UHGV virus genome: UHGV-1366640
Source: a virus
Length of the DNA stretch: 64,000 bases
Strand: one strand, 5' to 3'
In this document: positions 1 through 64,000 of the stretch, in pieces
How positions within the stretch are numbered: the first letter of the stretch is position 1
How the letters are laid out: each line of letters begins with the position of its first letter
The notes under the pieces: generated by a model
Seen by the model: only the letters and a program-made list of their open reading frames with translations
Databases searched by the model: none
Told to the model about the DNA's origin: nothing
Made by a program: the position numbers and the translations under genes

Positions 1-181
1 ATTTAATCAAAGATGCAATGAAAATGTGGTCAAATCCCAGTTTTTCGAAATCTCGTGAAGAGTCAGATATTGCAAAAGATATTTTGAAGAAACTAAAGTA
101 AGAAACATTAAGACCGAACTTGCTTGAAAATCTTCAGATATTGAACGAATCTCAGACAGATGGGAAGACAAATAAATATGT

Positions 182-742
182 ATGATTAGGAAAGGGGTAT
201 TAATTGGTAAAATGATTATAAATGAATCTAAAAAACTTAATGAAGGTAATGGAGTAAGCAGTAAGATCCCTGCAATACTTGATAATTTCCTTCAGGATGT
301 AGCTCAGATGACAGGTCAGATTTCTTATAAGGATATTGTTGAGTTAGGGAAGGATAAGAAATTATCAGTTAAGCTTGATAAGATTAAGAAGTTAAAGAAC
401 TCTTGGGAAGATGTTGCAGATGATTATGATGATGATGCTATGATGGATGTAGGTAGGAAAATCAAAAGGATCATCAATGAATCTGCACAGGATAGTTTGT
501 ATTTTGATAACACTGTTAAGTATGACAATGATGATATCGCTGCACAGATTTCAATCAATTATGAAGGTGAATCTAATGCAATCACTGGTTATTACAAGTT
601 GCTTCCATTTCTCAAATCTGTTGGTGATCAAGGAGCGATCGATCAAATCGTAGAAATAATCAGTGATGAAAAGAATCATCAGCAGATACTCAAAGATCTC
701 TCTATGAAGTATGATGGCGGAATTCCTGTTGCCAAAGATTAA
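182..742 (+). CDS. hypothetical protein
   Basis: 186-aa ORF with phage-like AT-rich codon use; no motif recognised. Confidence 0.45.
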   Translation: MIRKGVLIGKMIINESKKLNEGNGVSSKIPAILDNFLQDVAQMTGQISYKDIVELGKDKKLSVKLDKIKKLKNSWEDVADDYDDDAMMDVGRKIKRIINESAQDSLYFDNTVKYDNDDIAAQISINYEGESNAITGYYKLLPFLKSVGDQGAIDQIVEIISDEKNHQQILKDLSMKYDGGIPVAKD

Positions 743-769
743 TAAATAAAATGATCGGAGTCGTATGAT

Positions 770-934
770 ATGAAAACACCATGTGTGTACTGTAACAAAA
801 GAAGTGCTGGTTGTCATTCATCTTGTGATCTTTATAAAGAATTCAAAGATGTTCTTACGAAGATTGCGAAGATGAAAGAAGATTATTATGCTTCTTTTCC
901 AACAGCTGGTTTGAAGAATTTCCCGCAAAGATAA
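770..934 (+). CDS. small Cys-rich (zinc-ribbon-like) protein, 54 aa
   Basis: ATG at 770 to TAA at 932-934, below the ORF-track size cutoff. Contains C-x2-C ... C-x3-C (CVYCNKRSAGCHSSC). Fits the gap between flanking genes. Confidence 0.3.
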   Translation: MKTPCVYCNKRSAGCHSSCDLYKEFKDVLTKIAKMKEDYYASFPTAGLKNFPQR

Positions 935-951
935 GAGAGGAATTTTGAAAG

Positions 952-1218
952 ATGATAATTCATAGATTGAATGAAGGAACTAACAATGAATATCAGACAT
1001 TTCATGTCTACAGAAGTAACTGGGAAGAAACTGGTCAGGCAATCAAATTTGCTTATGAGCGAGATGATGGTGTGAGAATGCCAAATATGATCGCTATTCC
1101 AAAATCTCAATTGATTCAGGGTGAAACGAATCCTGTTACTGGCATAACAAGATTCCGTATCAAGAAATGGATTCTTAAAAAGAACATAAGTGATGGATTT
1201 AGAATAATTGAGTGGTAG
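952..1218 (+). CDS. hypothetical protein
   Basis: 88-aa ORF in a co-directional gene string. Confidence 0.4.
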   Translation: MIIHRLNEGTNNEYQTFHVYRSNWEETGQAIKFAYERDDGVRMPNMIAIPKSQLIQGETNPVTGITRFRIKKWILKKNISDGFRIIEW

Positions 1219-1231
1219 ATTGTGAGGTTAG

Positions 1232-1516
1232 TTGTATAATGATATTATATTGCGAGAAAGAGTTGCTGATTCTCGGGTGATTCCAATCACTCAATTGAAA
1301 GTTGGGGATTACTTCAAAATGAGCGAAAATGGTTCTATAAAGGGACCATCATATAAGGTTGTTAGTATTGACAGAAATTCAAAGGGAAGTCAAGATACTT
1401 ACATCACTTACAAAAATCGGCAAGGAGAGCAGTATGCTTTTAGTTATGATACAACTGAACCAGATGGTGGTAGATATGTAACTTGGGTAAAGTTGGTAGA
1501 TGATAGAATTCGTTGA
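1232..1516 (+). CDS. hypothetical protein
   Basis: 94-aa ORF in a co-directional gene string. Confidence 0.4.
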   Translation: MYNDIILRERVADSRVIPITQLKVGDYFKMSENGSIKGPSYKVVSIDRNSKGSQDTYITYKNRQGEQYAFSYDTTEPDGGRYVTWVKLVDDRIR

Positions 1517-1549
1517 TAAACAAATGTATTTTATTGAGGAGAATGAAAG

Positions 1550-1777
1550 ATGATACTAAATGAGTCAATTCAAACAATCTCAATTGATGAAGATAAATTA
1601 GAAAAACAGATGAGAAAGCATCGTTATGATGATGATGCTTTCTTTGAATTTATACAGGATCGTTATGGTCTTACAGATGGACATGATTATCAGCTTGGAA
1701 ACGATGGTTTGACCTTCACATTCTATAATCATGCTCCAAAGTCAAAGATTCAAAGATTCAGAAGTGAGCTTGCATAG
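1550..1777 (+). CDS. hypothetical protein
   Basis: 75-aa ORF; GAGGAG SD-like sequence upstream. Confidence 0.4.
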   Translation: MILNESIQTISIDEDKLEKQMRKHRYDDDAFFEFIQDRYGLTDGHDYQLGNDGLTFTFYNHAPKSKIQRFRSELA

Positions 1778-1792
1778 AGAGGGGAGCTTGTT

Positions 1793-2488
1793 ATGTTAGA
1801 TAAGATCTATAAGACTCTCAAGCTCTTGAGTGAGCTTATAATCGTATGTACCCCACTGATTGCTGCTACATATTATACAGTTCTTAAGAAGTGGAAAAAG
1901 AGATCTCAAGAAATGAAAAACATTGATCTTGAAAAGAAAGGTCAGGAATTTAGATCTTTCAAGCATCAGCAGACAATCGAATCTATGAATACTCTCAAAT
2001 ATATTGTAAATATGTTTAGAGATAAGTCTTGCGCAGAGCTTGTTTGTTTTTGTCAATTAGAAAACGGAACTCTGGCAGACTCTCAGCTGAGTAATATGTA
2101 TATGACCTGTCTTGTTGAGTCTAACAGATATTCTGAGATTCCTTCAATCTCAGATAAGATACAGAGACTTCCTGTCCAAAAGATATTATCTCTTCTCACT
2201 ACAATGAATTCTCTTTCTTCAGCAATATCTGTTCAGTTGCCTCTTGAAATTCAGAAAGATGCTTCTCGTATTTGTGAAGACAGTAGTCCTTGGGCATTTC
2301 ATGTTGTTAAAAACTCTCATGGCTATATTATTGGATATATAATTTTTCGATATAATGATCTGGAAGGAATGGATGATAAAATCTTTGATGAAATAGCTCT
2401 TCATGCAGAATGTTCTGCTGCAGTTGAAGCTGAGCTTTTTAGATTTGAGAAGATGATCAGTCATAAGAGATTTGAATTGAAAATTTGA
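1793..2488 (+). CDS. hypothetical membrane protein
   Basis: 231-aa ORF. N-terminal hydrophobic helix (LLSELIIVCTPLIAATYYTVL) followed by a basic stretch. Confidence 0.45.
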   Translation: MLDKIYKTLKLLSELIIVCTPLIAATYYTVLKKWKKRSQEMKNIDLEKKGQEFRSFKHQQTIESMNTLKYIVNMFRDKSCAELVCFCQLENGTLADSQLSNMYMTCLVESNRYSEIPSISDKIQRLPVQKILSLLTTMNSLSSAISVQLPLEIQKDASRICEDSSPWAFHVVKNSHGYIIGYIIFRYNDLEGMDDKIFDEIALHAECSAAVEAELFRFEKMISHKRFELKI

Positions 2489-2545
2489 ATTTCTTTGTCT
2501 TTTGAAAGATCTTAAATATTTGTATGAAGGGAGAGAAGGATCAAT

Positions 2546-4489
2546 ATGAATTTTCATAATAGAATTCCAAGTCCGGGAAATACAGTTTCTGTCGATTTTG
2601 AATATGAGAAACCTGTAAGTTCAAGTGATCTTAATGAGATTCAGTCGATTCAGTCTTCTGAAGATAAGATAGATATTCGTGGTAAATATACAATGAGATC
2701 TGATAATGGTTTTATTATGCATGCTGAGATCACTGATATTGTCATCCCATCATACAATGGTGTGAGATATAATATCAATATACATCTCACAACTCCATGG
2801 ATTGTGGAATCTGTAGCAGACGATTCAGACACTGCTTTTCATAAATATTTGTATTGCTATGTAAGAACTCGTCAAGTAGACTCTAATTCTACTTTGTATA
2901 AGAATGGACTTCGTAGTCCTGTACTAATTAATGGCTCTTCCGTAGAAGAGACACTTCCAAATATTATTATGGATCCTCTTCTTGCAGAGGAGATCAGCGC
3001 TCGTACAATTTCAGAGATCGCATTTACTCTTGGAGAACAGCCAAATTTTCCATGGACAGATGCTGTCAAGATTGATGTTTCTCGGTATTATATGAAGTTG
3101 GGTTATGGTCTTATGAATGATACAACAACTCCATATCTTTCAACAGATAGTGCGTTTCTCCCATCTCAGACAGAGTTCAATCAGATGGCTTTTCGTTTAG
3201 GAGAACCAGTCCTCCTGCATAGAGATCCATTGATTGAGATGGATATAGTGACAGGAGCAAATGGAACTTCTGGGTCTTATGTGACAGCTCGCCGACTTTC
3301 AAAAATGAAATTTGTTGCATTCAATCGTTGTATTGAATTAGATGATATCTACCTTTCAAAGAATCTTGATATCTCAAATAACACAAGAGCTGTAATTGTA
3401 TATGCTTATCTTTCTCCAGATAGATCATCAGGACTTCAAATAATGGTGAGTGGTTCATTAATTAAGACTCTTGAGTATGATCTTCCGTTAACAATCATGA
3501 TTGAGACTATCAAGACTCCTGGAGATGTAAATGCGAATCTTCGTATGGGTTATGAAGTTTTGTATGCAGGAGTTGAAGCAACACCATTGGGTTCTGAAAA
3601 TACTACAAATTATGGATCTTCTTGCTTGATTGTAGTAGATCCGTCACTTTCTGCGTCAGAATCAGACTTCACAGATCATTCAGGTATTTCAGCATCTTAT
3701 CTTTGGTCCTCTGAAGGCTTGAATCTTCTTGTTAATTCTGATATTGCAATGATCAATAATGATATGTCACTTTTTGTTGGAAGAGAACAGACAGCTGTTG
3801 GTGGTTTGAATTCAATTTCTTGTAAGAAGATCTATACTGAGCCATTGTTGCTTCTTATGAGTGCAATGAATATGATTTTTTCATCAACCTCCACTATTTC
3901 CTGTGATATCTATAATTCATTCTCTTGTGATTATGGATTCAATTATTGGGGATCATCTTCTGTGATTTTCGATTTTCATGGAAATACAGTTGATTGTAAT
4001 TATCTCTTTTCAAGTCTTGCTCTTAATAGATCTCCTGTTATAAAGAATTTGAATCTTACAGGATATCTCCTTCAAAAAGCTGCTTCATCTACTGCTATTT
4101 ATACAGCTATTCAAGTAGATGATTCTTCTTTCAAGTTTGGTTGTAGCAATACAACTAATCCTTGGAAGATAAGAATGAAATGCAAGAACTGTAAGATAAC
4201 AGTTGATTCAATCAGTAATCATGTTGGTACAGCAAGTACTGATCATGGTATCTGGTTTATCAATAACATATTCTATCTTCCAGATGGGACAAATGACTGT
4301 ATAGTACCATATGGAGTTGCAAGTGATAATATTCGTAATTGGATGGGAAATATAGCAGTGAAAATTGGTGGTAGTGCAGCAGCTAATAAGCTGTATATTT
4401 ATAATGCAGATTTTAGTGCTACGATTGACATTTCTGTAGATGATTATGGTAACAGAATTGTTGATAATAAGATTTATTCTACTGTATAG
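2546..4489 (+). CDS. large structural-like protein of unknown function
   Basis: 647 aa, Ser/Thr/Asn-rich, no nucleotide-binding motifs; SD GGAGAGAAGGA upstream. Confidence 0.45.
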   Translation: MNFHNRIPSPGNTVSVDFEYEKPVSSSDLNEIQSIQSSEDKIDIRGKYTMRSDNGFIMHAEITDIVIPSYNGVRYNINIHLTTPWIVESVADDSDTAFHKYLYCYVRTRQVDSNSTLYKNGLRSPVLINGSSVEETLPNIIMDPLLAEEISARTISEIAFTLGEQPNFPWTDAVKIDVSRYYMKLGYGLMNDTTTPYLSTDSAFLPSQTEFNQMAFRLGEPVLLHRDPLIEMDIVTGANGTSGSYVTARRLSKMKFVAFNRCIELDDIYLSKNLDISNNTRAVIVYAYLSPDRSSGLQIMVSGSLIKTLEYDLPLTIMIETIKTPGDVNANLRMGYEVLYAGVEATPLGSENTTNYGSSCLIVVDPSLSASESDFTDHSGISASYLWSSEGLNLLVNSDIAMINNDMSLFVGREQTAVGGLNSISCKKIYTEPLLLLMSAMNMIFSSTSTISCDIYNSFSCDYGFNYWGSSSVIFDFHGNTVDCNYLFSSLALNRSPVIKNLNLTGYLLQKAASSTAIYTAIQVDDSSFKFGCSNTTNPWKIRMKCKNCKITVDSISNHVGTASTDHGIWFINNIFYLPDGTNDCIVPYGVASDNIRNWMGNIAVKIGGSAAANKLYIYNADFSATIDISVDDYGNRIVDNKIYSTV

Positions 4490-4502
4490 GAGTGATGTAT
4501 AG

Positions 4503-4919
4503 ATGAAAAATATCGTTAAGATGATTTTTGTTAAGTCTGACGAAGATCAATCATTTGGAATCTATACAAGTTCAGTAGATTTGGGGAGAGTGGGAGATTC
4601 AAATGCATCTCAACTCTCTTTTCCAAATGTTGTTTCTGAGATCTATGAAAATGGATATAATCTTACATTAACATTTCTTCCTGTTGGTGTTGTCAATGCT
4701 AATCCTCTCACATATACATTCCTCAATGCAGATAATAAGACAGTATTTGATATTCCTTCTGAATTGACAAAATACCAATCTTATGATTGTCAGGCAAGAA
4801 TTTCAGATTCATCTGGTCAGGTTTGTCTTTCAAATAAGATCAGGTTCTATCTCACGCAATCTCTCATAACAAAATCTATCACAGATACTCCAGGATCTCC
4901 TGGAGATCTTCTTATATAA
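4503..4919 (+). CDS. hypothetical protein
   Basis: 138-aa ORF. Confidence 0.4.
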   Translation: MKNIVKMIFVKSDEDQSFGIYTSSVDLGRVGDSNASQLSFPNVVSEIYENGYNLTLTFLPVGVVNANPLTYTFLNADNKTVFDIPSELTKYQSYDCQARISDSSGQVCLSNKIRFYLTQSLITKSITDTPGSPGDLLI

Positions 4920-4933
4920 GGAGTTGGTATAAT

Positions 4934-7279
4934 TTGGAGATATTGAGTCTCACTGTTATTAAGGATCAAATACGATTGAATAGATCTCTCGTTGGTACAA
5001 CTCCAGAATTGTATACAGGAAATACATCGTATACATTGAGTGTTTCTTTTTCTGAGGATTGGGTATCAAGGACAGTCCTTGCTGTTTTCATAAAAGGGTC
5101 AACTGCATATCAAGTTGATGTTGGTACTGTGGCTGATGCTGGAGAAGTCATTAGAAATGTTCTTATACCGTCAGAAGTTCTTACAGATGCTGATAACACG
5201 ATCTCTTTCGGATTCTATTCAGTCATGGAGGGGACTTCTCGATTAAGTACAGAACTTGGAACATTCTCTGTAGTTGATGGTGCATACCGAGATGGAACAA
5301 CACCGACTCCTCCTGCTCCTGACATCTGGGAGCAACTTGTTCAGAAAGCAGTTCCAATGATTGATCCAACAACCACAAATTGGATGATCTGGGACATGAA
5401 TCTTGGAAAGTATGTTGATACTGGATTTCCTTCAAGAAGTGAGAAGGGAGATAGTGGTGTTGGTTTTACAAATCTCATAGAGCAGGGGACAAATTATAAG
5501 ATTTGTGATCCATCAAGCACAGTTCTTCAATCTGCAGAATATTCAGTCACATTGGGGCATAATTGTACTGTTCTTACATTCTCTTGTTTTGCTTCTGGTG
5601 ATGGATGTGTTGCAGGTAAGAGAGCTTTTAAGATTACAGCGATGCCTTCTACTACATCTTTTACGCTTGATTCAGTTGATGGATTAGCTGTTGGGGATGT
5701 TGTTTCATATTCTAATATTTTCTCAGGTTCAGGTACAGCTTCTGCTGTTTGGAGAGAGAGCCAAGATCTTTCAAAGATTACCGCAATCTCTAATACAACA
5801 ATAACATTGGATTCTGATATTTATTCACTTACTCCTACAGATGTTAATAATTTTCAATCAAGTACAGATCGTATTGCTTGCCGACTTTGGGTAAATGCAA
5901 AACCTGAAATTGGTACATATGATTTATCTACTAAAGCAAATGCAAGAGGTAGAGGGTGTAAAGCTCTTGGAGATGGGTCTGATGTTGGTGGAAAAGATAA
6001 TGTTGTAACTTCTCCATATGGTGCTGCTGTTAATTCAAGTAATAGAGTTGATGCAGAGAGTGGTTTTGGTTTTGGTTCAGGTAATACTCTTGGTTGGAAA
6101 GCTGCAAGATCTGCTGTTGGTGGAAATAAATGTGTGAATAATTCGTATGCTTCTCTTATTGGTGGTAATGGTTCAGAGTCTCCAGCAGGAATTCGTCAGG
6201 TTTTTGGTTGGGGAGAGCATCTTGAATTTTCAAACGATAGTGAAGCTGCTGTGGGAGCATATAATAAGACAAAATCTAACCTTAGATTTTCTGTTGGTAA
6301 TGGTTCAGATGAATCTCATCGTTCAAATGCCCTTGAAGTCTATAAAGACGGTACAGTCATTATTCCAAAGAGTTTCCAGCAGGTCGCATATGTCAATTCT
6401 CCTCAGAATACAAGTGGCTGGTATAAATTTGCTCATTATAATTTTTCAACTTATAAATCTGGATCTCTTCTCCTCGATGTTTGTCAGGGATATGCTGGTG
6501 ATAAATTCAACTCATTATTTGAGTTGGAAATAACAACAGATGATACGGGATTTCATCCACAGGATGGTTTCGTTTTTAGACAGATTGCTGGTCAAGACAT
6601 TACAGATCGAATTTGTTATTATATAGATACAGCAACTCATGATGTAGATTTCTATATAAGGAAAACTCGGTATGATTATATCTTCTTTACAAAACTTGCA
6701 GATACTTTTGGAGATCTTATAACCTATTTTACAAATGTTGGTCCTGAGACTCTTGATAGTAGCATTACAAGTGTTAATCCAGGAAATGATTTTCTTGTAA
6801 CGAAGAGTTTTGTAAATTCTTCATTGAATAATTATTATAACAAGACTGCTGTCGATTCCTTATTGTCTTCAAAATCTGATAAAACTGCTATTGTTTTCAT
6901 ACAGAATGCTTCTTCTATTTCATTTGAATTAGGAAGTAACAGTGACAATAAGGAATTCAGAATTGTTGATAATGTGTCATCTCCAACTGTTCTTTCACAG
7001 ATTGGAACTGCTACGATCAATGTTTCTATTATGAATGGAAGTTTCAATAATGATTATATCACAGGATTGACATTCAGAACAGCTGCTACTGGAACGATTA
7101 CGATGTCTTATACTGGTACAGGAATTCTCCAATGGGTTGGAACTGATTGTGATGTACAAGATGGTTACAGTGTTTTCACTCCACAGAATAGCATGACTTA
7201 TGATATTGTGTTCTATTTCAATGGTGCAAGATTTGTTGGACTTGTTAATGGTTATGAAGAACTGAATGTTGAAAAATAA
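4934..7279 (+). CDS. tail fibre-like or host-specificity-like protein
   Basis: 781 aa; Gly/Ser/Asn-rich segments (GSGNTLGWKAARSAVGGNKC...), typical of phage fibre or adhesin proteins. Confidence 0.4.
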   Translation: MEILSLTVIKDQIRLNRSLVGTTPELYTGNTSYTLSVSFSEDWVSRTVLAVFIKGSTAYQVDVGTVADAGEVIRNVLIPSEVLTDADNTISFGFYSVMEGTSRLSTELGTFSVVDGAYRDGTTPTPPAPDIWEQLVQKAVPMIDPTTTNWMIWDMNLGKYVDTGFPSRSEKGDSGVGFTNLIEQGTNYKICDPSSTVLQSAEYSVTLGHNCTVLTFSCFASGDGCVAGKRAFKITAMPSTTSFTLDSVDGLAVGDVVSYSNIFSGSGTASAVWRESQDLSKITAISNTTITLDSDIYSLTPTDVNNFQSSTDRIACRLWVNAKPEIGTYDLSTKANARGRGCKALGDGSDVGGKDNVVTSPYGAAVNSSNRVDAESGFGFGSGNTLGWKAARSAVGGNKCVNNSYASLIGGNGSESPAGIRQVFGWGEHLEFSNDSEAAVGAYNKTKSNLRFSVGNGSDESHRSNALEVYKDGTVIIPKSFQQVAYVNSPQNTSGWYKFAHYNFSTYKSGSLLLDVCQGYAGDKFNSLFELEITTDDTGFHPQDGFVFRQIAGQDITDRICYYIDTATHDVDFYIRKTRYDYIFFTKLADTFGDLITYFTNVGPETLDSSITSVNPGNDFLVTKSFVNSSLNNYYNKTAVDSLLSSKSDKTAIVFIQNASSISFELGSNSDNKEFRIVDNVSSPTVLSQIGTATINVSIMNGSFNNDYITGLTFRTAATGTITMSYTGTGILQWVGTDCDVQDGYSVFTPQNSMTYDIVFYFNGARFVGLVNGYEELNVEK

Positions 7280-7573
7280 TTGTTAGGAGGAGATTTCATG
7301 TTATACAAATATATTGGTGAACATTGTGTTGAGAAGTTTAATGGAGATTTTGTTGTGGTGGATAATGTGGTTTATACAAATCCTCAGGAAGAACATCTTA
7401 AAATGGCTGGTTATAAAGAATTAAAATCAGCAGAAATCCCAGAATATAATCCTGAGTCACAGTATGTAGAGATGACTTACAAAGATGGTAAGAATTCTAT
7501 AACAGAGATATGTGAAATAAAAGATTTTCCAGATTTATTCATCACAGAAGAGGATCAGTCAAAGGAGGAGTAG
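7280..7573 (+). CDS. hypothetical protein
   Basis: 97-aa ORF with strong SD (AGGAGGAG). Confidence 0.4.
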   Translation: MLGGDFMLYKYIGEHCVEKFNGDFVVVDNVVYTNPQEEHLKMAGYKELKSAEIPEYNPESQYVEMTYKDGKNSITEICEIKDFPDLFITEEDQSKEE

Positions 7574-7574
7574 T

Positions 7575-9572
7575 ATGAACTACCTCGAAAAGAAGAAAAG
7601 AGCAATAATGGCTGTACTTCAGAGGGTTTATTCAGTAATTGGAGTCCCTCCAATAACCTTGCTGAAGTCTCTTGGGAAAAGTCTTAAAGATTATCTCATT
7701 TATGGCAATACTTCTCAGAATGGGACTCCCTCTCCTGCTTCTCCTGTCGAAATTGAAAGTGTCGGCACAAAAACAAATAATCTTTGGGATAAAGGAAATA
7801 CGATAATTTCTGATAATGAAACTCGTTCTTGTTATTTTGGTTTTGATGCATCTTCATATGATTGGATTCAGCCAAATAGAGTGTATTATGTGAGTGAAGA
7901 ACTTGTTCTCTACGAAGATGATACTCGAATTATTCATGGTCAGACAACACCAACAACAAGATTGACTATTCAGATTCTTTATGAGGATGGTACAAATGAT
8001 ATAACTGGTTCTGCAGTTGTATTCAATGATGGTTTGTTTCATAAGGTGTCAGTTTCAATTACTGCTAAAGATAAGCCAATTACGAGAATTGCTATTAGAC
8101 TTGCAGATTACAGCTCAAATTCAGGCGGTGTTTTTCATGGAGAAGCAAGGAATGTTATGCTTACAGCATTTAACTCTGCTGGTCTCTCAATCACACAGAA
8201 ATCCATAAATAATGCAACTGTTATTTCTGATGAAAATAATGTGTATCATGTAAAAGGAAATGACGGACTTAGTGCTTCAGCGTTTTCTGCAGGACAAGTT
8301 AATGTTGGTTTTTCACCTATTTTAACCAAAAACAGACAATTCAATGTAAGCTTCTATGCAACTCGTGTTAGTGATGGAGTTTGGACGAACAGTAGTAGTT
8401 TAGTCTGCCAGCTATTTGTTCAAGATACTAACTATTTTACACAAAATTTCTATGAGTACTCAAAATTTCCTATTGGAGAAAGAGTGCTTATATCATCTAA
8501 GGTGTTTTCAATCACAGAAAGTACTGAGATTTCAAAAGTTGTATTTAGATTAAATGCGATGGAGTGGAAAATTGAAACAGATTCTTTCAGAATAAATTAT
8601 ATCGACGAAAATGACTTGGAATATAAACCTTATGGCTATGAAATCCCAGTTTTATCACACTATCAAGAGAACCTGATTCCATATCCATATGTCACAGCTG
8701 ATCGGGTGATTTCAGGAGTTAAGATCCAGACAACAGGAAATAACTGTATTCATCTTAAAGGAACAGCAACAGGAAATGTGACTTTTGTATTAGCGAATCC
8801 AATCTTGCTAACAGCAGGAGATTATATTTTCTATGTTAGACGTACATCTCAAGATTTTCTTATTGACAGATTTAAATGTGGTGTCTTTCTGAGACAGGTT
8901 GGCACTGCTGTGTATTATAACGCAGTCATAGAAGATCAGTCTATTACTTTGACATCAAGTGACAATTGGTATGTTTACATTACTGTTGCAAGTGGTGTGA
9001 CAGTTGATACAATTTTGAATGTCTATCTTGAGAGAGGAACCAAATTTCCCGAGACAACAAATATCTATCTCAACGAACCATTGAGAAAGATTGGTGATTT
9101 CGTTGATTATATTGATTTTAAGAATCAAAAAGTTGTCAGGAAGATTAAGCGACTTGACTCTGCTAATATAGATTTGAGTCTTTGGAAAGACGATAGTCCA
9201 TTGTCTGGTGGTTCTGAGAATTCCATGAAGTGGGTAAATATTTCTGAAGCTGCGTTTGATGATCTGGATGCTGTTTCTTGTATATGTAACAAGTTTGAAG
9301 GGTTTTCCGACACAGGTTTATCATATGGAGCAATCGGGATGTCAGTTTATCAACATCGTTTAAGGATCTATTATCCTGGAGTAACTGATGACACTCTTGA
9401 TAATTGGAAAACATGGGTTACAGATAATCCTTTCACTCTTAATTATGTTTTAGAAACTCCAACAGAACAGTCAGTTTTTCTCCCTGAAGTCTTAACTGTA
9501 AAAGGCACTTGTGTTTTAGATACAAGAGGGATGTATCCATCAAATATGAATGTAAAATATCTTGGAAAATAG
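7575..9572 (+). CDS. fibre or receptor-binding-like protein
   Basis: 665 aa, beta-rich and Asn/Thr-rich composition. Confidence 0.35.
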   Translation: MNYLEKKKRAIMAVLQRVYSVIGVPPITLLKSLGKSLKDYLIYGNTSQNGTPSPASPVEIESVGTKTNNLWDKGNTIISDNETRSCYFGFDASSYDWIQPNRVYYVSEELVLYEDDTRIIHGQTTPTTRLTIQILYEDGTNDITGSAVVFNDGLFHKVSVSITAKDKPITRIAIRLADYSSNSGGVFHGEARNVMLTAFNSAGLSITQKSINNATVISDENNVYHVKGNDGLSASAFSAGQVNVGFSPILTKNRQFNVSFYATRVSDGVWTNSSSLVCQLFVQDTNYFTQNFYEYSKFPIGERVLISSKVFSITESTEISKVVFRLNAMEWKIETDSFRINYIDENDLEYKPYGYEIPVLSHYQENLIPYPYVTADRVISGVKIQTTGNNCIHLKGTATGNVTFVLANPILLTAGDYIFYVRRTSQDFLIDRFKCGVFLRQVGTAVYYNAVIEDQSITLTSSDNWYVYITVASGVTVDTILNVYLERGTKFPETTNIYLNEPLRKIGDFVDYIDFKNQKVVRKIKRLDSANIDLSLWKDDSPLSGGSENSMKWVNISEAAFDDLDAVSCICNKFEGFSDTGLSYGAIGMSVYQHRLRIYYPGVTDDTLDNWKTWVTDNPFTLNYVLETPTEQSVFLPEVLTVKGTCVLDTRGMYPSNMNVKYLGK

Positions 9573-9590
9573 AAAAGGAGGAATTCATAA

Positions 9591-10226
9591 ATGGCATACG
9601 ATAAAACAGTCTATTCTTTGAATGATGTTCATGTTCAGGTAATTCTTCCAAAAGATTTTAAAATCATTTGTGTTGATTCAAGGAAAAGATCTTTACAATA
9701 TCAAAATTATGCGAATGCTGGTTATTTTGCACTTCTCAAAGATGGGTCAACTCTTCCAACCGGAAATCTTGTTATCAATGGAGATGTTGTCACTTCTGCA
9801 GATTCTCAACCAAATTGGCTCAATACATATAAACATATTCTTTCAACGATTGTTATAGATCACCATGACACTCCAAAGTTCGTTCAAACTTCTAAGATAG
9901 AAAAAGATGAATTCAAGTATGCAATAAGTGGTATTCCAATTATTCATAATGGATATCGTGTTTCCATGGATTCAATCAGACAAGAAGGATATTTCGGAAA
10001 TGAGTGTTATCAAACATGGCACAGCTTCCTTGGTATTCGTGGAAAGAAGCTTGTATATGTTGCTGCTAACATTGGTTTCAATCAAATGGTCTATCTCCTT
10101 GAAGTCCTTGGTATCGAAAATGGTATTAAGTTAGATGGCGGTGGAAGTTTTATCTGTAAGAGTGGAAAAGACTGGCAGATTGCTACATCTGAGAACCGTA
10201 GAATAAATAATATAATAACTTGGTAA
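9591..10226 (+). CDS. phosphodiester glycosidase (NAGPA-like) domain protein
   Basis: 211 aa; motifs FALLKDGS...INGDVV ... IHNGYRV ... KLDGGGS resemble the phosphodiester glycosidase family. Confidence 0.4.
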   Translation: MAYDKTVYSLNDVHVQVILPKDFKIICVDSRKRSLQYQNYANAGYFALLKDGSTLPTGNLVINGDVVTSADSQPNWLNTYKHILSTIVIDHHDTPKFVQTSKIEKDEFKYAISGIPIIHNGYRVSMDSIRQEGYFGNECYQTWHSFLGIRGKKLVYVAANIGFNQMVYLLEVLGIENGIKLDGGGSFICKSGKDWQIATSENRRINNIITW

Positions 10227-10243
10227 TGAATTACCCTCTGAGA

Positions 10244-10333
10244 AGCCTTCAGAGCTTCTCAGATTAAAGAAGTGAGTCAGGGTAGTATAACTATACCCCT
10301 ACTCACTTTCTTTCAATACAAAGCCTTGTAGAT
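10244..10333. repeat. structured intergenic repeat, copy A (two stem-loops)
   Basis: Hairpin CTGAGAAGC/GCTTCTCAG (10246-10270), then a long imperfect stem ATTAAAGAAGTGAGTCAGGGTA ... TACCCCTACTCACTTTCTTTCAAT with loop GTATAACTA. Homologous copies at 34468-34586 and 47938-48056. Confidence 0.7.
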
Positions 10334-10350
10334 AATCCTATGAAAGGAGA

Positions 10351-10749
10351 ATGTTTATGAATGATGTGATTATTGCCTTTGTAGATCATCTTCTTGTTCC
10401 GATTATTATCACAGTGATTGTTCCTTTTCTTATCTCTCTTATCAGACAGAGAGTTGCTAAACTTGAGAATGATGAAGCAAGATCATTATTTGATGGTGCA
10501 CTATATGAACTTCAGGGTGCTGTTTCAACAGCTGTATCTGCTGTGTCACAGACATATGTTGATGCTCTTAAGAAAGAGAAAAAGTTTTCTACAGAATCTC
10601 AGAAAGAAGCATTCAGGCAGGCATATCAAAAGTCAATCAGTTTACTTTCAACTGAGACTTTGAATTATCTTAAGACAAAATTCTCTGATGAAGACTTTGA
10701 AGAACTCATTGGGAGTTATATAGAATCAATAATTTACAAAAACAAATAA
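10351..10749 (+). CDS. membrane protein
   Basis: 132 aa; N-terminal ~30-aa hydrophobic segment, then an amphipathic charged region. Confidence 0.45.
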   Translation: MFMNDVIIAFVDHLLVPIIITVIVPFLISLIRQRVAKLENDEARSLFDGALYELQGAVSTAVSAVSQTYVDALKKEKKFSTESQKEAFRQAYQKSISLLSTETLNYLKTKFSDEDFEELIGSYIESIIYKNK

Positions 10750-10765
10750 AAATAAACCGTTAAAT

Positions 10766-10810
10766 TTAAGAGTTTTCTATATGTATACACCGTTTATAGT
10801 AGTATAAAAT
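10766..10810 (+). promoter_or_regulatory. phage promoter-like bipartite motif (AAGAGTTT-N15-CGTTTATAG)
   Basis: Same architecture as motifs at 34636, 52786, 56965, 59111 and 62190. The block AAACCGTTAAATTTAAGAGTTT is nearly identical to 34624-34646. Confidence 0.45.
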
Positions 10811-10825
10811 TATATAGATGCTTAA

Positions 10826-12481
10826 ATGGATTGGAGAATCTACATGGCTTTGTTTAAGAGAAAAATGAATAATCCTGGAGAAATCAATTCTCCAAGTCAT
10901 GCTAAGACTGTTGAAGTCAGTGACTATTCTATCTGGCAATTGATCAGTGAGATTAGAAATCTGGCAACTTCAATAAATTATGTATATGCTGAATACGATC
11001 TCATGGCAGAAGATACAATAATTGGTGCTGCCTTGAATTTGTATGCAGATAATGCAATTCAGCAGGATAACTCATCAGATTCTATTATAGAAATTACATC
11101 AGACAATCCCGCTCTATCTTCAGATCTTAGAGCAGTTCTTTCTCGACTTGATATTGAATCTCGTCTTTGGAATGTTGCATACAATACTGCAAAGTATGGT
11201 AATAAATATTGGAAGGTTATTCTCAATCACAGTGGTAATGATATTGCTGGTCTTGAAGAGATTGATGATCCCTCCTGTGTCCTTGATCTGTATCTCACGG
11301 GTGAGCCAAAATGGTTTGCTTTCACAGAATCAGATCTTCAAATTCAGAAGACACAAGATTATGAATTGTATGACCGTGAAGCATTTATTCATTTCTATAT
11401 TCAATCTGGTAAGTTGAATGATACAATTGATCTCATTGATAATCAGCAGACTGACGAGAATGGAGATCCTCTAACTCTTAAATATCAGATTAAGAGAGGA
11501 GAATCAATGATAGAAGGAGTTCGTCTTATCTATCGTGTTCTTAAAGCTCTTGAGGATTCTCTCTTAGCAGCTCGAATTGCTAAATCTGAATATACGAAGA
11601 TTTACAATGTTGAAGTTGGTGACTCAAATGAGATTGATGCCAAGAAGATGGTTGATAAGGTTAAGAGATTGTTTGACAGCCGAATGGCAATGAATACAAA
11701 AGAGGGTCAACAATCTGCGAAGTCTTATAATCAACCTCGTCCTTTTATGGATCCTGTATTTAATTCAGTCAATAATGGTAAAGGTGCTATTTCAATTGAA
11801 ACAAGTGGTGGAGAATTCGAAGTATCAAATATTGCGGATATAGATTATTTCAATAAATTGAAATTTTCTGGTCTTCATATTACTCCGTCAATGCTTGCTT
11901 TTGAAGAGAATATTCCAGGAGGTCTCAGCGGAGAAGGATCTACAATGATCCAACAGGATATTCGATTTGCAATGTATGTAAAGAAATTGATTGTTGCCAT
12001 CCTTGATGGTATTACCGATCTTCTTAATCTCTGGTTACATCTCAAGGGAAGAGATTCTGAAATTGGTAAATTCCGATTAAAGATGGCTGTACCAAGTATC
12101 GCTGAAGATCTGGCTTCTCTTCAGGAATTGATTTCTCGTCTTGAATCAATTGATCAAATGACTGATATCATTGCAAAGAACTCTCCTGGAGTAAATACAG
12201 CGAAACTCACAAAGATTCTTCTCAATGAGTATATTCCAAATAAGGTTCTTCTCAGTAAGATAAATGATCTTATTGATGAATCTGCTGAAATTGCTGATAA
12301 GGAATCTCAAATCGCTATGGAAGAAGCAAATACAACTCTTCGTCAGTTGAAAGATGATGAGGTTCCTGCAGATGATATCATTAAATCAATGGAAGATGAT
12401 AGAGATCGTTCAACAGAGCGTGGATATGATGTTAATTATACCAGTCCATCTGATGTTGTTAAGATGATGACTGGTGATTGA
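10826..12481 (+). CDS. portal protein (candidate)
   Basis: 551 aa, acidic C-terminus. Sits immediately upstream of the protease/scaffold and capsid genes, the canonical head-module order. Confidence 0.45.
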   Translation: MDWRIYMALFKRKMNNPGEINSPSHAKTVEVSDYSIWQLISEIRNLATSINYVYAEYDLMAEDTIIGAALNLYADNAIQQDNSSDSIIEITSDNPALSSDLRAVLSRLDIESRLWNVAYNTAKYGNKYWKVILNHSGNDIAGLEEIDDPSCVLDLYLTGEPKWFAFTESDLQIQKTQDYELYDREAFIHFYIQSGKLNDTIDLIDNQQTDENGDPLTLKYQIKRGESMIEGVRLIYRVLKALEDSLLAARIAKSEYTKIYNVEVGDSNEIDAKKMVDKVKRLFDSRMAMNTKEGQQSAKSYNQPRPFMDPVFNSVNNGKGAISIETSGGEFEVSNIADIDYFNKLKFSGLHITPSMLAFEENIPGGLSGEGSTMIQQDIRFAMYVKKLIVAILDGITDLLNLWLHLKGRDSEIGKFRLKMAVPSIAEDLASLQELISRLESIDQMTDIIAKNSPGVNTAKLTKILLNEYIPNKVLLSKINDLIDESAEIADKESQIAMEEANTTLRQLKDDEVPADDIIKSMEDDRDRSTERGYDVNYTSPSDVVKMMTGD

Positions 12482-12513
12482 TAGAGAAAGCTAAATGTTA
12501 TGGAAGGAGATTT

Positions 12514-12984
12514 ATGATGACTGATAATATTCGTCAAAATAATATCTTATTGCTTGTAGATCTCATGGGAAAATCTCCAAATGATTCTTCTCTGAGAGAT
12601 GTATATGATAGATATTTGTGTGGATCAATCACAGATGATCAATTAATGTCAGAAATCATTTCTACAAGCTGCTATGAGGAAATGAAGAATTGGTATAATG
12701 TTATCAAGTGTAAACCAATCTGGAGAACTCTCAAGACAATTATGTCAAATATTGAGTCCCTATCAGATATAGAATTACTCAAAGCGATGAGTTCATTGGT
12801 AACGCAGTTGCTCATTCGCAAGGGTATCAATGATACAATGAATCTTGATCTTTTTGGGTATTCAAAACTCTTGTCAGAACTTTTGAATTATCCTGTCTAT
12901 GGTAAGATCAACCGTGATCTTGTCAAGGATATCGTCTCAAATTATCGGTTAGATAAATTCAAAGAACAAAGAGGTGAAGAATAA
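12514..12984 (+). CDS. hypothetical protein
   Basis: ATG at 12514 follows SD GGAAGGAG; in frame with the track ORF 12478-12984. Confidence 0.4.
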   Translation: MMTDNIRQNNILLLVDLMGKSPNDSSLRDVYDRYLCGSITDDQLMSEIISTSCYEEMKNWYNVIKCKPIWRTLKTIMSNIESLSDIELLKAMSSLVTQLLIRKGINDTMNLDLFGYSKLLSELLNYPVYGKINRDLVKDIVSNYRLDKFKEQRGEE

Positions 12985-14588
12985 TGTCAGATGTTGCTAC
13001 AGTTCCAAAAATTGAAGATCTCAATGATGTTTGGTCAAACAATCTTACAGTAGTTGATCAGCTCAATGAAGTTCCGTCTGGAGATTATGATCCTTCTGTT
13101 GTTCTTTGTACATTAGAAGGGATTCTTTCAGATTATGGTCGTCAAAATAGAAATGGTTATTGGTATTCTGAAGAACTCTGGGATGGTGTAATTAATTCCC
13201 CTGATTTCCAAGAGCTTGTTAAAACAAAGACTCTTTTTGGTGAATCTGATCATCCTATGGAAGTTGAAGATCGTGTTGATGTTCATTATGACTATGTTTC
13301 TCATTGTGTAAGAGATGTTAGAATAGATCGACAAGCTCAACATGTCATTGGAAAGATAGATGTACTTGATACTCCTGCTGGTCGTATTATCTTTACTTTT
13401 GTAAAGTATGGTTCAACTCTTGGTGTTTCTTCTCGTGGTGCAGGAGATGTTATCAATATAGATGGTAAACCTCAGGTTGATCCTAAGACATATCAATTCT
13501 ATGCTTGGGATATTGTTCATCGTCCTTCGAATATAAAGGCTCGAGTTCATCGTACAGAGTCTGTTGATTCCAATTCTCGTATGCTTCGTCTTGTTGAATC
13601 AGCAAAATCTGATAAAAAATCACTTACATGGATCAAGTCATTGGTTGAATCTACAGAAATTCAAGATAAGGAGTCTGTTAGAAAGAAGATCAATGAGTAC
13701 ATGGGTGAATTTCCTGTTGATGATTGTTGTCCTCCTTCCATCTCTGCAGGAGAGCGAGCTGCTTACGAAGCAACGATTTGTAAGTTAAAGAGTGATATTC
13801 AAGCTCTCAGTGAAACTCTTCTGAATTCAAATACTGAAAGAATTCAGAGTGATATGTGTAACAATAATGGATCTAATGATACTTTCATTGATCCTTATAA
13901 TAAATTAGAAAAAGAGATCAATGTTCTTACAGAAGCTGTCAAGATGAATACTGATACTCAATCTCTTGATGATGGTTCTAAGGACGAAATACTCGATCGA
14001 GTTGATGAAGTCTATGCTTCTCTTGTTAAACCAATATCTCAACTTGGTTCACTCAATACAGGTCTTAAGAATCAACTCTCTAAGATATCCACTCAACTTG
14101 ATAATCTCAATTCTGTACAATCACAGCTTTCTGCTGATCTTGTTGCTTCAGTACAGAAGTCATTATCTTCTGCTAAAGATCTCAATGACCTCGAGCAGAA
14201 ATTATCCGATTCAGATAAAGATAATGATGATCTTAAAATTCAGATAAATGATCTTAATGATCAAATTTCTGAGATGAAACAGCAGAGGATCACAGATTCC
14301 CGTAAATATCTTAAATTAAGATGTTCTATGCTTGGTCTTAATGAATCAGTCATCCGTCGTAGATTTAGAAATCTTTCTGAATGTACTTTTGATGATATTG
14401 ATTCTGAATTGGAATCTGCATATTCATCTTCAAGTTCTGTAATTGATACAGATAATTATCAAGACTCTCTCAAAGAGTCCTCTTCACCTGTTGCTGTAAC
14501 TCGTGTAAAGAGGTTGAATGAAAGTGCTGATCATCAGTCTTCTGGTGACAGTGTAGATCTTCTAAGTCTCATTAAAAATAACATCTAA
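12984..14588 (+). CDS. prohead protease / scaffold fusion (candidate)
   Basis: N-terminal region has His/Ser-containing motifs (ESDHPME ... GSTLGVSSRGAG). C-terminal half is a long acidic, Leu/Gln-rich coiled coil. Lies between portal and capsid genes. Confidence 0.4.
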   Translation: MSDVATVPKIEDLNDVWSNNLTVVDQLNEVPSGDYDPSVVLCTLEGILSDYGRQNRNGYWYSEELWDGVINSPDFQELVKTKTLFGESDHPMEVEDRVDVHYDYVSHCVRDVRIDRQAQHVIGKIDVLDTPAGRIIFTFVKYGSTLGVSSRGAGDVINIDGKPQVDPKTYQFYAWDIVHRPSNIKARVHRTESVDSNSRMLRLVESAKSDKKSLTWIKSLVESTEIQDKESVRKKINEYMGEFPVDDCCPPSISAGERAAYEATICKLKSDIQALSETLLNSNTERIQSDMCNNNGSNDTFIDPYNKLEKEINVLTEAVKMNTDTQSLDDGSKDEILDRVDEVYASLVKPISQLGSLNTGLKNQLSKISTQLDNLNSVQSQLSADLVASVQKSLSSAKDLNDLEQKLSDSDKDNDDLKIQINDLNDQISEMKQQRITDSRKYLKLRCSMLGLNESVIRRRFRNLSECTFDDIDSELESAYSSSSSVIDTDNYQDSLKESSSPVAVTRVKRLNESADHQSSGDSVDLLSLIKNNI

Positions 14589-14782
14589 AATGAAATTATG
14601 AAGATTTCTTTTGTATGTTGATGAGAACTCCCTTTTCAAGGATTTTGTTCAAATTGAATCAATTTATCAAGTTGAATGAATTTTATGAATATTTTGGGTA
14701 GATAATCATAGCATGCAATCTTTGATCAGGGTGTTCTTTATTCATTCATTCAAAAGGATAAATAAAGAAAGGATTGATAATT

Positions 14783-16089
14783 ATGGCAAGAACTCTTGCT
14801 GAATCTTATAATGGTGCTTCTGCTAAATTTGGTATAGGCACTTCTGCAAATGCACTTCTTAACAAATGGAACAAGGAAGTTTCGATCATCAATGAAGCTT
14901 TTAATGGAAAAGCAAATCCGGATAAAGTTCTTGGTACTGCTATTCTTCTTGAAAATACTGAAAGACACATTAGAAACTGTGCTACAAGAAATGCAATGTT
15001 CAGTGGTGTCCTCAATGAAGGTACGACTACAGCTGATGTTTCTTACTTCAAACAGTTTGCGTTCAACAACTTGATTGCAGTATATCCGAACCTGATTGCC
15101 CCTGAACTTGTTTCTTCTCAGCCGATGCTGTCAAGAGCTGGTTCTATCAGATACATTCGTGCTATCTATGGTAGCAATAAGGGTGGTATCAAGAAGGGTG
15201 ATACAATGTTTGGTCAGTATTCGCTTGGTGATCATCCTGCAGATGCTACATATTCCAGTGGCAGTGTTGAGGGTGAACTTCTTGGTACTGATGCTGCGAC
15301 TACGAATTTCAATCTCTCCTGGACTCCTGTAATTCCTGGAACTGTTGAAATCTTGTCGGGTGATGGTACTCTCACATATCGTGATGATTCCATTGGTGGT
15401 ATCGTATCTACAGCAGGTGCTGCTTCTGGTAGTATTGATTATGCAACTGGTAAGATCACATTCACTGCTGCTCCTGCTGCTGGATTCACTGCAAACTATG
15501 AATATGACAATGTTGATACTCTCCCGATTCAGGCTCCTGAGATTCAGGTTAAGATAGTTGAGACTCCTGTCTATGCAAAATCCAGAAAACTCAAAACTCT
15601 CTTCAGCTTTGATAGTGATGCTGACCTCTCGAATGATTTTGGTATTTCTCTTTCTGCAGAAATCCTTTCGATGAGTTCTGCACAGCTTAAGAGAGAAATC
15701 GATGATGAGATAATTATAGATCTTAGCACCAAGGGCACAGCTCCCGGGACTTCGTTTGATGCTACAGTTCCTGATGGTGTATCACTTGTTGATCACTATG
15801 CTGGTTTCCCAGCAGCTGTTGCAGTTGCATCGAATAACATCTGGAATGCTACTCAGGTTGGTAATGCATCGTGGATCATCGTTGGTCAGGATGCTGCTAA
15901 CATTGTTGAAGCTATTCCGAGATTCAAATCTTTGGGTGTAGTGAATCCGAAGGGATCTCATCTTGCTGGTTATCTTGGTAATCTTCCTGTGTATAAGTCT
16001 ACTGCTGTTGCAGCTGATGCATGGGTAGTTGGTTATAAAGGTGACAGTTTGTTTGAAGCTGGCTATATTTGGGCTCCCTATCTTCCTAT
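14783..16089 (+). CDS. major capsid protein, exon 1 (as read, the ORF continues to a TAA at 16106-16108 inside the intron)
   Basis: ATG 14783 after SD AAAGAAAGGA. 444-aa track ORF, hydrophilic and Gly/Ala/Thr-rich, follows the scaffold gene. Proposed 5' splice site after U16089. Confidence 0.55.
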
Positions 16090-17414
16090 TGAAAAACAAG
16101 TAGCTTAATTCACAATGAATTAAGAATCCCTCAGTGAACTCAGGGAAACTCCTAAAGCTCAATCTACCAAAGTCATACAGTGATGTGTGACTGGATGATC
16201 TAATCAATCATGTATGGTAACAAGGGTTGAGATGTTACAATGGACAATCCTGATCCAAGTCACTCTTTTGTCAGAGTGAAAGGAGCAACGACTATTAAGT
16301 AGAGCCAAATGGTACGGCAGTCTTGGAGAGCGTAAGTCCGTTTAATTCGAAGTGCTGATAATCATATGATATAGTCTGGTCTATCCAATACTTAATTGGT
16401 ACTGTTAGAGTTGTCAGTAGTCGAAAGACATAGATTGAATTAGTGAATTCTTATTTCCCAACATCCTCACATTGAAGGAGGTGAATGTAGTGTTAAAATA
16501 TCAGTGTCAACTGTGTGACAGATCTACTTTTAAGAACTGGAGAGATTTTGTTACACATTTACGACGACACAAGATCCGTAAGAAAGAGTATTTTGAGAGA
16601 TTTCCGTATATCTATCCAGAACCAGTTGGTGTTTATGGAGTTGACTATGTGACTTGTCCGATTTGTAATGATAATCGTGAATTTCAAAGTTTGACTCAAC
16701 ATTTGATAAATAAACATAAGATCTTAACTGAAGAGTTCTTAGTCAAGTTTCCAGGAAAGAAACTTTTCACAGAAAAGTATTCTAAGATGCGAGCTGATTT
16801 TTGTAGAAAAGGCTTGACAAAGAATTGGGCGGATCCTGAATATCGTAAAAAGAGATCAGAATACTGTTCAGAATTTTTCAGTAAAATTAATTCTGGCAGT
16901 AAGAGACCTGTTCAATCTGAAACAATGAAGAAGACTTTGAAACGATTGTGGAAAGATGAAGAATATTGTAAGAAGCAATCTGAACGAATGAAAGAAAGAC
17001 ACAAATCTGGGGAGCTTGAAAGACAAGTTCTTAATGGTTTCGGGAAGAAATGGATCAAGCATGAAACTTGGTATGGAAAGATAGCAACTCTTAAAAGTTC
17101 TTACGAAGTCTATGTTGCTAAATTTCTTGATGAAAATAAGATCATGTATGAATACGAAAAGATGTATGAGTATCATGACTCTTATTCAGACAGGGATAGA
17201 AAATATTATGCAGATTTCTATCTTCCAGATTATAATATTGTATTAGAAGTCAAAGCTTCTTGGGCAATAGATCGTTATCAAGTTCTAAGAGATAAGATGC
17301 TTGCAGTTTTAGAAACTGGTACACGATATAAATATGTCACTGAACGAGATTTGGGAAAACTCGTCAGCTTGAAAGAATTCGAAATGCTAATTCAGAGTAA
17401 CAATAACGAATGAG
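16090..17414 (+). mobile_element. group I self-splicing intron with embedded homing endonuclease ORF
   Basis: Core elements visible: P2 hairpin CUUAAUUCA-CAA-UGAAUUAAG (16104-16124); P4 CUCAGGGAAACUCC; GUAUGGUAACAAGG; GGACAAUCCUGAUCC; R-like AACGACUAUUAAGUAGAGCC; S-like GAUAUAGUCUGG. Proposed P1 pairs exon CUAU(16086-16089) with IGS AGUAG(16099-16103), including a U16089-G16100 wobble. G17414 would be the omega G. The splice is in-frame. Confidence 0.7.
16472..17413 (+). CDS. intron-encoded homing endonuclease: 2x C2H2 zinc finger + NUMOD-like repeats + PD-(D/E)XK nuclease
   Basis: Two C2H2 fingers (CQLCDRSTFKNWRDFVTHLRRH; CPICNDNREFQSLTQHLINKH). Lys/Arg-rich NUMOD3-like repeats (SETMKKTLKRLWKDEEYCKK...). 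C-terminal ADFYLPDYNIVLEVK is a PD-x6-E-V-K nuclease motif. The true start may be GTG 16490 after SD AAGGAGG. Confidence 0.55.
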   Translation: MKEVNVVLKYQCQLCDRSTFKNWRDFVTHLRRHKIRKKEYFERFPYIYPEPVGVYGVDYVTCPICNDNREFQSLTQHLINKHKILTEEFLVKFPGKKLFTEKYSKMRADFCRKGLTKNWADPEYRKKRSEYCSEFFSKINSGSKRPVQSETMKKTLKRLWKDEEYCKKQSERMKERHKSGELERQVLNGFGKKWIKHETWYGKIATLKSSYEVYVAKFLDENKIMYEYEKMYEYHDSYSDRDRKYYADFYLPDYNIVLEVKASWAIDRYQVLRDKMLAVLETGTRYKYVTERDLGKLVSLKEFEMLIQSNNNE

Positions 17415-17529
17415 TACACAACTTCTTATGGACGAAACCTTCACAGGTCGTCAAGGTTATTCGACCAGCTATGCAAAGAAGATGACAGCGTCAGACTTCT
17501 ATGCAACCAATACTATTACACATTCCTAA
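17415..17529 (+). CDS. major capsid protein, exon 2 (37 codons, unannotated)
   Basis: After the proposed splice, codon AT|T is restored (Ile) and the reading continues TQLLMDETFTGRQGYSTSYAKKMTASDFYATNTITHS to TAA 17527-17529. Too short to appear in the ORF track. Confidence 0.5.
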
Positions 17530-17740
17530 TTTTTGATTAGAGATTCTTTGAGATTCATGGAAGAGAGTTCTTATGTGTGATCATTTACCTCTCCGAAAAA
17601 GGTTTTGCTTTGTTTTCATGTGTAATTCTCTCCTTTGAATATATTTGTTAATACATTGTTTGCTACCTCCAAAATATAATATTACATTCACACAAGAAGC
17701 TTTCCATGGATCTCTTAGTGATCTCTCTGAAAGGATTGAT

Positions 17741-18325
17741 ATGATTTTGTTTAGATTAAGATATCTTGGTAATTCGCATATTTCTACGAAGATTCTTAGA
17801 AAGAATCCTAAAAGATGGTCAGAAGTCAAACTTACAGCTGATCATGATTATATATTTGATCCAGATACTGATGTTTTGTCAGAAGCAACTCTTGCATATT
17901 ATAGATCGTTAAAAAGACTGAGAATTCTTCTTGTAGATGATTCCTGTGCGGATGTCGAAGAGATGACGATCTCTCAGATTCAGGAACCAATCAATGAAGA
18001 AATTCCTGCTCAATCAGTAGATATTAACGAAGAAGAAGCTCCCCTTTATGAGGAAGACACAATTAATGATTTTGTAGAAGAAACTCCTGTAGCTGATGAA
18101 GAATCTGTTAGTGAAGAAATTCCTGAAGAGACTGCTCAAGCCAATGAGATCAGCGATGAAGAACTCTCTGAATTCATTGATGCTTCCTGTGAGGATATCA
18201 ATGCTCTTAAGAAGTTTGCGGAAGATCTCAATGTTGAAATTTCTCCAAGAGTTAAATCTGCAGAAAAGATTATTGCTAAGATCATCTCAGAAAAGAGAGA
18301 TGAAGTTGTTAGTATGATGAAATGA
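17741..18325 (+). CDS. highly acidic protein (internal head protein candidate)
   Basis: ATG 17741 after SD GAAAGGA; C-terminal half extremely Glu/Asp-rich. Confidence 0.4.
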   Translation: MILFRLRYLGNSHISTKILRKNPKRWSEVKLTADHDYIFDPDTDVLSEATLAYYRSLKRLRILLVDDSCADVEEMTISQIQEPINEEIPAQSVDINEEEAPLYEEDTINDFVEETPVADEESVSEEIPEETAQANEISDEELSEFIDASCEDINALKKFAEDLNVEISPRVKSAEKIIAKIISEKRDEVVSMMK

Positions 18326-18359
18326 ATTTGAATATTCTAAGAAATGGAGGTGAGATAAT

Positions 18360-19145
18360 TTGACGAATCTTGAGTTAGGTGAATGGATCAAAAGACAGTT
18401 AGGATATCCAACTCGGAATGTTGAGTTGACTCAGGCACAATTGGAAGATTGTGTCAAATTTGCTCTTAAGGAAGTTCAGCCATGGTTCACATCATACTAT
18501 TATCTCACTCTTGATCTTAATGGTCGTACCACTGTTGATCTTTCACAGGAGAATGTTTTTGAGGTTACAGATGTTATCAAAATCCCGAATAATCTATCTA
18601 TGACAGGAAGTACATCTACTGTCGATGATCCATTTTCATACCCATATGGAACAGGAGTTGTTGGTGGATATGGTCTATCAATGTCAACTGTCTATTATAG
18701 TAGATTGACGAATCATGATATACATCATGTAATGAGTGCATATGCTCAACAATATAATCAATCATTTTATACGAAGCTTGCACAAGTTCTTGCTCAACGA
18801 ACTATGGGGAGTCTTGCTCCTTCTTTGAATTTTCAATTCAATCGTGACAGCAAGATGCTATTCATAGATCCAGGATATCCTGCTGCAAATACAGTGACTC
18901 TCGAGTACATTCCATATCTCTCAGATGTATCACAAATTATTGATGAGAGATATCAAAGATGTGCAGAGGATTTGGCTCTTGGACAGGCTCTTATCGTTCT
19001 TTCTCGTGTTGTTGGTAAATATGATGTTTCGAATGCTCCATCAAGGATCAATTTTGAAAATTATCGTACAGATTCAGAGAGTCTGTTACAAAGAGCAAGA
19101 GATGAGTTGAAACGAATAAGCCGTACGACCTATATAACTGATTAA
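18360..19145 (+). CDS. hypothetical structural protein
   Basis: 261 aa, TTG start after SD GGAGGTGAG. Confidence 0.4.
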   Translation: MTNLELGEWIKRQLGYPTRNVELTQAQLEDCVKFALKEVQPWFTSYYYLTLDLNGRTTVDLSQENVFEVTDVIKIPNNLSMTGSTSTVDDPFSYPYGTGVVGGYGLSMSTVYYSRLTNHDIHHVMSAYAQQYNQSFYTKLAQVLAQRTMGSLAPSLNFQFNRDSKMLFIDPGYPAANTVTLEYIPYLSDVSQIIDERYQRCAEDLALGQALIVLSRVVGKYDVSNAPSRINFENYRTDSESLLQRARDELKRISRTTYITD

Positions 19146-19208
19146 GTGATCTATCCTAATAAGGATAGATCTTTAATAAAATATTTTCTAAATTAGGAGG
19201 AAATCTAT

Positions 19209-20870
19209 ATGTCGTTTTATAATGACCCTATGAAGAGAACATTGAATCGTATCAATGAGTCGATCATGGAAATGCCGACGGAAATCGAACCAACGATTGG
19301 TGTCGATACTCCTGCAGAAATCAAACAGTGCCCTTCTTGCAAATGCACATATAAAGGTGCGCCCGTTGCATGCCCTGTTTGTGGTATGGAGTTCTCCCTC
19401 AAGGAGTCTCGTCGTCTTAAGAAAAGATCTCGTAGATTTGAAGCAGATGGAGATATGAAAGATCCCTATAATCAGGAAACTGCTATCATGGATGATGATG
19501 TAACAATTGATCCTGATGCAACTGATATCATTCTTAATGAAGAAGATGAAGATCTTCCAGCTGATATTGAAGTCAAGGTTGAAGAAGCACTTGATTGTCT
19601 CTCTGATGGAGAAACAAAGAAGTTCAATGAGTCTTTTGGTAAATTTTCTAAGCTTACTCGCAATGGCAGACTCAACCTCGTTCTTGAATCCAAGAGAACT
19701 GGAAGAATGTATTCTGTTGTAAGAAGAATCAATTCCGTACAGAAGGCAAACTTCAAACTCAGTGAATCTGCAAGAATGTCCACTCCTACTGCTCGCAGAA
19801 AGGCTCTTTCGAAGAGACTTGAAGCTGTAAGAACTGCTCGTATGAAGGCAATCACTCTTAACGAAATGAGAGCCATCAAAGTTGCAGCTCTTCGTCTCAT
19901 GGAGAGACAGGGAGTTCATTTCAACTTTAAGAAGATGAACGAAGCAATTGATCAGGAGATTGCAAATAGAGCAGACGATGTTAAACTCAAAATCGAGGAA
20001 GCTGAAGCAGATCAGGAGATCGGTGCAGCTACTATTGCAGATGCTACTCCTGAGGAAATTGGTGCAGTTGTAACAACTGCTCTTAATGATGTCGGTCTTC
20101 AGACTGTAACAAATACAGTTGAATCTGGTGAAACCGAAGATTCAGCGACTGTTCAGGTTCGTGTTCAGGATGATCCCGCTATTGAAGTTCCTCTCGAGAA
20201 TGTTGCAGATACAGTGGCTGACATAGTTGATGCTCCTGTAGCTATTGTTGGTCCAAGCAAACCTGAAGGTGATTCCACTCTTGCAGATCTCACAGTCCTC
20301 ATTAATCCTGAAGATGTTGAAGATGCAAAAGAAACGGCTGTTGCTCTCAGTGAATCTCTCAGAAAGAAAGTTCGTAAATCTCGTCGTAGATTTGAGTGTG
20401 ATACAACTTCTCTTGATACAGACAAGAAAATCCTTGATGAGGATGAAGTTGAAGATGAAGAGAAGGAAGAAATCAAACTTGATATTCCGAAACTCTCTGA
20501 GCGTCGTCGCACCAATGAGAGAAGAAAACTTCGCAAGGAATCTGTTGATATAGACATCAAAGACAGAGAACTTGATGAAGATGATGAGACCATCGAAGTT
20601 GAAGATAAGGAAATCGTTGATGAATCTGTGAAGGTTGGTAAGGGTGACTATTATGCACTTGTTATCATCTCTTCGAAAGAAACAACTGATCCTAAATTCA
20701 TCGGAAATGATGGTAATCTTGTAAGTGGCTCTGAGGAGAAATCTGAAGAAAGAATTCATCTCTTCCCGACAGCTGACTCTGCAAGAGGATATGCAGACAT
20801 TAATGGTATCACAGATGTTGATGCTGTAAGTGTTGTTATCGAAGGTGAAGGCTCTGTTGAACTGGATTAA
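19209..20870 (+). CDS. acidic protein with N-terminal zinc ribbon (internal/ejected protein candidate)
   Basis: CPSCKC...CPVCG ribbon. Repeated basic motif LKKRSRRFEAD / VRKSRRRFECD. Long Glu/Asp-rich tracts. Confidence 0.4.
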   Translation: MSFYNDPMKRTLNRINESIMEMPTEIEPTIGVDTPAEIKQCPSCKCTYKGAPVACPVCGMEFSLKESRRLKKRSRRFEADGDMKDPYNQETAIMDDDVTIDPDATDIILNEEDEDLPADIEVKVEEALDCLSDGETKKFNESFGKFSKLTRNGRLNLVLESKRTGRMYSVVRRINSVQKANFKLSESARMSTPTARRKALSKRLEAVRTARMKAITLNEMRAIKVAALRLMERQGVHFNFKKMNEAIDQEIANRADDVKLKIEEAEADQEIGAATIADATPEEIGAVVTTALNDVGLQTVTNTVESGETEDSATVQVRVQDDPAIEVPLENVADTVADIVDAPVAIVGPSKPEGDSTLADLTVLINPEDVEDAKETAVALSESLRKKVRKSRRRFECDTTSLDTDKKILDEDEVEDEEKEEIKLDIPKLSERRRTNERRKLRKESVDIDIKDRELDEDDETIEVEDKEIVDESVKVGKGDYYALVIISSKETTDPKFIGNDGNLVSGSEEKSEERIHLFPTADSARGYADINGITDVDAVSVVIEGEGSVELD

Positions 20871-20923
20871 AAATGATGCTTAAATTTTATCATATCATGA
20901 ATCTAAAGAGAGGAGAGATGTAA

Positions 20924-21934
20924 ATGTTATACAAAGATCCGCTGAGTAGATTGGTAAGATCTCTCAATGAGTCTGCTGGTTATAATCCCGGAAATTTGCT
21001 TATTGGTCAAACAGTGAATGTTAAAATCACTGATCTTGCTGGCAAAGAATTCTATCGTGATTTCACAGTTGAACTCATTTACGGAGATGGATCAGTCATA
21101 CTCAGAGATGTTAAGAGTGATGCAATTCATCAATTGACTTATGAAAACACTGGCAATTATCTTCATTATTTTGCAGAAGAAGCTGGTGTGAAATATGAGT
21201 TGTTGATTGATCGTGATCTTGAGTCTAACTCTTCAGTAAAGCTTCCTCTTAAAGAATCTGTTAGACGAAGACAGTCTCTTAGAGAATCTTCTGATGCTTC
21301 TTTTGTCATTGATGATCCTGACAAGTTTGTTATGTGGTTGCGTGATGTGTCAAAGAATAAAAGGTTGACAGAAGATGCAGATGATCTTCTTGCATATCTC
21401 AGAAAGCAAAAGTACATGCCTGAAGAGGAAGAGGAAGGAATCACAGAGATTCCAAGATCCATGAGTACCTCTACGATGTCAGAGCTCGGAAAGAAATTTT
21501 TTACAAAGAGCCCATTCGCCACAGGAATTCTTCTTGGTGAGTTAATTGACAGAGTTCTTCTTAAGGGTAAGGGAAAAGATATTGGTATTTCCCGTTCTCG
21601 CAGATCTGAGAGTAGAAGGTCTTACCGTAGAATGAATGAAGCTGCTAATTTAAGAACTCCTACAAGTGACGAAAAGAGAATTTATGACTTGAATGGAACT
21701 GATAAGGTTGCTGTTGGTTCAAGCAGATGGCTTGTTGTCATTAGTCATGTGTTCATGGATGGTCCTGGAATAGAAGTTTATGATGGAGATGGAAAAGCAG
21801 TTGCTGCCTTTTCATATTTTGATTCTTTCAAAGATGCTGAGAAATTTGCTCAATCAAAACTTCTCCCAGCGATTGATAGCAGTAAGCCAGAGTCAAAGAT
21901 AAAATCTCTTGTTTCTGGAGAACATGGACTGTAA
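20924..21934 (+). CDS. hypothetical protein
   Basis: 336 aa with an Arg/Ser-rich patch (SRSRRSESRRSYRR). Confidence 0.4.
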   Translation: MLYKDPLSRLVRSLNESAGYNPGNLLIGQTVNVKITDLAGKEFYRDFTVELIYGDGSVILRDVKSDAIHQLTYENTGNYLHYFAEEAGVKYELLIDRDLESNSSVKLPLKESVRRRQSLRESSDASFVIDDPDKFVMWLRDVSKNKRLTEDADDLLAYLRKQKYMPEEEEEGITEIPRSMSTSTMSELGKKFFTKSPFATGILLGELIDRVLLKGKGKDIGISRSRRSESRRSYRRMNEAANLRTPTSDEKRIYDLNGTDKVAVGSSRWLVVISHVFMDGPGIEVYDGDGKAVAAFSYFDSFKDAEKFAQSKLLPAIDSSKPESKIKSLVSGEHGL

Positions 21935-21957
21935 TAATTAAGATTGGAGAACTTGCA

Positions 21958-22539
21958 ATGATTATTCTTAATGAAGTTAGGAGTTCAACGATAGTCAAAA
22001 GATCAAAAGAAAAAACTCCATTGAGCAGATACTCTCGTCGTTTGACTGTCGGAGATGTATCAATTGATCGTATTGGTGTTGCTGAAATTCTTAACTTCGG
22101 TCAAAAAGATTTGACCCTCTATTTTGAAGTTCATGGTCATCAAGTCTCTCTTCGACTTCTTAACTTTCTTTCAAGGCTTCGTTCTCTGTATAAGAGCCAG
22201 TACTCAAAAATTGCTTCTGAAGGTGGTGCTGGAAGATCATCAACTTTTAGAAAGTTGGCTGGTCTTGTACTTGACTCACTTTTGAAGAATGGTGATATTG
22301 AGGTTGATTGTGATTGTGGTGATTGGGAGTACCGATTTGCCTATGTAGCAACTATGAGGGGATATAAAATGGGTACTCCACAAGACATTCCTGCAGAAAT
22401 CCGTAATCCAAGAAATCAAGGTGGTGCTTGTAAACATATTTTAAGAGTACTGACATCTCCGTCTTCTTGGAAAGAGAAAGCTCTCACTGGGATAGTTTCA
22501 ATCATTAGATCTAATCCTCATAAAATCCTTGATCAGTAA
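21958..22539 (+). CDS. SWIM zinc-finger protein
   Basis: C-x-C-xn-C-x-H pattern: DCDCGDWEYRF ... GACKHILRVL. Confidence 0.4.
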   Translation: MIILNEVRSSTIVKRSKEKTPLSRYSRRLTVGDVSIDRIGVAEILNFGQKDLTLYFEVHGHQVSLRLLNFLSRLRSLYKSQYSKIASEGGAGRSSTFRKLAGLVLDSLLKNGDIEVDCDCGDWEYRFAYVATMRGYKMGTPQDIPAEIRNPRNQGGACKHILRVLTSPSSWKEKALTGIVSIIRSNPHKILDQ

Positions 22540-22548
22540 GGAGGAATT

Positions 22549-23151
22549 TTGTTTATGAGTAGTGTTAGAAAATCCATTCTTCCTCAATTGAATGATATGG
22601 TTACTCAGTCAATTCTTTTAGAGGAAAGTTATGTGATGAGTGGTACTCCTGCAAGATTGGAGTTAGCAACTTTTGATATCCCTGACATTGGATATCAACA
22701 TGAGGTCTCTTATGATCCTCAACCACTTGATACATATCTTCTCATACAAGATCCTCCACAACCGAAACTTCTGAAACAACTTGGTTGGAATATTGAATCA
22801 GACGAGGGTACAACAAAACCGATGTTAGCAACAATTCCCAGATATTTTTCTGTTAAATATGACGATGGTATCAAGCCAACAGAATATTACGAATTGTTCA
22901 TCAATCGGTACACAAAAGTGACTCTTGACTATGATTATGAAAAGCCAGATAAAGTTTTTATTGTTACAGATGTTTCTTCAAACATGTTCAATCCTGTTTT
23001 CTACTTTCTCAAGCTTGCTCCATATCGTCAACAGGTTACAGTTGATCCTTCACCTGACAATGATCCAAATCTTGCTCAGCTGAATAAGAAGGGTCAATTC
23101 AAATATCTGACAATGACTCCAAGAGAGCCAACAACAGAGGTTGAATATTAG
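22549..23151 (+). CDS. hypothetical protein
   Basis: 200-aa ORF after SD AAGGAGGA. Confidence 0.4.
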   Translation: MFMSSVRKSILPQLNDMVTQSILLEESYVMSGTPARLELATFDIPDIGYQHEVSYDPQPLDTYLLIQDPPQPKLLKQLGWNIESDEGTTKPMLATIPRYFSVKYDDGIKPTEYYELFINRYTKVTLDYDYEKPDKVFIVTDVSSNMFNPVFYFLKLAPYRQQVTVDPSPDNDPNLAQLNKKGQFKYLTMTPREPTTEVEY

Positions 23152-23199
23152 AGATCAAGTAAGAAATCAAATAAACAAATAGAAAGGATGATTTGATTT

Positions 23200-24129
23200 A
23201 TGTATGGACAGTGGATAAGACCTGATAGATTTATCAACTTCCAGGAACTCAAACCCATATATCTTTCTCCTCTTAAAGCATGGGCGTACACTCTGCAGGA
23301 TGTTTTTAATGGTAAGGTTGAAAGATTCTGGGATTCTGATATTCATGGTTATATCATAGAAGCTCCAACTGCTAAGGAGATCCAGGATTACTTTACTGCA
23401 ACTGCTTGCCATAAAGCACAGTTCAAATATACTTTGGCTGCTACTGGGACACTTGCTGCAAATATAGTTGCTGGCTCTGTTCTTATGAGGACAGGAAACA
23501 GCAAATATGCATTCATTGCAGATGATGGTCATGGATCTCTCAGAGAGATTGATGGATCGGTTGTTGGTACAATCAACTATACGACTGGTGCATATACTCT
23601 GACAATTCCTGCTACTGAAATTGCTAAATTTGATGCTCCTGTAGTTGGATATTCGGTTGTTGGTACAAATGCAACATTTGAAGCTTATGCAGGAAGTGCT
23701 ACAACAACTGCTACAATTAAAGTAATTAAGACTGCACAGATCCCCTATGCTCAGGTTGGCTTCACAGGATATGTTGTTACAGCAGAAGAGTCAAACAGAT
23801 TCTTTGTTGGCTTTGAAGTGTCTGGTACAGATGCTCAGCAGAAGATTATCGACGAAATTGTTAAGAACATTGCTCCCGTTTCTGCACTTACGGTTGATCC
23901 TACAACACTGACTTTTGCGCATACGAAAGGTACAACAGGAACAGCAACGATTTCTGGTGGTGTTGCTCCATACACAGCAACAAGTTCCGACTCTGATAAA
24001 TTGACAGCATCTGTTACAGGAACAACTCTTACGCTGACAACGACAGGAACGGCAACAGCTGGTGCTTACACAGTTGATATTAAGGACACAAAGAATAAGA
24101 AAGTGACACTTAATGTAACTCTTTCGTAA
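23200..24129 (+). CDS. Ig-like (Big_2-type) domain protein, head decoration candidate
   Basis: C-terminal TVDPTTLTFAHTKGTTGTATISGGVAPYTATSSDSDKLTASVTGTTLTLT is typical of bacterial Ig-like group 2 domains. Confidence 0.45.
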   Translation: MYGQWIRPDRFINFQELKPIYLSPLKAWAYTLQDVFNGKVERFWDSDIHGYIIEAPTAKEIQDYFTATACHKAQFKYTLAATGTLAANIVAGSVLMRTGNSKYAFIADDGHGSLREIDGSVVGTINYTTGAYTLTIPATEIAKFDAPVVGYSVVGTNATFEAYAGSATTTATIKVIKTAQIPYAQVGFTGYVVTAEESNRFFVGFEVSGTDAQQKIIDEIVKNIAPVSALTVDPTTLTFAHTKGTTGTATISGGVAPYTATSSDSDKLTASVTGTTLTLTTTGTATAGAYTVDIKDTKNKKVTLNVTLS

Positions 24130-24151
24130 GAATCTTTCAAGTGAGGGATAA

Positions 24152-24751
24152 TTGATGATTAATCATATAGAAATCAGAGTTAATGCTTTAAACAATAACA
24201 AAACAGGAGATCAGTATTCATACTCTCCAAGAGGTTTCATTGAAGATGTCATCAATTATCCTTGGCTTGCAAAACTGACTGATGATGAGAAGGAGAAACT
24301 TCTTAGTGGTTTTGCACGATATATTGCGTTTATTATGAGACGAATGCTTAAAGATTCAATACGAGATCAACGATATAAAGGGTATTGGACTCCACTTGAT
24401 TCAAAGTATCTTCAATTTAAGAAGGATCATGGTCTCTCTCCGAATATTTGGGAGTCAACTGGATTTCTTCTTAATAACATCTCAGCGTATCGTCAAGGAA
24501 GTGATTATATTGTTGGATTTCGTCCGTTTGTTTGCTATCCTGGAACAAATGTGAAAGTTCTTTATGTTGCTCAATGCCTTGAGTTCGGTACAAAGCATAT
24601 GCCAGCTCGTCCATTATTTGGACCTGTTACTCGTCATATTCGTAGATATATCCGTCGATATTGGTTGCTATATCTTATGCATCCAAAGAAGTATATAGGA
24701 GATCGTTTAACAAATAAGATCTGGAGAGAGCGAGGTTATAGTTTCTTATGA
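24152..24751 (+). CDS. hypothetical neck/head-completion candidate
   Basis: 199-aa ORF between head and tail modules. Confidence 0.35.
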   Translation: MMINHIEIRVNALNNNKTGDQYSYSPRGFIEDVINYPWLAKLTDDEKEKLLSGFARYIAFIMRRMLKDSIRDQRYKGYWTPLDSKYLQFKKDHGLSPNIWESTGFLLNNISAYRQGSDYIVGFRPFVCYPGTNVKVLYVAQCLEFGTKHMPARPLFGPVTRHIRRYIRRYWLLYLMHPKKYIGDRLTNKIWRERGYSFL

Positions 24752-25350
24752 TGTATCTTTATGATAAGGCAATTGAGAATAAACTCAAAAAGTTGTTTCC
24801 CAGAGTAGTTTATGCTCCAGTAGATACTTTCTATGAAAGATATCTTGAATCAAATGGAAATCAACAAGTAGAGCTTCCTGCTCTATCATTCTTTCGTCTT
24901 CCGAATCTTGACTTTGATATTGGAAGTGCAAGATCACACATGAATACTCCATCACTTCGTAAGAGACGACTTACTGAAGGGGAGATTCGTCAAATCTATT
25001 CAATGAAGATGCCATTGGATTATCAGTTAGATATCTGGGCATCCTCGGATATAGATCGTGATGATCTTTTCACAGAGTTAATGTATGCCTTGACTCTCTA
25101 CCCTAACATTTCAATTACATACGAAGAACATCAAATTGCGTTTGCAATCGAGTTAGCAGCTTCTAACGATCTTACAGAGATTTCTCAGTTTGATTCAACT
25201 GGTGATCTTTATAGAGTGTCGATTCCGTTTAGAATTCCTGAAGCTCGCTTGTTCTTCTATAAGGATGTTAAAGAGTGTAGATTCATTTCTGCAGATCTTT
25301 TTGTTGACAATACCCTTGATTCACAAATCCAAATAAACGGTGGTGATTAA
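24748..25350 (+). CDS. hypothetical neck/tail-completion candidate
   Basis: 200-aa ORF that overlaps the upstream stop, suggesting translational coupling. Confidence 0.35.
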   Translation: MMYLYDKAIENKLKKLFPRVVYAPVDTFYERYLESNGNQQVELPALSFFRLPNLDFDIGSARSHMNTPSLRKRRLTEGEIRQIYSMKMPLDYQLDIWASSDIDRDDLFTELMYALTLYPNISITYEEHQIAFAIELAASNDLTEISQFDSTGDLYRVSIPFRIPEARLFFYKDVKECRFISADLFVDNTLDSQIQINGGD

Positions 25351-25352
25351 GC

Positions 25353-25631
25353 ATGTTGTATCTTGTAAAGTCAAATCGACAGACTTACTTGGCTGTTCAA
25401 ATCGTTGATTCTCACGGAGTTCTCCAAGATCAATATCTTGCACCAGCTGAGAAAGTCAAATCATATTCATATACAGAATCAATGAGAAAACTGAGAGATA
25501 TTCGTGCAATATCTGTTCAGGTAATCAATGATTCTCAAAAGGATGAAAAGTCAGAATCTGCAACAGTTGAAACTGGTGTTGTTTCTGATGAGATTTCTGT
25601 AACAAAGAAATCCAATAAAAGATCAAAATAA
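25353..25631 (+). CDS. hypothetical protein
   Basis: 92-aa ORF. Confidence 0.35.
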   Translation: MLYLVKSNRQTYLAVQIVDSHGVLQDQYLAPAEKVKSYSYTESMRKLRDIRAISVQVINDSQKDEKSESATVETGVVSDEISVTKKSNKRSK

Positions 25632-25653
25632 TTAATAGGAGGTTGATATTGAT

Positions 25654-27150
25654 ATGGCAAGTCCTTATGCTCGTCTTAATGAAGTGGATCAAAGCCAATA
25701 TACTCCACTTGCGAATGCTGTAACGAATCCGATTGGTATTGTTGGTGCTGCTCAGTTCGGTCCAGTCAATGTAGCAACACCTCTTACAAGCGTTCGTCAA
25801 TTTGAAGCAATATTTGGTACACCGATTGATATTGCTGGTCTTACTGCTGTTAGGGTTCTCCGAGCTGGTGGAAGTGTTCTTTATGGTAGATTTTTCACTG
25901 GTACAGAAGCAGATTCAAAGTTGACAGCAAATCTCTATACCGCAACAGAGAATACACTTGACCTTGAAGCGAATTATGCTGGTACAATTGTATCAGGTGC
26001 TGCTTCTGCTAAGATCAATATTAAGAATGTTGTTCAGGGTCTTAAGACATTCGTTCTCACTGTTGATATTTACAATGCTGCAGGAGATCTCATCAGTGCA
26101 ATAGTTCCTGCTGTGACTCTTTCGTGGGATCCCAATTCGTCAAATTATTTTGAAAAGTGGAATAATACTTATTTCAAAATGACTATGACTGGGACAGTTG
26201 ATTTTACACAGTTTACTGGTGCAACTGATAAGGATTTCACAAATTGGAGTTCTGTAACAAATGGTGTGGATTCGACTCTTAAGAACAATGCTGCTTCTGT
26301 GATCAATACATTGAACGCTTGCTTTGCTGACCCTGAAGCAAACTCGCTTTTCTATTTGTCTGCTCCTCTGTACTCCACAATTACAGAATCTGCAACAAAT
26401 GTACAGAAGACAATGATTGATATTGGAGAAACAAGAAAAGATTGTGTGGTTCAGCTTGATCATACTCCAGGTCTTACTGCTCAGGGTATTGTTGATGCAT
26501 TCCCGATTGCTACGATCAATTCAAGCAGAGTTGCTGTTTGGGGTTCTCCTCAAGGCTATGTGATAGATACATATAGTAACAATGCCAAAGTTTCTGCTCC
26601 TGCATCAGCTTATATTCTTCCTGCACTTGCAGCTGAATATTCGAATTCTCCTGTATGGACTGCTCCTGCTGGCGCTTCAAGGTTCCTGCTCACTTATCTT
26701 GATAGTCTTGATTCTCAGTGGACAGTTGCTGACCGTGATCTCTTATATGACAATGGTATCAATCCTGTTTGTAACTATAAGGGTCTCGGATATACATCTC
26801 TTGGTCAGAAGACAATGCAGTATGGAACATCTGCGCTTGATCGTTTGAATGTTCGTCAGCTTGTAAACTATATCAAGCAGAATATTGAACAGATTTCTGT
26901 CGGATATATGTTTGCTCCGATTGATGATGTGACATTTTCTAATTGGAGTTACGATGTTGCAAATTTCTTAACTCAAATAAAGACACAGCGTGGTCTTTAT
27001 GAATACACAGTTAAGATGGACTGGGAAACTGTTACTCCTCAAGATGTTGAGAATAATCGTCTTCCTGGAATTGTTCAAATTAAGCCAACGAAGGTTGCTG
27101 AATATATAGATATCGATCTTGTAATCAAGAACTATAGTGATACACTTTAA
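25654..27150 (+). CDS. tail sheath protein
   Basis: 498 aa, immediately upstream of a tube-sized gene, chaperones and the tape measure; composition typical of sheath proteins. Confidence 0.5.
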   Translation: MASPYARLNEVDQSQYTPLANAVTNPIGIVGAAQFGPVNVATPLTSVRQFEAIFGTPIDIAGLTAVRVLRAGGSVLYGRFFTGTEADSKLTANLYTATENTLDLEANYAGTIVSGAASAKINIKNVVQGLKTFVLTVDIYNAAGDLISAIVPAVTLSWDPNSSNYFEKWNNTYFKMTMTGTVDFTQFTGATDKDFTNWSSVTNGVDSTLKNNAASVINTLNACFADPEANSLFYLSAPLYSTITESATNVQKTMIDIGETRKDCVVQLDHTPGLTAQGIVDAFPIATINSSRVAVWGSPQGYVIDTYSNNAKVSAPASAYILPALAAEYSNSPVWTAPAGASRFLLTYLDSLDSQWTVADRDLLYDNGINPVCNYKGLGYTSLGQKTMQYGTSALDRLNVRQLVNYIKQNIEQISVGYMFAPIDDVTFSNWSYDVANFLTQIKTQRGLYEYTVKMDWETVTPQDVENNRLPGIVQIKPTKVAEYIDIDLVIKNYSDTL

Positions 27151-27174
27151 TCTTTGAAAGGAGGAAGATAATTT

Positions 27175-27945
27175 ATGGCAATCAAAAGAACTTATGCTCT
27201 TAATCCTATTATTGAGGGTGTTCATAAGAGTACTCTGTATCAGCCACAAATGGCAAACCATTTTGAATTGAATCTTAAATTGAATGATTACATTGTTGGC
27301 AATGAAGGTATACCAGATTCTAATGGAAAAGCATTGACACGGAAGTATATCAATCTGGCAACTACAAGTTTCAGTCTTCCGACGATCTCTACAGAAACTC
27401 TCGATATTCCATATGGTAATACAACGATCCATATTGCTGGTAGAACTCAGTTTGGTGGTGCTGATTCAATAACCTGTATTGACTATATTGGTGCGGATAT
27501 TGAAGGCATCCTTTATAACTGGCAGATGATGGTTACGAATCCAGAGACAGGTCAACAGGGTTGGGCTTATAACTACAAGACTGATGGTACTGTTATTGAA
27601 TATGCTCCAGATGGTTCTTGCTTATCTTCTTGGGTTCTCCGCGGATTGTTCCCGACATCAATTGCATATGGTGATTCTCTGTCGAAGGGTGACAGCTCTC
27701 TTAAGCAAATCACTGTTTCATTGAGCTATGACCTCGCATATAAGAAGTTTGATTCAGAAACTGGCAGAGGACAGGATGCTGCACAGAAAGCAGCTGATGT
27801 TTCTGGTAAGAATATGAAATGGAAAGAACAATATAAATATGCAAAATACTCTCCGACAAAAACAGGTACTGCAGACTATAAGTCCAATTCTGGTCCTCTC
27901 AGTCTTAATGGCGCTGACTTCTCACTCGATGATGAAAGTCTGTAA
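27175..27945 (+). CDS. tail tube protein
   Basis: 256 aa, position between sheath and chaperone genes. Confidence 0.45.
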   Translation: MAIKRTYALNPIIEGVHKSTLYQPQMANHFELNLKLNDYIVGNEGIPDSNGKALTRKYINLATTSFSLPTISTETLDIPYGNTTIHIAGRTQFGGADSITCIDYIGADIEGILYNWQMMVTNPETGQQGWAYNYKTDGTVIEYAPDGSCLSSWVLRGLFPTSIAYGDSLSKGDSSLKQITVSLSYDLAYKKFDSETGRGQDAAQKAADVSGKNMKWKEQYKYAKYSPTKTGTADYKSNSGPLSLNGADFSLDDESL

Positions 27946-27966
27946 TTAATCACAATAAAATTTGAT

Positions 27967-27987
27967 GGGAGAGGGTCACTCCTCTCC
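27967..27987 (+). terminator. hairpin GGGAGAGG-GTCACT-CCTCTCC
   Basis: 7-8 bp GC-rich stem after the tube gene; weak T-tract. Confidence 0.3.
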
Positions 27988-28061
27988 TGTCTTAATATTG
28001 AACATATTTCAAAGACACATGAAAACAAATAAATCTATAAAGATAAAAGGAGAAATGAATT

Positions 28062-28787
28062 ATGAGATTATCTGAAAAAGTAAAACTTCCCTCGAATGGT
28101 GTTCTTTATGGAAAGAATATTCCTACAGAAGTGACAGTTAAAGAAATGTTGGCAGATGAAGAAGCTTGCCTTTATGGTAGCAGCAGCGATAAGGCAATAA
28201 CCGAAATTCTTAATTCTGTTATTGAAGAAGATTTTGATGTTGATCAGCTCATTATCCCTGATAAACATTTTCTTCTTGTTAGAGCAAGAATGTTGACATA
28301 TGGTACAAATTATCCTCTTGAGATCAATTGTAGTCGTTGTGGAAATTTCCAGTATGACTTTGATCTCAATGATCTTACTGTTAATGAGCTTGATCCCGCT
28401 TTTGAAGCAGAAAGAGAGATTGAACTTCCAAGATCTAAGAGAAAGATCACTCTCAGAATTCCTACAGGTGCAGATCTTAATAATATCGAAAAAGAGATCA
28501 AGAGAAAAGTAATGAAGTTCAATCTTAATGAAGATAAGGTTCGTTATGTTGCTGGTCTCGTTTCAAGCATCTCTAAGATTGACGGAGAAGATGTATTTTT
28601 TGATGAAGCATACCAGATTGTTTCGGATCTTTCTGGTTATGATATTTCTTATCTTAAGAGAGAAATCAATAAAGTTGATGTTGGTTATGATACAATGATT
28701 ACAGTAGAATGCCCGAAATGCGGACAGGAAATCACACTGAGGTTGCCTATGACAGCAGATTTCTTTCGTGCCGAGTTCAAAGACTGA
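28062..28787 (+). CDS. tail assembly chaperone candidate with two zinc ribbons
   Basis: CSRCG and CPKCG motifs; lies between the tube and tape-measure genes, like P2 gene E. Confidence 0.4.
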   Translation: MRLSEKVKLPSNGVLYGKNIPTEVTVKEMLADEEACLYGSSSDKAITEILNSVIEEDFDVDQLIIPDKHFLLVRARMLTYGTNYPLEINCSRCGNFQYDFDLNDLTVNELDPAFEAEREIELPRSKRKITLRIPTGADLNNIEKEIKRKVMKFNLNEDKVRYVAGLVSSISKIDGEDVFFDEAYQIVSDLSGYDISYLKREINKVDVGYDTMITVECPKCGQEITLRLPMTADFFRAEFKD

Positions 28788-29067
28788 GCAGGGTATTGAA
28801 TATAGATCAGCCAGATTACGACAGATTAAGATGAAACAATTTGACCTTGTATACTATGGTCATTTCTCTTGGTCTGATACAATACGAATGTCATCTTCTG
28901 AGCTAAACTGGAATCATACTCGACTCTTGGAAGTTAAGAATGAGGAAAGGGAAGCTCAGGAGAAAGCATTCAATGAAGCTCAGTCACAGAGAGAAGCAGC
29001 TTCTGTTCAAAACAAAATTAAGAATCAGTTGAATTCACATCGAAGTCACTCTCGACGAAGGAGGTAG
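28768..29067 (+). CDS. possible +1 frameshift extension (E+E'-like) or small separate gene
   Basis: Overlaps the 3' end of 28062-28787 in the +1 frame directly upstream of the tape measure. Confidence 0.25.
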   Translation: MPSSKTEQGIEYRSARLRQIKMKQFDLVYYGHFSWSDTIRMSSSELNWNHTRLLEVKNEEREAQEKAFNEAQSQREAASVQNKIKNQLNSHRSHSRRRR

Positions 29068-29074
29068 ATAGAAG

Positions 29075-32000
29075 TTGGCAGTCCTTGATCAACTTGAAAT
29101 GTTAAACGATCAATATGCAAAAGCATATAGTCAACTTAAGAGCTCCGCAAGAGAAAATTCTATGGCTCGTGGAAAGAATGTGTTGGGATCTTCTGAAGCA
29201 TTACCGATGTACACTTCTGATGTGAATCTATCTTCCCTTCCAAAGTCTATTTCAAATATCTATGCATTCATGAGAACAGAGACCAAATCCTTCTATACAG
29301 CAATGGCTGCTAAGATAGATGTGACAAATGGTCTCTTGACCATGATTGGTAAGGCTCAATCCGAATTCTGGGGAGATGGTCATGGTGACAATTTCCGTGA
29401 TTATCTTGATGAATCAAATCAAATTCTTGCAGATATCATTAATAAGGATAATACAGAATATTACAATACCATGAAGGATCTCGTTGATTCTGGTGTTTCT
29501 GACATGAGAGATGCAATCCAAGATCTCACAAAGAGCACACAGAAAATCAGGGATCAGGTCAAAGAGAATGCTAAAGAAGTAAAAGAAAAGAAAGATAAAG
29601 ATAATGCTAAAGACTCTACTTCTTGGTTGAAGAGCCTTCTTAGGGGGATTGGGAAGGGAGCTCTTGCTGCAGGTGGAGCTGCTGTTGATCTTGGAGTCAA
29701 ATATGGTGTCTCAGGAAAATACACATCACAGATTCTTCCAAAGTCGACACAGAAGTCAATTGAATCTGCTGTCAACAAACTCAATAATTTTGCTTCCAGT
29801 GGAATTGAATGGTTGAATTCAAATACAATCAAATCATCTGCTCTTTCAAAATTCAATACAGGAATGAATGAAGCTCTTAAAGTTGTAACAAAATATGGTA
29901 CAACTCAGCTTGATCGAATGGACGATCTTTATGAGAAGCAAGATGATATGGTTGATAACCTGATGAAGAACTATGGATTATCGGTCAGTCAAGCTCGTGC
30001 AGAAGCAGCTCGTGTGATGACTCGTCAGGGTGTCGCTCCTTATCGTAAGTACACGAAAGAGGAGCAATGGGAGAGAACATTCGGTGCAAGAGAATCTGCA
30101 ATTAATATCGGATTTTCCACTCCTCAGCAGATCAGTGTTGCAGCAGCTCAGATTAGAGAGATGGATGAAATCATGCCAAATCTCAATTTCCAGTCAAGTG
30201 AATTGTATCAAACATTAATTCGTGGTTATGAAGAGACAGGTCAAATGTCTCAACAGTTCTTTGATGATATACGATCTGCTACGAAGAATCTTATGGTTGA
30301 TCCGACAAGTCTTGTTTCCGTTGGAAATCAATTTACAAAATATTATAAGATCGTATCAAAAGGATCTTCTGATTTCTACAAAAACATGAGTAATGTAATG
30401 CGTGTTACTGCAAAATTGGAAGATCAATTTGTTGATTCTTCAAAAGCATTCGATGAGATGCTTGGTCTTGGTTTCAGCACAATTGATGAATTATCTGATG
30501 AGACAATTCAAAAGAACATGATTTTGTCACAGTATATGGATCCAAGCATTGGTGGTTTCGTTGGTTTGCAGAAATTGGCAAGAACTGATACAGCTGCTGC
30601 AGTTGAAGCTCAGCAGAAGGCACTTGGATCATATCTTCGTGATATGGGAATCAATAAAGCAGAAGACATCACAACAAAAGATCTCTATCTTCTTAAGAAT
30701 ATTGGTGTTACTGGTTTTGATCAAATCTCTGAAGCTCTTAATGCTGGATTTGCCGATCTTAATGAAAGTGAGCAGAAGCTTCAACGGAATCAAGGTGTTG
30801 ATGATTACACTGCAATTGAATCTGGGAAACAGCAACTCTATTATTTGAAAGCAAATAATGAGATGTTTGGCGGATTCAAACAGGAATGGGAAAAGTGGCA
30901 AGAGAGTATTGACTTTGAATTGCTTAATAATCAAAACTTGCGAAACTTTTATGATAATATTCAAAATGCCACATATGGCACGAAAGGTCTTTCATGGATT
31001 TCGAATAGTATTGAAGCAGGTCTTGTTGGTGGTGCTCTTTTTACAAAAGTGTCAGACATTTATGATCTCCTTGCTAAGAAATTTAAACTTCCTTCAATTT
31101 TCGCAAAAGGTGGAAAAGGAGCTGCTGGTGCTGGAGCAGGTGAAGTTGCTAAGAAAGGTCTTGGTACAGTTGGTAGAATCGGTTATGGACTTGCTGGTAC
31201 TGCTGCAATTGCATATGGTGGATATGAAGGATATCAAGCTTATAAGACCTTGAAAGATCCAACAGCTTCATCAGCTGCTGTTGGTGCTGAAAAGGGTCGA
31301 ATGGCTGGTGCTGGTCTTGCAGTGGCTGGTGGTGCTACTTCCCTCATTGGTGGTGCTTTCATGGGATCTGCTATAGCTGGTCCAATCGGTTTAGCAATTG
31401 CTGGCGTTGGTGCTGGTGCTATTTTGTTCAGTAAACATCTGAAGGAAATCAATGATTCTTCTGAGAAACTTGGAGAAGAACTTACAACATATAGTCAAAA
31501 ATTCTCAGATCAATATGATGTTCAAATTGATACTTACAAGAATACAGCAGATTATTTGAGTAATGTTGGGGGAGTTTCCAGTACTGTTGCAGATCAGTTG
31601 AAACTCTATGACGAACAACTTCAGAATGGAACAATAAGTTCTGGAGATTTTGATACTAAAATCAGAGAACTTGCCAATAGTGATGAGACTGGTACTCTTC
31701 AAGCGTTGATTACTGCAACAAATAATGGTTCTGGAGATCTTAAAGAAGCAATTGGAAAACTTGTTTCAGAAGATGGACAGACTGGTGCTCTGATAGATTA
31801 TTATACAGAACTCGGCAAATTGACAGAAGCAACGAAAGCACAAACAGAAGCTGTCGATAAGAATATTACTGCTGTATTGAAAGATGATCGTAATCGAGAA
31901 CTTAAATTAGCAACAGAGGGTCTCTATGAGGGGATAATCAAGTCAGATGCTTTTAAGAAAAAGAAATGGGGTAGCATTGCAGCAGATCTTATATCAGCTG

Positions 32001-34462
32001 GTGCAGATCCAAATCTTGTTGCTAACTTGCAAAAGGGCGGATTTACAAAAGATGAGATTAAATATCTAACAACAGGTGAAGCTGATTTTGGTGCAGATGT
32101 TGATTACTGGAAAGCAAGAGGTGGAATCGATACAACTCGTCTTAATGATAGTGGAAAGTATGATGAGCAATTTAATGTTGTAGCAAAGAAATATGGAGCA
32201 TCATCAATTACAACTGCAACTGAAGCAAAATCTAAGATGGATAAGTCACAGCAATACCTTGATGTTTTGCTTGGACGAAAAGAGATTCCTGGAATAGACA
32301 ATGGTTGGCTTCCTACGATTGGAGCATATTTCCAAAATGGTCAATTTGTTGGTAAGACTTCTGCAATAAAGTCTATGTCTGATAGTATTGTTAATTATGA
32401 AAAACTTGTTGGACTTGGCACAATCAATGGACAGGCTGGTTGGGTTTTTAAGAACAGAGATTCGGAACAAGATTGGTATGATAAAGCTAAATTTTGGAGT
32501 ACAAATCCTGACAAATATCCAAAAATAAAACAAGCATCTACGACTTTTGATGCTTCTGGATATGCTGGTGGTTCAAAAAATCTTGGAGGAGCATCTGCAG
32601 AGTTTCGCCCAGCGCATGCTGGTGGTCTTAACAAGGTTCCATATGATAATTATCTTGCTCTTCTGCATAAGGATGAAAGAGTCCTCACTGCAAAAGAAAA
32701 TCAGGCATATACATCAAGGATTTCTGATGTATTTTCTGGTGGATCTTCAGAAGATATTGAACTTGCTAAGAATACTCTCAGGGAAGATGAATTACATAAT
32801 GAATTGCTGACATCTCAAATCACAGAAATGAAATCTGGTGCAGAACTCGATAAGACATCAAATATTCTCTCTGAATCGGGCAACAAGTTGCTGTCTCAGT
32901 TGAACAAAAGACTTAATGATAACACATGGCAGATTGGTCAATTAACAATAGTTTCTTCTAAACTTCAAGAGATCTTAAAACCAATATCCAATGTTATGAA
33001 GGAAATTGGTAAGATTCTTAAAGAGGAAGAAGAGAATGCTAAGAAAGCAGCTCAATTTGGAGAGACTGATAAAAAAGATTCTAATAGTGGTGGTGTCAAC
33101 GATCCATTCTTGTCAATGGGAACAAAAGTTACTTCTCCATTCGGTCCGAGATGGGGTACTTTCCACTATGGACAAGATTATGGATTCCAAATGGGAACTC
33201 CTCTTCCTGCAATAATGAGTGGTGTTATCACAGAGAGTGGTTTCAATAATGGTTGCGGAAATTATGTTGTCCTTCAAGGTGATAATGGAGATTGGTTTAG
33301 ATATCTTCATATGAAAGAACCCGGACTTCCAACAGGCACTCAAGTCAATTATGGTGATATTGTTGGTCTTTGTGGCTCAACTGGTGATTCAACCGGACCT
33401 CATCTTCATTTTGAAACATATCATCCAGGAGCAAAAGAAGCAGTTAAAGGTAATGGTCTTATGGATCCTGCTATTTACTTCGATAAATATTATGTTGGCG
33501 GAGCAAGAAAGTCCTTCAGAAATAAGATCAAACAATTCTTCCAAAAGTATCTATTTGGTGGTGGAGAAGGAAACTATGATGTTGATCTCAGTTTCATGCG
33601 TCTCCTCGAATCAGGTACATCTGGTATTGAAGGATATCGTAGAACAACTGTATCTCCTCTTGGATATGCATATGGTGGTTATCAGTTTTCATCTCAGCCA
33701 GGAAATGGTGTTGATACACCGAGTGTCTTCATTTCTTGGTTGAAAAACAGTACAAATTCATCATACAGATCAATTGCAAGTACACTTGGAAATGGTAAAT
33801 ACACAGGTTTTGACTTTGCAATGATGAAATCCTTGTGGGAAAATGCTTATGATCAAAATCCGAATGCCTTTAAGAGTGCACAGGATGCTTTTGAATATGA
33901 ACATTATGTAAAACCTGCTCTTGCTCCATATCTTGATAGAAAAGGTCTTAATGCAAAACTCAAAGCAGTCATGGCTGGTCATGCAAACTGGATGGGCTCT
34001 GGTGGATTTTCTTCCATGATGTCAAGGATTTCTGGAGATCTTACAAATCAAAAATATATGGATGCTGTTAGATCTTATATTCGTGGAGGAAGCAATTACG
34101 GTCAATTCGCTGCTGGTTTTGAAAACAGAATGAACAGGGAAGCTCAGTATCTTGGTGTTCATCGTAATGGTTTAGAATCAGTTCCGTATGATGGTTATCA
34201 GGCAGTTCTTCATCAAGGTGAACGAGTTCTCACAGCACCTGAAGCTGAAGCATACAGAAAAGCTCTTGCTGAAGCAAATGCTTATGTGCCAGAAGTTCCA
34301 TCTGAAGTCTATGTTGATAATGCTGATGTAGTTGATCGGCTTGAAACATTAATTAAAGTTGTCACAAACGGATTTGCAGCTGTAACAAAACAATCAGAGA
34401 ACACTGAAACAAAAGTTGTTAATGTGAGAAAGAGATCAAATTCTATTCTTTCATACACTTAA
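29075..34462 (+). CDS. tail tape measure protein with M23 peptidase domain
   Basis: 1795 aa. Gly/Ala-rich hydrophobic segment around nt 31080-31440. M23 motifs HYGQDYGF ... GSTGDSTGPHLHFE around 33160-33420. Internal duplicated motif VPYDxYxAxLHxxERVLTA at ~32630 and ~34180. Confidence 0.7.
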   Translation: MAVLDQLEMLNDQYAKAYSQLKSSARENSMARGKNVLGSSEALPMYTSDVNLSSLPKSISNIYAFMRTETKSFYTAMAAKIDVTNGLLTMIGKAQSEFWGDGHGDNFRDYLDESNQILADIINKDNTEYYNTMKDLVDSGVSDMRDAIQDLTKSTQKIRDQVKENAKEVKEKKDKDNAKDSTSWLKSLLRGIGKGALAAGGAAVDLGVKYGVSGKYTSQILPKSTQKSIESAVNKLNNFASSGIEWLNSNTIKSSALSKFNTGMNEALKVVTKYGTTQLDRMDDLYEKQDDMVDNLMKNYGLSVSQARAEAARVMTRQGVAPYRKYTKEEQWERTFGARESAINIGFSTPQQISVAAAQIREMDEIMPNLNFQSSELYQTLIRGYEETGQMSQQFFDDIRSATKNLMVDPTSLVSVGNQFTKYYKIVSKGSSDFYKNMSNVMRVTAKLEDQFVDSSKAFDEMLGLGFSTIDELSDETIQKNMILSQYMDPSIGGFVGLQKLARTDTAAAVEAQQKALGSYLRDMGINKAEDITTKDLYLLKNIGVTGFDQISEALNAGFADLNESEQKLQRNQGVDDYTAIESGKQQLYYLKANNEMFGGFKQEWEKWQESIDFELLNNQNLRNFYDNIQNATYGTKGLSWISNSIEAGLVGGALFTKVSDIYDLLAKKFKLPSIFAKGGKGAAGAGAGEVAKKGLGTVGRIGYGLAGTAAIAYGGYEGYQAYKTLKDPTASSAAVGAEKGRMAGAGLAVAGGATSLIGGAFMGSAIAGPIGLAIAGVGAGAILFSKHLKEINDSSEKLGEELTTYSQKFSDQYDVQIDTYKNTADYLSNVGGVSSTVADQLKLYDEQLQNGTISSGDFDTKIRELANSDETGTLQALITATNNGSGDLKEAIGKLVSEDGQTGALIDYYTELGKLTEATKAQTEAVDKNITAVLKDDRNRELKLATEGLYEGIIKSDAFKKKKWGSIAADLISAGADPNLVANLQKGGFTKDEIKYLTTGEADFGADVDYWKARGGIDTTRLNDSGKYDEQFNVVAKKYGASSITTATEAKSKMDKSQQYLDVLLGRKEIPGIDNGWLPTIGAYFQNGQFVGKTSAIKSMSDSIVNYEKLVGLGTINGQAGWVFKNRDSEQDWYDKAKFWSTNPDKYPKIKQASTTFDASGYAGGSKNLGGASAEFRPAHAGGLNKVPYDNYLALLHKDERVLTAKENQAYTSRISDVFSGGSSEDIELAKNTLREDELHNELLTSQITEMKSGAELDKTSNILSESGNKLLSQLNKRLNDNTWQIGQLTIVSSKLQEILKPISNVMKEIGKILKEEEENAKKAAQFGETDKKDSNSGGVNDPFLSMGTKVTSPFGPRWGTFHYGQDYGFQMGTPLPAIMSGVITESGFNNGCGNYVVLQGDNGDWFRYLHMKEPGLPTGTQVNYGDIVGLCGSTGDSTGPHLHFETYHPGAKEAVKGNGLMDPAIYFDKYYVGGARKSFRNKIKQFFQKYLFGGGEGNYDVDLSFMRLLESGTSGIEGYRRTTVSPLGYAYGGYQFSSQPGNGVDTPSVFISWLKNSTNSSYRSIASTLGNGKYTGFDFAMMKSLWENAYDQNPNAFKSAQDAFEYEHYVKPALAPYLDRKGLNAKLKAVMAGHANWMGSGGFSSMMSRISGDLTNQKYMDAVRSYIRGGSNYGQFAAGFENRMNREAQYLGVHRNGLESVPYDGYQAVLHQGERVLTAPEAEAYRKALAEANAYVPEVPSEVYVDNADVVDRLETLIKVVTNGFAAVTKQSENTETKVVNVRKRSNSILSYT

Positions 34463-34467
34463 ACGGT

Positions 34468-34586
34468 TAAAGAGGTCATAAGACCTCTTCTCGCACGCTG
34501 AGAGCCCCTCTAATTAAAGAAGTGAGTCAGGGTAGTATAATTATACCCTTACTCACTTTCTTTTAATACAGGGCTTCTGAGAGCTT
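34468..34586. repeat. structured intergenic repeat, copy B
   Basis: AGAGGTC-ATAA-GACCTCT hairpin, then AATTAAAGAAGTGAGTCAGGGTAGTATAATTATACCCTTACTCACTTTCTTTTAAT (~22-bp stem), flanked by GCTGAGAGC direct repeats. Confidence 0.7.
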
Positions 34587-34623
34587 CACAGACTTTTAGA
34601 GATTCTTAAGATCTGTATAGATT

Positions 34624-34680
34624 AAACCTTAAATTTAAGAGTTTCATAAAGATGTGAAGCGTTTATACCTATAGAGTTAT
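34624..34680 (+). promoter_or_regulatory. phage promoter-like bipartite motif (AAGAGTTT-N15-GCGTTTATAC)
   Basis: Same spacing and sequence class as the other GCGTTTATA sites; sits upstream of the baseplate operon. Confidence 0.45.
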
Positions 34681-34710
34681 ATTTATTAAGATAAAGGAGA
34701 GTGATTTTAA

Positions 34711-35526
34711 TTGGTAACATCGATTGTAAATCTCAGTCTTCCAGTTGATGATCCAAATAGGTATATTGAAATTCCTGGATATGTTGCTGATTCATATTCA
34801 GAAACACTCTCAACCGCTCAATTTGAATCAATAACTACAATGGGAAGATCTTCTCCTGTTGTAATGTACAATAGTGGTAATGCAAGATCAATCAACTTCT
34901 CAATGCAATTTCATAGAGACATGATCGCTCCATATTCAACTGCCGTCAACTATGCTCAGCCAGGAATTGATGGAGATACGATCTATCAAGGATTGTATCT
35001 TGGTGAAGGAAAAGAACCATTGACAGAACAGCAATTGCTCAAAAGATATTATAATAATCTTCTACTTGATGTTAAGAATCAAATAGACTATGATTATTTC
35101 TCAAATCTTTCTGCTTATCAAAAAGCAAGAATCATATCGAGTGTTGATACAGGAGTCACTCCAAATGTTGCTCTTGACAAACTTCAACAGGAATATGATG
35201 AGCATACACTTCAAGCAGAGATAGAAGCATCAGCACGATTCCAGACATTTATCAATAAGATCAAAGCTCTGAATTATCCTGTGTATTCATCTGCTGGTGT
35301 CGTAGCTCCTCAGGTGTATCTTAAAATCGGAGAAACTCTTCGACTCAAGGGATATTGTGAAACAAGTGTCACATGGCAGAATGTTTCAAAATTCAATAAT
35401 CTCATTTCTGCAAATGTTACTTTCAATTTCACAGAAGTGGTTGATCAAGCATGGTCAGCTACAGAAGTCATTACAGGAATGCAAAGATATATCAAATGGA
35501 TGGATAGGGGGTTGAACCTTCGATGA
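34711..35526 (+). CDS. tail/baseplate protein (unknown)
   Basis: 271 aa, TTG start after SD AAGGAGAG. Confidence 0.35.
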   Translation: MVTSIVNLSLPVDDPNRYIEIPGYVADSYSETLSTAQFESITTMGRSSPVVMYNSGNARSINFSMQFHRDMIAPYSTAVNYAQPGIDGDTIYQGLYLGEGKEPLTEQQLLKRYYNNLLLDVKNQIDYDYFSNLSAYQKARIISSVDTGVTPNVALDKLQQEYDEHTLQAEIEASARFQTFINKIKALNYPVYSSAGVVAPQVYLKIGETLRLKGYCETSVTWQNVSKFNNLISANVTFNFTEVVDQAWSATEVITGMQRYIKWMDRGLNLR

Positions 35527-35861
35527 TTCCCATAAATCCCGTTGAACAATTTGTTAATCAATCAACAAGCCGATACAGTCTTAATCATCAAAAGACAATA
35601 ATTGAATATGATGGTTCAAAAGTCTACCTTGATCCGTATGTTATTTCTGGGATTACAGAGTCCGATGGTGATCAATATGAACAGATCACATCACAGACAC
35701 GACTTGACATTATTGCAAACAAATATTATAATGATTCAAAACTTTGGTGGGTTCTTGCAATGGTTAATAACATTTCAAATCCAATCTCAGATAATCTTGT
35801 CGGTAAGATTCTATGGATACCAACGATGTCATCTCTTGTTAAGAATGGAGTGACAAAATAA
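35523..35861 (+). CDS. LysM-like tail protein (P2 gpX-like)
   Basis: C-terminal ...IIANKYYNDSKLWWVLAMVNN...LVGKILWIPT resembles the LysM / gpX family. Confidence 0.4.
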   Translation: MIPINPVEQFVNQSTSRYSLNHQKTIIEYDGSKVYLDPYVISGITESDGDQYEQITSQTRLDIIANKYYNDSKLWWVLAMVNNISNPISDNLVGKILWIPTMSSLVKNGVTK

Positions 35862-37207
35862 TGGCAAATATAACATCACTTCCACAAGTTTTCTCTCCTT
35901 TTGTTTCCTTTATCGTAGGAGATAGAGAACTTGGAACATATAATCTCGTTGACAGATCGCCTAACACTTTTGTTTCCTTAAATCTTACCAAGAAGACAGA
36001 TTCTATGGCAGGATTTTCAGCAACAATTAAACTGAATTATCTTTCAATGCCAGATCTGTATGATTATGTTGTGGAACTTTTCAAACAAAATCAATCAGGA
36101 TTGGTTCCATGTACTCTGATGTATGGATATATTGATGGTCCAAGGACTCCTGTATATGACATGGAAATCATTTCAGTAGAGCCAACTGATATGTGGATGA
36201 ATCTCACCTTCAAATTGACAACTGGAAATTCCCGTAAAGAGATGTATAATTTCAATCAAGAGTTCATTCATGCATATGAAGTTGAACCAATCTATAATCT
36301 TTCAGATTTGGTAAGAATGATTGCAACTTATCAAGGCTGGAGTGTAGGTGAAATTGTTGATACCAAACCTCAGTCATCATTCTCCAATGGGACACCTGAA
36401 CCTGTCACTCTTCTGAATTATACGATGACTCCGCTTGAAGCAATTCAAAATCTTCTTCAAAGATTTCCTAATGAATCCTTAACAGGAGAAGGTGGCTACA
36501 CTTCATCATTCAAAAATACACCAACTGGACAGAAATATTACTTTGTTCCTTCATCTTATACATTCAATCAATATAGCAGTCAGGATTTGAAAACATATGA
36601 TTTCTATTTCAATGCTCTTCCACAGAGTCAAGTAATCAGTTTTGAACCAAAGCTTTCAACTGCCGTTACAAAATCAGCTGTAACAAGTCAGCAGACTACA
36701 CCAGAGAAGCCATCAATTGGTATGATTTCCTCAGATACGAATGAACTTGTTAATTTGATCTATGGATTTACAGCTGATGAAAACCTAAATAATTCATTAT
36801 CTCAAGAATTGTATAATGGCTCGAATCTTAAGATGCAAAAGGTTGGAATGGTTTCCTATGATGGAATGAAGAATTATCTTGCTTCTTCTATTAAAAATGA
36901 TATCAATGCGTATGTAGATGTCATTGGAATTAAGACCACTGCTACACTTGAACTCATAGGCGATCCTGATATCAATCCACAGGATTATATTAACATTGTT
37001 CCGCTCTATCCCGCATCTTGGGATGTTCCGATGAAGATTCATCCATCTGGTGGAACATATTGGGTCACAAAAGTTACAGATTCTATAGACTCCAGTGGAT
37101 ATACAACAACACTTGAAGCAACAACTGATGGTAATTATAAATTCAAGTTGGGAGAAATTACCACTGAATCAAATGCTGATTACAAATCAAAGGGAGGGAA
37201 TCAATAA
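35861..37207 (+). CDS. baseplate hub / gpD-like tail protein
   Basis: 448 aa, lies between the gpX-like and gpV-like genes. Confidence 0.4.
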   Translation: MANITSLPQVFSPFVSFIVGDRELGTYNLVDRSPNTFVSLNLTKKTDSMAGFSATIKLNYLSMPDLYDYVVELFKQNQSGLVPCTLMYGYIDGPRTPVYDMEIISVEPTDMWMNLTFKLTTGNSRKEMYNFNQEFIHAYEVEPIYNLSDLVRMIATYQGWSVGEIVDTKPQSSFSNGTPEPVTLLNYTMTPLEAIQNLLQRFPNESLTGEGGYTSSFKNTPTGQKYYFVPSSYTFNQYSSQDLKTYDFYFNALPQSQVISFEPKLSTAVTKSAVTSQQTTPEKPSIGMISSDTNELVNLIYGFTADENLNNSLSQELYNGSNLKMQKVGMVSYDGMKNYLASSIKNDINAYVDVIGIKTTATLELIGDPDINPQDYINIVPLYPASWDVPMKIHPSGGTYWVTKVTDSIDSSGYTTTLEATTDGNYKFKLGEITTESNADYKSKGGNQ

Positions 37208-37932
37208 TGATGGGTGCTCTTAAAGGACTTGTTGTTGATAATATGGATCCTCTCAAAATTGGAAGGCTTCGTATAAGAGTTCCTGTTCTTCATGGTGCTT
37301 CTCCAGCAGATCCCTCTTATATGGCAGATTCTTCTATTCCATGGTCATACCCTGTTATCCCATGGTATGGTGCATATGATTGTGGATCATTCATTGTTCC
37401 TCCTGTTGGTGCTTATCTTTGGGTGATTCAAACCGAAGGGGATAATCCCGCTTTTATCTATCTTGGAGGAAGCTATGGTACAGGATCAACTGTACCAAAA
37501 GTAATGAATACAACAGATTCATCCAATCCTTCAAATAAAAGTATGGGTCAGTGGTTCGCTCCAGCAGGAAAGCTTGAAATTCCAATCGAATCACAAGAAT
37601 CCTATACAGAATCTGGTGTAATCTTCAAATCTCCAAAAGGTCATACAATTTGTTACTCTGATAAAGATGATGAAGAGTATTTTAAGATCATCGACAGAGA
37701 TGGTCAATCAATTGAATTTATTTGTCCTGTTTCAAAAGAGGATAATGCTGGAAATAAATCGAAAAGAGTAGAGGGATCTTCAATCTCAGGTGGAAAGTTG
37801 AAGATTCATTCGACAGGGGATCTTGTGATCTTCTCTGATAATTCAATTACGATTTCTTCGAATAAGATTAATATTCAAGGTAATACATCTACTCGAATCT
37901 CTGGTGGATCAGAAGGAAAAACATATAGTTAA
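37207..37932 (+). CDS. baseplate spike (gpV / gp5 OB-fold-like)
   Basis: N-terminus MMGALKGLVVDNMDPLKIGRLRIRVPV ... YPWS matches the gpV / Mu gp45 family pattern. Confidence 0.5.
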   Translation: MMGALKGLVVDNMDPLKIGRLRIRVPVLHGASPADPSYMADSSIPWSYPVIPWYGAYDCGSFIVPPVGAYLWVIQTEGDNPAFIYLGGSYGTGSTVPKVMNTTDSSNPSNKSMGQWFAPAGKLEIPIESQESYTESGVIFKSPKGHTICYSDKDDEEYFKIIDRDGQSIEFICPVSKEDNAGNKSKRVEGSSISGGKLKIHSTGDLVIFSDNSITISSNKINIQGNTSTRISGGSEGKTYS

Positions 37933-37952
37933 GGACAGAGAGGTGATAACTT

Positions 37953-38654
37953 GTGTACCATGTTGTGATATCCGGTGATTATGTGACAGGGAGCTCACTC
38001 TCTGCAAAATTGTATTCAAATTCAGAGGAAGAGAGAATTGATTCAATAGAATGGCATGGAGATAATAAGTTGTATTCATTCACTCCATCAAGTTCAACAC
38101 TTCTCTCTACTTCAGAGACATATTTTCTTGGAAATACATCTCCTCGATATATCAAAGCGGTTGTTAATGGTTCAGTCTTTTCTGATACAGTAGTTATTGG
38201 AGGATATGTCGTTCCTCAATCGTGGCAGACATCTGAAACGCAGCCATTGACCATTGTGGGATCTGGTATTTCCTATGAAAAACCAATTTCTGCTGTATCA
38301 GGTCTTTCAACTCAATCCATAAACATAAATCGAATAAATCAGAGTTTGAGATTGATTTTGTCAACTGCAAAAGGCGAATTCCCGATGCTTCCAAACTTTG
38401 GTACAGATCTTTATAAGATTGTTCTGTTTTCAAATATGTCAGAAACTGGTCTTGAGAGTATTCGACAAGATCTTCTCTCTGAACTTTCAAATCAAGAACC
38501 AAGAGCTCAAATCCAAAATATTGATTGTTCATTTGACTATGATAAATTGACTTTGAAGATTTCGATAGAGTATTCGATTATAGATACGAATATCTCTGGG
38601 AATTTGATCTATAATAAATCTGCAGAAGGAGATGTATCCTATGGCTCAATCTAA
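37953..38654 (+). CDS. baseplate wedge protein (gpW / gp25-like)
   Basis: LILSTAKGEFPMLPNFGTDLYKIVLFSN matches the gp25/W lysozyme-like signature. Confidence 0.55.
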   Translation: MYHVVISGDYVTGSSLSAKLYSNSEEERIDSIEWHGDNKLYSFTPSSSTLLSTSETYFLGNTSPRYIKAVVNGSVFSDTVVIGGYVVPQSWQTSETQPLTIVGSGISYEKPISAVSGLSTQSININRINQSLRLILSTAKGEFPMLPNFGTDLYKIVLFSNMSETGLESIRQDLLSELSNQEPRAQIQNIDCSFDYDKLTLKISIEYSIIDTNISGNLIYNKSAEGDVSYGSI

Positions 38655-40395
38655 TAACAGCTTGATCAGTAATACAGAATACATGTCTCTTTGCAGAGAT
38701 TATTCATCTTTCATCAAATGGGCGATTTCAGCTGTTCAGAGTCAATCTGATAAATGGACAGACTTTTCAGTGCCAGAACCTGATACTCTCATGCTTTCAT
38801 TAATTGCAACAGGACTTGACTATGTTCAGTATATGATAGATCAAAAATATCTCAATACTGACCTTGATCTTTGTAGTGCACAATTCCTATCACAGCTATC
38901 TTCTTCGACAGGAAAGATATTGTCATTCAATTCTCCTGTTAAGATTCCAATTGTCATTACAAATCAATCAAATGAAGATTATGAACTTCCTGCTTATGCT
39001 GTAATGATCTCTGACAGAGAATTATATTCTACGATTGAGGATATCAAGGTTGCTCCAAAGTCTACATATGTTTCGTATCTTACAAGAGGGACGATACATC
39101 AAATTTTCATAGAAGAGGATCTTACACATCTTGGAGAATATATTATTTCAGGGAAAATCGAAACAGGAAGTCTTTCAATTGTAAGATCATCTTCAGAGAA
39201 TTCTACAATCCTCTATCCATGTGATGATATTCTCAGAGTTTTGCTCGGAGAGAATCAATACCAGATTTCATCGATCTCAGACGATCTTTGGTTACTCAAA
39301 GTCTCTCCTCCAAAGAACTTTACTGGAAAAGGTCTCCTACAAATACGATATACAGAGATTGATGATTTTGCATCATCAGGTGATCTCGAATTCTTACCAG
39401 TTGATCCATCTCTTGTAAATGAAAATGTTGTAATCAAGGTTCAATCACCTGTAAATGAGACATCAAGGATCTCATTGAATTCGAATAGACTTTCTTATCT
39501 TAATTCTCTTTTGGAAATTGATACTGTAAATAATTCGACTTCAGTATTGAATCTTGATAAGATGTCTTCAAAGATTGTAAAGTACATGATAGATGAATCA
39601 ACGAACAACACATTCTTTTCCGCGACTTCAGGTGATGATTTCAGATCTCTTGCATTATTCAAATATGTTGCGTCTGATAATCGTATTTTTGATGATTATC
39701 AACTATTGCCGAATTCAATTAGCATTTTGCAGGATAATTTGACAGATATGTGGTATCTCAAGATTCAAATGTTAAACAATCTCGATTTACCTCCGTATGA
39801 TCTCAAGATCATGTTTTCCTTGGCAGATGGTGTTGAACATATTGTTTATTCATATCTTTCAGCCAGATCAAATCCTTCTGAAATTAGAATAGACCTTCCA
39901 TGGGTTTCAAGTAGACCTTCTTTGACTTCTATGAAGATTTACTATGATGAACTAACAAATCCTTTAGATGAAAATCAAGGATTATGGTGCATTTATGAAG
40001 ATGAGAATACGATAATCTCCAAAACACCTGAAATTGATTATTTTCAGGATCATGTTTCATCATTGTCAAATCGGGCAAAAGTAAGAACTCTTTGCTTAAA
40101 ACCAAAGCATCTTCTTCTCTCTGGTACAATAACAATTGTTGATCAAAGACAGCATGATGTACTCACAGATGTGTATAATGTTGTTTCTTCATATCTGTCA
40201 AGTATCTCAGATTTGATCACAGATACTCATATTAATTATGTAAGATTACAATATGAAATTATCAATAATCTTTCATATATAAAAGATGTTAAGATTACAT
40301 CAGGTGGTATCTCATCAAGGCTACAAATTTCAAATTCTGAATATCTTGTATTTGATCCTTCTGATGTAAATTTCGTTATAAAAGTTCAAGTCTAA
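38632..40395 (+). CDS. baseplate J-like protein
   Basis: 587 aa, directly after the W-like gene and overlapping its stop. Confidence 0.45.
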   Translation: MYPMAQSNNSLISNTEYMSLCRDYSSFIKWAISAVQSQSDKWTDFSVPEPDTLMLSLIATGLDYVQYMIDQKYLNTDLDLCSAQFLSQLSSSTGKILSFNSPVKIPIVITNQSNEDYELPAYAVMISDRELYSTIEDIKVAPKSTYVSYLTRGTIHQIFIEEDLTHLGEYIISGKIETGSLSIVRSSSENSTILYPCDDILRVLLGENQYQISSISDDLWLLKVSPPKNFTGKGLLQIRYTEIDDFASSGDLEFLPVDPSLVNENVVIKVQSPVNETSRISLNSNRLSYLNSLLEIDTVNNSTSVLNLDKMSSKIVKYMIDESTNNTFFSATSGDDFRSLALFKYVASDNRIFDDYQLLPNSISILQDNLTDMWYLKIQMLNNLDLPPYDLKIMFSLADGVEHIVYSYLSARSNPSEIRIDLPWVSSRPSLTSMKIYYDELTNPLDENQGLWCIYEDENTIISKTPEIDYFQDHVSSLSNRAKVRTLCLKPKHLLLSGTITIVDQRQHDVLTDVYNVVSSYLSSISDLITDTHINYVRLQYEIINNLSYIKDVKITSGGISSRLQISNSEYLVFDPSDVNFVIKVQV

Positions 40396-40422
40396 TCTCC
40401 ATGAGAAAGGAGTGATTTTCAA

Positions 40423-40980
40423 TTGGCAGATAAGATCCTTAATTTATCAGATTCTGCTACAATTAATGATGATAATCATTCTATTGGAGATTCATCATTA
40501 ATTTCAGGATTTGCATCAATGATTCCTGAGGATTTTCAAATCAATGAATATTGGAAAACATTGTGTAAAATTAATTCTGATACGAATGCCGAAACAGTTT
40601 CAATTGGAAATCTTATTGATAATGTATATAACATCAAACTTGAAGATCAACGAACAATTGAAAATCTTGCAAAGAAATATGGAATTCTATTTCCTGAGAA
40701 TTACACAGATCCAGAGAAGTGTTTTCTGCTGAAATATTTTCCATATTTTGCTAAGATCAAGGGAACAGATAGAGTTTTTGATATTCTGACAATCCTTGAG
40801 AATTCAGAATATTCTTTCTATCAAAACCCACAGAAGCGGGATTACTCAATTTCATTCGTATCTAACGGTTATTATCAAATTCATTGTTCTTCACTCTCTG
40901 AAGAGAATTTGAAATTTTGTCAAGACATAATCAATAAGCTCATTCCAATTGGAACTTGTTATGAATTGCGAAGAGACTAA
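40423..40980 (+). CDS. baseplate gpI-like protein
   Basis: 185 aa, position after the J-like gene. Confidence 0.35.
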   Translation: MADKILNLSDSATINDDNHSIGDSSLISGFASMIPEDFQINEYWKTLCKINSDTNAETVSIGNLIDNVYNIKLEDQRTIENLAKKYGILFPENYTDPEKCFLLKYFPYFAKIKGTDRVFDILTILENSEYSFYQNPQKRDYSISFVSNGYYQIHCSSLSEENLKFCQDIINKLIPIGTCYELRRD

Positions 40981-40998
40981 GAAGGAGGTGCTGCAAAG

Positions 40999-43002
40999 TT
41001 GACATCTTATGAAAAAGAAGTCATACAGAGATTTCAAGGACTTGTGCCAACATATCAAGGAGATTTCAAGGATAATGATACTACAGCTCTTCTTCTTGCA
41101 ATGATCGCTAAGACAAAAGAGTTGGGTGTTCTTTATACAGATTATTATCTCTCACAATTATATTCAGAAGATTCGTATCTTAACAACAAATTGTTTGGAT
41201 ATTCTAATCTTAAGATTAATCCGAGAGTGTTGAAGGTTTCGTGTTCAATGTATGTTGATACGATTTCTCCTGAGGAAGTTCTTGTACCTATAAAAAAGTT
41301 CACATCTTTTACAGATGAATATGACCAAGAGTATCTCCTCTTAGACTCGATCGTTGTGAGTAACTTTGGTACGATTGGTTCGTTGTCGTTGATAGAAGGA
41401 CATCTCCAAGAGTTGACCGTTTTGAGTAGTATGATTACAACTACGAGTCAGCCATATATTCTTGGTATTGAGAATATCATCCCAGATGTTGGGAAACTTG
41501 TAATTGATGATGTTGAATATCAAAATTCTTTATCATTAGCAAAATATTCTGATACAGAATTGGCTTATGGAATTGACATTCTTAAAGATGGCAGATATCA
41601 ATTGATCTTCTCAAAAGAGTTGCTCAAACATGTCCATGATTATTCAAGGATAACATTGTCATGTATAACACTTGATGAGTCTTATGATCAATTTGAAATT
41701 TTCTCATTGCAGACAGATCCAATTATATACAACAATCAAGAATATAATATTAGAATTGATCAGGTTCTGATGTCATCGTTTAACAATTATTTTATTGATA
41801 AGAGTCACACTCTTGATTTTGAAACAAATGTCAGTGATGAAGACTATCAGACAAATGTTGATCTTACAGAGAATATTCTTATGTCAAAGATCTATGATAT
41901 TAAGGACATAGTCACAGGATCCATTATCGAACTTGATCCTGAGAACCCTGAGATTGATTTATATTCAGAAGATCGAAAATCACCTCTTCCATTCTACTCA
42001 ATCGTTGCAATAGCAGCGTCTTCAAACTGGACAAGAATTGTTAAGCAGCAGATTATGAATCAGATTTCAAGAGGTCTTATTTCAAAAGAACTATTGTTGG
42101 ATTATGGATCTTTCAAGGAAGTAAGCCCTGATAATGGATCATCAGTGAATCCTGATTTCAGACCGTATATGCTTCCTGAGATTGTTAACTCAAACAATAA
42201 CAGAGATTTTGATTATGAGAATGAAGGATCATTCCCAGGATATAATATGCCAGATGTTGTTTTTCAGGTTATTCCTGCAAAATACATACCAATAGATATT
42301 ACCATTTTTGCAGAATTATCCCAAACTGTTTCTAATGAAGATCTTGTAAATCTGTATCTTCGGTTGATTGATAATATTAAATCTTTCTTTAAGATTTCAT
42401 CATCTAACGAAAATATTGATTTTAACATGGAAATAACAAAAGATCAAATTCTTAATGTATTGTATCAGTCTGACATGATTCTTGAAGCAAGAATAAAGGA
42501 TTTTGTTTATTATAGAAATTCTGAGAAAAGTGAATCTGTTGATTCAATTCAGCTTTCTCCATTAGAACTGCCTGTTCTTGGAAAGTTGAATCTTAATCTA
42601 CAATATTTATTTAAGAGTGACGAAGATTATCTTCAAATCTCAGATTTAATGGAACTTACAAGTGCTAAGATGTCGTTGTTTGAAAATCTTAATGTCACTG
42701 ATGATCTTTCAAGATTGAAATTATCACTTGACGACGAATTCCTCATTTCTGATGAATTAGAATTTATCCCTGAACTCATAAAGAAGACAAATCTCAATAT
42801 TATATACAATTATGTATTTGCTGCACAAGAAACATCTGATTCTCTCATTGACTTCTCTGGAACCGGATCTACTGTTGTAAGAAGGACGATTGACAAATCT
42901 CCGATAATAGACAGTGCTTCATATTCAGACGATAAGACTCTTGAGGATAATGGTATTGTCCTTGATTATAAATATCCGTATGATGAGAAATATGATTTCT
43001 AA
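40999..43002 (+). CDS. tail fibre protein
   Basis: 667 aa, after baseplate genes; TTG start after SD GAAGGAGGTG. Confidence 0.4.
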   Translation: MTSYEKEVIQRFQGLVPTYQGDFKDNDTTALLLAMIAKTKELGVLYTDYYLSQLYSEDSYLNNKLFGYSNLKINPRVLKVSCSMYVDTISPEEVLVPIKKFTSFTDEYDQEYLLLDSIVVSNFGTIGSLSLIEGHLQELTVLSSMITTTSQPYILGIENIIPDVGKLVIDDVEYQNSLSLAKYSDTELAYGIDILKDGRYQLIFSKELLKHVHDYSRITLSCITLDESYDQFEIFSLQTDPIIYNNQEYNIRIDQVLMSSFNNYFIDKSHTLDFETNVSDEDYQTNVDLTENILMSKIYDIKDIVTGSIIELDPENPEIDLYSEDRKSPLPFYSIVAIAASSNWTRIVKQQIMNQISRGLISKELLLDYGSFKEVSPDNGSSVNPDFRPYMLPEIVNSNNNRDFDYENEGSFPGYNMPDVVFQVIPAKYIPIDITIFAELSQTVSNEDLVNLYLRLIDNIKSFFKISSSNENIDFNMEITKDQILNVLYQSDMILEARIKDFVYYRNSEKSESVDSIQLSPLELPVLGKLNLNLQYLFKSDEDYLQISDLMELTSAKMSLFENLNVTDDLSRLKLSLDDEFLISDELEFIPELIKKTNLNIIYNYVFAAQETSDSLIDFSGTGSTVVRRTIDKSPIIDSASYSDDKTLEDNGIVLDYKYPYDEKYDF

Positions 43003-43016
43003 ATGGAGGTAGATCT

Positions 43017-43451
43017 ATGGTATATACAGATTCAAATTTTGATATAGAAGTTGCAAAAGCAATGTATGACAAACTACAAGCTCAGGCAGAAGCTGGTACA
43101 TTATATATGACTTTTGGAGTTGGATCATCCAGTTGGGACACACTTGACCCTGATTCTCCTCCGAAGGACTCAGATCATTCAGAATTTAAGAGAGTAAAAG
43201 TTGCAAAATCAAACATCTATTATGTGGCTTCTCCTTCAGACTCTGAACCATCTTCTCAACCAACAAAATATATTCAGGTTCTTGGTATTATTACAGCAGA
43301 AGATTCAGCCTTGGTAATCAGAGAAGAGACATTAAGGATTGATGCTTCTTCAACTCCATCTTCTGGTGCTGTGCTCTTGGCTTGTAGACATGGAGCGGTT
43401 AATCTTGCTCTGTCAAATGAATATCTTAAATATTTAACATTTTCTATATAA
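43017..43451 (+). CDS. hypothetical (fibre-associated)
   Basis: 144-aa ORF. Confidence 0.35.
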   Translation: MVYTDSNFDIEVAKAMYDKLQAQAEAGTLYMTFGVGSSSWDTLDPDSPPKDSDHSEFKRVKVAKSNIYYVASPSDSEPSSQPTKYIQVLGIITAEDSALVIREETLRIDASSTPSSGAVLLACRHGAVNLALSNEYLKYLTFSI

Positions 43452-43463
43452 GGAGGATTTTCA

Positions 43464-43988
43464 ATGAATAGTAATATTGGATGGACTACAAAGGAATTCA
43501 AAATCAACAAATATGATTCTGAACACAATTTGGTAGATACATATATCTCTCATGGAAATACAATAACATCAAATGGTCTGTTTCTAATTTGGAATCTTGT
43601 TATGGGGAACTCACAGGCAAGACCTCTCACAGCATCAAATGTCTATATTGGAATTGGTACTCAAGCAGATTCTGATTTATATAAGAATGCTTCATATAAG
43701 AAGGCAGATTCTGTTGCGATGTTAAGTTCTGCTGGTATTTCTTCAACGACAAATCCGGATAATGGTCAATTGAAGATCACAGCTACATTTGGTTCAAATG
43801 ATGCAGTTGGAGATTGGAATAGTTGGGGTATCTTCAATGGAGACCCGACTTCTCAGACAGCAGATCCTACCTCAGTTGGAGATGTTATTCTCATCAACAG
43901 AAAGAGCCAAGCAATGGGCGCAAAAGGATTGAATGCAACATGGGAAGTAGAAATCACTTTGTCTCTTTCTAATGTAACAACTGTATAA
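43464..43988 (+). CDS. hypothetical (fibre-associated)
   Basis: 174-aa ORF after SD AAGGAGGA. Confidence 0.35.
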   Translation: MNSNIGWTTKEFKINKYDSEHNLVDTYISHGNTITSNGLFLIWNLVMGNSQARPLTASNVYIGIGTQADSDLYKNASYKKADSVAMLSSAGISSTTNPDNGQLKITATFGSNDAVGDWNSWGIFNGDPTSQTADPTSVGDVILINRKSQAMGAKGLNATWEVEITLSLSNVTTV

Positions 43989-44013
43989 TTTTCTTTCACA
44001 AGGAGATGATGTT

Positions 44014-45432
44014 TTGAGCACAAAGAACATTTTGCAACAAGCAAAATCTCAATATACAGGATCAAAATCCATATTTAATGATAAGGATGTCTATTCAGCA
44101 CTTGATACAACAGCTGTGACTCAATTGGGAAATGTATCTCTTGACGAATCTCAGAATTTTGTAAATATCTTAATGAGCTTCTTTTCAAACTCTGTAACAG
44201 ATTCCGAAAAACAATATCCGTTATGTATTCCGTTTGGATCAACTGAAGGCGATCCATCTATTATGTCAAGATCTGCTGCTAAACCTCCTGTTCTTATAGA
44301 AGGAGAATCCTCTGATGAAATCTCAGGATTTGACATGAGCTCAAGGATTCGTACTAATACAATTGAAGGAGATTCATATAAGTATAACGATTTTTCTATT
44401 AAGATGGTTTGCCCGAGAGACAATGTTTATATTGAAAACAAAACAACTGGTCAAGATTTCTCTGATCATGTAATGAGAATTTCCTTGGGTAGTGGATCAT
44501 CATTAGATAGATCAAATCCAGAGTTCTATTCTTATTCAACAACAAGATATAATCTTCTCATAGGAGCTTTTTCTGTACAAAATGATTGTCCAGTCTTAGG
44601 AAAACATCTTCTTACATATTTTAATAAGAGATTCCAATCTGGTACAGTAATTGGTACAGGTCAGCTGATTCATCTTGATGATGATAGTCCATTCTTAGAT
44701 TATATTCTCAAGACAGGAAAGAAGATCAGAGATGTTTTAACGAATGATCATTTATTTCAAATTAGCACAAGTCCGACACAACAGCCAGCCTTGGTTGGTG
44801 TTTGCAAGGATTCGGATGATGTAATTTGGTTTGAATACATTGATCCATCTACACTAACGGGGGATTCTATTGAATTTAACCGAATGAAGCCTGTTTCGAA
44901 TGTCAGTGGATCTCAGCAATATACTCTTGCACATCAGTATCGAATGGATTCTGGTTATGAAACTGTATATGATGGCATAAGTTTGAATTTCTTCTTACCT
45001 ATATTTAATTTTGGAATGACCTATCCCACTCCTCTTCCAAAATCAATTCTTTCATATAATGATTCAGCTGAATATGAAGCTTTTTGGTCTTATGAAATTC
45101 CAACCAGTTCTTCATATACGAATTGGCTGTCAGAATTTCAGAATCAAAAGATTAAGTCTATTGCTTTACAAATTCAGCCAGCATCTGGTTCAAGTACATC
45201 TGGTTTTGAAATGTTCTATGCAGGAGATTATGATGTAAAGTACGATACAGATAAGAATCAAATAGATCTTGTTTTTCCACTACAGTTGGTTGCAGGAGAT
45301 CAAATTGTTGCTTTTCAGATTACATTCAATAATGATGATGATGTAGAAATAGTTGAAGTGGATTGGACTGCTGGAACAGGAGTTAAATCTGTGAAGTGGT
45401 CATTGAACTTGTTTCCAGTGACAGGAGGTTGA
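44014..45432 (+). CDS. tail fibre / receptor-binding candidate
   Basis: 472 aa, TTG start after SD AAGGAGATGA. Confidence 0.35.
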   Translation: MSTKNILQQAKSQYTGSKSIFNDKDVYSALDTTAVTQLGNVSLDESQNFVNILMSFFSNSVTDSEKQYPLCIPFGSTEGDPSIMSRSAAKPPVLIEGESSDEISGFDMSSRIRTNTIEGDSYKYNDFSIKMVCPRDNVYIENKTTGQDFSDHVMRISLGSGSSLDRSNPEFYSYSTTRYNLLIGAFSVQNDCPVLGKHLLTYFNKRFQSGTVIGTGQLIHLDDDSPFLDYILKTGKKIRDVLTNDHLFQISTSPTQQPALVGVCKDSDDVIWFEYIDPSTLTGDSIEFNRMKPVSNVSGSQQYTLAHQYRMDSGYETVYDGISLNFFLPIFNFGMTYPTPLPKSILSYNDSAEYEAFWSYEIPTSSSYTNWLSEFQNQKIKSIALQIQPASGSSTSGFEMFYAGDYDVKYDTDKNQIDLVFPLQLVAGDQIVAFQITFNNDDDVEIVEVDWTAGTGVKSVKWSLNLFPVTGG

Positions 45433-45539
45433 TTTTATGCAGTTTTTCACAGGAGAAGAAATTAATCTCATACAGGATATTATCATTATTGATTCAAATT
45501 CTTTTGAAGATATCTTTCTTGTAGAGGAGGTCCAAATCA

Positions 45540-45908
45540 ATGACATCAGCGAATAAATCAGAATTATATCCAGTAACAATAAAGATCGTGCCAAATACGG
45601 ATCTTAAATCTTCAGATTTTAAGATTGTCGTAGATCCAAATGCAAGTCAAGCAGACCTTAATGATGTTTCCACAGTAGAAGTCTACAATACACGAGGAGG
45701 TCGACTTATGAATCAATCTCCTAATTGTTTTGTAGATAATGATAATTTGATTCTTGGATTTCTTTGGGATACAACAGAGGATATCTATAGTGTGCAGGAA
45801 TATTATCTTTTCATGTTCAATGCAGTCATTGAATATCAAGGAACATTATTTAGAGTTCATAAGACTGTTACGATATTTCTCAAACCAAATGATGTTTTAA
45901 TTATGTAG
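45540..45908 (+). CDS. hypothetical protein
   Basis: 122 aa, no transmembrane segment. Confidence 0.35.
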   Translation: MTSANKSELYPVTIKIVPNTDLKSSDFKIVVDPNASQADLNDVSTVEVYNTRGGRLMNQSPNCFVDNDNLILGFLWDTTEDIYSVQEYYLFMFNAVIEYQGTLFRVHKTVTIFLKPNDVLIM

Positions 45909-45927
45909 AAAGGAGGTGAGTATCTTA

Positions 45928-46752
45928 ATGAAGGACGTATCTAAAATTACAACAAAAGTTGCAACAACGACATCTTTTCCACCATCAATCTCTCAAAATC
46001 TTACATCAGTAAATTTTACAGAGATGAAATACAAGATCAATAAATATATTGTTATTCATTATACAGCGAATAATGGAGATACAGCAAAGGGAAATACAGA
46101 TTATTTTAAGTCAAAAGACCGAGGTAGCAGTGCTAATTATTTCGTTGACGAGTACTCCCCAATTTGGCAATGCGTTGAAGATAGCCAGATGAGTTGGGCA
46201 GTTGGTGATGGTGGTAGTCATCCAAAGATACCATGTTATAATTACAATTCAATCAATATTGAACTTTGTAGTAGAATTGATTCAAATGGGAATTATTACT
46301 TCATGCAGAGGACAATAGAGAATGCTGCATGGTTAACATTGAAATTAATGAATAAATATGGAATTCCCTTAAAAAATGTTGTTAGACATTATGATGTTTC
46401 TGGCAAACTCTGTCCAAGACCATTTTTGTCAGATTCTGCTTGGAATGCGTTCAAAGATCTTATTATATCTTTTGGGAAGAATGGAGATGAATTAACAGTG
46501 ACACAGTATGAAGAACTGAAAAATAAAATTGAGGAGCAAAACAAGGAACTTGATGAACTCAAACGAAAGTTGGCTACTTATCAGTACATAGATGATAATT
46601 CTGCCAAGATTTCACCTGATGCGAATGAAGCTCTTAGTGCAGCAGTCAAAGCTGGAATTCTTGCATATTCAAATGAGGGTTTTGTTCCAGGTCTTACAAA
46701 AGACATGATCCGTATGATCATCTATATGTATCGTCTTGGATTCATAAAATAA
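45928..46752 (+). CDS. endolysin, N-acetylmuramoyl-L-alanine amidase (amidase_2/PGRP-type)
   Basis: IVIHYTANNG ... NYFVDEY ... RHYDVSGKLCPRPF (His/His/Cys Zn ligands). C-terminal coiled coil plus binding-like domain. ATG 45928 after AGGAGGTGAG. Confidence 0.6.
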   Translation: MKDVSKITTKVATTTSFPPSISQNLTSVNFTEMKYKINKYIVIHYTANNGDTAKGNTDYFKSKDRGSSANYFVDEYSPIWQCVEDSQMSWAVGDGGSHPKIPCYNYNSINIELCSRIDSNGNYYFMQRTIENAAWLTLKLMNKYGIPLKNVVRHYDVSGKLCPRPFLSDSAWNAFKDLIISFGKNGDELTVTQYEELKNKIEEQNKELDELKRKLATYQYIDDNSAKISPDANEALSAAVKAGILAYSNEGFVPGLTKDMIRMIIYMYRLGFIK

Positions 46753-46808
46753 CGAAAAGTTAGCAAAACGGCGAAAAACGGCGTATTTATGCGATATATT
46801 TAGAAAAC

Positions 46809-46853
46809 AATAGCTGATTTACCTTAGATTAGGGTAGATCAGCTATTTTAAGG
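46809..46853 (+). terminator. hairpin AATAGCTGAT...ATCAGCTATT followed by TTTTAAGG
   Basis: 10-bp perfect stem, 19-nt loop, T-run; sits after the endolysin gene. Confidence 0.45.
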
Positions 46854-46864
46854 TTTTATCAAAC

Positions 46865-46893
46865 TTTACATTTGACTCTAAAAGTAGTATAAT
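46865..46893 (+). promoter_or_regulatory. sigma-A type promoter TTTACA-N17-TATAAT
   Basis: Counted by hand: -35 TTTACA 46865-46870, 17-nt spacer, -10 TATAAT 46888-46893. Lies upstream of the sigma-factor gene. Confidence 0.5.
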
Positions 46894-46963
46894 AGTATTG
46901 TAAGTTAAGGGTACTCAAAACCCTTCAAAAATATTATTTTAGAGATCGAAAGGAATTTGAATT

Positions 46964-47608
46964 ATGAACATTTCATTTGAGAACATGGTAAATGTACTTG
47001 AGGATGCAAGAAAATCAGACAAGCTGTTAGAAAACTATGAAATATCAAAGTATGATAACATCTTAAGAGGTGTTGCTAAGAAATACGGAAAAACATTTTG
47101 TTGTGATGAAGATGAAATTTATTCTGAACTTTGTTTGAAGATCCTGAAGCTTGGTCGTGCCAATGGTTGGGAAAATCTTAATTCTAATTTGGTAGCGAAA
47201 ATCGCTTATAATCGTGCAGTAGATATTTATCGTAAAAATCGAAGAGAGTGGGATAGAAATCATACAGTATCTTCTATAGATGAAGTTGATCCTAATTCAA
47301 TTAATTCTTCACTCTATTCCAAACTCGGTAATTCATCAGAAGCTGATATCTCAGTTCTGTGTTCACAAATACTTGAAAGATATCCTCGTGGTTCAAGAGA
47401 GGAAATGTATCTTATAATCAAGCTTGTAGATAATGGAGTTCTCCCTGAGTCTGTTGCAGTTGCTCGAGGTATTCAAATGCCTGAAAAGGTTACAAATGAA
47501 TCTATAGCTCGATTGATGGGGTTCAAATCAAAAGCTCCTGCATCATTCTGTGGAATGATACATAACTTGAGAAATGAACTGTATGAAATGATGTACAAAG
47601 AAGTCTAA
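46964..47608 (+). CDS. phage-encoded ECF-like sigma factor
   Basis: Region 2-like LVAKIAYNRAVDIYRKNRRE (ECF consensus L..IA.N.a.D.lR..rr); C-terminal HTH-like ESIARLMGF...NLRNEL. Confidence 0.5.
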   Translation: MNISFENMVNVLEDARKSDKLLENYEISKYDNILRGVAKKYGKTFCCDEDEIYSELCLKILKLGRANGWENLNSNLVAKIAYNRAVDIYRKNRREWDRNHTVSSIDEVDPNSINSSLYSKLGNSSEADISVLCSQILERYPRGSREEMYLIIKLVDNGVLPESVAVARGIQMPEKVTNESIARLMGFKSKAPASFCGMIHNLRNELYEMMYKEV

Positions 47609-47643
47609 TAAATTATCTTATTTGAAAGGATTTAGTGATCATT

Positions 47644-47883
47644 ATGAAATTAATATTAAAAATTGTTACATTCATCAGTTTTCTTATTCTTATTGGCAGA
47701 GGTGGATATGCTGATCTTGGTTTGTCTAATACAGCTCATCTCATTGGTACTCTTAAAATTATTTTCATTCTCATAGGATGTCTTATTGGTCTCTTTATGA
47801 TCCATGTTAAGGAACTTCATCGTAAAGAACAGCGTGAAAGAGATACAGCTGTACTTGAAGCTTGGATCAAGTCATTTCAATAA
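47644..47883 (+). CDS. holin candidate
   Basis: ~80 aa, two hydrophobic helices and a highly charged C-terminus (KELHRKEQRERD). Confidence 0.4.
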   Translation: MKLILKIVTFISFLILIGRGGYADLGLSNTAHLIGTLKIIFILIGCLIGLFMIHVKELHRKEQRERDTAVLEAWIKSFQ

Positions 47884-47895
47884 AATTCTTAGTAA

Positions 47896-47930
47896 AGAGT
47901 TCTCCATTTCGGAGAGCTCTTTTACTTTAT
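47896..47930 (+). terminator. rho-independent terminator AGAGTTCTCC-ATTTC-GGAGAGCTCT-TTTT
   Basis: 9/10 bp stem followed by a T-tract. Confidence 0.5.
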
Positions 47931-47937
47931 AAAACTT

Positions 47938-48056
47938 ATGAGACCTCTCAAGACCTCTTCTCGAGCGTTCAGCGACTCTCAGATTAAAGAAAGACCCTCA
48001 GGTAGTATAAGTATACCTTTTAGTCACTTTTTAGTTTACAGCGCTTCTGAGAGCCT
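47938..48056. repeat. structured intergenic repeat, copy C (degenerate)
   Basis: Homologous to copy B across ~115 nt: GACCTCTTCTCG ... CAGATTAAAGAA ... GGTAGTATAAGTATACC ... CTTCTGAGAGC. Stem complementarity is partly lost. Confidence 0.6.
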
Positions 48057-48165
48057 TCTGCTGATCTACCATCAAATTCAGAAGATTCTAAGAGTGATCT
48101 CCACCATCACAGAAAATATTTTCATAAAATTTTTATAAATTTTTGGAGTCGTCCTGAGAATCTCA

Positions 48166-48183
48166 GCGTTTATATTTGGGGAA
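48166..48183 (+). promoter_or_regulatory. GCGTTTATATTTGG promoter-like motif upstream of the topoisomerase operon
   Basis: Matches the -10-like half of the recurring motif. Confidence 0.35.
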
Positions 48184-48290
48184 GGGGTAAAGGACTATCA
48201 TCCCGCAGCTGAAACAGTTGAAACAATGAAGAGTTGAAACAAACAAAACAAACAGCAAACAATGAAGAAAGGAGATCAGTAGAAAACAAA

Positions 48291-51200
48291 ATGTCAAACA
48301 AAACAAACAATGAAGAATATACAGTTGATTCAATTCAGGTACTTGATGACATTCAACACATCAGATTGAGAAAGGGAATGTACATAGGAGAAACATATGA
48401 TCCTCATCATCTCTTTTCAGAAGCATTTGATAATGCAATAGATGAAGCTCAATCTGGAAACAGTGATCTTACAATTATTAAGAAATTCAAAGATGAGAAC
48501 GGAAAATTACATTATTATGTGAGAGATCATGGTAGAGGAATTCCTATTGGCAAGATTCTCTATGGAGAGAAAGAAGTGGAAGCTCTTCAGATTCTCTTTA
48601 CAAAATGTAATTCAGGAGCGAAGTTCAGTTCTGACAATTATAGAATCTGTTCTGGAACTCATGGAGTTGGTGGTGTCTGTATCTGTGCTCTCTCAGAATG
48701 GATGAGAGTAACAACAATCAGAGATCACAGATCTGTTTCATTGGTCACAGAATTTGGAGAAGTAAAAGATCTCGTTTATTCAGATACAGATGAAGAAAAT
48801 GGAGTTGAAATTGAGTTCATACCAGATCCTTCTGAATTTGAATCTTCTGAGATCCCAGATTCCTTTATCATTGACAGATGTGAAGTTGCTCAGGCAATGG
48901 GATATCCAGTAGATCTTTTTATCAATGATAAGAAGATTGAAATTAAGATAAATTCTCTCTTGGATTTAATACATCTTCAACCAGATGTCACGGAATACTG
49001 TTCAGATGTGATCAAAGTCAAAGATGAATCAACAGGAGAATCTTTCATTGTAGGATTCAAATATACATCAGATACAAAATACAGAATCAATGGATATACG
49101 AATCTCCTTTATAATTCATATGGAGGAACTCATACAAGATGTACAATAGATGCTGTCACACAAGCTTGGTCAAAATATACAGAGGAGAGATCTCTTGTAT
49201 GGGATGATTGTCTTCTTGGAATGAAGATTGTTGTAGCAGCATTTATAGATAATATTGCTTTTTCATCACAGACGAAAGATAAGTTGACTGTGCCGAAATC
49301 TCAATTGAAAACATTGACAGATCTTCTCTCACTCAAATTTGAAGAGTGGATAGAGTCACATAAAGATCTCTGTACAAAATTGCTTGATAGATTTTCAGAG
49401 TATCGAGCAGCTCAAAGAAAATTGGAATCTCAAAAGGAGATTATGAATGTTGTACAGATCTCAAAGAAAGATAAGAGTGGTCGTCTTCGCAGAGGAAGTT
49501 CTGTTGTGTCATCGTTGATTGATTGTACTTCTCCTTCAAAAGAGGATACTGAGTTGTATATCTGTTTGGCAGGAGATACGAAAATCAAAATGCTCGATGG
49601 TACTTCTCCGACATTAGAAGAATTGACTGAAAGATATAAGGATCCTGATGAGGAATTTTGGGTGTATTCTTGTGATGATTCTGGAGAGTTCATTCCTGCA
49701 AAGGCTCATAATCCTCGACTGACAAGATATGTAGATGAGTTGTATGAGATTTCTCTGTCAGATGGTACAATTGTGAAATGTACAGGAAATCATAAATTTA
49801 TGAATAGAGAAACGATGGACTGGATAAGAACAGATGAAATGACAGTTGGTACATCATTACATCATCTAAGTTTTGGAAAAACTGCAGATGGTAGATGTAC
49901 GGTTTTTGTGAATAAAGATTCTTCATATAAAGAAGAGCCTGTTTACCGAATTATTGGTAATCTATTCTATAAAGAAGAGCATGATAGACTATTTAATAGA
50001 TTTCGGAGAACTGGCGATGTATTAGATCGTCCTCAGCTTCATCATAAGAATTGCAACAAATTTGATGATCGTCCTGAGAATATAGAATGTATTACTCAAC
50101 GAGAGCATTGGGATGGGTACAGGCACGGATCGTTAAGTAGCCAAAGGATTACTGATTACAATAGATCAGATTCTCATAAAAGAGATATGAAAATTGCATG
50201 GAGCAATCCTGAATTACGAAAAAGGATGTCAGTTGGAGGAAAGCATACTGATCTTTCTAAGCAGAAATTACATGATCTTGCAGTAGATCCGAATTCTCGG
50301 GTATGTGCAAAAACATGGTCAGAGACTTACAATAACTCTGAGAAACATCATATTGACTTAATTACAAGATTTGAAAGATTTCCGAATCTAAAAGAGAAGT
50401 ATTCTCAAAGAACTTCCGAGATGAATAAGAACCCTCAGATTAAGAGAAATCAGATGAGAGGAAGAATTGGTAAAATAATGAGAGCACTATTTGATAGAGG
50501 ATTGGAATTTTCTGAAGAGTCCTGGAATTTGGTAAATTCTCAGCTTCATCATTCAAGTGTTAAGTACTCAACAATTCTAAAATATTTTGATTCTTACGAA
50601 GAAGCATGTAAATTTGGTCAGAATTGGAATTATAAAGTTGTTTCTATCAAACGAATTTCCTCTCCTCATACTCCTGTATATTGTATGACAGTAGATTCGA
50701 CTCACAGATTTGCTTTAGAGAACGGACTTATCAGCAAAAATTGTGAGGGGTTGTCGGCTTCGGGTTCTATAGCAAGACCTCGCAATAAGGAATTTCAGGC
50801 AGTTCTTCCTCTTCGTGGAAAGATAAAGAATATTGCAGGATATTCTCTCAAAGATGCTTTGAAGTTTGAAACAGTTGCGAATATTGTTAATTCAATTGGA
50901 TGTGGTATCGGAGAATCAGCTGATCCAGAGAAGTCAAGATATGAGAAGATTATTATCTCTGCCGACAAGGATTCAGATGGATCGCATATAGTAGCTCTTG
51001 TTCTTACAGCAATTGTGAATCTCCTTCCATCAATCGTCAAGGCAGGAATGGTTTATATCTTAGATGCTCCTTTCTATAAGTATTGGACAAAAGATGGAAA
51101 ACATCACTATACAAGTGATTTCAATGAGGTTCCTCAGTGGAGTTTTGATAATCACAAGTTTCTCAGATTCAAGGGTCTTGGTTCTATGGATGATTCAGAC

Positions 51201-51386
51201 TTCAAAGATGCTTGTCTGAATGCTGAGAATAGAGTTTTATTTCAAGTTGAATATCCTGATGATCTTGAGAGATTCAATCATCTTGCTGGTACATCTGCTG
51301 GTAGGAATGAATTGTTATCACACTATGGTGTCATAAGATCAATATCAGATTTAGAAGAGGATGAATCTGTAGATGAAGACTCCTAA
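48291..51386 (+). CDS. type II topoisomerase large (GyrB/gp39-like ATPase+TOPRIM) subunit, containing an intein
   Basis: ATPase motif GTHGVGGVCICALSEW. TOPRIM extein ...TELYI|(intein)|CEGLSASGS...EFQAVLPLRGKIKNI matches GyrB ELYLVEGDSAGGS...KFQAILPLRGKILNV. ATG 48291 is the likely start; the track gives TTG 48234. Confidence 0.7.
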   Translation: MSNKTNNEEYTVDSIQVLDDIQHIRLRKGMYIGETYDPHHLFSEAFDNAIDEAQSGNSDLTIIKKFKDENGKLHYYVRDHGRGIPIGKILYGEKEVEALQILFTKCNSGAKFSSDNYRICSGTHGVGGVCICALSEWMRVTTIRDHRSVSLVTEFGEVKDLVYSDTDEENGVEIEFIPDPSEFESSEIPDSFIIDRCEVAQAMGYPVDLFINDKKIEIKINSLLDLIHLQPDVTEYCSDVIKVKDESTGESFIVGFKYTSDTKYRINGYTNLLYNSYGGTHTRCTIDAVTQAWSKYTEERSLVWDDCLLGMKIVVAAFIDNIAFSSQTKDKLTVPKSQLKTLTDLLSLKFEEWIESHKDLCTKLLDRFSEYRAAQRKLESQKEIMNVVQISKKDKSGRLRRGSSVVSSLIDCTSPSKEDTELYICLAGDTKIKMLDGTSPTLEELTERYKDPDEEFWVYSCDDSGEFIPAKAHNPRLTRYVDELYEISLSDGTIVKCTGNHKFMNRETMDWIRTDEMTVGTSLHHLSFGKTADGRCTVFVNKDSSYKEEPVYRIIGNLFYKEEHDRLFNRFRRTGDVLDRPQLHHKNCNKFDDRPENIECITQREHWDGYRHGSLSSQRITDYNRSDSHKRDMKIAWSNPELRKRMSVGGKHTDLSKQKLHDLAVDPNSRVCAKTWSETYNNSEKHHIDLITRFERFPNLKEKYSQRTSEMNKNPQIKRNQMRGRIGKIMRALFDRGLEFSEESWNLVNSQLHHSSVKYSTILKYFDSYEEACKFGQNWNYKVVSIKRISSPHTPVYCMTVDSTHRFALENGLISKNCEGLSASGSIARPRNKEFQAVLPLRGKIKNIAGYSLKDALKFETVANIVNSIGCGIGESADPEKSRYEKIIISADKDSDGSHIVALVLTAIVNLLPSIVKAGMVYILDAPFYKYWTKDGKHHYTSDFNEVPQWSFDNHKFLRFKGLGSMDDSDFKDACLNAENRVLFQVEYPDDLERFNHLAGTSAGRNELLSHYGVIRSISDLEEDESVDEDS
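49563..50741 (+). other. intein (393 aa) with HNH endonuclease domain
   Basis: N-terminal CLAGDTKIKMLDG (Hint block A), internal HNH LHHKNCNKFDDRPENIECITQREH, C-terminal VYCMTVDSTHRFALENGLISKN followed by +1 Cys. Removing it restores a colinear GyrB TOPRIM motif. Confidence 0.7.
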
Positions 51387-51723
51387 TTTTCATTATGGTC
51401 AAGTATGGCTCGTTCAGGATCAATCAAAAATTAGGCATGGTTCAATTCAACAGAAGATGAGACCGATGATCATAATTTCCAATGAGAAGAATAACATTTA
51501 TTCACCGATACTCAATGTTATTCCTCTCACTGGTTCAAGAGATCTTCCTCGAGGATCATATCAAATTCAATATTATCTTGGACTTCGTCAAACTCCAATT
51601 ACTGTATTGTGTGAACAGATTACGACGATCAGCAAAGAGGACTGTGTCAGATATCTTTATACATTGAGTGACGATATCTTGACAGAAGTTCAAAGGGCAT
51701 TAAGGATCCAATTATCTCTATAG
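51373..51723 (+). CDS. MazF/PemK (Kid)-family toxin-like protein, no adjacent antitoxin
   Basis: GQVWLVQDQSK..HGSIQQKMRPMIIIS...PILNVIPLTG and VLCEQITTISKEDC align by eye with Kid/PemK (GEIWLVSLDPTAGHEQQGTRPVLIVT...VVPVTSG; VRCDQPRTIDMKAR). Overlaps the topoisomerase stop by 14 nt. Confidence 0.5.
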   Translation: MKTPNFHYGQVWLVQDQSKIRHGSIQQKMRPMIIISNEKNNIYSPILNVIPLTGSRDLPRGSYQIQYYLGLRQTPITVLCEQITTISKEDCVRYLYTLSDDILTEVQRALRIQLSL

Positions 51724-51742
51724 AGAGGAGTTTTATTAAGAA

Positions 51743-52801
51743 ATGCAGAATCGACGAAATGATATACCATATCTTGGGTGCAACAATATTGAGGGCATTA
51801 AGAATCCAAAAGATCCTGGAATATTGCAAGATAGATTAGAAATTTTATACCATTTTATCACAGAAAGATATAAGATTTGGTTAAGAAGAAATGCTGGTCA
51901 AAAGAGACCTTGGACTGATGATGAAATTCTTAGAGATTTCAGTTTTACGAATATCCGAAGAGAACAAGACAGGACAAGTCGCTGGCTGATAGAGCATATT
52001 TCGGAGAATGATGATCTATCAATTGCTGAGAAATTTTGGCAGACCATTATTTTTAGATTATATAATAAGATAGAGACAGCTGAATTGTTCAAACTTGGTT
52101 CGGGTTTTGACTGGGATTTTGAGAGAATTGAAGAAGCAAGATCTAAATCTGACATGAGATATTTATTTACAACAGCGTACTTTACATCAGGTTGCAGAGC
52201 AGCTTGGAATAGGAGATATCCAGATATTTCAAGATCATCACATCTTTCTACTCTTAAAGGAATCATTGATTATAGAAACGATTTTGATTATTCTGGTTTT
52301 GATTCTCCTATTAGATACCTTGATGACAAATACTACTGGAATGAAGATCTTCATGCAGATGATGTTGTTAATTGGCTTCTCAAAATTCCAGGATGTAAGT
52401 GGTTTATGGCTTATCAGTTATTCGTAGATCTTACATACATTCCATCTTTTCCAATTTCTGAGAATGAATATGTTGTTGCTGGTTCAGGATGCAGAACTGG
52501 TATCTGGTATTTGACTGAAACTTCAAAGTGGAAAGAAAATATGGTAGGAGATCTTAAATACTGGGAGTTTCTCTTTTGGTTAAGAGATCATCTTGAAGAT
52601 CTCTTCAGAGAGAGAGTTGATCCTAATTTCTCCTGTGATAAATTGTTTATAGATCTTCCATCAGAAGAAAGACATTTTAATGTTATGAGTCTTGAAAATG
52701 TCTTCTGTGAATTTTCAAAGTACATGAAATTGAAAGAAATGAAAGAAACAGGAAAGAAATGTCGAATAAGAAAATATTATGGTTCTGAGAGTATTCTATA
52801 A
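51743..52801 (+). CDS. hypothetical protein (352 aa) within the topoisomerase cluster
   Basis: Conserved-looking block KRPWTDDEILRDFSFTNIRREQDRTSRWL; no family assigned with confidence. Confidence 0.4.
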   Translation: MQNRRNDIPYLGCNNIEGIKNPKDPGILQDRLEILYHFITERYKIWLRRNAGQKRPWTDDEILRDFSFTNIRREQDRTSRWLIEHISENDDLSIAEKFWQTIIFRLYNKIETAELFKLGSGFDWDFERIEEARSKSDMRYLFTTAYFTSGCRAAWNRRYPDISRSSHLSTLKGIIDYRNDFDYSGFDSPIRYLDDKYYWNEDLHADDVVNWLLKIPGCKWFMAYQLFVDLTYIPSFPISENEYVVAGSGCRTGIWYLTETSKWKENMVGDLKYWEFLFWLRDHLEDLFRERVDPNFSCDKLFIDLPSEERHFNVMSLENVFCEFSKYMKLKEMKETGKKCRIRKYYGSESIL

Positions 52802-52826
52802 ATTTAGAGCGTTTATATTTGTGTAA
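52786..52826 (+). promoter_or_regulatory. bipartite promoter-like motif TGAGAGTA-N15-GCGTTTATATTTGTGTAA
   Basis: Hand alignment with the sites at 56965, 59111 and 62190. Confidence 0.45.
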
Positions 52827-52849
52827 TGAATCGTTAGGAGTTGATGTAA

Positions 52850-53200
52850 ATGCTGCAAGATTATAATACTGAACAGGAGAATCTCAAAATTGTTTCAAAG
52901 GATGATTTACACATTGGAGATCTTTGTAAGTATGCGTATTCAAGGACAGGCTCAGTCAAATGGCTGTATGGGAGAATTTTTGAAATCTATCCGAGATTTG
53001 TAAGAGTGAATCTCGAATCATATACAGATACTTTGAATTTTGATGCAAAGGGATTTCTAAGATCTGCTGGTACAGATTTTATAAAATTGGTTGAAATTGT
53101 CTCAAATGAAACAGGAGCTGTGCTTTATTCCGATTATGAACATAAAGATCATTTTCGATTAATTGATTTGCATGAGGAGGATAAGAATGCAGAATCCTAA
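52850..53200 (+). CDS. hypothetical protein
   Basis: 116-aa ORF. Confidence 0.35.
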   Translation: MLQDYNTEQENLKIVSKDDLHIGDLCKYAYSRTGSVKWLYGRIFEIYPRFVRVNLESYTDTLNFDAKGFLRSAGTDFIKLVEIVSNETGAVLYSDYEHKDHFRLIDLHEEDKNAES

Positions 53201-55046
53201 ATTGAAAGATTCAAATGAGATAATTGCAGAATCTTATGTTGAAATTGCAAAATATGTTGCAAAGACTCGAGCTTATTGTTCAATGATTGATGGCTTCAAA
53301 ACCGTATATCGTAGGATGCTCTTTGCTTCAAAAGATATCAAGGGAAAGAATAAGGCAACAGAATTTATTGCGAGAACGATGAAATATCATCCACATGGAG
53401 AAGCATCAGATGTTCTTGTATCAATGACTTGCCAATATGGAAGACTTCCTTTGTATAAGGGATATGGAAATTTTGGCGGATGTGGGTTTGGAGCAGCAAA
53501 TCCAAGATATCTTTCTGCAGAATTGAATGAGATTGCTAAATTGATGTATTTAGATCTGGTCGATTATGCAGATTATATGGAAGGTGATGCTGGTGAAATG
53601 GAACCTGAGTATCTTCCTTCTCTTATTCCATATGCTTTAATAACAGGATCTTTTGGCATGACTGTTGGGCTTCCTACCCCGGAGATTCCGTCTTTTAATC
53701 TCATGGATCTTATAGATTTCTTCAAAAAGAAACTTCTTGGAGAGACAATAAATCATTATCCAAGAATAGATGTGGGAGATGCTTATATTCTCCAGGATGA
53801 GAAAGATTTGTCTCCTCTGTACAAAGATGGTTGGCAGAGAGTTGAATTTCAAACATTGTATGATTTTACGAATGACACAATGTCAATAAGAGATTTTCCT
53901 CCTGGATGTCGTCATTGGAAATTTCACAGTAAGAAGTTACAGTCACTCATTGATCAAGATCTACTTGAGTATACAGATTCTACTGATGAATCTGGCGTCT
54001 GTTATGAATATAAGATTCTTAATCCTTCAAAATTCTCAATTGATGACTTGAAGTCTCTTGCTAAGAACTGGGTGAAATCTGTGCAAACATATAGATTATA
54101 TTTTGAACATTATTCATCTGTATATTTATCTTCACTGGACAAGATTGCAGAAGAGTCTTTGAAATATCTTAGGAAATGTGCAATACGAAAATTTGAAGCT
54201 GATATAAAATCTCAGTCATTCAAGATTTCTCTATTTCAAGCAATTGAGAAATTGAAGTCTTCCAAAGAAATCAAACAGATTTCTAAAAAGAGTACAGATT
54301 ATTTCAAGTCGCTCATACAGGAATGGGGATTTAGTGAAGAAGTTGCGAATTCCGTTATGACAAAATCTATTTCCTACTTAACAAATTCACATGATAAGGA
54401 ATATGAATCCCTTCTTAAAACATATGAGTACTCTTGTAAAATGTCAAAGGATCCTACTGAGTATTTATCACAGAAGTATGATGAGTTGAAGAGTCTCGTG
54501 GTTGATCTTTATAATTCAAGGAAGCATTCTGTATATAAATCTGAAGTCACAGATTTGTCAGATCTTGGTTTCTATTTCGATGAAAAATCTTCTGATATTG
54601 TTTTTGGAGTGAAAAGTAAGAAATTCAAGGATTTTGGTTCTTCCATTATTGTTGTATATCCTGACAATACAGGATATATTCAGTCAGTATCTTCTGCAAG
54701 ACCAAATTCTCGAATTCATATTCCTGTTAATTCGTCAGGATTGAAAGCAAGATGTTGTATAGGATGTTTTGATAACTCTAAATATCTTATAGTTCAAAAT
54801 TATAGAGATAGAATTTCAGTTATTCCTATTGAGAAGATGCAGTATACAGAAACAAAATTGTGCAAATCTTGGGATGAAGATTCGTTTGTAACAGCAGTAG
54901 TTACTTCGTTAGAAGATGTTAAATTTATTTCTCAGAAGGGAAGAGAATATACAGCTCACTGTGAAGATTTTGTCAGATCAAGGATTTCTTATGCTGATAG
55001 AATTTTCTCAAGAGGAAATGAGATTTCAAAAATAGAATATCTATAA
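53187..55046 (+). CDS. type II topoisomerase GyrA/gp52-like subunit
   Basis: HPHGEASDVLVSMTCQYGRLPLYKGYGNFGG resembles GyrA HPHGDSAVYDTIVRMAQ...GQGNFGS. ATG 53187 after TGAGGAGG. Confidence 0.6.
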   Translation: MQNPKLKDSNEIIAESYVEIAKYVAKTRAYCSMIDGFKTVYRRMLFASKDIKGKNKATEFIARTMKYHPHGEASDVLVSMTCQYGRLPLYKGYGNFGGCGFGAANPRYLSAELNEIAKLMYLDLVDYADYMEGDAGEMEPEYLPSLIPYALITGSFGMTVGLPTPEIPSFNLMDLIDFFKKKLLGETINHYPRIDVGDAYILQDEKDLSPLYKDGWQRVEFQTLYDFTNDTMSIRDFPPGCRHWKFHSKKLQSLIDQDLLEYTDSTDESGVCYEYKILNPSKFSIDDLKSLAKNWVKSVQTYRLYFEHYSSVYLSSLDKIAEESLKYLRKCAIRKFEADIKSQSFKISLFQAIEKLKSSKEIKQISKKSTDYFKSLIQEWGFSEEVANSVMTKSISYLTNSHDKEYESLLKTYEYSCKMSKDPTEYLSQKYDELKSLVVDLYNSRKHSVYKSEVTDLSDLGFYFDEKSSDIVFGVKSKKFKDFGSSIIVVYPDNTGYIQSVSSARPNSRIHIPVNSSGLKARCCIGCFDNSKYLIVQNYRDRISVIPIEKMQYTETKLCKSWDEDSFVTAVVTSLEDVKFISQKGREYTAHCEDFVRSRISYADRIFSRGNEISKIEYL

Positions 55047-55058
55047 GGAGGAAGATTA

Positions 55059-55583
55059 ATGGTACTCCATATGTCATTTCCTGACCTTAAATTGGTCAGT
55101 ACAAATGATGCGTACATACCAACAGCTGGTTCTGTAAAAGCTGGACATAAGAGAAGATCAGCATTTCTTAGGAGATCTAATGAACTTATAGAATTTCAAA
55201 GAGAATTCATTCGAAGGATAATGTCATTCTACAGTGAAGAACTTCAAAAATTCAAAGATACTTGTTCTCATGATTTTGAAAGACTTGGTTTTCAATTGCG
55301 ACTTGCAATTGGAATGCCTGATATGAATTATAAGCGAAAATCTATATCATACGATATTCGTCCATATGATGTTTCAAATTATATTAAAACAGTGGAAGAT
55401 GTTATTTCAAGGGCTTTGGAAGTTGATGATCGATACAATATGGAAGTTCACATTATGAAGTACAAGCTCCTGGATGTAGATGAAGAATTTAAGTCACGGG
55501 ATCATTGGAAACTTGATGTTGAAATTATTCCTGTAAATTATGAGACTTACACTAAGAATACTCTATTTGTGGGGGATGATTAA
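55059..55583 (+). CDS. RusA-like Holliday junction resolvase
   Basis: YDVSNYIKTVEDVISRALEVDDRYNMEVH matches the RusA acidic catalytic motif (DxDNxxK...DD). Confidence 0.5.
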   Translation: MVLHMSFPDLKLVSTNDAYIPTAGSVKAGHKRRSAFLRRSNELIEFQREFIRRIMSFYSEELQKFKDTCSHDFERLGFQLRLAIGMPDMNYKRKSISYDIRPYDVSNYIKTVEDVISRALEVDDRYNMEVHIMKYKLLDVDEEFKSRDHWKLDVEIIPVNYETYTKNTLFVGDD

Positions 55584-55584
55584 G

Positions 55585-55941
55585 ATGGATTCTATTCGAC
55601 ATACAATTTCTACATCTGATATTGTAACAGAAATTTTACATGAAAATACTCTTAAAATTGATAAGTCTCTTGCAATACGGCTGTTAGCATTATATACACA
55701 TAAAAAGGCACAGCATCTTCTCGAAGGAGACATCATTTCAGAATATTATCTTGGAAAAACAGAAATCTCTTTAAGAAGAGTGAATACTAAGAACATGTCA
55801 GAACCCTCTCTTTCTGCAAAAGGTGTTATTCGTCTTTCTCCAGATAATTATTATAAAATAATTGATAAAGCAAAAAATAATGAAGAATTCTGTTCAAAGA
55901 TTTCTTCAAGAAATACTAATTTAAAGAAAGGATCAATTTAG
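55585..55941 (+). CDS. hypothetical protein
   Basis: ATG 55585 directly after the RusA stop with a GGGGATGA SD-like sequence. Confidence 0.35.
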   Translation: MDSIRHTISTSDIVTEILHENTLKIDKSLAIRLLALYTHKKAQHLLEGDIISEYYLGKTEISLRRVNTKNMSEPSLSAKGVIRLSPDNYYKIIDKAKNNEEFCSKISSRNTNLKKGSI

Positions 55942-55943
55942 TT

Positions 55944-56960
55944 ATGTTCAAATCAAAAAGTTTAGAAAGTTTGCGTTACATAACATCAGAGATTGTAAAC
56001 ATTGAAGGAGAAGATTACGAATTCAGAGATTCTTCAGTCAAAAACCTGATTGCTTATCCTTGTTCTCTTGGATCTTCAAGATTTGTAAAGAAGTTGTACG
56101 ATTTAAATTCCGAAATTTTTATAGAATTTACAAAGAAGCAGCTTGCTTTAGAGAAATCTTCTATGTTTCTTAAGACTCATTTTGCAATAGTAGACGAGAA
56201 TGCTCATCTTATTTTGTCAGTATCACAAGATGAAACTTGTATAAATCACTATGGAGATTGTTTGAATAAATTATATAAGATAGCAGAAGAAGAATATTCT
56301 ACTGAAATTTGTTGTGAAGAGAAATTTACTGATTCTTGTATAACAACATTTGTTTATCCAGAATTTACAGATTGTGGTATTGAGTATGGAATTGTTTTCA
56401 GATATTATCTTAATTCAAATTATCTTTGTGCTAATAATTATCTTAAAGAGGAAGGACATGTTTATATCAATCCAATTTCAATAATTGAACAGACATTGGA
56501 AGATGAATCTATTGAGATATTGATATCGCCTGATGTTCTTAAGATTTATTTGGATCCTTCTGAGAGTGGATATAACATTATTAAGATATCATATAAGTCT
56601 TTTAGAAATCAGGATAAAATTAGATTATCAGTGCAGGAACTTTACATGATATCAAAGAATACATTTGGATTTAAGATTAAAGAGTCTTCTGAGATTGAAG
56701 ATACACCAAGAGATTCTCTTCTTTCCGGTAAGATATATCCAAAGTGGCTTAAGATGTTTTCAGAGATTATGAATCAACTGTATCTTATACTTTCAAAGAA
56801 TTATCTCAAGTCATCAATATCATTGACATCTGTGACAGTTTTTGATGTTTATGAAATGATATCGATAGCATTTGTTGAAAATGATATATCTATTGAAGAT
56901 CTTATACATTTCTTGTATGATGTCACTACGAATAAATTAAATTATTTTCAAATTCAGTAG
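55944..56960 (+). CDS. hypothetical protein (replication-module)
   Basis: 338-aa ORF. Confidence 0.4.
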   Translation: MFKSKSLESLRYITSEIVNIEGEDYEFRDSSVKNLIAYPCSLGSSRFVKKLYDLNSEIFIEFTKKQLALEKSSMFLKTHFAIVDENAHLILSVSQDETCINHYGDCLNKLYKIAEEEYSTEICCEEKFTDSCITTFVYPEFTDCGIEYGIVFRYYLNSNYLCANNYLKEEGHVYINPISIIEQTLEDESIEILISPDVLKIYLDPSESGYNIIKISYKSFRNQDKIRLSVQELYMISKNTFGFKIKESSEIEDTPRDSLLSGKIYPKWLKMFSEIMNQLYLILSKNYLKSSISLTSVTVFDVYEMISIAFVENDISIEDLIHFLYDVTTNKLNYFQIQ

Positions 56961-56964
56961 AATT

Positions 56965-57005
56965 TGAGAGTTTTCAAAATCTTTTTAGCGTTTATACTTG
57001 TGTAA
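56965..57005 (+). promoter_or_regulatory. bipartite promoter-like motif TGAGAGTT-N15-GCGTTTATACTTGTGTAA
   Basis: Hand alignment. Confidence 0.45.
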
Positions 57006-57052
57006 GAAAGGTTAGTTTCCAAATTTTATTAATGTTAAGGAGATTTTGTAAG

Positions 57053-57592
57053 ATGGTTGCAAGTCAGAAAGAAAAATACAATTCAATAATTTCTTTTTTG
57101 AAAGAAAGAGCAGAACAGGATCAACAGGAAGTTGAAAATCATTCTGAAGAAGTCACAAGGCTTGATGCATATGATTCACAGATGCTTTTGTCTCTCTACA
57201 TTAAATTATTTGAGCTTGAACAGTGGGATGATAGGTTTTCAGAGAATTATTGCTTTAAAGATCGTATAATCAAAATTAATCGATATATAGATAAGTTGAC
57301 TCTTCTGAAGGAGAAACCTGAGCTGATTACGATTTGCGGATTATTTATGGAAACAGAAGTTTGTTTGATACCAATGAGATTTGTAAAATTCATTGGTACC
57401 GGAAATAATCGTACAGCTCTACTTCCCGTTGATCCTGTTTCTGTTGGTTTGCCTTCACATGATGAAGTTGCATATAACACTTTTCGTGAATGTACTGGAA
57501 CTTATGGTGTTTGTTTGAGTAAGAGAAAAAATAGTTGGTTACATGATTTTGTTAAAACATCAAAATCCTGGGAATATGTAAGGGTTGATTAA
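57053..57592 (+). CDS. hypothetical protein
   Basis: ATG 57053 after AAGGAG. Confidence 0.35.
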   Translation: MVASQKEKYNSIISFLKERAEQDQQEVENHSEEVTRLDAYDSQMLLSLYIKLFELEQWDDRFSENYCFKDRIIKINRYIDKLTLLKEKPELITICGLFMETEVCLIPMRFVKFIGTGNNRTALLPVDPVSVGLPSHDEVAYNTFRECTGTYGVCLSKRKNSWLHDFVKTSKSWEYVRVD

Positions 57593-57595
57593 TTA

Positions 57596-59113
57596 ATGAT
57601 ACAATTTGTTAATGGGAATAAAATAAAGATACCAAGAGATTATTCATCTATAGCATTAATAAAATACCGACTCACAAGAGTAGATCGCAGAACAGATCAA
57701 GTACAATGTGCGTATACACGAGATAAGAAGACAGAAGATATTTTCATTCATCGGGGAATGTTAAATATTTTCTTAAAGATGGGATTGATTAGATCCGAAG
57801 ATATTGATTGGATTTCAGATAAGAATAATCTTTGGAATTTTTCTAAACCATGCTATCCAGAAGACTTCTGGGACACGCTTCTTCCAAATATTAAGTTAAG
57901 ACCTGAACAGATTCTTGCTATTGTAAGATGTCTTGAATCCAAAAGAGGGTTGATTCAAGCAGCAACTGGAATGGGTAAGAGTATAATTATTTGTGCTCTT
58001 GTGAAGGCACTTGAGAGAATATTGGGAGAACTTCCGCCAATTTTGATTCTTGTACCAACAAGATATCTCGTTGAAGATATGGTTTCAAAAATGAACGGAT
58101 TTGGAATTCCAGCAGTTGATTATGCCGATTGTAGAGGAGATGTTTCTGGGGTTGTAGTCTGTCATCCAAAATCTATTTGTAACGATCTTGATTGTGAAAA
58201 GATAGATCTATCTGATGTTAAAATAATTATCAGTGATGAAGCTCATCATCTTCAATCACAAACATTCAGTCGAGTTTTTGAAGCTGCTGAAAATTCTGAA
58301 ATTGTTCTTGGGTTTTCAGCTTCAATGATAGATTCCTTTAAGTTACCAATTGAAACACATCTTGATAGATTAACAATTGATGAATTAAGAATGGTTTCTG
58401 TTACAGGGCAGATTTTATTAAATGTTCCAACTTCCTTTTACGCAGATGGAGATGTTCTTGCAAAATCTTGTGTTATTAGAATTTACCACAAGATAGAGGA
58501 GCCAGTAGATGATTTAAGAAATTGGCATCAATTGAGATCTATCCAATTAGAATCACAGGCTCGAACTCTTAAGATGGCACAAGTTGCAGCAATATTTTCA
58601 AAATTTGGTCTTAAGACATTGATTCTTGTAAATACACATGATCATGGATATCGCCTTCTTAAGATGCTATCAGATTATGGTCTCCGAGAGATATCTGCAT
58701 GTTCTTATGGAAGTTCGAAATTCTATCAGTATGATGAAGAAGGAACTCTTGTTCAACTTCCAAAGGATTCTATGGAAAAATTCAAAACAGGAGAATTGAA
58801 AATCTTAATTGGATCAAGTCATATTTATGAAGGTGTTGATATTCCCAATCTCGATTCAGTCATTATGGGAGTTGTTGGGAAGAGCTCAAGGAGAATTATT
58901 CAGGGTGTTGGTCGTTCTTTAAGAAGAACAAAGAATGGTAAATTCGCTTATATTGTAGATTTTACAGACAATGACAACGGAATTCTTGGATATCATTCTT
59001 CAAAGAGATCTCATATTTATAAAGAGATTATTGGTGTTTCTGAAGAGAACTACAAAGATGGCGTTAAGATTTCAGAATTACAAGATCTTCTTATGAAAAT
59101 TGAGAAAAATTGA
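57596..59113 (+). CDS. SF2 DEAH-box helicase (UvsW/RecG-like)
   Basis: Walker A TGMGKS; motif II IISDEAHHL; motif VI-like GVGRSLRR. Confidence 0.55.
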   Translation: MIQFVNGNKIKIPRDYSSIALIKYRLTRVDRRTDQVQCAYTRDKKTEDIFIHRGMLNIFLKMGLIRSEDIDWISDKNNLWNFSKPCYPEDFWDTLLPNIKLRPEQILAIVRCLESKRGLIQAATGMGKSIIICALVKALERILGELPPILILVPTRYLVEDMVSKMNGFGIPAVDYADCRGDVSGVVVCHPKSICNDLDCEKIDLSDVKIIISDEAHHLQSQTFSRVFEAAENSEIVLGFSASMIDSFKLPIETHLDRLTIDELRMVSVTGQILLNVPTSFYADGDVLAKSCVIRIYHKIEEPVDDLRNWHQLRSIQLESQARTLKMAQVAAIFSKFGLKTLILVNTHDHGYRLLKMLSDYGLREISACSYGSSKFYQYDEEGTLVQLPKDSMEKFKTGELKILIGSSHIYEGVDIPNLDSVIMGVVGKSSRRIIQGVGRSLRRTKNGKFAYIVDFTDNDNGILGYHSSKRSHIYKEIIGVSEENYKDGVKISELQDLLMKIEKN

Positions 59114-59150
59114 GAGTTTTGTACTTGTTATGAGCATTTATATTGTTGAA
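59111..59150 (+). promoter_or_regulatory. bipartite promoter-like motif TGAGAGTT-N15-GCATTTATATTGTTGAA
   Basis: The TGA of the motif is the helicase stop codon. Confidence 0.4.
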
Positions 59151-59183
59151 TGAAATACTACGCATTAGAAGGGGATATTCATA

Positions 59184-60518
59184 ATGAATGATGTTTCAAA
59201 AGAATTACAGAATTCAATTCTTGCTTCAATAATTAAAGATTCTTATTTATTTTCAAAAGTCAGTAATCTTATAGATTTTAGATTTTTTGATGACCCTGAA
59301 CTTCAATTAATCTACAACAAAACAAAGTATCACTTTACAAAATTTGGCGCTGTTCCTTCAGTGATGACTCTTCTCGATTATATCAACGATTCTGTAGATA
59401 CAGGATTGGATGTTGGTCTTGTTAAGGCTCATGTTTTAGAACTGTGGAAGCAAGCACCAGAACCGAAGGAATTCATCATTGAAAAGATTCTTTCTTTCGT
59501 TAGAGTTAGAAATATTCAGTCTGTGTTAGCAGATTATCTTCCAAAGATAAAAAATGGTGATGATGTTTCAATTGAAGCACTTGGCAAGAAATTGTCAGAA
59601 TCTATAAGTTTAGATGTAATAAGCAGTCAGGCTTTGACACTTTCAAATGTTGAAAGATTAACAGAAGAGAGAAAAATTGCTGTTGGAGATAATAGTAATC
59701 CTACGATCATAAAATCATGTTTACCTGAAATTAATCGAAGTCTCATGTTTGGTGGGTATAAGTGTGGGGATTTGGTAGCATACATAAGTCCTCCTGGAAC
59801 TGGTAAAACCATGACTCTTGTGAATGAAGGCTATGAAGCTGCACTTCAGGGATTTGAAGTGTTACATATATTTATAGGAGATATGAATAATTATGATGGA
59901 TGGATAAGATATGCTTCTAAAATCTCAAAACTTCCACAAAATACAATCGTAAGTATGTCAATCGATGATCAGGCAAAAGTTGTAAAAACTTATAATCTGT
60001 TAGGATTATTTGATAAGATAACAACGATTGCATATCCAGCAGAGTCGAAGACTGTTGGAGAGATGATTGGAGATGTATTAATGTTACAGACACAATTATC
60101 AAAACATTTTGATATGATCATCGTTGATTATCCAGACAATCTTGTAAGCGAGAGTGATAATATGTATAAATCAGGTGGTACGATATATAATCGTCTTTCT
60201 GGTTTTGGCTCAGAGAATAAGTCAGTCATTCTTGTTGCATGTCAGCCGAAACCTGCTTACTATAATTCAGAGATAATTCCGTTAGAAGGTGCGGCTGAAT
60301 CAAGTAAGAAACAGCAGAATCTTGATATAATGATATGTTTGGGAAAAGCTCATAGAGATTTTGACTGTCTAACTGGGTTTATTGCTAAGAATAGAAGGGG
60401 AGAAGTTGGTTCAGTGTTTCGTGTTAAAACAGATTTTTCATGTGCGGATCTTCATCAAATTTCTGAGATTGAATATCATCAGCTTCTTAATGATTATCAG
60501 GGGAGTCATAACACATGA
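59184..60518 (+). CDS. DnaB-family replicative helicase (gp41-like)
   Basis: N-terminal DnaB-like region (LQNSILASIIKD...). Walker A SPPGTGKTM; RecA-fold motifs. Confidence 0.6.
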   Translation: MNDVSKELQNSILASIIKDSYLFSKVSNLIDFRFFDDPELQLIYNKTKYHFTKFGAVPSVMTLLDYINDSVDTGLDVGLVKAHVLELWKQAPEPKEFIIEKILSFVRVRNIQSVLADYLPKIKNGDDVSIEALGKKLSESISLDVISSQALTLSNVERLTEERKIAVGDNSNPTIIKSCLPEINRSLMFGGYKCGDLVAYISPPGTGKTMTLVNEGYEAALQGFEVLHIFIGDMNNYDGWIRYASKISKLPQNTIVSMSIDDQAKVVKTYNLLGLFDKITTIAYPAESKTVGEMIGDVLMLQTQLSKHFDMIIVDYPDNLVSESDNMYKSGGTIYNRLSGFGSENKSVILVACQPKPAYYNSEIIPLEGAAESSKKQQNLDIMICLGKAHRDFDCLTGFIAKNRRGEVGSVFRVKTDFSCADLHQISEIEYHQLLNDYQGSHNT

Positions 60519-61456
60519 TTTCATATCAAATTGATTTGGCTTTTGGAAAAGATTATAAATGTTCTGGAGATGAAAGATTATATCATTGTCCGTTCTGTGA
60601 GAGATTGAATAAGAAACATACAGATAGAAAGTTGTATGTTAATCAAAAATCAGGTAAATATATTTGTTTTAGATGTGGCACAAGAGGTCAAGTTTCCTCA
60701 TCTTGTGATATAGGAGATCCTGTTAATTCTGATATGAACTCTGTGATTTCAGAGTTCTTAGAAGAATCCTTGAATATTGAAGAGGATGACAAGTTATTTC
60801 AAATTCCTGAATTTCTGGCAGCAGATTATCCAGGAAGTATTCCATATAACTATCTCATGAGTCGAGGAATTTCTGAAGATGATATGAGATTCTATTCAAT
60901 TCGAATATTCGGAGAAGGATCTATGAAAAACAGGGTGATAATCCCAAATCGTGTATATTATTCAAATTATACAGATTTCTATTCAGGTCGTGCAATAGGC
61001 AATCTTGCTTTTCCAAAATATTCAAATTCAAGTGGATCACATAAAAATGAAATTGTCTTCAATATAGATAATATCAAAGATAATACAGAGTATCTTATCA
61101 TAAATGAGGGAATGATCAATTCAATAATTTGTGGAAGAGATTGCTCTGTTGCACTTCTTGGAAAATCATATTCAGATATTCAACTTTCTCAGATTATGAA
61201 AAAGCATCCTAAGAAGATTTACATTTCATTAGATTTTGATGCAAAAGATCAAATTTATCGACTTGCAAGAAAATTATCAAAGATTTTACATAGAGATCAA
61301 AGTTTGTACATTATAGATCTTCCAGATGGACAAGATGCATCAAGTCTCGGAAAATCCTTATATTATGAAAAATATTTTTTGAATGCAAGAAAATATGAAA
61401 CAATGTTATCATATCAATTTGATAAGGCAATTTCTGATTTTGAAAGGAGCTGTTAA
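60515..61456 (+). CDS. DNA primase (zinc-ribbon + TOPRIM, gp61/DnaG-like)
   Basis: CPFCERLNKKHTDRKLYVNQKSGKYICFRCGTRG zinc finger; TOPRIM-like acidic motifs further downstream. Confidence 0.55.
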   Translation: MISYQIDLAFGKDYKCSGDERLYHCPFCERLNKKHTDRKLYVNQKSGKYICFRCGTRGQVSSSCDIGDPVNSDMNSVISEFLEESLNIEEDDKLFQIPEFLAADYPGSIPYNYLMSRGISEDDMRFYSIRIFGEGSMKNRVIIPNRVYYSNYTDFYSGRAIGNLAFPKYSNSSGSHKNEIVFNIDNIKDNTEYLIINEGMINSIICGRDCSVALLGKSYSDIQLSQIMKKHPKKIYISLDFDAKDQIYRLARKLSKILHRDQSLYIIDLPDGQDASSLGKSLYYEKYFLNARKYETMLSYQFDKAISDFERSC

Positions 61457-61460
61457 GCTG

Positions 61461-62192
61461 ATGAAGGCAGCATATCTATTCGTTGACCCAGAAATATCAG
61501 TAATGATATTGAAAGGAAAATTAAAAAATTGTAATGATGAGCATGTACTCAATCATCAAATAGATTTATACTTGAGATATCTTGCATATGATAAAATTTT
61601 TATTTCAATCCCAGAGAGTTGTTTATATTTGGTAAGAGAACAATTATCACAAGAGGATCATAAATTCGTGGAGGTATTTTCATATTCTGAGGAGCAGTCA
61701 CCTTTCTATAATTTAATGAGACTGCCTAATGAGATAAGTCTGCTAACAGTGATGGATCTGTCTTTGATAATAAAGCCTGAATCATTGAGAGCATATTGTC
61801 AAAGTATCGACTCTGGAGAGAGAGCTCTTATCGAGAGGATTTCTGAGGAACAGATTACAGAGTTTTCTTCATCAATTTTAATGTCACTTCATCCAACATT
61901 TGAAGGATATCAATTGTCAAGAAATTTTGGATTTGAGATATTAGATCATCCTCATACAGAGGAACTCTTGTTTAACATTATTCCAATATTGTCTCTTTCA
62001 GAGGAGAGAATTGATTATTATAAACAGCTCAAGTATCGAGAAAGAGAATTATTCGCTTATCAGATTTTTGACATGATTTCTACAATCTCTAATTGTGCAA
62101 TGATTGAGTATGATGCTAATGGTTCGATATATTTCAAAATATCAAATTTGTCAGATTTTTGGAAAATTTCAAAAGATTATCTAACAAAATGA
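61461..62192 (+). CDS. hypothetical protein (gp59-like helicase loader by position)
   Basis: ATG 61461 after GAAAGGAGC. Sits between the primase and the gp32-like SSB, as gene 59 does in T4. Confidence 0.3.
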   Translation: MKAAYLFVDPEISVMILKGKLKNCNDEHVLNHQIDLYLRYLAYDKIFISIPESCLYLVREQLSQEDHKFVEVFSYSEEQSPFYNLMRLPNEISLLTVMDLSLIIKPESLRAYCQSIDSGERALIERISEEQITEFSSSILMSLHPTFEGYQLSRNFGFEILDHPHTEELLFNIIPILSLSEERIDYYKQLKYRERELFAYQIFDMISTISNCAMIEYDANGSIYFKISNLSDFWKISKDYLTK

Positions 62193-62230
62193 GAGTTCTT
62201 TGAATAGATGTAGCGTTTATATTTATGTAA
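62190..62230 (+). promoter_or_regulatory. bipartite promoter-like motif TGAGAGTT-N15-GCGTTTATATTTATGTAA
   Basis: The TGA of the motif is the stop codon of the upstream gene. Confidence 0.45.
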
Positions 62231-62283
62231 GGAACCGTTGATGGTTCAGATAAAATTATTTAATTCTACTTGGAGGTTTTAGT

Positions 62284-63309
62284 ATGTTTGATTTATCGAA
62301 AGTTTTGGAAAATGCACAGTCAGTAACAGAGAAGTCAGCTGGAAATTCTGATCTTCCCAGAATATTGTATCCTGGAGATGGTTCAGTTTCAGTAAGACTT
62401 TTATTCAATCCTTCTTCAAATTCAGTAATGAGATTGATAAGAAGACACAAGACTGATAAGAATGAGAAGATTATTTGTGCTTCTCAGTATCATGAAGATT
62501 GTCCTCTGTGTAAAGCGATTGAAAATATTAATTCAATGACAGGAAATGATCTTTGGACATTGAAGAGCCGAGTTACAGGGATTGCATATGCTCAGTATAT
62601 TTCTTGTAGTCAGGGGTATGATTGGGGATCTTATGGAGCTCCTAAAGAAGGAGATCTTGTTGTACTTATGTTTCCTTGGAGTCTTTATAAGGAATTATCC
62701 GGTATTATCCAGAGATCCGGTGAACACGCAAATGAACTACTTACAACAGCTCAGGGTCGTGTAATTACAATTACAAGAGGAAAGGATGGATCAAGAGTTT
62801 CGTATAAAGCCGAGATTAATGCGTTTGCTCCCCTGTATGAATCCAGGTCGTCACAGGAAGAATTTGACAATTGGCTTGTTTCAATGGATAATCTTAATTC
62901 TGTAATTGTGCCGGAAATGATGCCATCTGACCTTCTTATGAAGCTTCAGATTGAAGCTGATTCCTTGATGGCAAGATATACAAAAGCATCACATATTTTC
63001 CCTGGAACAACTCCTATTCCCAACAACAATAATGTAGGAACAATGGTTGGAACAGTAGCAACTCCTGCTGCATCTCTTAATACAGAATCAGTTTCTGCTA
63101 ATCCTACAGTTGTACCTCAGGCAGATGCTACTTCAATTCCTCCTACTCCAACAAGTGAAACACCAACTGTTCAGCCAGCAGCTCCTGTTGCTGCTCCCTC
63201 TGCTGGAAAGGAATGTTTTGGTCATTTAGATATCAGTAAGAAAGAGTGTCTTCTCTGCTCTGATGCAATAAAATGTGAAAAATATCGTAGGGAACAAGCT
63301 GCAAAATAG
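62284..63309 (+). CDS. single-stranded DNA-binding protein (T4 gp32-like)
   Basis: N-terminus MFDLSKVLENAQ...GDGSVSVRLLFNP resembles gp32 MFKRKSTAEL...GNGQAVIRFLP. Zn-ligand pattern H...C-x7-C-x2-C (RRHK...ICASQYHEDCPLC). Confidence 0.5.
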   Translation: MFDLSKVLENAQSVTEKSAGNSDLPRILYPGDGSVSVRLLFNPSSNSVMRLIRRHKTDKNEKIICASQYHEDCPLCKAIENINSMTGNDLWTLKSRVTGIAYAQYISCSQGYDWGSYGAPKEGDLVVLMFPWSLYKELSGIIQRSGEHANELLTTAQGRVITITRGKDGSRVSYKAEINAFAPLYESRSSQEEFDNWLVSMDNLNSVIVPEMMPSDLLMKLQIEADSLMARYTKASHIFPGTTPIPNNNNVGTMVGTVATPAASLNTESVSANPTVVPQADATSIPPTPTSETPTVQPAAPVAAPSAGKECFGHLDISKKECLLCSDAIKCEKYRREQAAK

Positions 63310-63392
63310 GATGAATTTGATAATATTGAAGATAGCAAAAGAGTTCTTTAAGTCTGTTTGTTTTTATAAAATTAAATAGGGAGGAGACTTTA

Positions 63393-64000
63393 TGGATCTT
63401 AATGAAACAATGAATGTTCTGTTGAATGGAACTGAATTTGAGGTCATGACAAATTCCAAAGTTCTTACAACAAGAAAGAAAGTTAAAACTCCTATAGAAG
63501 CATTAAATTGCTTATTAGGAGGAGGTCTTCCTGTTGGTATAATTGCTCATATTTATGGAGAACCTCGAGGAGGAAAATCTACATTTTTCTATCAGGTGAT
63601 GGGTCTTTTTCAGAAACAATATCCTGATGGAATTTCAATAATCATTGATATGGAGAGCAGTGCTGACCCCGAGAGGTTAAAGATACTTGGTGTTGATGTT
63701 GATAGAGTTGTTAGACTTCCTGCTACATCAATCGAGAATGGATTTCTTGCGTTGCTCAAATTGATACAAAATAAGGAAGAGACTGATGCTTTGAAAGATG
63801 TTCCGATATTTGTAATCTGGGATACAATTTCAAAGGGTCTTGCTACTGATTCAACAATTCAGTCAAGAATGGCTGCAATGGATCGTGCTCGTGTAATTAA
63901 GGGATATATGAGTGAGATACAGAAACATATTGAGAAACAGGATTTTTTCTTGGGATTGATTAACCAAATAATCTATACAACAGATAAATATGGAAATCGT
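63393..64000 (+). CDS. RecA/UvsX-family recombinase (partial; runs off the window end)
   Basis: LGGGLPVGIIAHIYGEPRGGKST resembles RecA [24 protein letters not shown]. Confidence 0.55.

What the first reader, a model, noticed from the sequence alone, without database searches (positions are those of the whole stretch)
49563..50741. HNH-type intein inside the GyrB-like topoisomerase II subunit, at the TOPRIM ELYL-VEGDSAGGS motif
A 393-aa insertion begins CLAGDTKIKMLDG, ends ...HRFALENGLISKN and is followed by Cys. Removing it joins TELYI to CEGLSASGS...EFQAVLPLRGKIKNI, colinear with the GyrB motif. The intein carries an HNH motif (LHHKNCNKFDDRPENIECITQREH) plus NUMOD-like repeats rather than LAGLIDADG. 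Its penultimate residue is Lys, not the usual His. Together with the capsid intron, this genome holds two different self-splicing invaders in essential genes.
Basis: partly seen in the sequence, partly recalled or inferred. Interest (0 to 1): 0.7.

Follow-up and report, generated by a model that had tools for sequence, protein, structure and literature searches.

The report
HNH intein in phage topoisomerase II
A phage topoisomerase gene is interrupted, one codon before its catalytic glutamate, by a 393-residue self-splicing protein element (an intein) that carries an HNH nuclease; this is a real but fairly ordinary new member of a known class, with two unusual active-site residues.

Summary
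Window 49563-50741 encodes a 393-aa in-frame insertion (CLAGDTKIKM...ENGLISKN) followed by Cys, inside a GyrB-like topoisomerase II large subunit, between TELYI and CEGLSASGS.

A sister phage (exteins 93% identical in DNA) has the same intein with the nuclease module cleanly deleted. Another pair of related phages shows scar-free, reciprocal presence and absence of inteins at two sites.

The middle module is an HNH nuclease plus helical repeats. It runs colinear with the classical cyanobacterial Ssp GyrB HNH intein, which sits 7 residues downstream. The "NUMOD-like" label has no Pfam support.

Penultimate Lys is already reported in phage inteins. Less expected, block F position 4 is Cys rather than Asp. 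Across about 250 related inteins, penultimate Lys never co-occurs with Asp at that position. The class 3 (WCT) signature is not met.

Verdict: new member of a known kind, moderate interest. Splicing and nuclease activity are inferred, not shown.

The parts
48291..49562 (+). N-extein of the phage topoisomerase II large (GyrB-like) subunit, 424 aa from ATG 48291 (alternative TTG 48234). It holds the GHKL ATPase, the transducer (DNA_gyraseB) and the first TOPRIM strand, ending ...TELYI.
   Evidence: Pfam HATPase_c and DNA_gyraseB; NCBIfam gyrB/parE models; PHROG 543 'DNA topoisomerase II large subunit', 388 bits. Start from P0001 and homologue N-termini.
49563..50741 (+). Intein, 393 aa, 46.2 kDa: Cys1 ... 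Lys392-Asn393.
   Evidence: No insert at this site in the 102 homologues shorter than 700 aa.
49563..49871 (+). Hint N-terminal splicing half (blocks A and B): Cys1, Thr74-x-x-His77, Phe79 at B:12.
   Evidence: TIGR01445 39.9 bits over residues 1-80. pLDDT 86-96. Kept at 97% aa identity in the sister phage's mini-intein.
49872..50630 (+). Endonuclease and DNA-binding insert: a beta hairpin region, the HNH core, helical repeats (YN-x-S-x-x-H motif twice) and a C-terminal helical bundle ending NWNYK.
50025..50117 (+). HNH catalytic core, residues 155-185: His160-His161, Asn173, His182. Asp168-Asp169 sit where most relatives have Asn.
   Evidence: Pfam HNH_3 22.8-23.7 bits, just under the 24.8 cut-off. 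9 of 10 family members match HNH_3, best E 2.1e-9. H161, P171 and H182 are invariant; H160 and N173 are >=90% conserved in alignment A1.
50631..50741 (+). Hint C-terminal splicing half (blocks F and G): VYC374MTVDSTH381RFALENGLIS391-K392-N393.
   Evidence: Pfam Intein_splicing runs to profile position 155/155 at residue 393. It aligns to Npu DnaE ...VYDIGVERDHNFALKNGFIASN. pLDDT is about 88-93.
50742..50744 (+). +1 Cys codon (TGT), the C-extein nucleophile. It occupies the position that is Val in most insert-free homologues, immediately before the TOPRIM catalytic Glu.
   Evidence: Residue at this position among 102 insert-free homologues: V 75, C 14, T 6, F 3, L 2, I 1, A 1.
50742..51386 (+). 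C-extein, 214 aa plus stop: the rest of TOPRIM (CEGLSASGS...DKDSDG) and the GyrB C-terminal domain.
   Evidence: Pfam Toprim starts at profile position 5 directly after the intein. DNA_gyraseB_C scores 27.5 bits.
53163..55046 (+). Context: the partner GyrA/ParC-like subunit of the same topoisomerase II.
   Evidence: Pfam DNA_topoisoIV 146.8 bits.

Best explanation
The segment is a bifunctional intein. It has a class-1-type Hint splicing domain with an HNH homing-endonuclease/DNA-binding module inserted between blocks B and F. It sits in the large (GyrB-like) subunit of a phage type II topoisomerase, one residue before the TOPRIM catalytic Glu.

Inferred mechanism:
1. The gene is translated into a 118-kDa precursor whose TOPRIM fold is split, so it is presumably inactive.
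2. Cys1 undergoes an N-S acyl shift, assisted by Thr74 and His77.
3. Cys+1 attacks the thioester.
4. Asn393 cyclises, assisted by block F His381 and/or Lys392 in place of the usual penultimate His.
5. An S-N shift then joins TELYI to CEGLSASGS. The products are the 72-kDa enzyme subunit and a free 46-kDa intein.

The free intein, or the precursor, would act as an HNH endonuclease on intein-less alleles of the same gene during co-infection. Repair from the intein-containing copy would then spread the element (homing).

What is shown here: the identity, fold, exact boundaries, catalytic residues, absence from most homologues, separability of the nuclease module, and scar-free gain/loss among relatives. 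What is inferred: actual splicing, nuclease activity and present-day mobility.
For: Family and fold:
- Pfam Intein_splicing 55.8 bits (cut-off 35.8) and TIGR01445 39.9 bits (cut-off 24.5).
- A PDB profile search hits Npu DnaE at 1.7e-11.

Catalytic set present: Cys1, Thr74-x-x-His77, His381, Asn393, Cys+1.

Population evidence:
- Of the 120 best extein homologues, 102 are shorter than 700 aa and align through the site with no insert.
- Seven have an intein at exactly this site. Six other sites in the same protein family also hold inteins.
- Seven further GyrB-like proteins end ...ITHN|CEGDSA at this site.

Modularity: sister phage L001 has the same intein with residues ~101-356 replaced by a 13-aa linker. 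Its Hint halves are kept at 95-97% identity.

Scar-free mobility: P0010 (intein here only) and P0014 (intein at the DxD site only) have colinear 1884-nt exteins, 93.1% identical, with 18/628 aa differences.

Selection: dN/dS is 0.04-0.12 in both the exteins and the retained intein parts.

Signs of lateral spread:
- The retained intein DNA is less diverged than the exteins: 2.7% against 6.8%, Fisher p 0.0012.
- Hint identity to P0010 is 77-79%, against 57% for the exteins.
- Mismatches cluster at the site in P0010 against P0014: 12 per 100 nt, against 1 in the preceding 200 nt.

HNH module: H160, H161, N173 and H182 are conserved. HNH_3 matches 9 of 10 relatives. The intein is colinear with the 435-aa Ssp GyrB-type HNH intein, E 1e-16.
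Against: - No experiment. Splicing and nuclease activity are inferred from sequence.
- Two assisting residues are non-canonical: block F:4 is Cys374 rather than Asp, and the penultimate residue is Lys392 rather than His.
- The Pfam HNH_3 score of this copy (22.8-23.7 bits) is just below the curated cut-off (24.8). Asp168-Asp169 replace the Asn found at that position in most relatives.
- The sister phage has lost the nuclease module, so the nuclease is dispensable and could already be inactive here.
- No near-identical intein-less allele of this particular phage was found. The closest intein-free homologue is 56% identical. Current homing therefore cannot be shown for this lineage.
- The lower divergence of the intein is a modest signal. 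No clear co-conversion tract appears next to the intein in the window-against-L001 comparison.
Confidence: 0.85

Rival explanations
1. Splicing-competent but no longer mobile. The intein still splices, which the essential gene requires, but its HNH module is inactive or decaying. The element would then be in the late phase of the homing cycle, fixed in this lineage and inherited only vertically.
For: - HNH_3 is just under Pfam's cut-off in this copy.
- Asp-Asp sits where most relatives have Asn at residues 168-169.
- The helical DNA-binding part has low model confidence, pLDDT 42-76 over residues 186-300.
- The sister phage has already deleted the whole module. Mini-inteins at the same site occur in P0006 and P0080.
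- No intein-less near-identical allele was found for it to invade.
Against: - The 253-residue module keeps an open frame.
- The conserved HNH positions H160, H161, N173 and H182 are intact.
- Asp169 is shared with P0010 and P0015 (59-61% identical inteins), so it looks like a conserved clade variant rather than decay.
- Intein DNA is less diverged than extein DNA between the sister phages. Hint identity exceeds extein identity across lineages. Both point to fairly recent lateral movement.
Confidence: 0.35
2. Non-canonical or conditional splicing. The block F Cys374, together with Cys1 and Cys+1, would give the intein either a class-3-like second nucleophile (a class 1/class 3 hybrid) or a redox switch (a disulfide that holds the precursor). 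Topoisomerase maturation would then be gated by conditions in the infected cell.
For: - F:4 is Cys, the obligate nucleophile position of class 3 inteins (PMC2807308).
- Same-site relatives (P0070, P0080, P0121, P0124 and others) also carry Thr at G:5, giving x-C-T plus HN.
- A phage origin has been proposed for class 3 inteins (ref. 38 as cited in PMC5050341). Cys-based redox control of intein splicing is documented (PMC6195587).
- Penultimate Lys never co-occurs with F:4 Asp: 0 of 154 against 25 of 95. This suggests a re-wired active site.
Against: - Cys1 and the class 1 Thr-x-x-His block B are intact.
- B:12 is Phe, not Trp. None of the 51 F:4-Cys inteins sampled has Trp there, and 50 of 51 start with Cys1.
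- Grafting W, C and T onto a class 1 intein did not produce class 3 splicing (PMC7664689).
- Nothing in the sequence demonstrates a disulfide.
Confidence: 0.1
3. Dead insertion. The intein can no longer splice because of Lys392 and Cys374, and the interrupted topoisomerase gene is a pseudogene or yields an inactive fusion.
For: Two assisting residues are non-canonical.
Against: - The whole 1031-codon frame is open.
- dN/dS is 0.04-0.06 in both exteins and 0-0.12 in the retained intein parts against the sister phage.
- The same SKN|C ending with F:4 Cys is kept in five lineages whose exteins are only 56-57% identical.
- Inteins without a penultimate His splice well: the RDF intein with Gly (PMC5050341), and Npu DnaE, which ends ASN.
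- The partner subunit gene is intact.
Confidence: 0.03
4. Not an intein but a lineage-specific structural domain of the enzyme. This is the refutation case the first reader proposed.
For: None found.
Against: - 102 of the 120 best homologues have no insert at this site.
- Close relatives differ by exact in-frame presence or absence.
- The segment has the Hint fold and every splice-junction residue.
Confidence: 0.01

Closest known systems
Ssp GyrB-type intein: the classical HNH-containing intein of cyanobacterial, Chloroflexi and archaeal DNA gyrase subunit B. [quoted passage not shown] 1997 (cited in bioRxiv 10.1101/2025.01.02.630785); that this first case was the Synechocystis GyrB intein is my own recollection. 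[quoted passage not shown]
   Same: - Same host protein family and the same TOPRIM motif.
- Same architecture over the full length: Hint-N, HNH (HHKDFNKRNNNPDNL...EH), helical repeats, a helical bundle ending NYNH(R/K)(I/V)V, then Hint-C.
- Pairwise BLASTP E 1e-16 and colinear over residues 1-393 against 1-435.
- Both occur as full-length and mini forms: 143-443 aa in 80 cellular loci.
   Different: - Only 22% identical.
- Insertion point is VEGDSAGG|C...HN|SAKQGRDR, which is 7 residues downstream of the site here (TELYI|C...KN|CEGLSASGS).
- +1 is Ser rather than Cys, block F:4 is Asp rather than Cys, and the penultimate residue is His rather than Lys.
- Cellular gyrase rather than a phage topoisomerase II.
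Phage class 1 inteins with non-canonical penultimate residues (mycobacteriophage inteins; Kelley et al. 2016, PMC5050341).
   Same: - A phage-encoded class 1 intein at the active centre of a nucleic-acid enzyme.
- The penultimate His is replaced. That paper lists Gly, Lys and Ser. It shows that a Gly-containing intein splices fully and is slowed by restoring His.
   Different: Those inteins carry LAGLIDADG endonucleases and sit in other proteins (TerL, RDF, RecB-like, a TOPRIM primase/topoisomerase). The link between penultimate Lys and a non-Asp block F:4 seen here does not appear in the passages I read.
I-HmuI and the HNH_3 family of phage homing endonucleases (PDB 1u3e).
   Different: I-HmuI is intron-encoded and free-standing as a protein, and is a nicking enzyme. 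Here the module is embedded in a Hint domain. No activity data exist.
Other mobile elements that target the TOPRIM region of phage topoisomerase II large subunits: the T4 MobA / gene 60 bypass element, and a VSR-endonuclease intein in a metagenomic Topo2L (bioRxiv 10.1101/2022.08.31.505936).
   Same: Same host gene family and domain, invaded by a homing-endonuclease element. The MobA element also carries an HNH enzyme.
   Different: MobA splits the gene into two ORFs and relies on translational bypassing and added tails, not protein splicing. It inserts at the metal-binding region further downstream. The reported intein there has a VSR nuclease, not HNH.
Class 3 inteins (WCT motif; MP-Be DnaB, Msm/Mch DnaB1; PMC2807308, PMC7664689).
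   Same: Cys at block F position 4. Phage association. Close same-site relatives also carry Thr at G:5.
   Different: This intein has Cys1 and the intact Thr-x-x-His block B. B:12 is Phe rather than Trp, G:5 is Ser, and +1 is Cys. It does not meet the class 3 definition.

Membership tests
Intein (class 1, canonical protein-splicing element) | Hint/HINT splicing domain (blocks A, B, F, G) recognisable by sequence and by fold | tested here: met
Intein (class 1, canonical protein-splicing element) | Nucleophile (Cys/Ser/Thr) as first intein residue | tested here: met
   Cys1, codon 49563-49565. Invariant in alignment A1.
Intein (class 1, canonical protein-splicing element) | Block B Thr-x-x-His | tested here: met
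   Thr74 and His77, invariant in A1.
Intein (class 1, canonical protein-splicing element) | C-terminal Asn followed by a Cys/Ser/Thr +1 extein residue | tested here: met
   Asn393 | Cys+1 (TGT, 50742-50744).
Intein (class 1, canonical protein-splicing element) | Penultimate His (block G:6). Usual, but not obligatory. | tested here: not met
   Lys392. This is known variation: phage class 1 inteins with Gly, Lys or Ser (PMC5050341), and Npu DnaE ending ASN. In about 270 related inteins: H 220, K 28, S 17.
Intein (class 1, canonical protein-splicing element) | Block F position 4 Asp. Usual in standard inteins (PMC2807308). | tested here: not met
   Cys374 in VYCMTV. Cys is found in about 20% of the related inteins sampled, nearly all of which start with Cys1.
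Intein (class 1, canonical protein-splicing element) | In-frame insertion at a conserved site of a host protein, absent from orthologues, whose removal restores the host motif | tested here: met
   102 homologues shorter than 700 aa align through the site with no insert. Removal gives TELYI-CEGLSASGS, colinear with (T/S)ELxx(V/C)EG(D/N)SA. Scar-free presence/absence in P0010 against P0014.
Intein (class 1, canonical protein-splicing element) | Demonstrated protein splicing (ligated exteins plus free intein) | not testable with these tools
   Needs expression and SDS-PAGE/MS. Predicted masses: 118.2 kDa precursor, giving 72.0 and 46.2 kDa products.
Class 3 inteins | No N-terminal nucleophile | tested here: not met
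   Cys1 is present.
Class 3 inteins | WCT triplet: Trp B:12, Cys F:4, Thr G:5 (PMC2807308, PMC5050341) | tested here: not met
   Phe79, Cys374, Ser391: only the Cys matches. None of the 51 F:4-Cys relatives has Trp at B:12.
HNH homing endonuclease (Pfam HNH_3 / I-HmuI-like) | HNH (beta-beta-alpha-metal) motif with conserved His, Asn and His | tested here: inconclusive
HNH homing endonuclease (Pfam HNH_3 / I-HmuI-like) | Site-specific cleavage of the intein-less allele, and homing | not testable with these tools
   Only indirect signs: presence/absence polymorphism, Hint more conserved than exteins, and lower intein divergence.
   No NUMOD family was listed for this intein's endonuclease insert at E<=10 or for any of 10 family members at E<=1. 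HMMER's filters drop most matches above about 0.1. A weak two-copy internal repeat exists; 22 of 1000 shuffles reach its score.
Ssp GyrB intein allele (classical GyrB insertion site) | Insertion between EGDSAGG and SAKQGR | tested here: not met
   79 of the 80 cellular loci (the 80th has no upstream sequence) have ...EG(D/E/N)SA(G/S/A)G|C, and the 74 with a located C-terminal junction all read ...HN|S. The window's intein lies 7 residues upstream, before the Glu. Family members at that classical site do exist in phage homologues (P0008).
Bacterial intein-like (BIL) / pretoxin-HINT domains | Hint domain in a variable, non-essential protein, usually without a +1 nucleophile, giving cleavage rather than ligation | tested here: not met
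   The host is a conserved essential-type enzyme. The insertion is inside a catalytic motif. Asn393 and Cys+1 are present. PT-HINT is not among the hits for this copy.

The most novel reading that the evidence does not exclude
The intein and its same-site relatives form a natural, widespread group of phage inteins. They keep the class 1 apparatus (Cys1, Thr-x-x-His) but also carry the class 3 block F cysteine. Many relatives also have the class 3 Thr at G:5; this copy has Ser plus a penultimate Lys, which never co-occurs with the standard block F Asp.

[quoted passage not shown] Alternatively, they could use the three active-site cysteines as a redox gate on topoisomerase maturation during infection.
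Probability: 0.1. Interest if true: 0.6.

Novelty: new member of a known kind. Interest (0 to 1): 0.35.

Why it matters
Taken alone, this is one more intein in a replication enzyme, and HNH inteins in GyrB have been known since 1997. The context gives it modest value.

1. The phage topoisomerase II large-subunit family is an unusually dense intein "hot spot". At least seven insertion points were seen, four of them within 10 codons of the TOPRIM EGDSAGG motif. Some single proteins carry two or three inteins. Close relatives show reciprocal, scar-free gain and loss. That makes it a good natural system for studying the homing cycle and site shifting.

2. The full-length intein and its natural mini derivative in a 93%-identical phage are a ready-made pair for engineering a small Cys1/Cys+1 intein.

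3. The strict avoidance between penultimate Lys and block F Asp, together with the frequent block F Cys in Cys1 inteins, is a testable clue about how assisting residues are re-wired. It may also bear on how class 3 inteins arose.

4. For annotation: the gene is labelled only "DNA gyrase/topoisomerase IV subunit B" by its one named source. The intein is not flagged there.

Tried and rejected
- **Word-indexed protein search with the intein alone.** It returned nothing, although the identical sequence is inside P0001. This is a tool limitation, not a biological result. The exhaustive HMMER search found 3072 relatives.
- **Megablast of the gene against deposited phage genomes.** No match. There is no close cultured relative.
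- **tblastn of the intein against deposited phages.** Only 5 records, none in a topoisomerase gene. tblastn of the splice-junction region showed the closest isolates uninterrupted there (Bacillus HSE3, Listeria LIS04, SP-15, Streptococcus GXN1). I found no annotated phage with an intein at this site, though distant cases could be missed.
- **The search for related loci with the intein alignment in cellular genomes.** Nothing confirmed. A second scan used the Ssp GyrB intein sequence recalled from memory. It worked and gave the classical-site comparison.
- **Class 3 hypothesis.** Rejected as a membership claim, since W and T of WCT are absent and Cys1 is present. It is kept only as a low-probability mechanistic variant.
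- **NUMOD label.** Rejected for lack of any Pfam hit.
- **Base composition.** No GC or skew break at the intein borders, so composition says nothing about a recent foreign origin.
- **Rfam at gathering threshold on the whole window.** Nothing. An RNA-level (intron) explanation for this insertion is also excluded by the open frame and the Hint domain.
- **MAFFT of the whole P0010 and P0014 genes.** It misaligned the two different inteins. I redid the comparison after excising them.
- **Active-site geometry in the AF2 model.** Not inspected, because model coordinates are not exposed to scripts.
Full report
**1. The observation**

The ORF 48234-51386 (+) encodes 1050 aa from TTG. From ATG 48291 it encodes 1031 aa, which is the start used by the identical database protein P0001 and the one that fits homologue N-termini. 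Window 49563-50741 translates to 393 residues, CLAGDTKIKM...HRFALENGLISKN. Base composition shows no break at the borders.

**2. The host protein**

The flanks match HATPase_c, DNA_gyraseB, Toprim and DNA_gyraseB_C in Pfam. They also match the NCBIfam gyrB and parE models, and PHROG 543 "DNA topoisomerase II large subunit" at 388 bits.

The Pfam Toprim match resumes at profile position 5 directly after the insertion. The insertion therefore cuts the first TOPRIM strand, one residue before the catalytic Glu of the EGDSAGG motif (EGLSASG here). A GyrA/ParC-like partner gene lies at 53163-55046.

The closest cultured relatives of the enzyme come from Bacillus phage vB_BceM-HSE3, Listeria phage LIS04, Bacillus phage SP-15 and Streptococcus phage vB_SagM-GXN1. 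All are uninterrupted at this junction. There is no close DNA relative among deposited phage genomes. The same contig (98 kb) is present in ENA and IMG metagenomes. The only name a source gives the protein is "DNA gyrase/topoisomerase IV subunit B".

**3. It is an intein**

- Pfam Intein_splicing scores 55.8 bits against a cut-off of 35.8, spanning residues 10-393 of the insert with the nuclease module looped out. TIGR01445 (intein N-terminal region) scores 39.9 bits against 24.5.
- A profile built from ten homologous inteins hits solved inteins, with Npu DnaE at 1.7e-11.
- The splice-site residues are all present: Cys1, Thr74-x-x-His77 (block B), His381 (block F), Asn393 and Cys+1.

**4. Comparative evidence**

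I searched with the spliced extein. Of the 120 best hits, 102 are shorter than 700 aa and align straight through the site. The +1 position in these is Val in 75, Cys in 14 and Thr in 6.

The other 18 hits are longer. Seven carry an intein at exactly this site (P0001, P0002, P0006, P0010, P0015, P0070, P0080). Six further sites in the same protein family are also occupied:
- after EGK;
- after EGDSA;
- after EGDSAAG;
- before DADPDG;
- after the DxD motif (DADDDG);
- in the GHKL domain before GLHGVG.

An exhaustive HMMER search with the intein found 3072 relatives, 1335 of them at E<=1e-10. Among them are seven more GyrB-like proteins ending ...ITHN|CEGDSA at this same site. One protein (P0121) carries three inteins.

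Two comparisons are especially informative.

*(a) The sister phage.* Sister phage L001 has exteins 93-94% identical in DNA. It has the same intein, but window 49865-50630 (intein residues ~101-356) is replaced by a 13-residue linker. This leaves a 148-aa mini-intein whose Hint halves are 95-97% identical to those here. The nuclease module is therefore separable and dispensable for whatever keeps the gene functional.

*(b) P0010 against P0014.* These have colinear 1884-nt exteins, 93.1% identical, with 18 of 628 residues different. P0010 has an intein only at this site. P0014 has one only at the DxD site. Each empty site keeps the Cys that would serve as +1. This is precise, scar-free, reciprocal presence and absence, which is what a mobile element removed at the protein level should look like.

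**5. Signs of selection and lateral movement**

Against the sister phage, dN/dS is 0.04-0.06 in the exteins and 0-0.12 in the retained intein parts. Both are therefore under purifying selection.

The retained intein DNA is less diverged than the exteins: 11/405 against 129/1893 mismatches, Fisher p 0.0012, and dS about 0.1 against 0.3. Across more distant lineages the Hint halves are more similar than the host enzyme, at 77-79% against 57% for P0010.

In P0010 against P0014, mismatches pile up in the 100 nt around this site (12, all seven within the 36 nt at the junction being synonymous). There is only one in the preceding 200 nt.

All of this fits homing with co-conversion and/or target-site escape. 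None of it proves that the copy in the window is still mobile. No near-identical intein-less allele of this phage was found.

**6. The inserted module**

Pfam HNH_3 scores 22.8-23.7 bits for this copy, just under the 24.8 cut-off. It matches 9 of 10 homologous inteins, down to E 2.1e-9. His161 and His182 are invariant, and His160 and Asn173 are at least 90% conserved. Asp168-Asp169 replace the Asn that most relatives have. Asp169 is shared by P0010 and P0015, so it looks like a clade variant rather than decay.

After the HNH core come helices with a weakly repeated YN-x-S-x-x-H motif. Its score is reached by 22 of 1000 shuffles. A helical bundle ending NWNYK follows. No Pfam NUMOD model matches any family member, so that label is unsupported.

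**7. The closest known relative**

I recalled the Ssp GyrB intein sequence from memory and used it only as a probe. It retrieved 317 loci in cellular genomes: cyanobacteria, Chloroflexi, Acidobacteria, candidate phyla radiation (CPR) bacteria, DPANN archaea and Methanoperedens.

In 79 of the 80 loci examined (the 80th has no upstream sequence) the N-terminal junction is ...EG(D/E/N)SA(G/S/A)G|C. In the 74 with a located C-terminal junction the intein ends ...HN|S, usually followed by AKQGRDR. Lengths run from 143 to 443 aa, with the mode at 435 aa carrying HNH. Block F:4 is Asp in every tail inspected.

The window's intein is colinear with such a 435-aa intein over its full length (22% identity, E 1e-16). 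This includes the HNH core and the NYNH(K/R) element before block F.

This is therefore a distant member of the same HNH-intein architecture. It sits in the same motif of the same enzyme family, but 7 residues upstream and with Cys rather than Ser at +1. GyrB inteins are a recognised group: 33 bacterial cases in PMC4760082, and one gyrB allele spanning domains in PMC4071816. In-frame HNH inteins are described as rare but known (bioRxiv 10.1101/2025.01.02.630785). The TOPRIM region of phage Topo2L is also the target of the T4 MobA/gene 60 element and of a VSR-type intein (bioRxiv 10.1101/2022.08.31.505936).

**8. The unusual residues**

Penultimate Lys is not new. Kelley et al. (PMC5050341) report Gly, Lys and Ser at this position in phage class 1 inteins. 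They show that a Gly-bearing intein splices completely, and they note that a block F His can take over the role; His381 is present here. Npu DnaE ends ASN.

That position is "usually Asp" in standard inteins and Cys in class 3 (WCT) inteins (PMC2807308).

I tabulated these positions in about 250 non-redundant related inteins from the hit lists.
- Penultimate residue: His 220, Lys 28, Ser 17.
- Lys occurs in 0 of 154 inteins with Asp at F:4, and in 25 of 95 with another residue there (Cys, Thr, Ser, Gly, Asn). Fisher p is 3.7e-12, not corrected for phylogeny, and block F was parsed by regular expression.
- Of 51 inteins with Cys at F:4, 50 start with Cys1 and 40 have Cys+1. None has Trp at B:12, and 15 have Thr at G:5 with His at G:6.

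The window's intein reads Phe79 / Cys374 / Ser391 at the WCT positions and has Cys1. It therefore fails the class 3 definition and is best filed as class 1 with a re-wired set of assisting residues. Whether Cys374 acts as a second nucleophile or a redox partner is open. An attempt to graft WCT onto a class 1 intein failed (PMC7664689), which argues against an easy hybrid.

**9. Mechanism, with its status**

Shown by sequence and comparison: the boundaries, fold, catalytic residues, modularity, and polymorphic, scar-free distribution.

Inferred from the established class 1 pathway:
1. N-S shift at Cys1.
2. Trans-thioesterification to Cys+1.
3. Asn393 cyclisation, assisted by His381 and/or Lys392.
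4. S-N shift, giving a 72.0-kDa subunit and a 46.2-kDa intein from a 118.2-kDa precursor.

Also inferred: the precursor is inactive because TOPRIM is split, and the HNH module cuts or nicks intein-less alleles during co-infection.

**10. Verdict**

It is a new member of a known kind, at an insertion point I did not find described. It belongs to a rich, previously unannotated population of inteins in phage topoisomerase II genes. The block F Cys / penultimate Lys pairing is the one feature that could interest intein specialists. I score interest at 0.35.

Noticed in passing
window 14774-17529: The major head protein ORF (14774-16108) matches PHROG 138 only over profile positions 3-381 of 444. 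A full-length but sub-threshold group I intron hit (RF00028, 35.6 bits against gathering 50, E 6.4e-7) lies at 16078-16398. It is followed by an endonuclease-like ORF (16472-17413) and a short ORF (17410-17529) that could be the missing capsid C-terminus.
   Followed up: partly
window 51373-51723: A PemK/MazF-like toxin gene (Pfam 60.5 bits) overlaps the last 14 nt of the topoisomerase gene. The same gene is present in sister phage L001 and near the topoisomerase gene of the P0014 phage (L004). No antitoxin was looked for.
   Followed up: no
window 51743-52801: A 5-hmdU DNA kinase (Pfam HMUDK_hel, 180.7 bits) sits between the two topoisomerase subunit genes. The phage probably hypermodifies thymidine, like its relative SP-15. 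One relative of the intein (P0169) sits in an amino-acid:DNA transferase (ADDT) of the same pathway.
   Followed up: no
related proteins P0121-P0267: Across about 250 related inteins, penultimate Lys never co-occurs with Asp at block F:4 (0/154 against 25/95). Cys at F:4 goes with Cys1 (50/51) and mostly with Cys+1 (40/51). The test is not phylogenetically corrected.
   Followed up: partly
L003:1492-4560 against L004:1501-3819: Two phage topoisomerase genes with 97% identical exteins carry inteins at different sites (P0010 before the TOPRIM Glu, P0014 after DxD). Cys is retained at both empty sites. Synonymous differences cluster at the empty or occupied site: 12 mismatches per 100 nt against 1 per 200 nt upstream.
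   Followed up: yes
proteins P0121, P0006, P0122: Some relatives carry several inteins. P0121 is a GyrB-like protein of 1562 aa with three inteins, and P0006 has two. P0122 (3009 aa) has ten matched stretches to the intein query. The phage Topo II family has at least seven distinct insertion points.
   Followed up: partly
window 48234-48293: The start codon is ambiguous. IMG calls TTG 48234 (1050 aa). ENA and Logan call ATG 48291 (1031 aa), which has an AAGGAG-like sequence about 15 nt upstream and matches homologue N-termini (MSN...).
   Followed up: partly
L005 (Streptococcus phage vB_SagM-GXN1 34974-35627) and L006 (Bacillus phage SP-15 12642-13772, SP15_022 'hypothetical protein'): Deposited phage genomes contain unannotated relatives of this HNH intein in other genes: 34% identity over 227 aa, and 25% over the full length. 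In SP-15 the host ORF is labelled only as hypothetical.
   Followed up: no
tool behaviour: The word-indexed protein search with the intein alone returned no hit, even though the identical sequence is part of database protein P0001. Negative results from that tool for embedded domains should not be trusted.
   Followed up: yes

Follow-up and report, generated by a model that had tools for sequence, protein, structure and literature searches.

A MazF/PemK-family gene under purifying selection lies directly after gyrB, with no adjacent antitoxin gene, in a phage genome and some of its relatives

We analyzed a stretch of 64,000 nucleotides from the virus genome UHGV-1366640 (referred to here as the window), in which a gene of the MazF/PemK family, mazF, lies between the genes for the two subunits of a phage type II topoisomerase. 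The features of the locus, given by coordinates and strand, are as follows.

45916..46752, + strand: amidase endolysin gene, after the structural block
47894..47922, + strand: strong terminator-like hairpin of 12 pairs, then a T-rich tail, 5' of the topoisomerase/replication block
48234..51386, + strand: gyrB, GyrB-like large subunit of a phage type II topoisomerase, 1050 aa (Pfam DNA_gyraseB, Toprim, HATPase_c, Intein_splicing, and HNH_3)
49563..50741, + strand: intein in gyrB, 393 aa, with an HNH-like endonuclease segment (seen in alignment with the intein-less L002 homologue)
51356..51361, + strand: Shine-Dalgarno (SD)-like AGAGGA, 11 nt 5' of the MazF ATG (from reading of the sequence)
51373..51723, + strand: mazF, MazF/PemK-family gene, 116 aa, MazF domain only, ATG start
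51373..51386, + strand: gyrB-mazF overlap of 14 nt, ATGAAGACTCCTAA, from the MazF ATG to the gyrB stop
51743..52801, + strand: 5-hydroxymethyldeoxyuridine (5-hmdU) DNA kinase gene (PF18723 HMUDK_hel, 5e-53, 180.7 bits; PHROG 2396)
52850..53200, + strand: orf116, 116 aa, with no Pfam, NCBIfam, or PADLOC match
53187..55046, + strand: gyrA, GyrA/ParC-like small subunit of the phage type II topoisomerase (PF00521, 1.1e-42)

All genes in the window are carried on the + strand. The structural block is followed by the endolysin gene, a gene whose product is weakly sigma-like, a gene for a small membrane protein, the hairpin at 47894..47922, and a replication block with genes for both topoisomerase II subunits, a RusA-like protein, and two helicases, one of the SF2 type and one DnaB-like; genes for a RecA-like protein, a 5'-3' exonuclease, and DNA polymerase A lie beyond the window. 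The 5-hmdU DNA kinase belongs to a thymidine-hypermodification set, and thymidylate-synthase-like and deaminase/TAGT genes are found elsewhere in the genome. The same genome, of ~98.2 kb, recurs across samples (L018, L024, and L025) and is represented by contigs ERZ27229772 k119_285387 and JGI 3300045988 Ga0495776_037571, and the gyrA start at 53187 was adopted from the gene calls of L018 and of a close relative, L019. No integrase gene was found in the roughly 73 kb covered. Together, DNA polymerase A, the RecA-like protein, the helicases, the hypermodification genes, and the single coding strand suggest a lytic-type genome. The phage is from the gut, and its host is suspected to be a gut Firmicute.

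The hairpin at 47894..47922 probably ends the transcript of the preceding lysis region. A terminator scan gave no such site at the gyrB-mazF junction, within mazF, or beside it; the nearest ones further along the + strand are at 52477, within the kinase gene, and at 53483, within gyrA. Since gyrB and mazF are not separated by a terminator and no integrase was found, mazF very probably shares a transcript with the replication genes, in a phage of lytic type. Coexpression with these genes had been proposed in the initial annotation of the locus, and the shared orientation of gyrB and mazF and the terminator scan agree with that proposal.

The ATG at 51373 is taken to be the true start of mazF, because an in-frame TAG (51370..51372) immediately abuts it on the 5' side and because the N-terminal sequence FHYGQVWLV is kept among relatives. 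The SD-like sequence upstream resembles that of the 5-hmdU kinase gene, and the spacing is about equal in the two genes. The TAA stop codon of gyrB occupies 51384..51386 and the MazF ATG begins 11 nt earlier, which gives an overlap of exactly 14 nt, as initially described. The gyrA start likewise lies within orf116, the two genes sharing the last 14 nt of orf116 (ATGCAGAATCCTAA), and a 14-nt junction repeat is found on both sides of the mazF-kinase-orf116 block.

To assign the 116-aa product to a family, we used sequence profiles and structure prediction. The protein matched profile positions 3 to 109 of 109 in the Pfam family PF02452 (PemK_toxin), with E = 2.1e-16 and a score of 60.5 bits, where the gathering cutoff is 23.1. 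This is the profile that had been suggested as a check, and the match bears out the earlier reading of the ORF as Kid/PemK/MazF-like; the two motifs on which that reading was based are both present (R30-P31-x-x-I34-x-S36 and C80-x-Q82-x-x-T85-I86-x-K88). The ORF at 51373..51723 belongs to the MazF/PemK family PF02452. A further match was obtained to PHROG 1936, "MazF-like growth inhibitor" (E = 1.9e-18, 68 bits), which covers positions 7 to 120 of 188 only, the C-terminal part of that profile being missing from the window protein. The nearest sequences in the PDB were S. aureus MazF (~1e-8) and B. subtilis EndoA/MazF. An AlphaFold2 (AF2) model built from an alignment of 26 homologues had a pLDDT of 89.1 and a pTM of 0.81, and a Foldseek search with this model against the PDB returned MazF-type toxins, MoxT included, as its best 50 matches (TM scores of 0.75 to 0.84; top E = 5.8e-10). 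By model and fold search, the protein has the MazF-type SH3-like beta-barrel with a C-terminal helix. No match to the window MazF was found in NCBIfam or PADLOC, and neither MazF nor the neighboring genes matched the PADLOC-DB defense models at E ≤ 0.1.

We then compared loci carrying related genes. The mazF gene lies directly 3' of gyrB in 4 of 4 loci that span the junction (the window/L018, L019, L002, and L014), which represent three lineages with MazF identity down to 52%. L019 has the gene order of the window, namely, gyrB (with intein), mazF, 5-hmdU kinase, orf116, and gyrA; L020 starts within mazF and has the same order from mazF through the kinase gene and orf116 to gyrA. The MazF orthologues of L002 (P0002) and L014 (P0003), both on phage contigs, are 59% and 52% identical to the window protein, respectively, and the gyrB-like gene is intein-less in both. 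The 14-nt overlap is kept as ATGAAGAATCCTAA in L019, the nearest relative whose sequence includes the junction, and is gone in the other two loci. In L002, the genes are 279 nt apart, and this spacer contains no credible ORF; in L014, the 70-nt spacer contains an AT-rich terminator-like hairpin with a T-run, and mazF has a strong SD sequence of its own (GGAGG). The initial annotation had described mazF as translationally coupled to the topoisomerase gene, which fits the overlap in the window and L019 but not the spacers of L002 and L014. What these loci have kept is the place next to gyrB rather than translational coupling.

Genes 3' of mazF vary among the loci. In L002, the following gene encodes a small membrane protein and the kinase gene is not adjacent. 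In more distant relatives, gyrA comes right after gyrB (L009 and L010) or is separated from it by five unrelated genes (L008). The gyrB-gyrA interval is variable and insertion tolerant, and mazF is fixed just after gyrB within this clade.

Searches for relatives outside the clade covered several collections. Among 185,579 species genomes, there was no cellular MazF relative above 36% identity; the matches were members of the MazF subfamily carried on mobile elements of gut Lachnospiraceae and Oscillospiraceae, without an upstream MazE. Scans of IMG/VR with MazF, kinase, GyrA, and GyrB queries returned one spurious match or very distant topoisomerases, the spurious match being L001, which falls within a 1688-aa reverse-strand gene. 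No match came from an initial scan of metagenomes with MazF patterns. On short contigs with P0006, P0016, and P0009, MazF is adjoined just by unannotated small phage-like ORFs.

The mazF gene is a live gene under strong purifying selection. Between the window and L019, which are ~92% identical in DNA sequence, 39 of 348 nt of mazF differ, yet only 3 amino acids change (dS 0.67, dN 0.023, dN/dS 0.034); gyrA, with a dN/dS of 0.072 in the same comparison, is under laxer constraint. Given this ratio and the E value of the PemK_toxin match, the mazF ORF is far beyond what chance would produce. These numbers bear on the proposal that mazF is a recently acquired or decaying toxin remnant that has no role in the phage life cycle. 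Such a passenger could have entered through the gyrB-gyrA interval, an insertion hotspot that holds nothing in L009 and L010 and unrelated genes in L008; the 14-nt junction repeat flanks the mazF-kinase-orf116 block, and one gene caller omitted the mazF ORF. The signature of selection (a dN/dS of 0.034 at a dS of 0.67) largely refutes this idea, and the ORF is intact, with its motifs kept and its place unchanged in lineages down to 52% identity. We therefore regard a passenger role as very improbable.

The alignment of the window protein with characterized MazFs places R30 and T53 at the positions of the catalytic Arg25 and Thr48, both of which are invariant in that alignment; the equivalent residues are R25/T48 in B. 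subtilis MazF and R29/T52 in E. coli MazF. The positions of P31, N41, E81, and Q82 are also kept as in active MazF RNases. The references in this alignment are B. subtilis, S. aureus, and E. coli MazF and Kid, and the PDB alignment is independent of them. Mutation of the catalytic Arg or Thr severely reduced the activity of B. cereus MazF and abolished the toxicity of B. subtilis MazF (PMC7354611). A residue census was taken over the 152 nearest cluster representatives (1.84 billion proteins were searched, with 1547 matches at E ≤ 1e-3). The catalytic Arg is kept in 149 of these 152 and the Thr in 144.

A different result was obtained for substrate recognition. Where canonical MazFs carry the recognition Glu of the G-S-E-Q loop, the window MazF has Ile25, and its relatives have Val (P0002) or Leu (P0003). 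The same position is I, V, or L in 114 (75%) of the 152 nearest representatives and E in 31. Loss of conserved catalytic residues had been named in the initial annotation as evidence that would count against a MazF; R30 and T53 are intact, and it is the recognition Glu (E24 in E. coli) that has been replaced. Glu-to-Ala mutants (E. coli E24A; B. subtilis and D. audaxviator E20A) lose cleavage activity (PMC8634880). Judging from the census, the loss of Glu at position 25 is a trait of the subfamily and no private lesion, and the substrate-recognition Glu does not define the MazF family universally. The subfamily appears to be large and linked to mobile elements, to have lost the recognition Glu, and typically to lack an antitoxin. 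Ile25 cautions against assuming canonical activity: because it stands in place of Glu, the activity or specificity of this protein may differ from that of the characterized MazFs. The window MazF is probably an active RNase, possibly one with a noncanonical specificity.

The same substitution is open to another explanation, in which the MazF fold has been repurposed, both here and in the mobile-element-associated subfamily, for a noncanonical role tied to topoisomerase or DNA, such as CcdB-like poisoning of host gyrase to which the phage topoisomerase is immune, or the role of a non-cleaving regulator that binds RNA or DNA. CcdB and MazF have one superfamily fold. Replacement of the recognition Glu by Ile, Val, or Leu in most of the nearest representatives would fit a change of function, as would a place after gyrB that is constant over three lineages while the remaining gyrB-gyrA interval varies; the members found on gut Firmicute mobile elements are also without an upstream MazE. 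The catalytic Arg and Thr and the residues P31, N41, E81, and Q82 are, however, kept as in active RNases, the best sequence and structure matches are all MazF RNases, and gene adjacency by itself is a weak sign of physical interaction. CcdB was absent from these matches: the window MazF had no CcdB Pfam match at E ≤ 1, and no CcdB was among the 50 best PDB fold matches. The link to CcdB, the gyrase poison of the F plasmid, is a thematic one that lies in the conserved adjacency to topoisomerase genes; unlike CcdB, the window protein retains the RNase catalytic residues. We consider repurposing of the fold improbable. It is very improbable that the gyrB-mazF pairing means that the MazF-fold protein and the type II topoisomerase work as functional partners. 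Such a partnership might take the form of CcdB-like poisoning of host gyrase as the phage enzyme takes over or of RNA processing that sets the ratio of the topoisomerase subunits.

To determine whether an antitoxin is encoded near mazF, we examined the flanking genes, the small ORFs of the window, and the RNA features of the locus. On the 5' side, an antitoxin-sized gene is absent, as the initial annotation had noted: the upstream gene is the 1050-aa gyrB, the interior of which holds just short spurious ORFs that represent frame noise. Because gyrB is upstream of mazF at every junction locus, there is no adjacent upstream antitoxin in L002 or L014 either. No antitoxin Pfam family was matched at E ≤ 1 in the flanking genes, in orf116, or in 10 other small ORFs of the window. 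With no adjacent AbrB/MazE, RHH, or PemI-type gene and no bicistronic operon, the locus lacks the organization of a type II MazEF or PemIK system. Near mazF, tandem RNA repeats formed no meaningful array, and no Rfam match was found at E ≤ 1 save a chance snoRNA match away from mazF; the locus also lacks the hallmarks of a type III or type I RNA antitoxin, namely, tandem repeats or an antisense RNA gene beside the toxin. The description of this MazF as solitary is supported across roughly 73 kb of the ~98-kb genome.

Three specific candidates were considered, and none gained support. The first, orf116, is the sole small gene with no assigned function inside the gyrB-gyrA interval and the sole nearby partner candidate. 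It had no match at a useful level in Pfam, NCBIfam, PADLOC, or PHROGs, its homologues are confined to close relatives (72 to 100% identity), and its AF2 model (pLDDT 43.8) was too low in confidence for a fold search. The second, the "~40 kDa neighbour" that had been put forward initially as a possible neutralizer, is a 5-hmdU DNA kinase according to its PF18723 match (5e-53) and is not found beside MazF in L002. The third, the acidic C-terminal tail of GyrB acting as a MazE-like mimic, is contradicted by L014, which has MazF without the tail, and by L008, which has the tail without MazF.

These results weigh on the alternative that mazF is the toxin of a true toxin-antitoxin (TA) pair whose antitoxin is unrecognized, whether a nonadjacent small protein (e.g., orf116 or the product of another window ORF), a cross-neutralizing host MazE, or an unrelated protein. 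There is a parallel in M. xanthus, where MazF-mx is neutralized by the transcription factor MrpC. That MazF is solitary, with no adjacent antitoxin gene (PMC2701414), and its control by a nonadjacent factor is a precedent for such a pair; unlike the window MazF, it is chromosomal and developmental rather than phage borne. Besides lacking an assigned function, orf116 is acidic at its C terminus and accompanies MazF in L019 and L020 as well as in the window, and an antitoxin could also be situated in the ~25 kb of the genome beyond the stretch covered. On the other hand, orf116 and every small ORF checked were without an antitoxin-family match at E ≤ 1, and gyrB is always upstream of mazF. A tblastn search found no orf116 homologue in L002, where the contig ends ~275 nt past mazF, so that only immediate adjacency is excluded there. 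Addiction would also serve little purpose in this genome, which is of lytic type and shows neither integrase nor partition genes in the part covered. On balance, we regard a true TA pair as rather unlikely.

If a phage makes a free interferase, the cleavage site would be expected to be scarce in the phage's own genes, and we therefore looked for depleted motifs in the phage genes by comparing k-mer counts (k = 3 to 6) in 59 + strand genes with those in synonymous-codon shuffles. Neither ACA (1159 observed versus 1087 expected) nor UACAU (84 observed versus 74 expected) was depleted in the phage genes, and UACA, ACAU, CUCCU, and UUCCU showed no depletion either. UAC was mildly depleted (0.86), on par with other TA-containing words. 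The strongest strand-asymmetric depletion was that of CACC (27 observed versus 84 expected); it occurs in one codon phase (NCA|CCN) and is common to CACT and CACG, and it was set aside as codon-pair bias rather than a cleavage site. There was no convincing strand-specific depleted motif in the 59 genes. The avoidance test is negative for canonical sites, and the phage has no visible shielding from canonical MazF specificity.

The interpretation that we favor, and to which we give an even chance, is that mazF encodes a functional, antitoxin-free MazF endoribonuclease, most probably sequence specific, that is cotranscribed with the replication and DNA-modification genes. The results above show the family, the fold, the intact Arg and Thr, the purifying selection, the constant place after gyrB, and the lack of a recognizable antitoxin; we infer the RNase activity, the RNA targets, the timing of expression, and the dispensability of any neutralizer. 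Ile25 and the lack of motif avoidance count against this interpretation, and virulent phages such as LpeD, in which a MazF-like gene sits beside replication genes and MazE is not annotated, are a precedent for it. Host shut-off, superinfection exclusion, and counter-defense had been put forward initially as hypothetical functions of such a gene. Under this interpretation, the transcription unit would run through gyrB, mazF, the 5-hmdU kinase gene, orf116, gyrA, and onward, and MazF made in the replication phase would cut host RNAs and possibly those of the phage itself or of competitor phages. The cutting would redirect translation and RNA turnover during infection. A phage MazF would need no antitoxin, because the phage kills the host anyway. 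T4 RegB offers a comparison: it is an antitoxin-less RNase with a RelE/YoeB-like toxin fold that is made early and inactivates specific mRNAs in infection by a virulent phage. The relationship of RegB to RelE has been noted previously (PMC2701414). The analogy with the window MazF is functional only, since the RegB fold family is RelE-like, not MazF, and there is no sequence relationship.

Among characterized proteins, S. aureus MazF (4MZM) and B. subtilis MazF (4MDX) resemble the window MazF in Pfam family, fold, length, and the presence of a MazF domain only, as well as in the catalytic Arg and Thr and the P, N, and EQ positions. Identity is 34% to the S. aureus protein and 27% to the B. subtilis protein in the sequence alignment and 25 to 35% in the fold alignments. 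Unlike these Firmicute MazF/EndoA toxins, the window MazF has no MazE/AbrB- or RHH-type antitoxin upstream and does not form an autoregulated operon of two genes; its gene belongs to a phage replication operon, and Ile replaces its recognition Glu. The "LPTHV" loop of the Firmicute toxins corresponds to "RGSYQIQ" in the window MazF clade.

Phage-borne MazF is already an annotation class (PHROG 1936/35650), of which the window gene is a further member, and our literature search found no paper that experimentally tests any phage MazF-like protein. Such genes are widespread and are routinely labeled as growth inhibitor or host takeover functions; MazF-like genes have been reported from gut viromes in 75% of individuals (PMC12291355). 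Three features stand out in the present case: mazF is fixed beside a topoisomerase gene across its clade, it is under strong purifying selection, and the recognition Glu is replaced subfamily-wide. The window MazF offers a clean test case, having a single domain, an intact catalytic pair, a fixed position, and no recognizable antitoxin, in a lytic-type phage with hypermodified DNA. Should it prove to be an RNase that works without an antitoxin in the turnover of host or phage RNA, MazF would have a role outside toxin-antitoxin biology; should the Ile/Val/Leu subfamily cleave RNA with a new specificity, or not at all, a widespread annotation would be corrected.

The members of PHROG 1936/35650 (e.g., Lactobacillus phage LpeD gp090, Thomasclavelia phage TR-TP1 gp119, and Lactobacillus phage ATCC 8014-B2 gp086) share with the window MazF a phage-encoded MazF domain and often a location in early or replication regions, with no annotated antitoxin there. 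Many of them carry a C-terminal extension of 70 to 200 aa that the window protein is without, and only in the window MazF clade is the gene consistently placed after a topoisomerase gene. Annotated MazF-like genes occur in ~68 GenBank phage records and are at most 37% identical to the window MazF. In the virulent phage LpeD (Herelleviridae), in which MazE is not annotated, the MazF-like gene adjoins a helicase gene.

The block of mazF, the 5-hmdU DNA kinase gene, and orf116 is bounded by two 14-nt gene overlaps that are near-identical to each other, ATGAAGACTCCTAA (51373..51386, with the gyrB-like gene) and ATGCAGAATCCTAA (53187..53200, with the gyrA-like gene). The two junctions match at 12 of 14 positions in the window and at 13 of 14 in L019, a relative ~92% identical in DNA. 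Their likeness could be a footprint left when the block was inserted at a point where gyrB and gyrA had overlapped in an ancestor, or it could provide a substrate for deletion of the block. In L008, a more distant relative (45% GyrB identity), five other genes occupy the gyrB-gyrA interval (9910..14427); judged by eye alone, three of them resemble genes for RNase H, uracil-DNA glycosylase and DHH phosphoesterase, and the other two look like a 604-aa gene and a small Cys-rich gene. The gyrB and gyrA subunit genes lie side by side in two further distant relatives (L009 and L010). The gyrB-gyrA interval is a gene-insertion hotspot.

The GyrB-like topoisomerase gene itself (48234..51386) is interrupted at the Toprim E-G-x-S-A motif by the following element:
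49563..50741, intein of 393 aa that includes an HNH-like endonuclease segment
The L019 homologue carries the intein and those of L002 and L008 do not; the 621-aa length of the homologue in L014, a distant phage contig with mazF after gyrB, suggests that it likewise has none.

The mazF sequence recurs unchanged at 1524..1874 of L018, a contig of the same genome, where the stored gene calls of the ENA contig omit the ORF; it does appear in the L019 gene calls. Short overlapping genes such as phage mazF easily drop out of catalogues.

Many of the nearest MazF homologues (P0004 to P0152) are 180 to 350 aa long. In these long proteins, an N-terminal MazF domain is followed by a low-complexity linker and a C-terminal extension, for which no Pfam match was found. 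MazF domains also occur in tandem, with four in P0004 and two in P0010. Genes of the same Val/Ile subfamily as phage mazF were located in gut Lachnospiraceae and Oscillospiraceae genomes:
L050, 3944..4324, MazF-like gene
L027, 3947..4318, MazF-like gene
Their neighbour is either a large serine recombinase or the combination of tyrosine integrase and helicase, and, as with phage mazF, no MazE-like gene lies upstream. Near-identical copies are present in dozens of species.

The ~98-kb phage genome encodes a thymidine hypermodification gene set, along with DNA polymerase A and a RecA-like protein:
window 51743..52801, 5-hmdU DNA kinase, a member of the set
L024 17788..21026 (downstream, same genome), DUF1599 gene, thymidylate-synthase-like gene, and dCMP-deaminase/TAGT gene
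Short palindromes are nearly all missing from the whole window (1..64000): CTAG and GGCC are absent (59 to 90 and 15 expected, respectively), and ACGT occurs twice (65 to 88 expected). This scarcity looks like restriction-site avoidance, despite the phage's own thymidine hypermodification pathway.

One further gene lies downstream of the endolysin:
46964..47608, 214-aa protein with a weak sigma-factor-like match
Its match to NCBIfam SigX (E = 1.3e-4) is weak, scoring far under the cutoff, and the protein may be a phage sigma factor; if truly so, it would hint at a Firmicute host.
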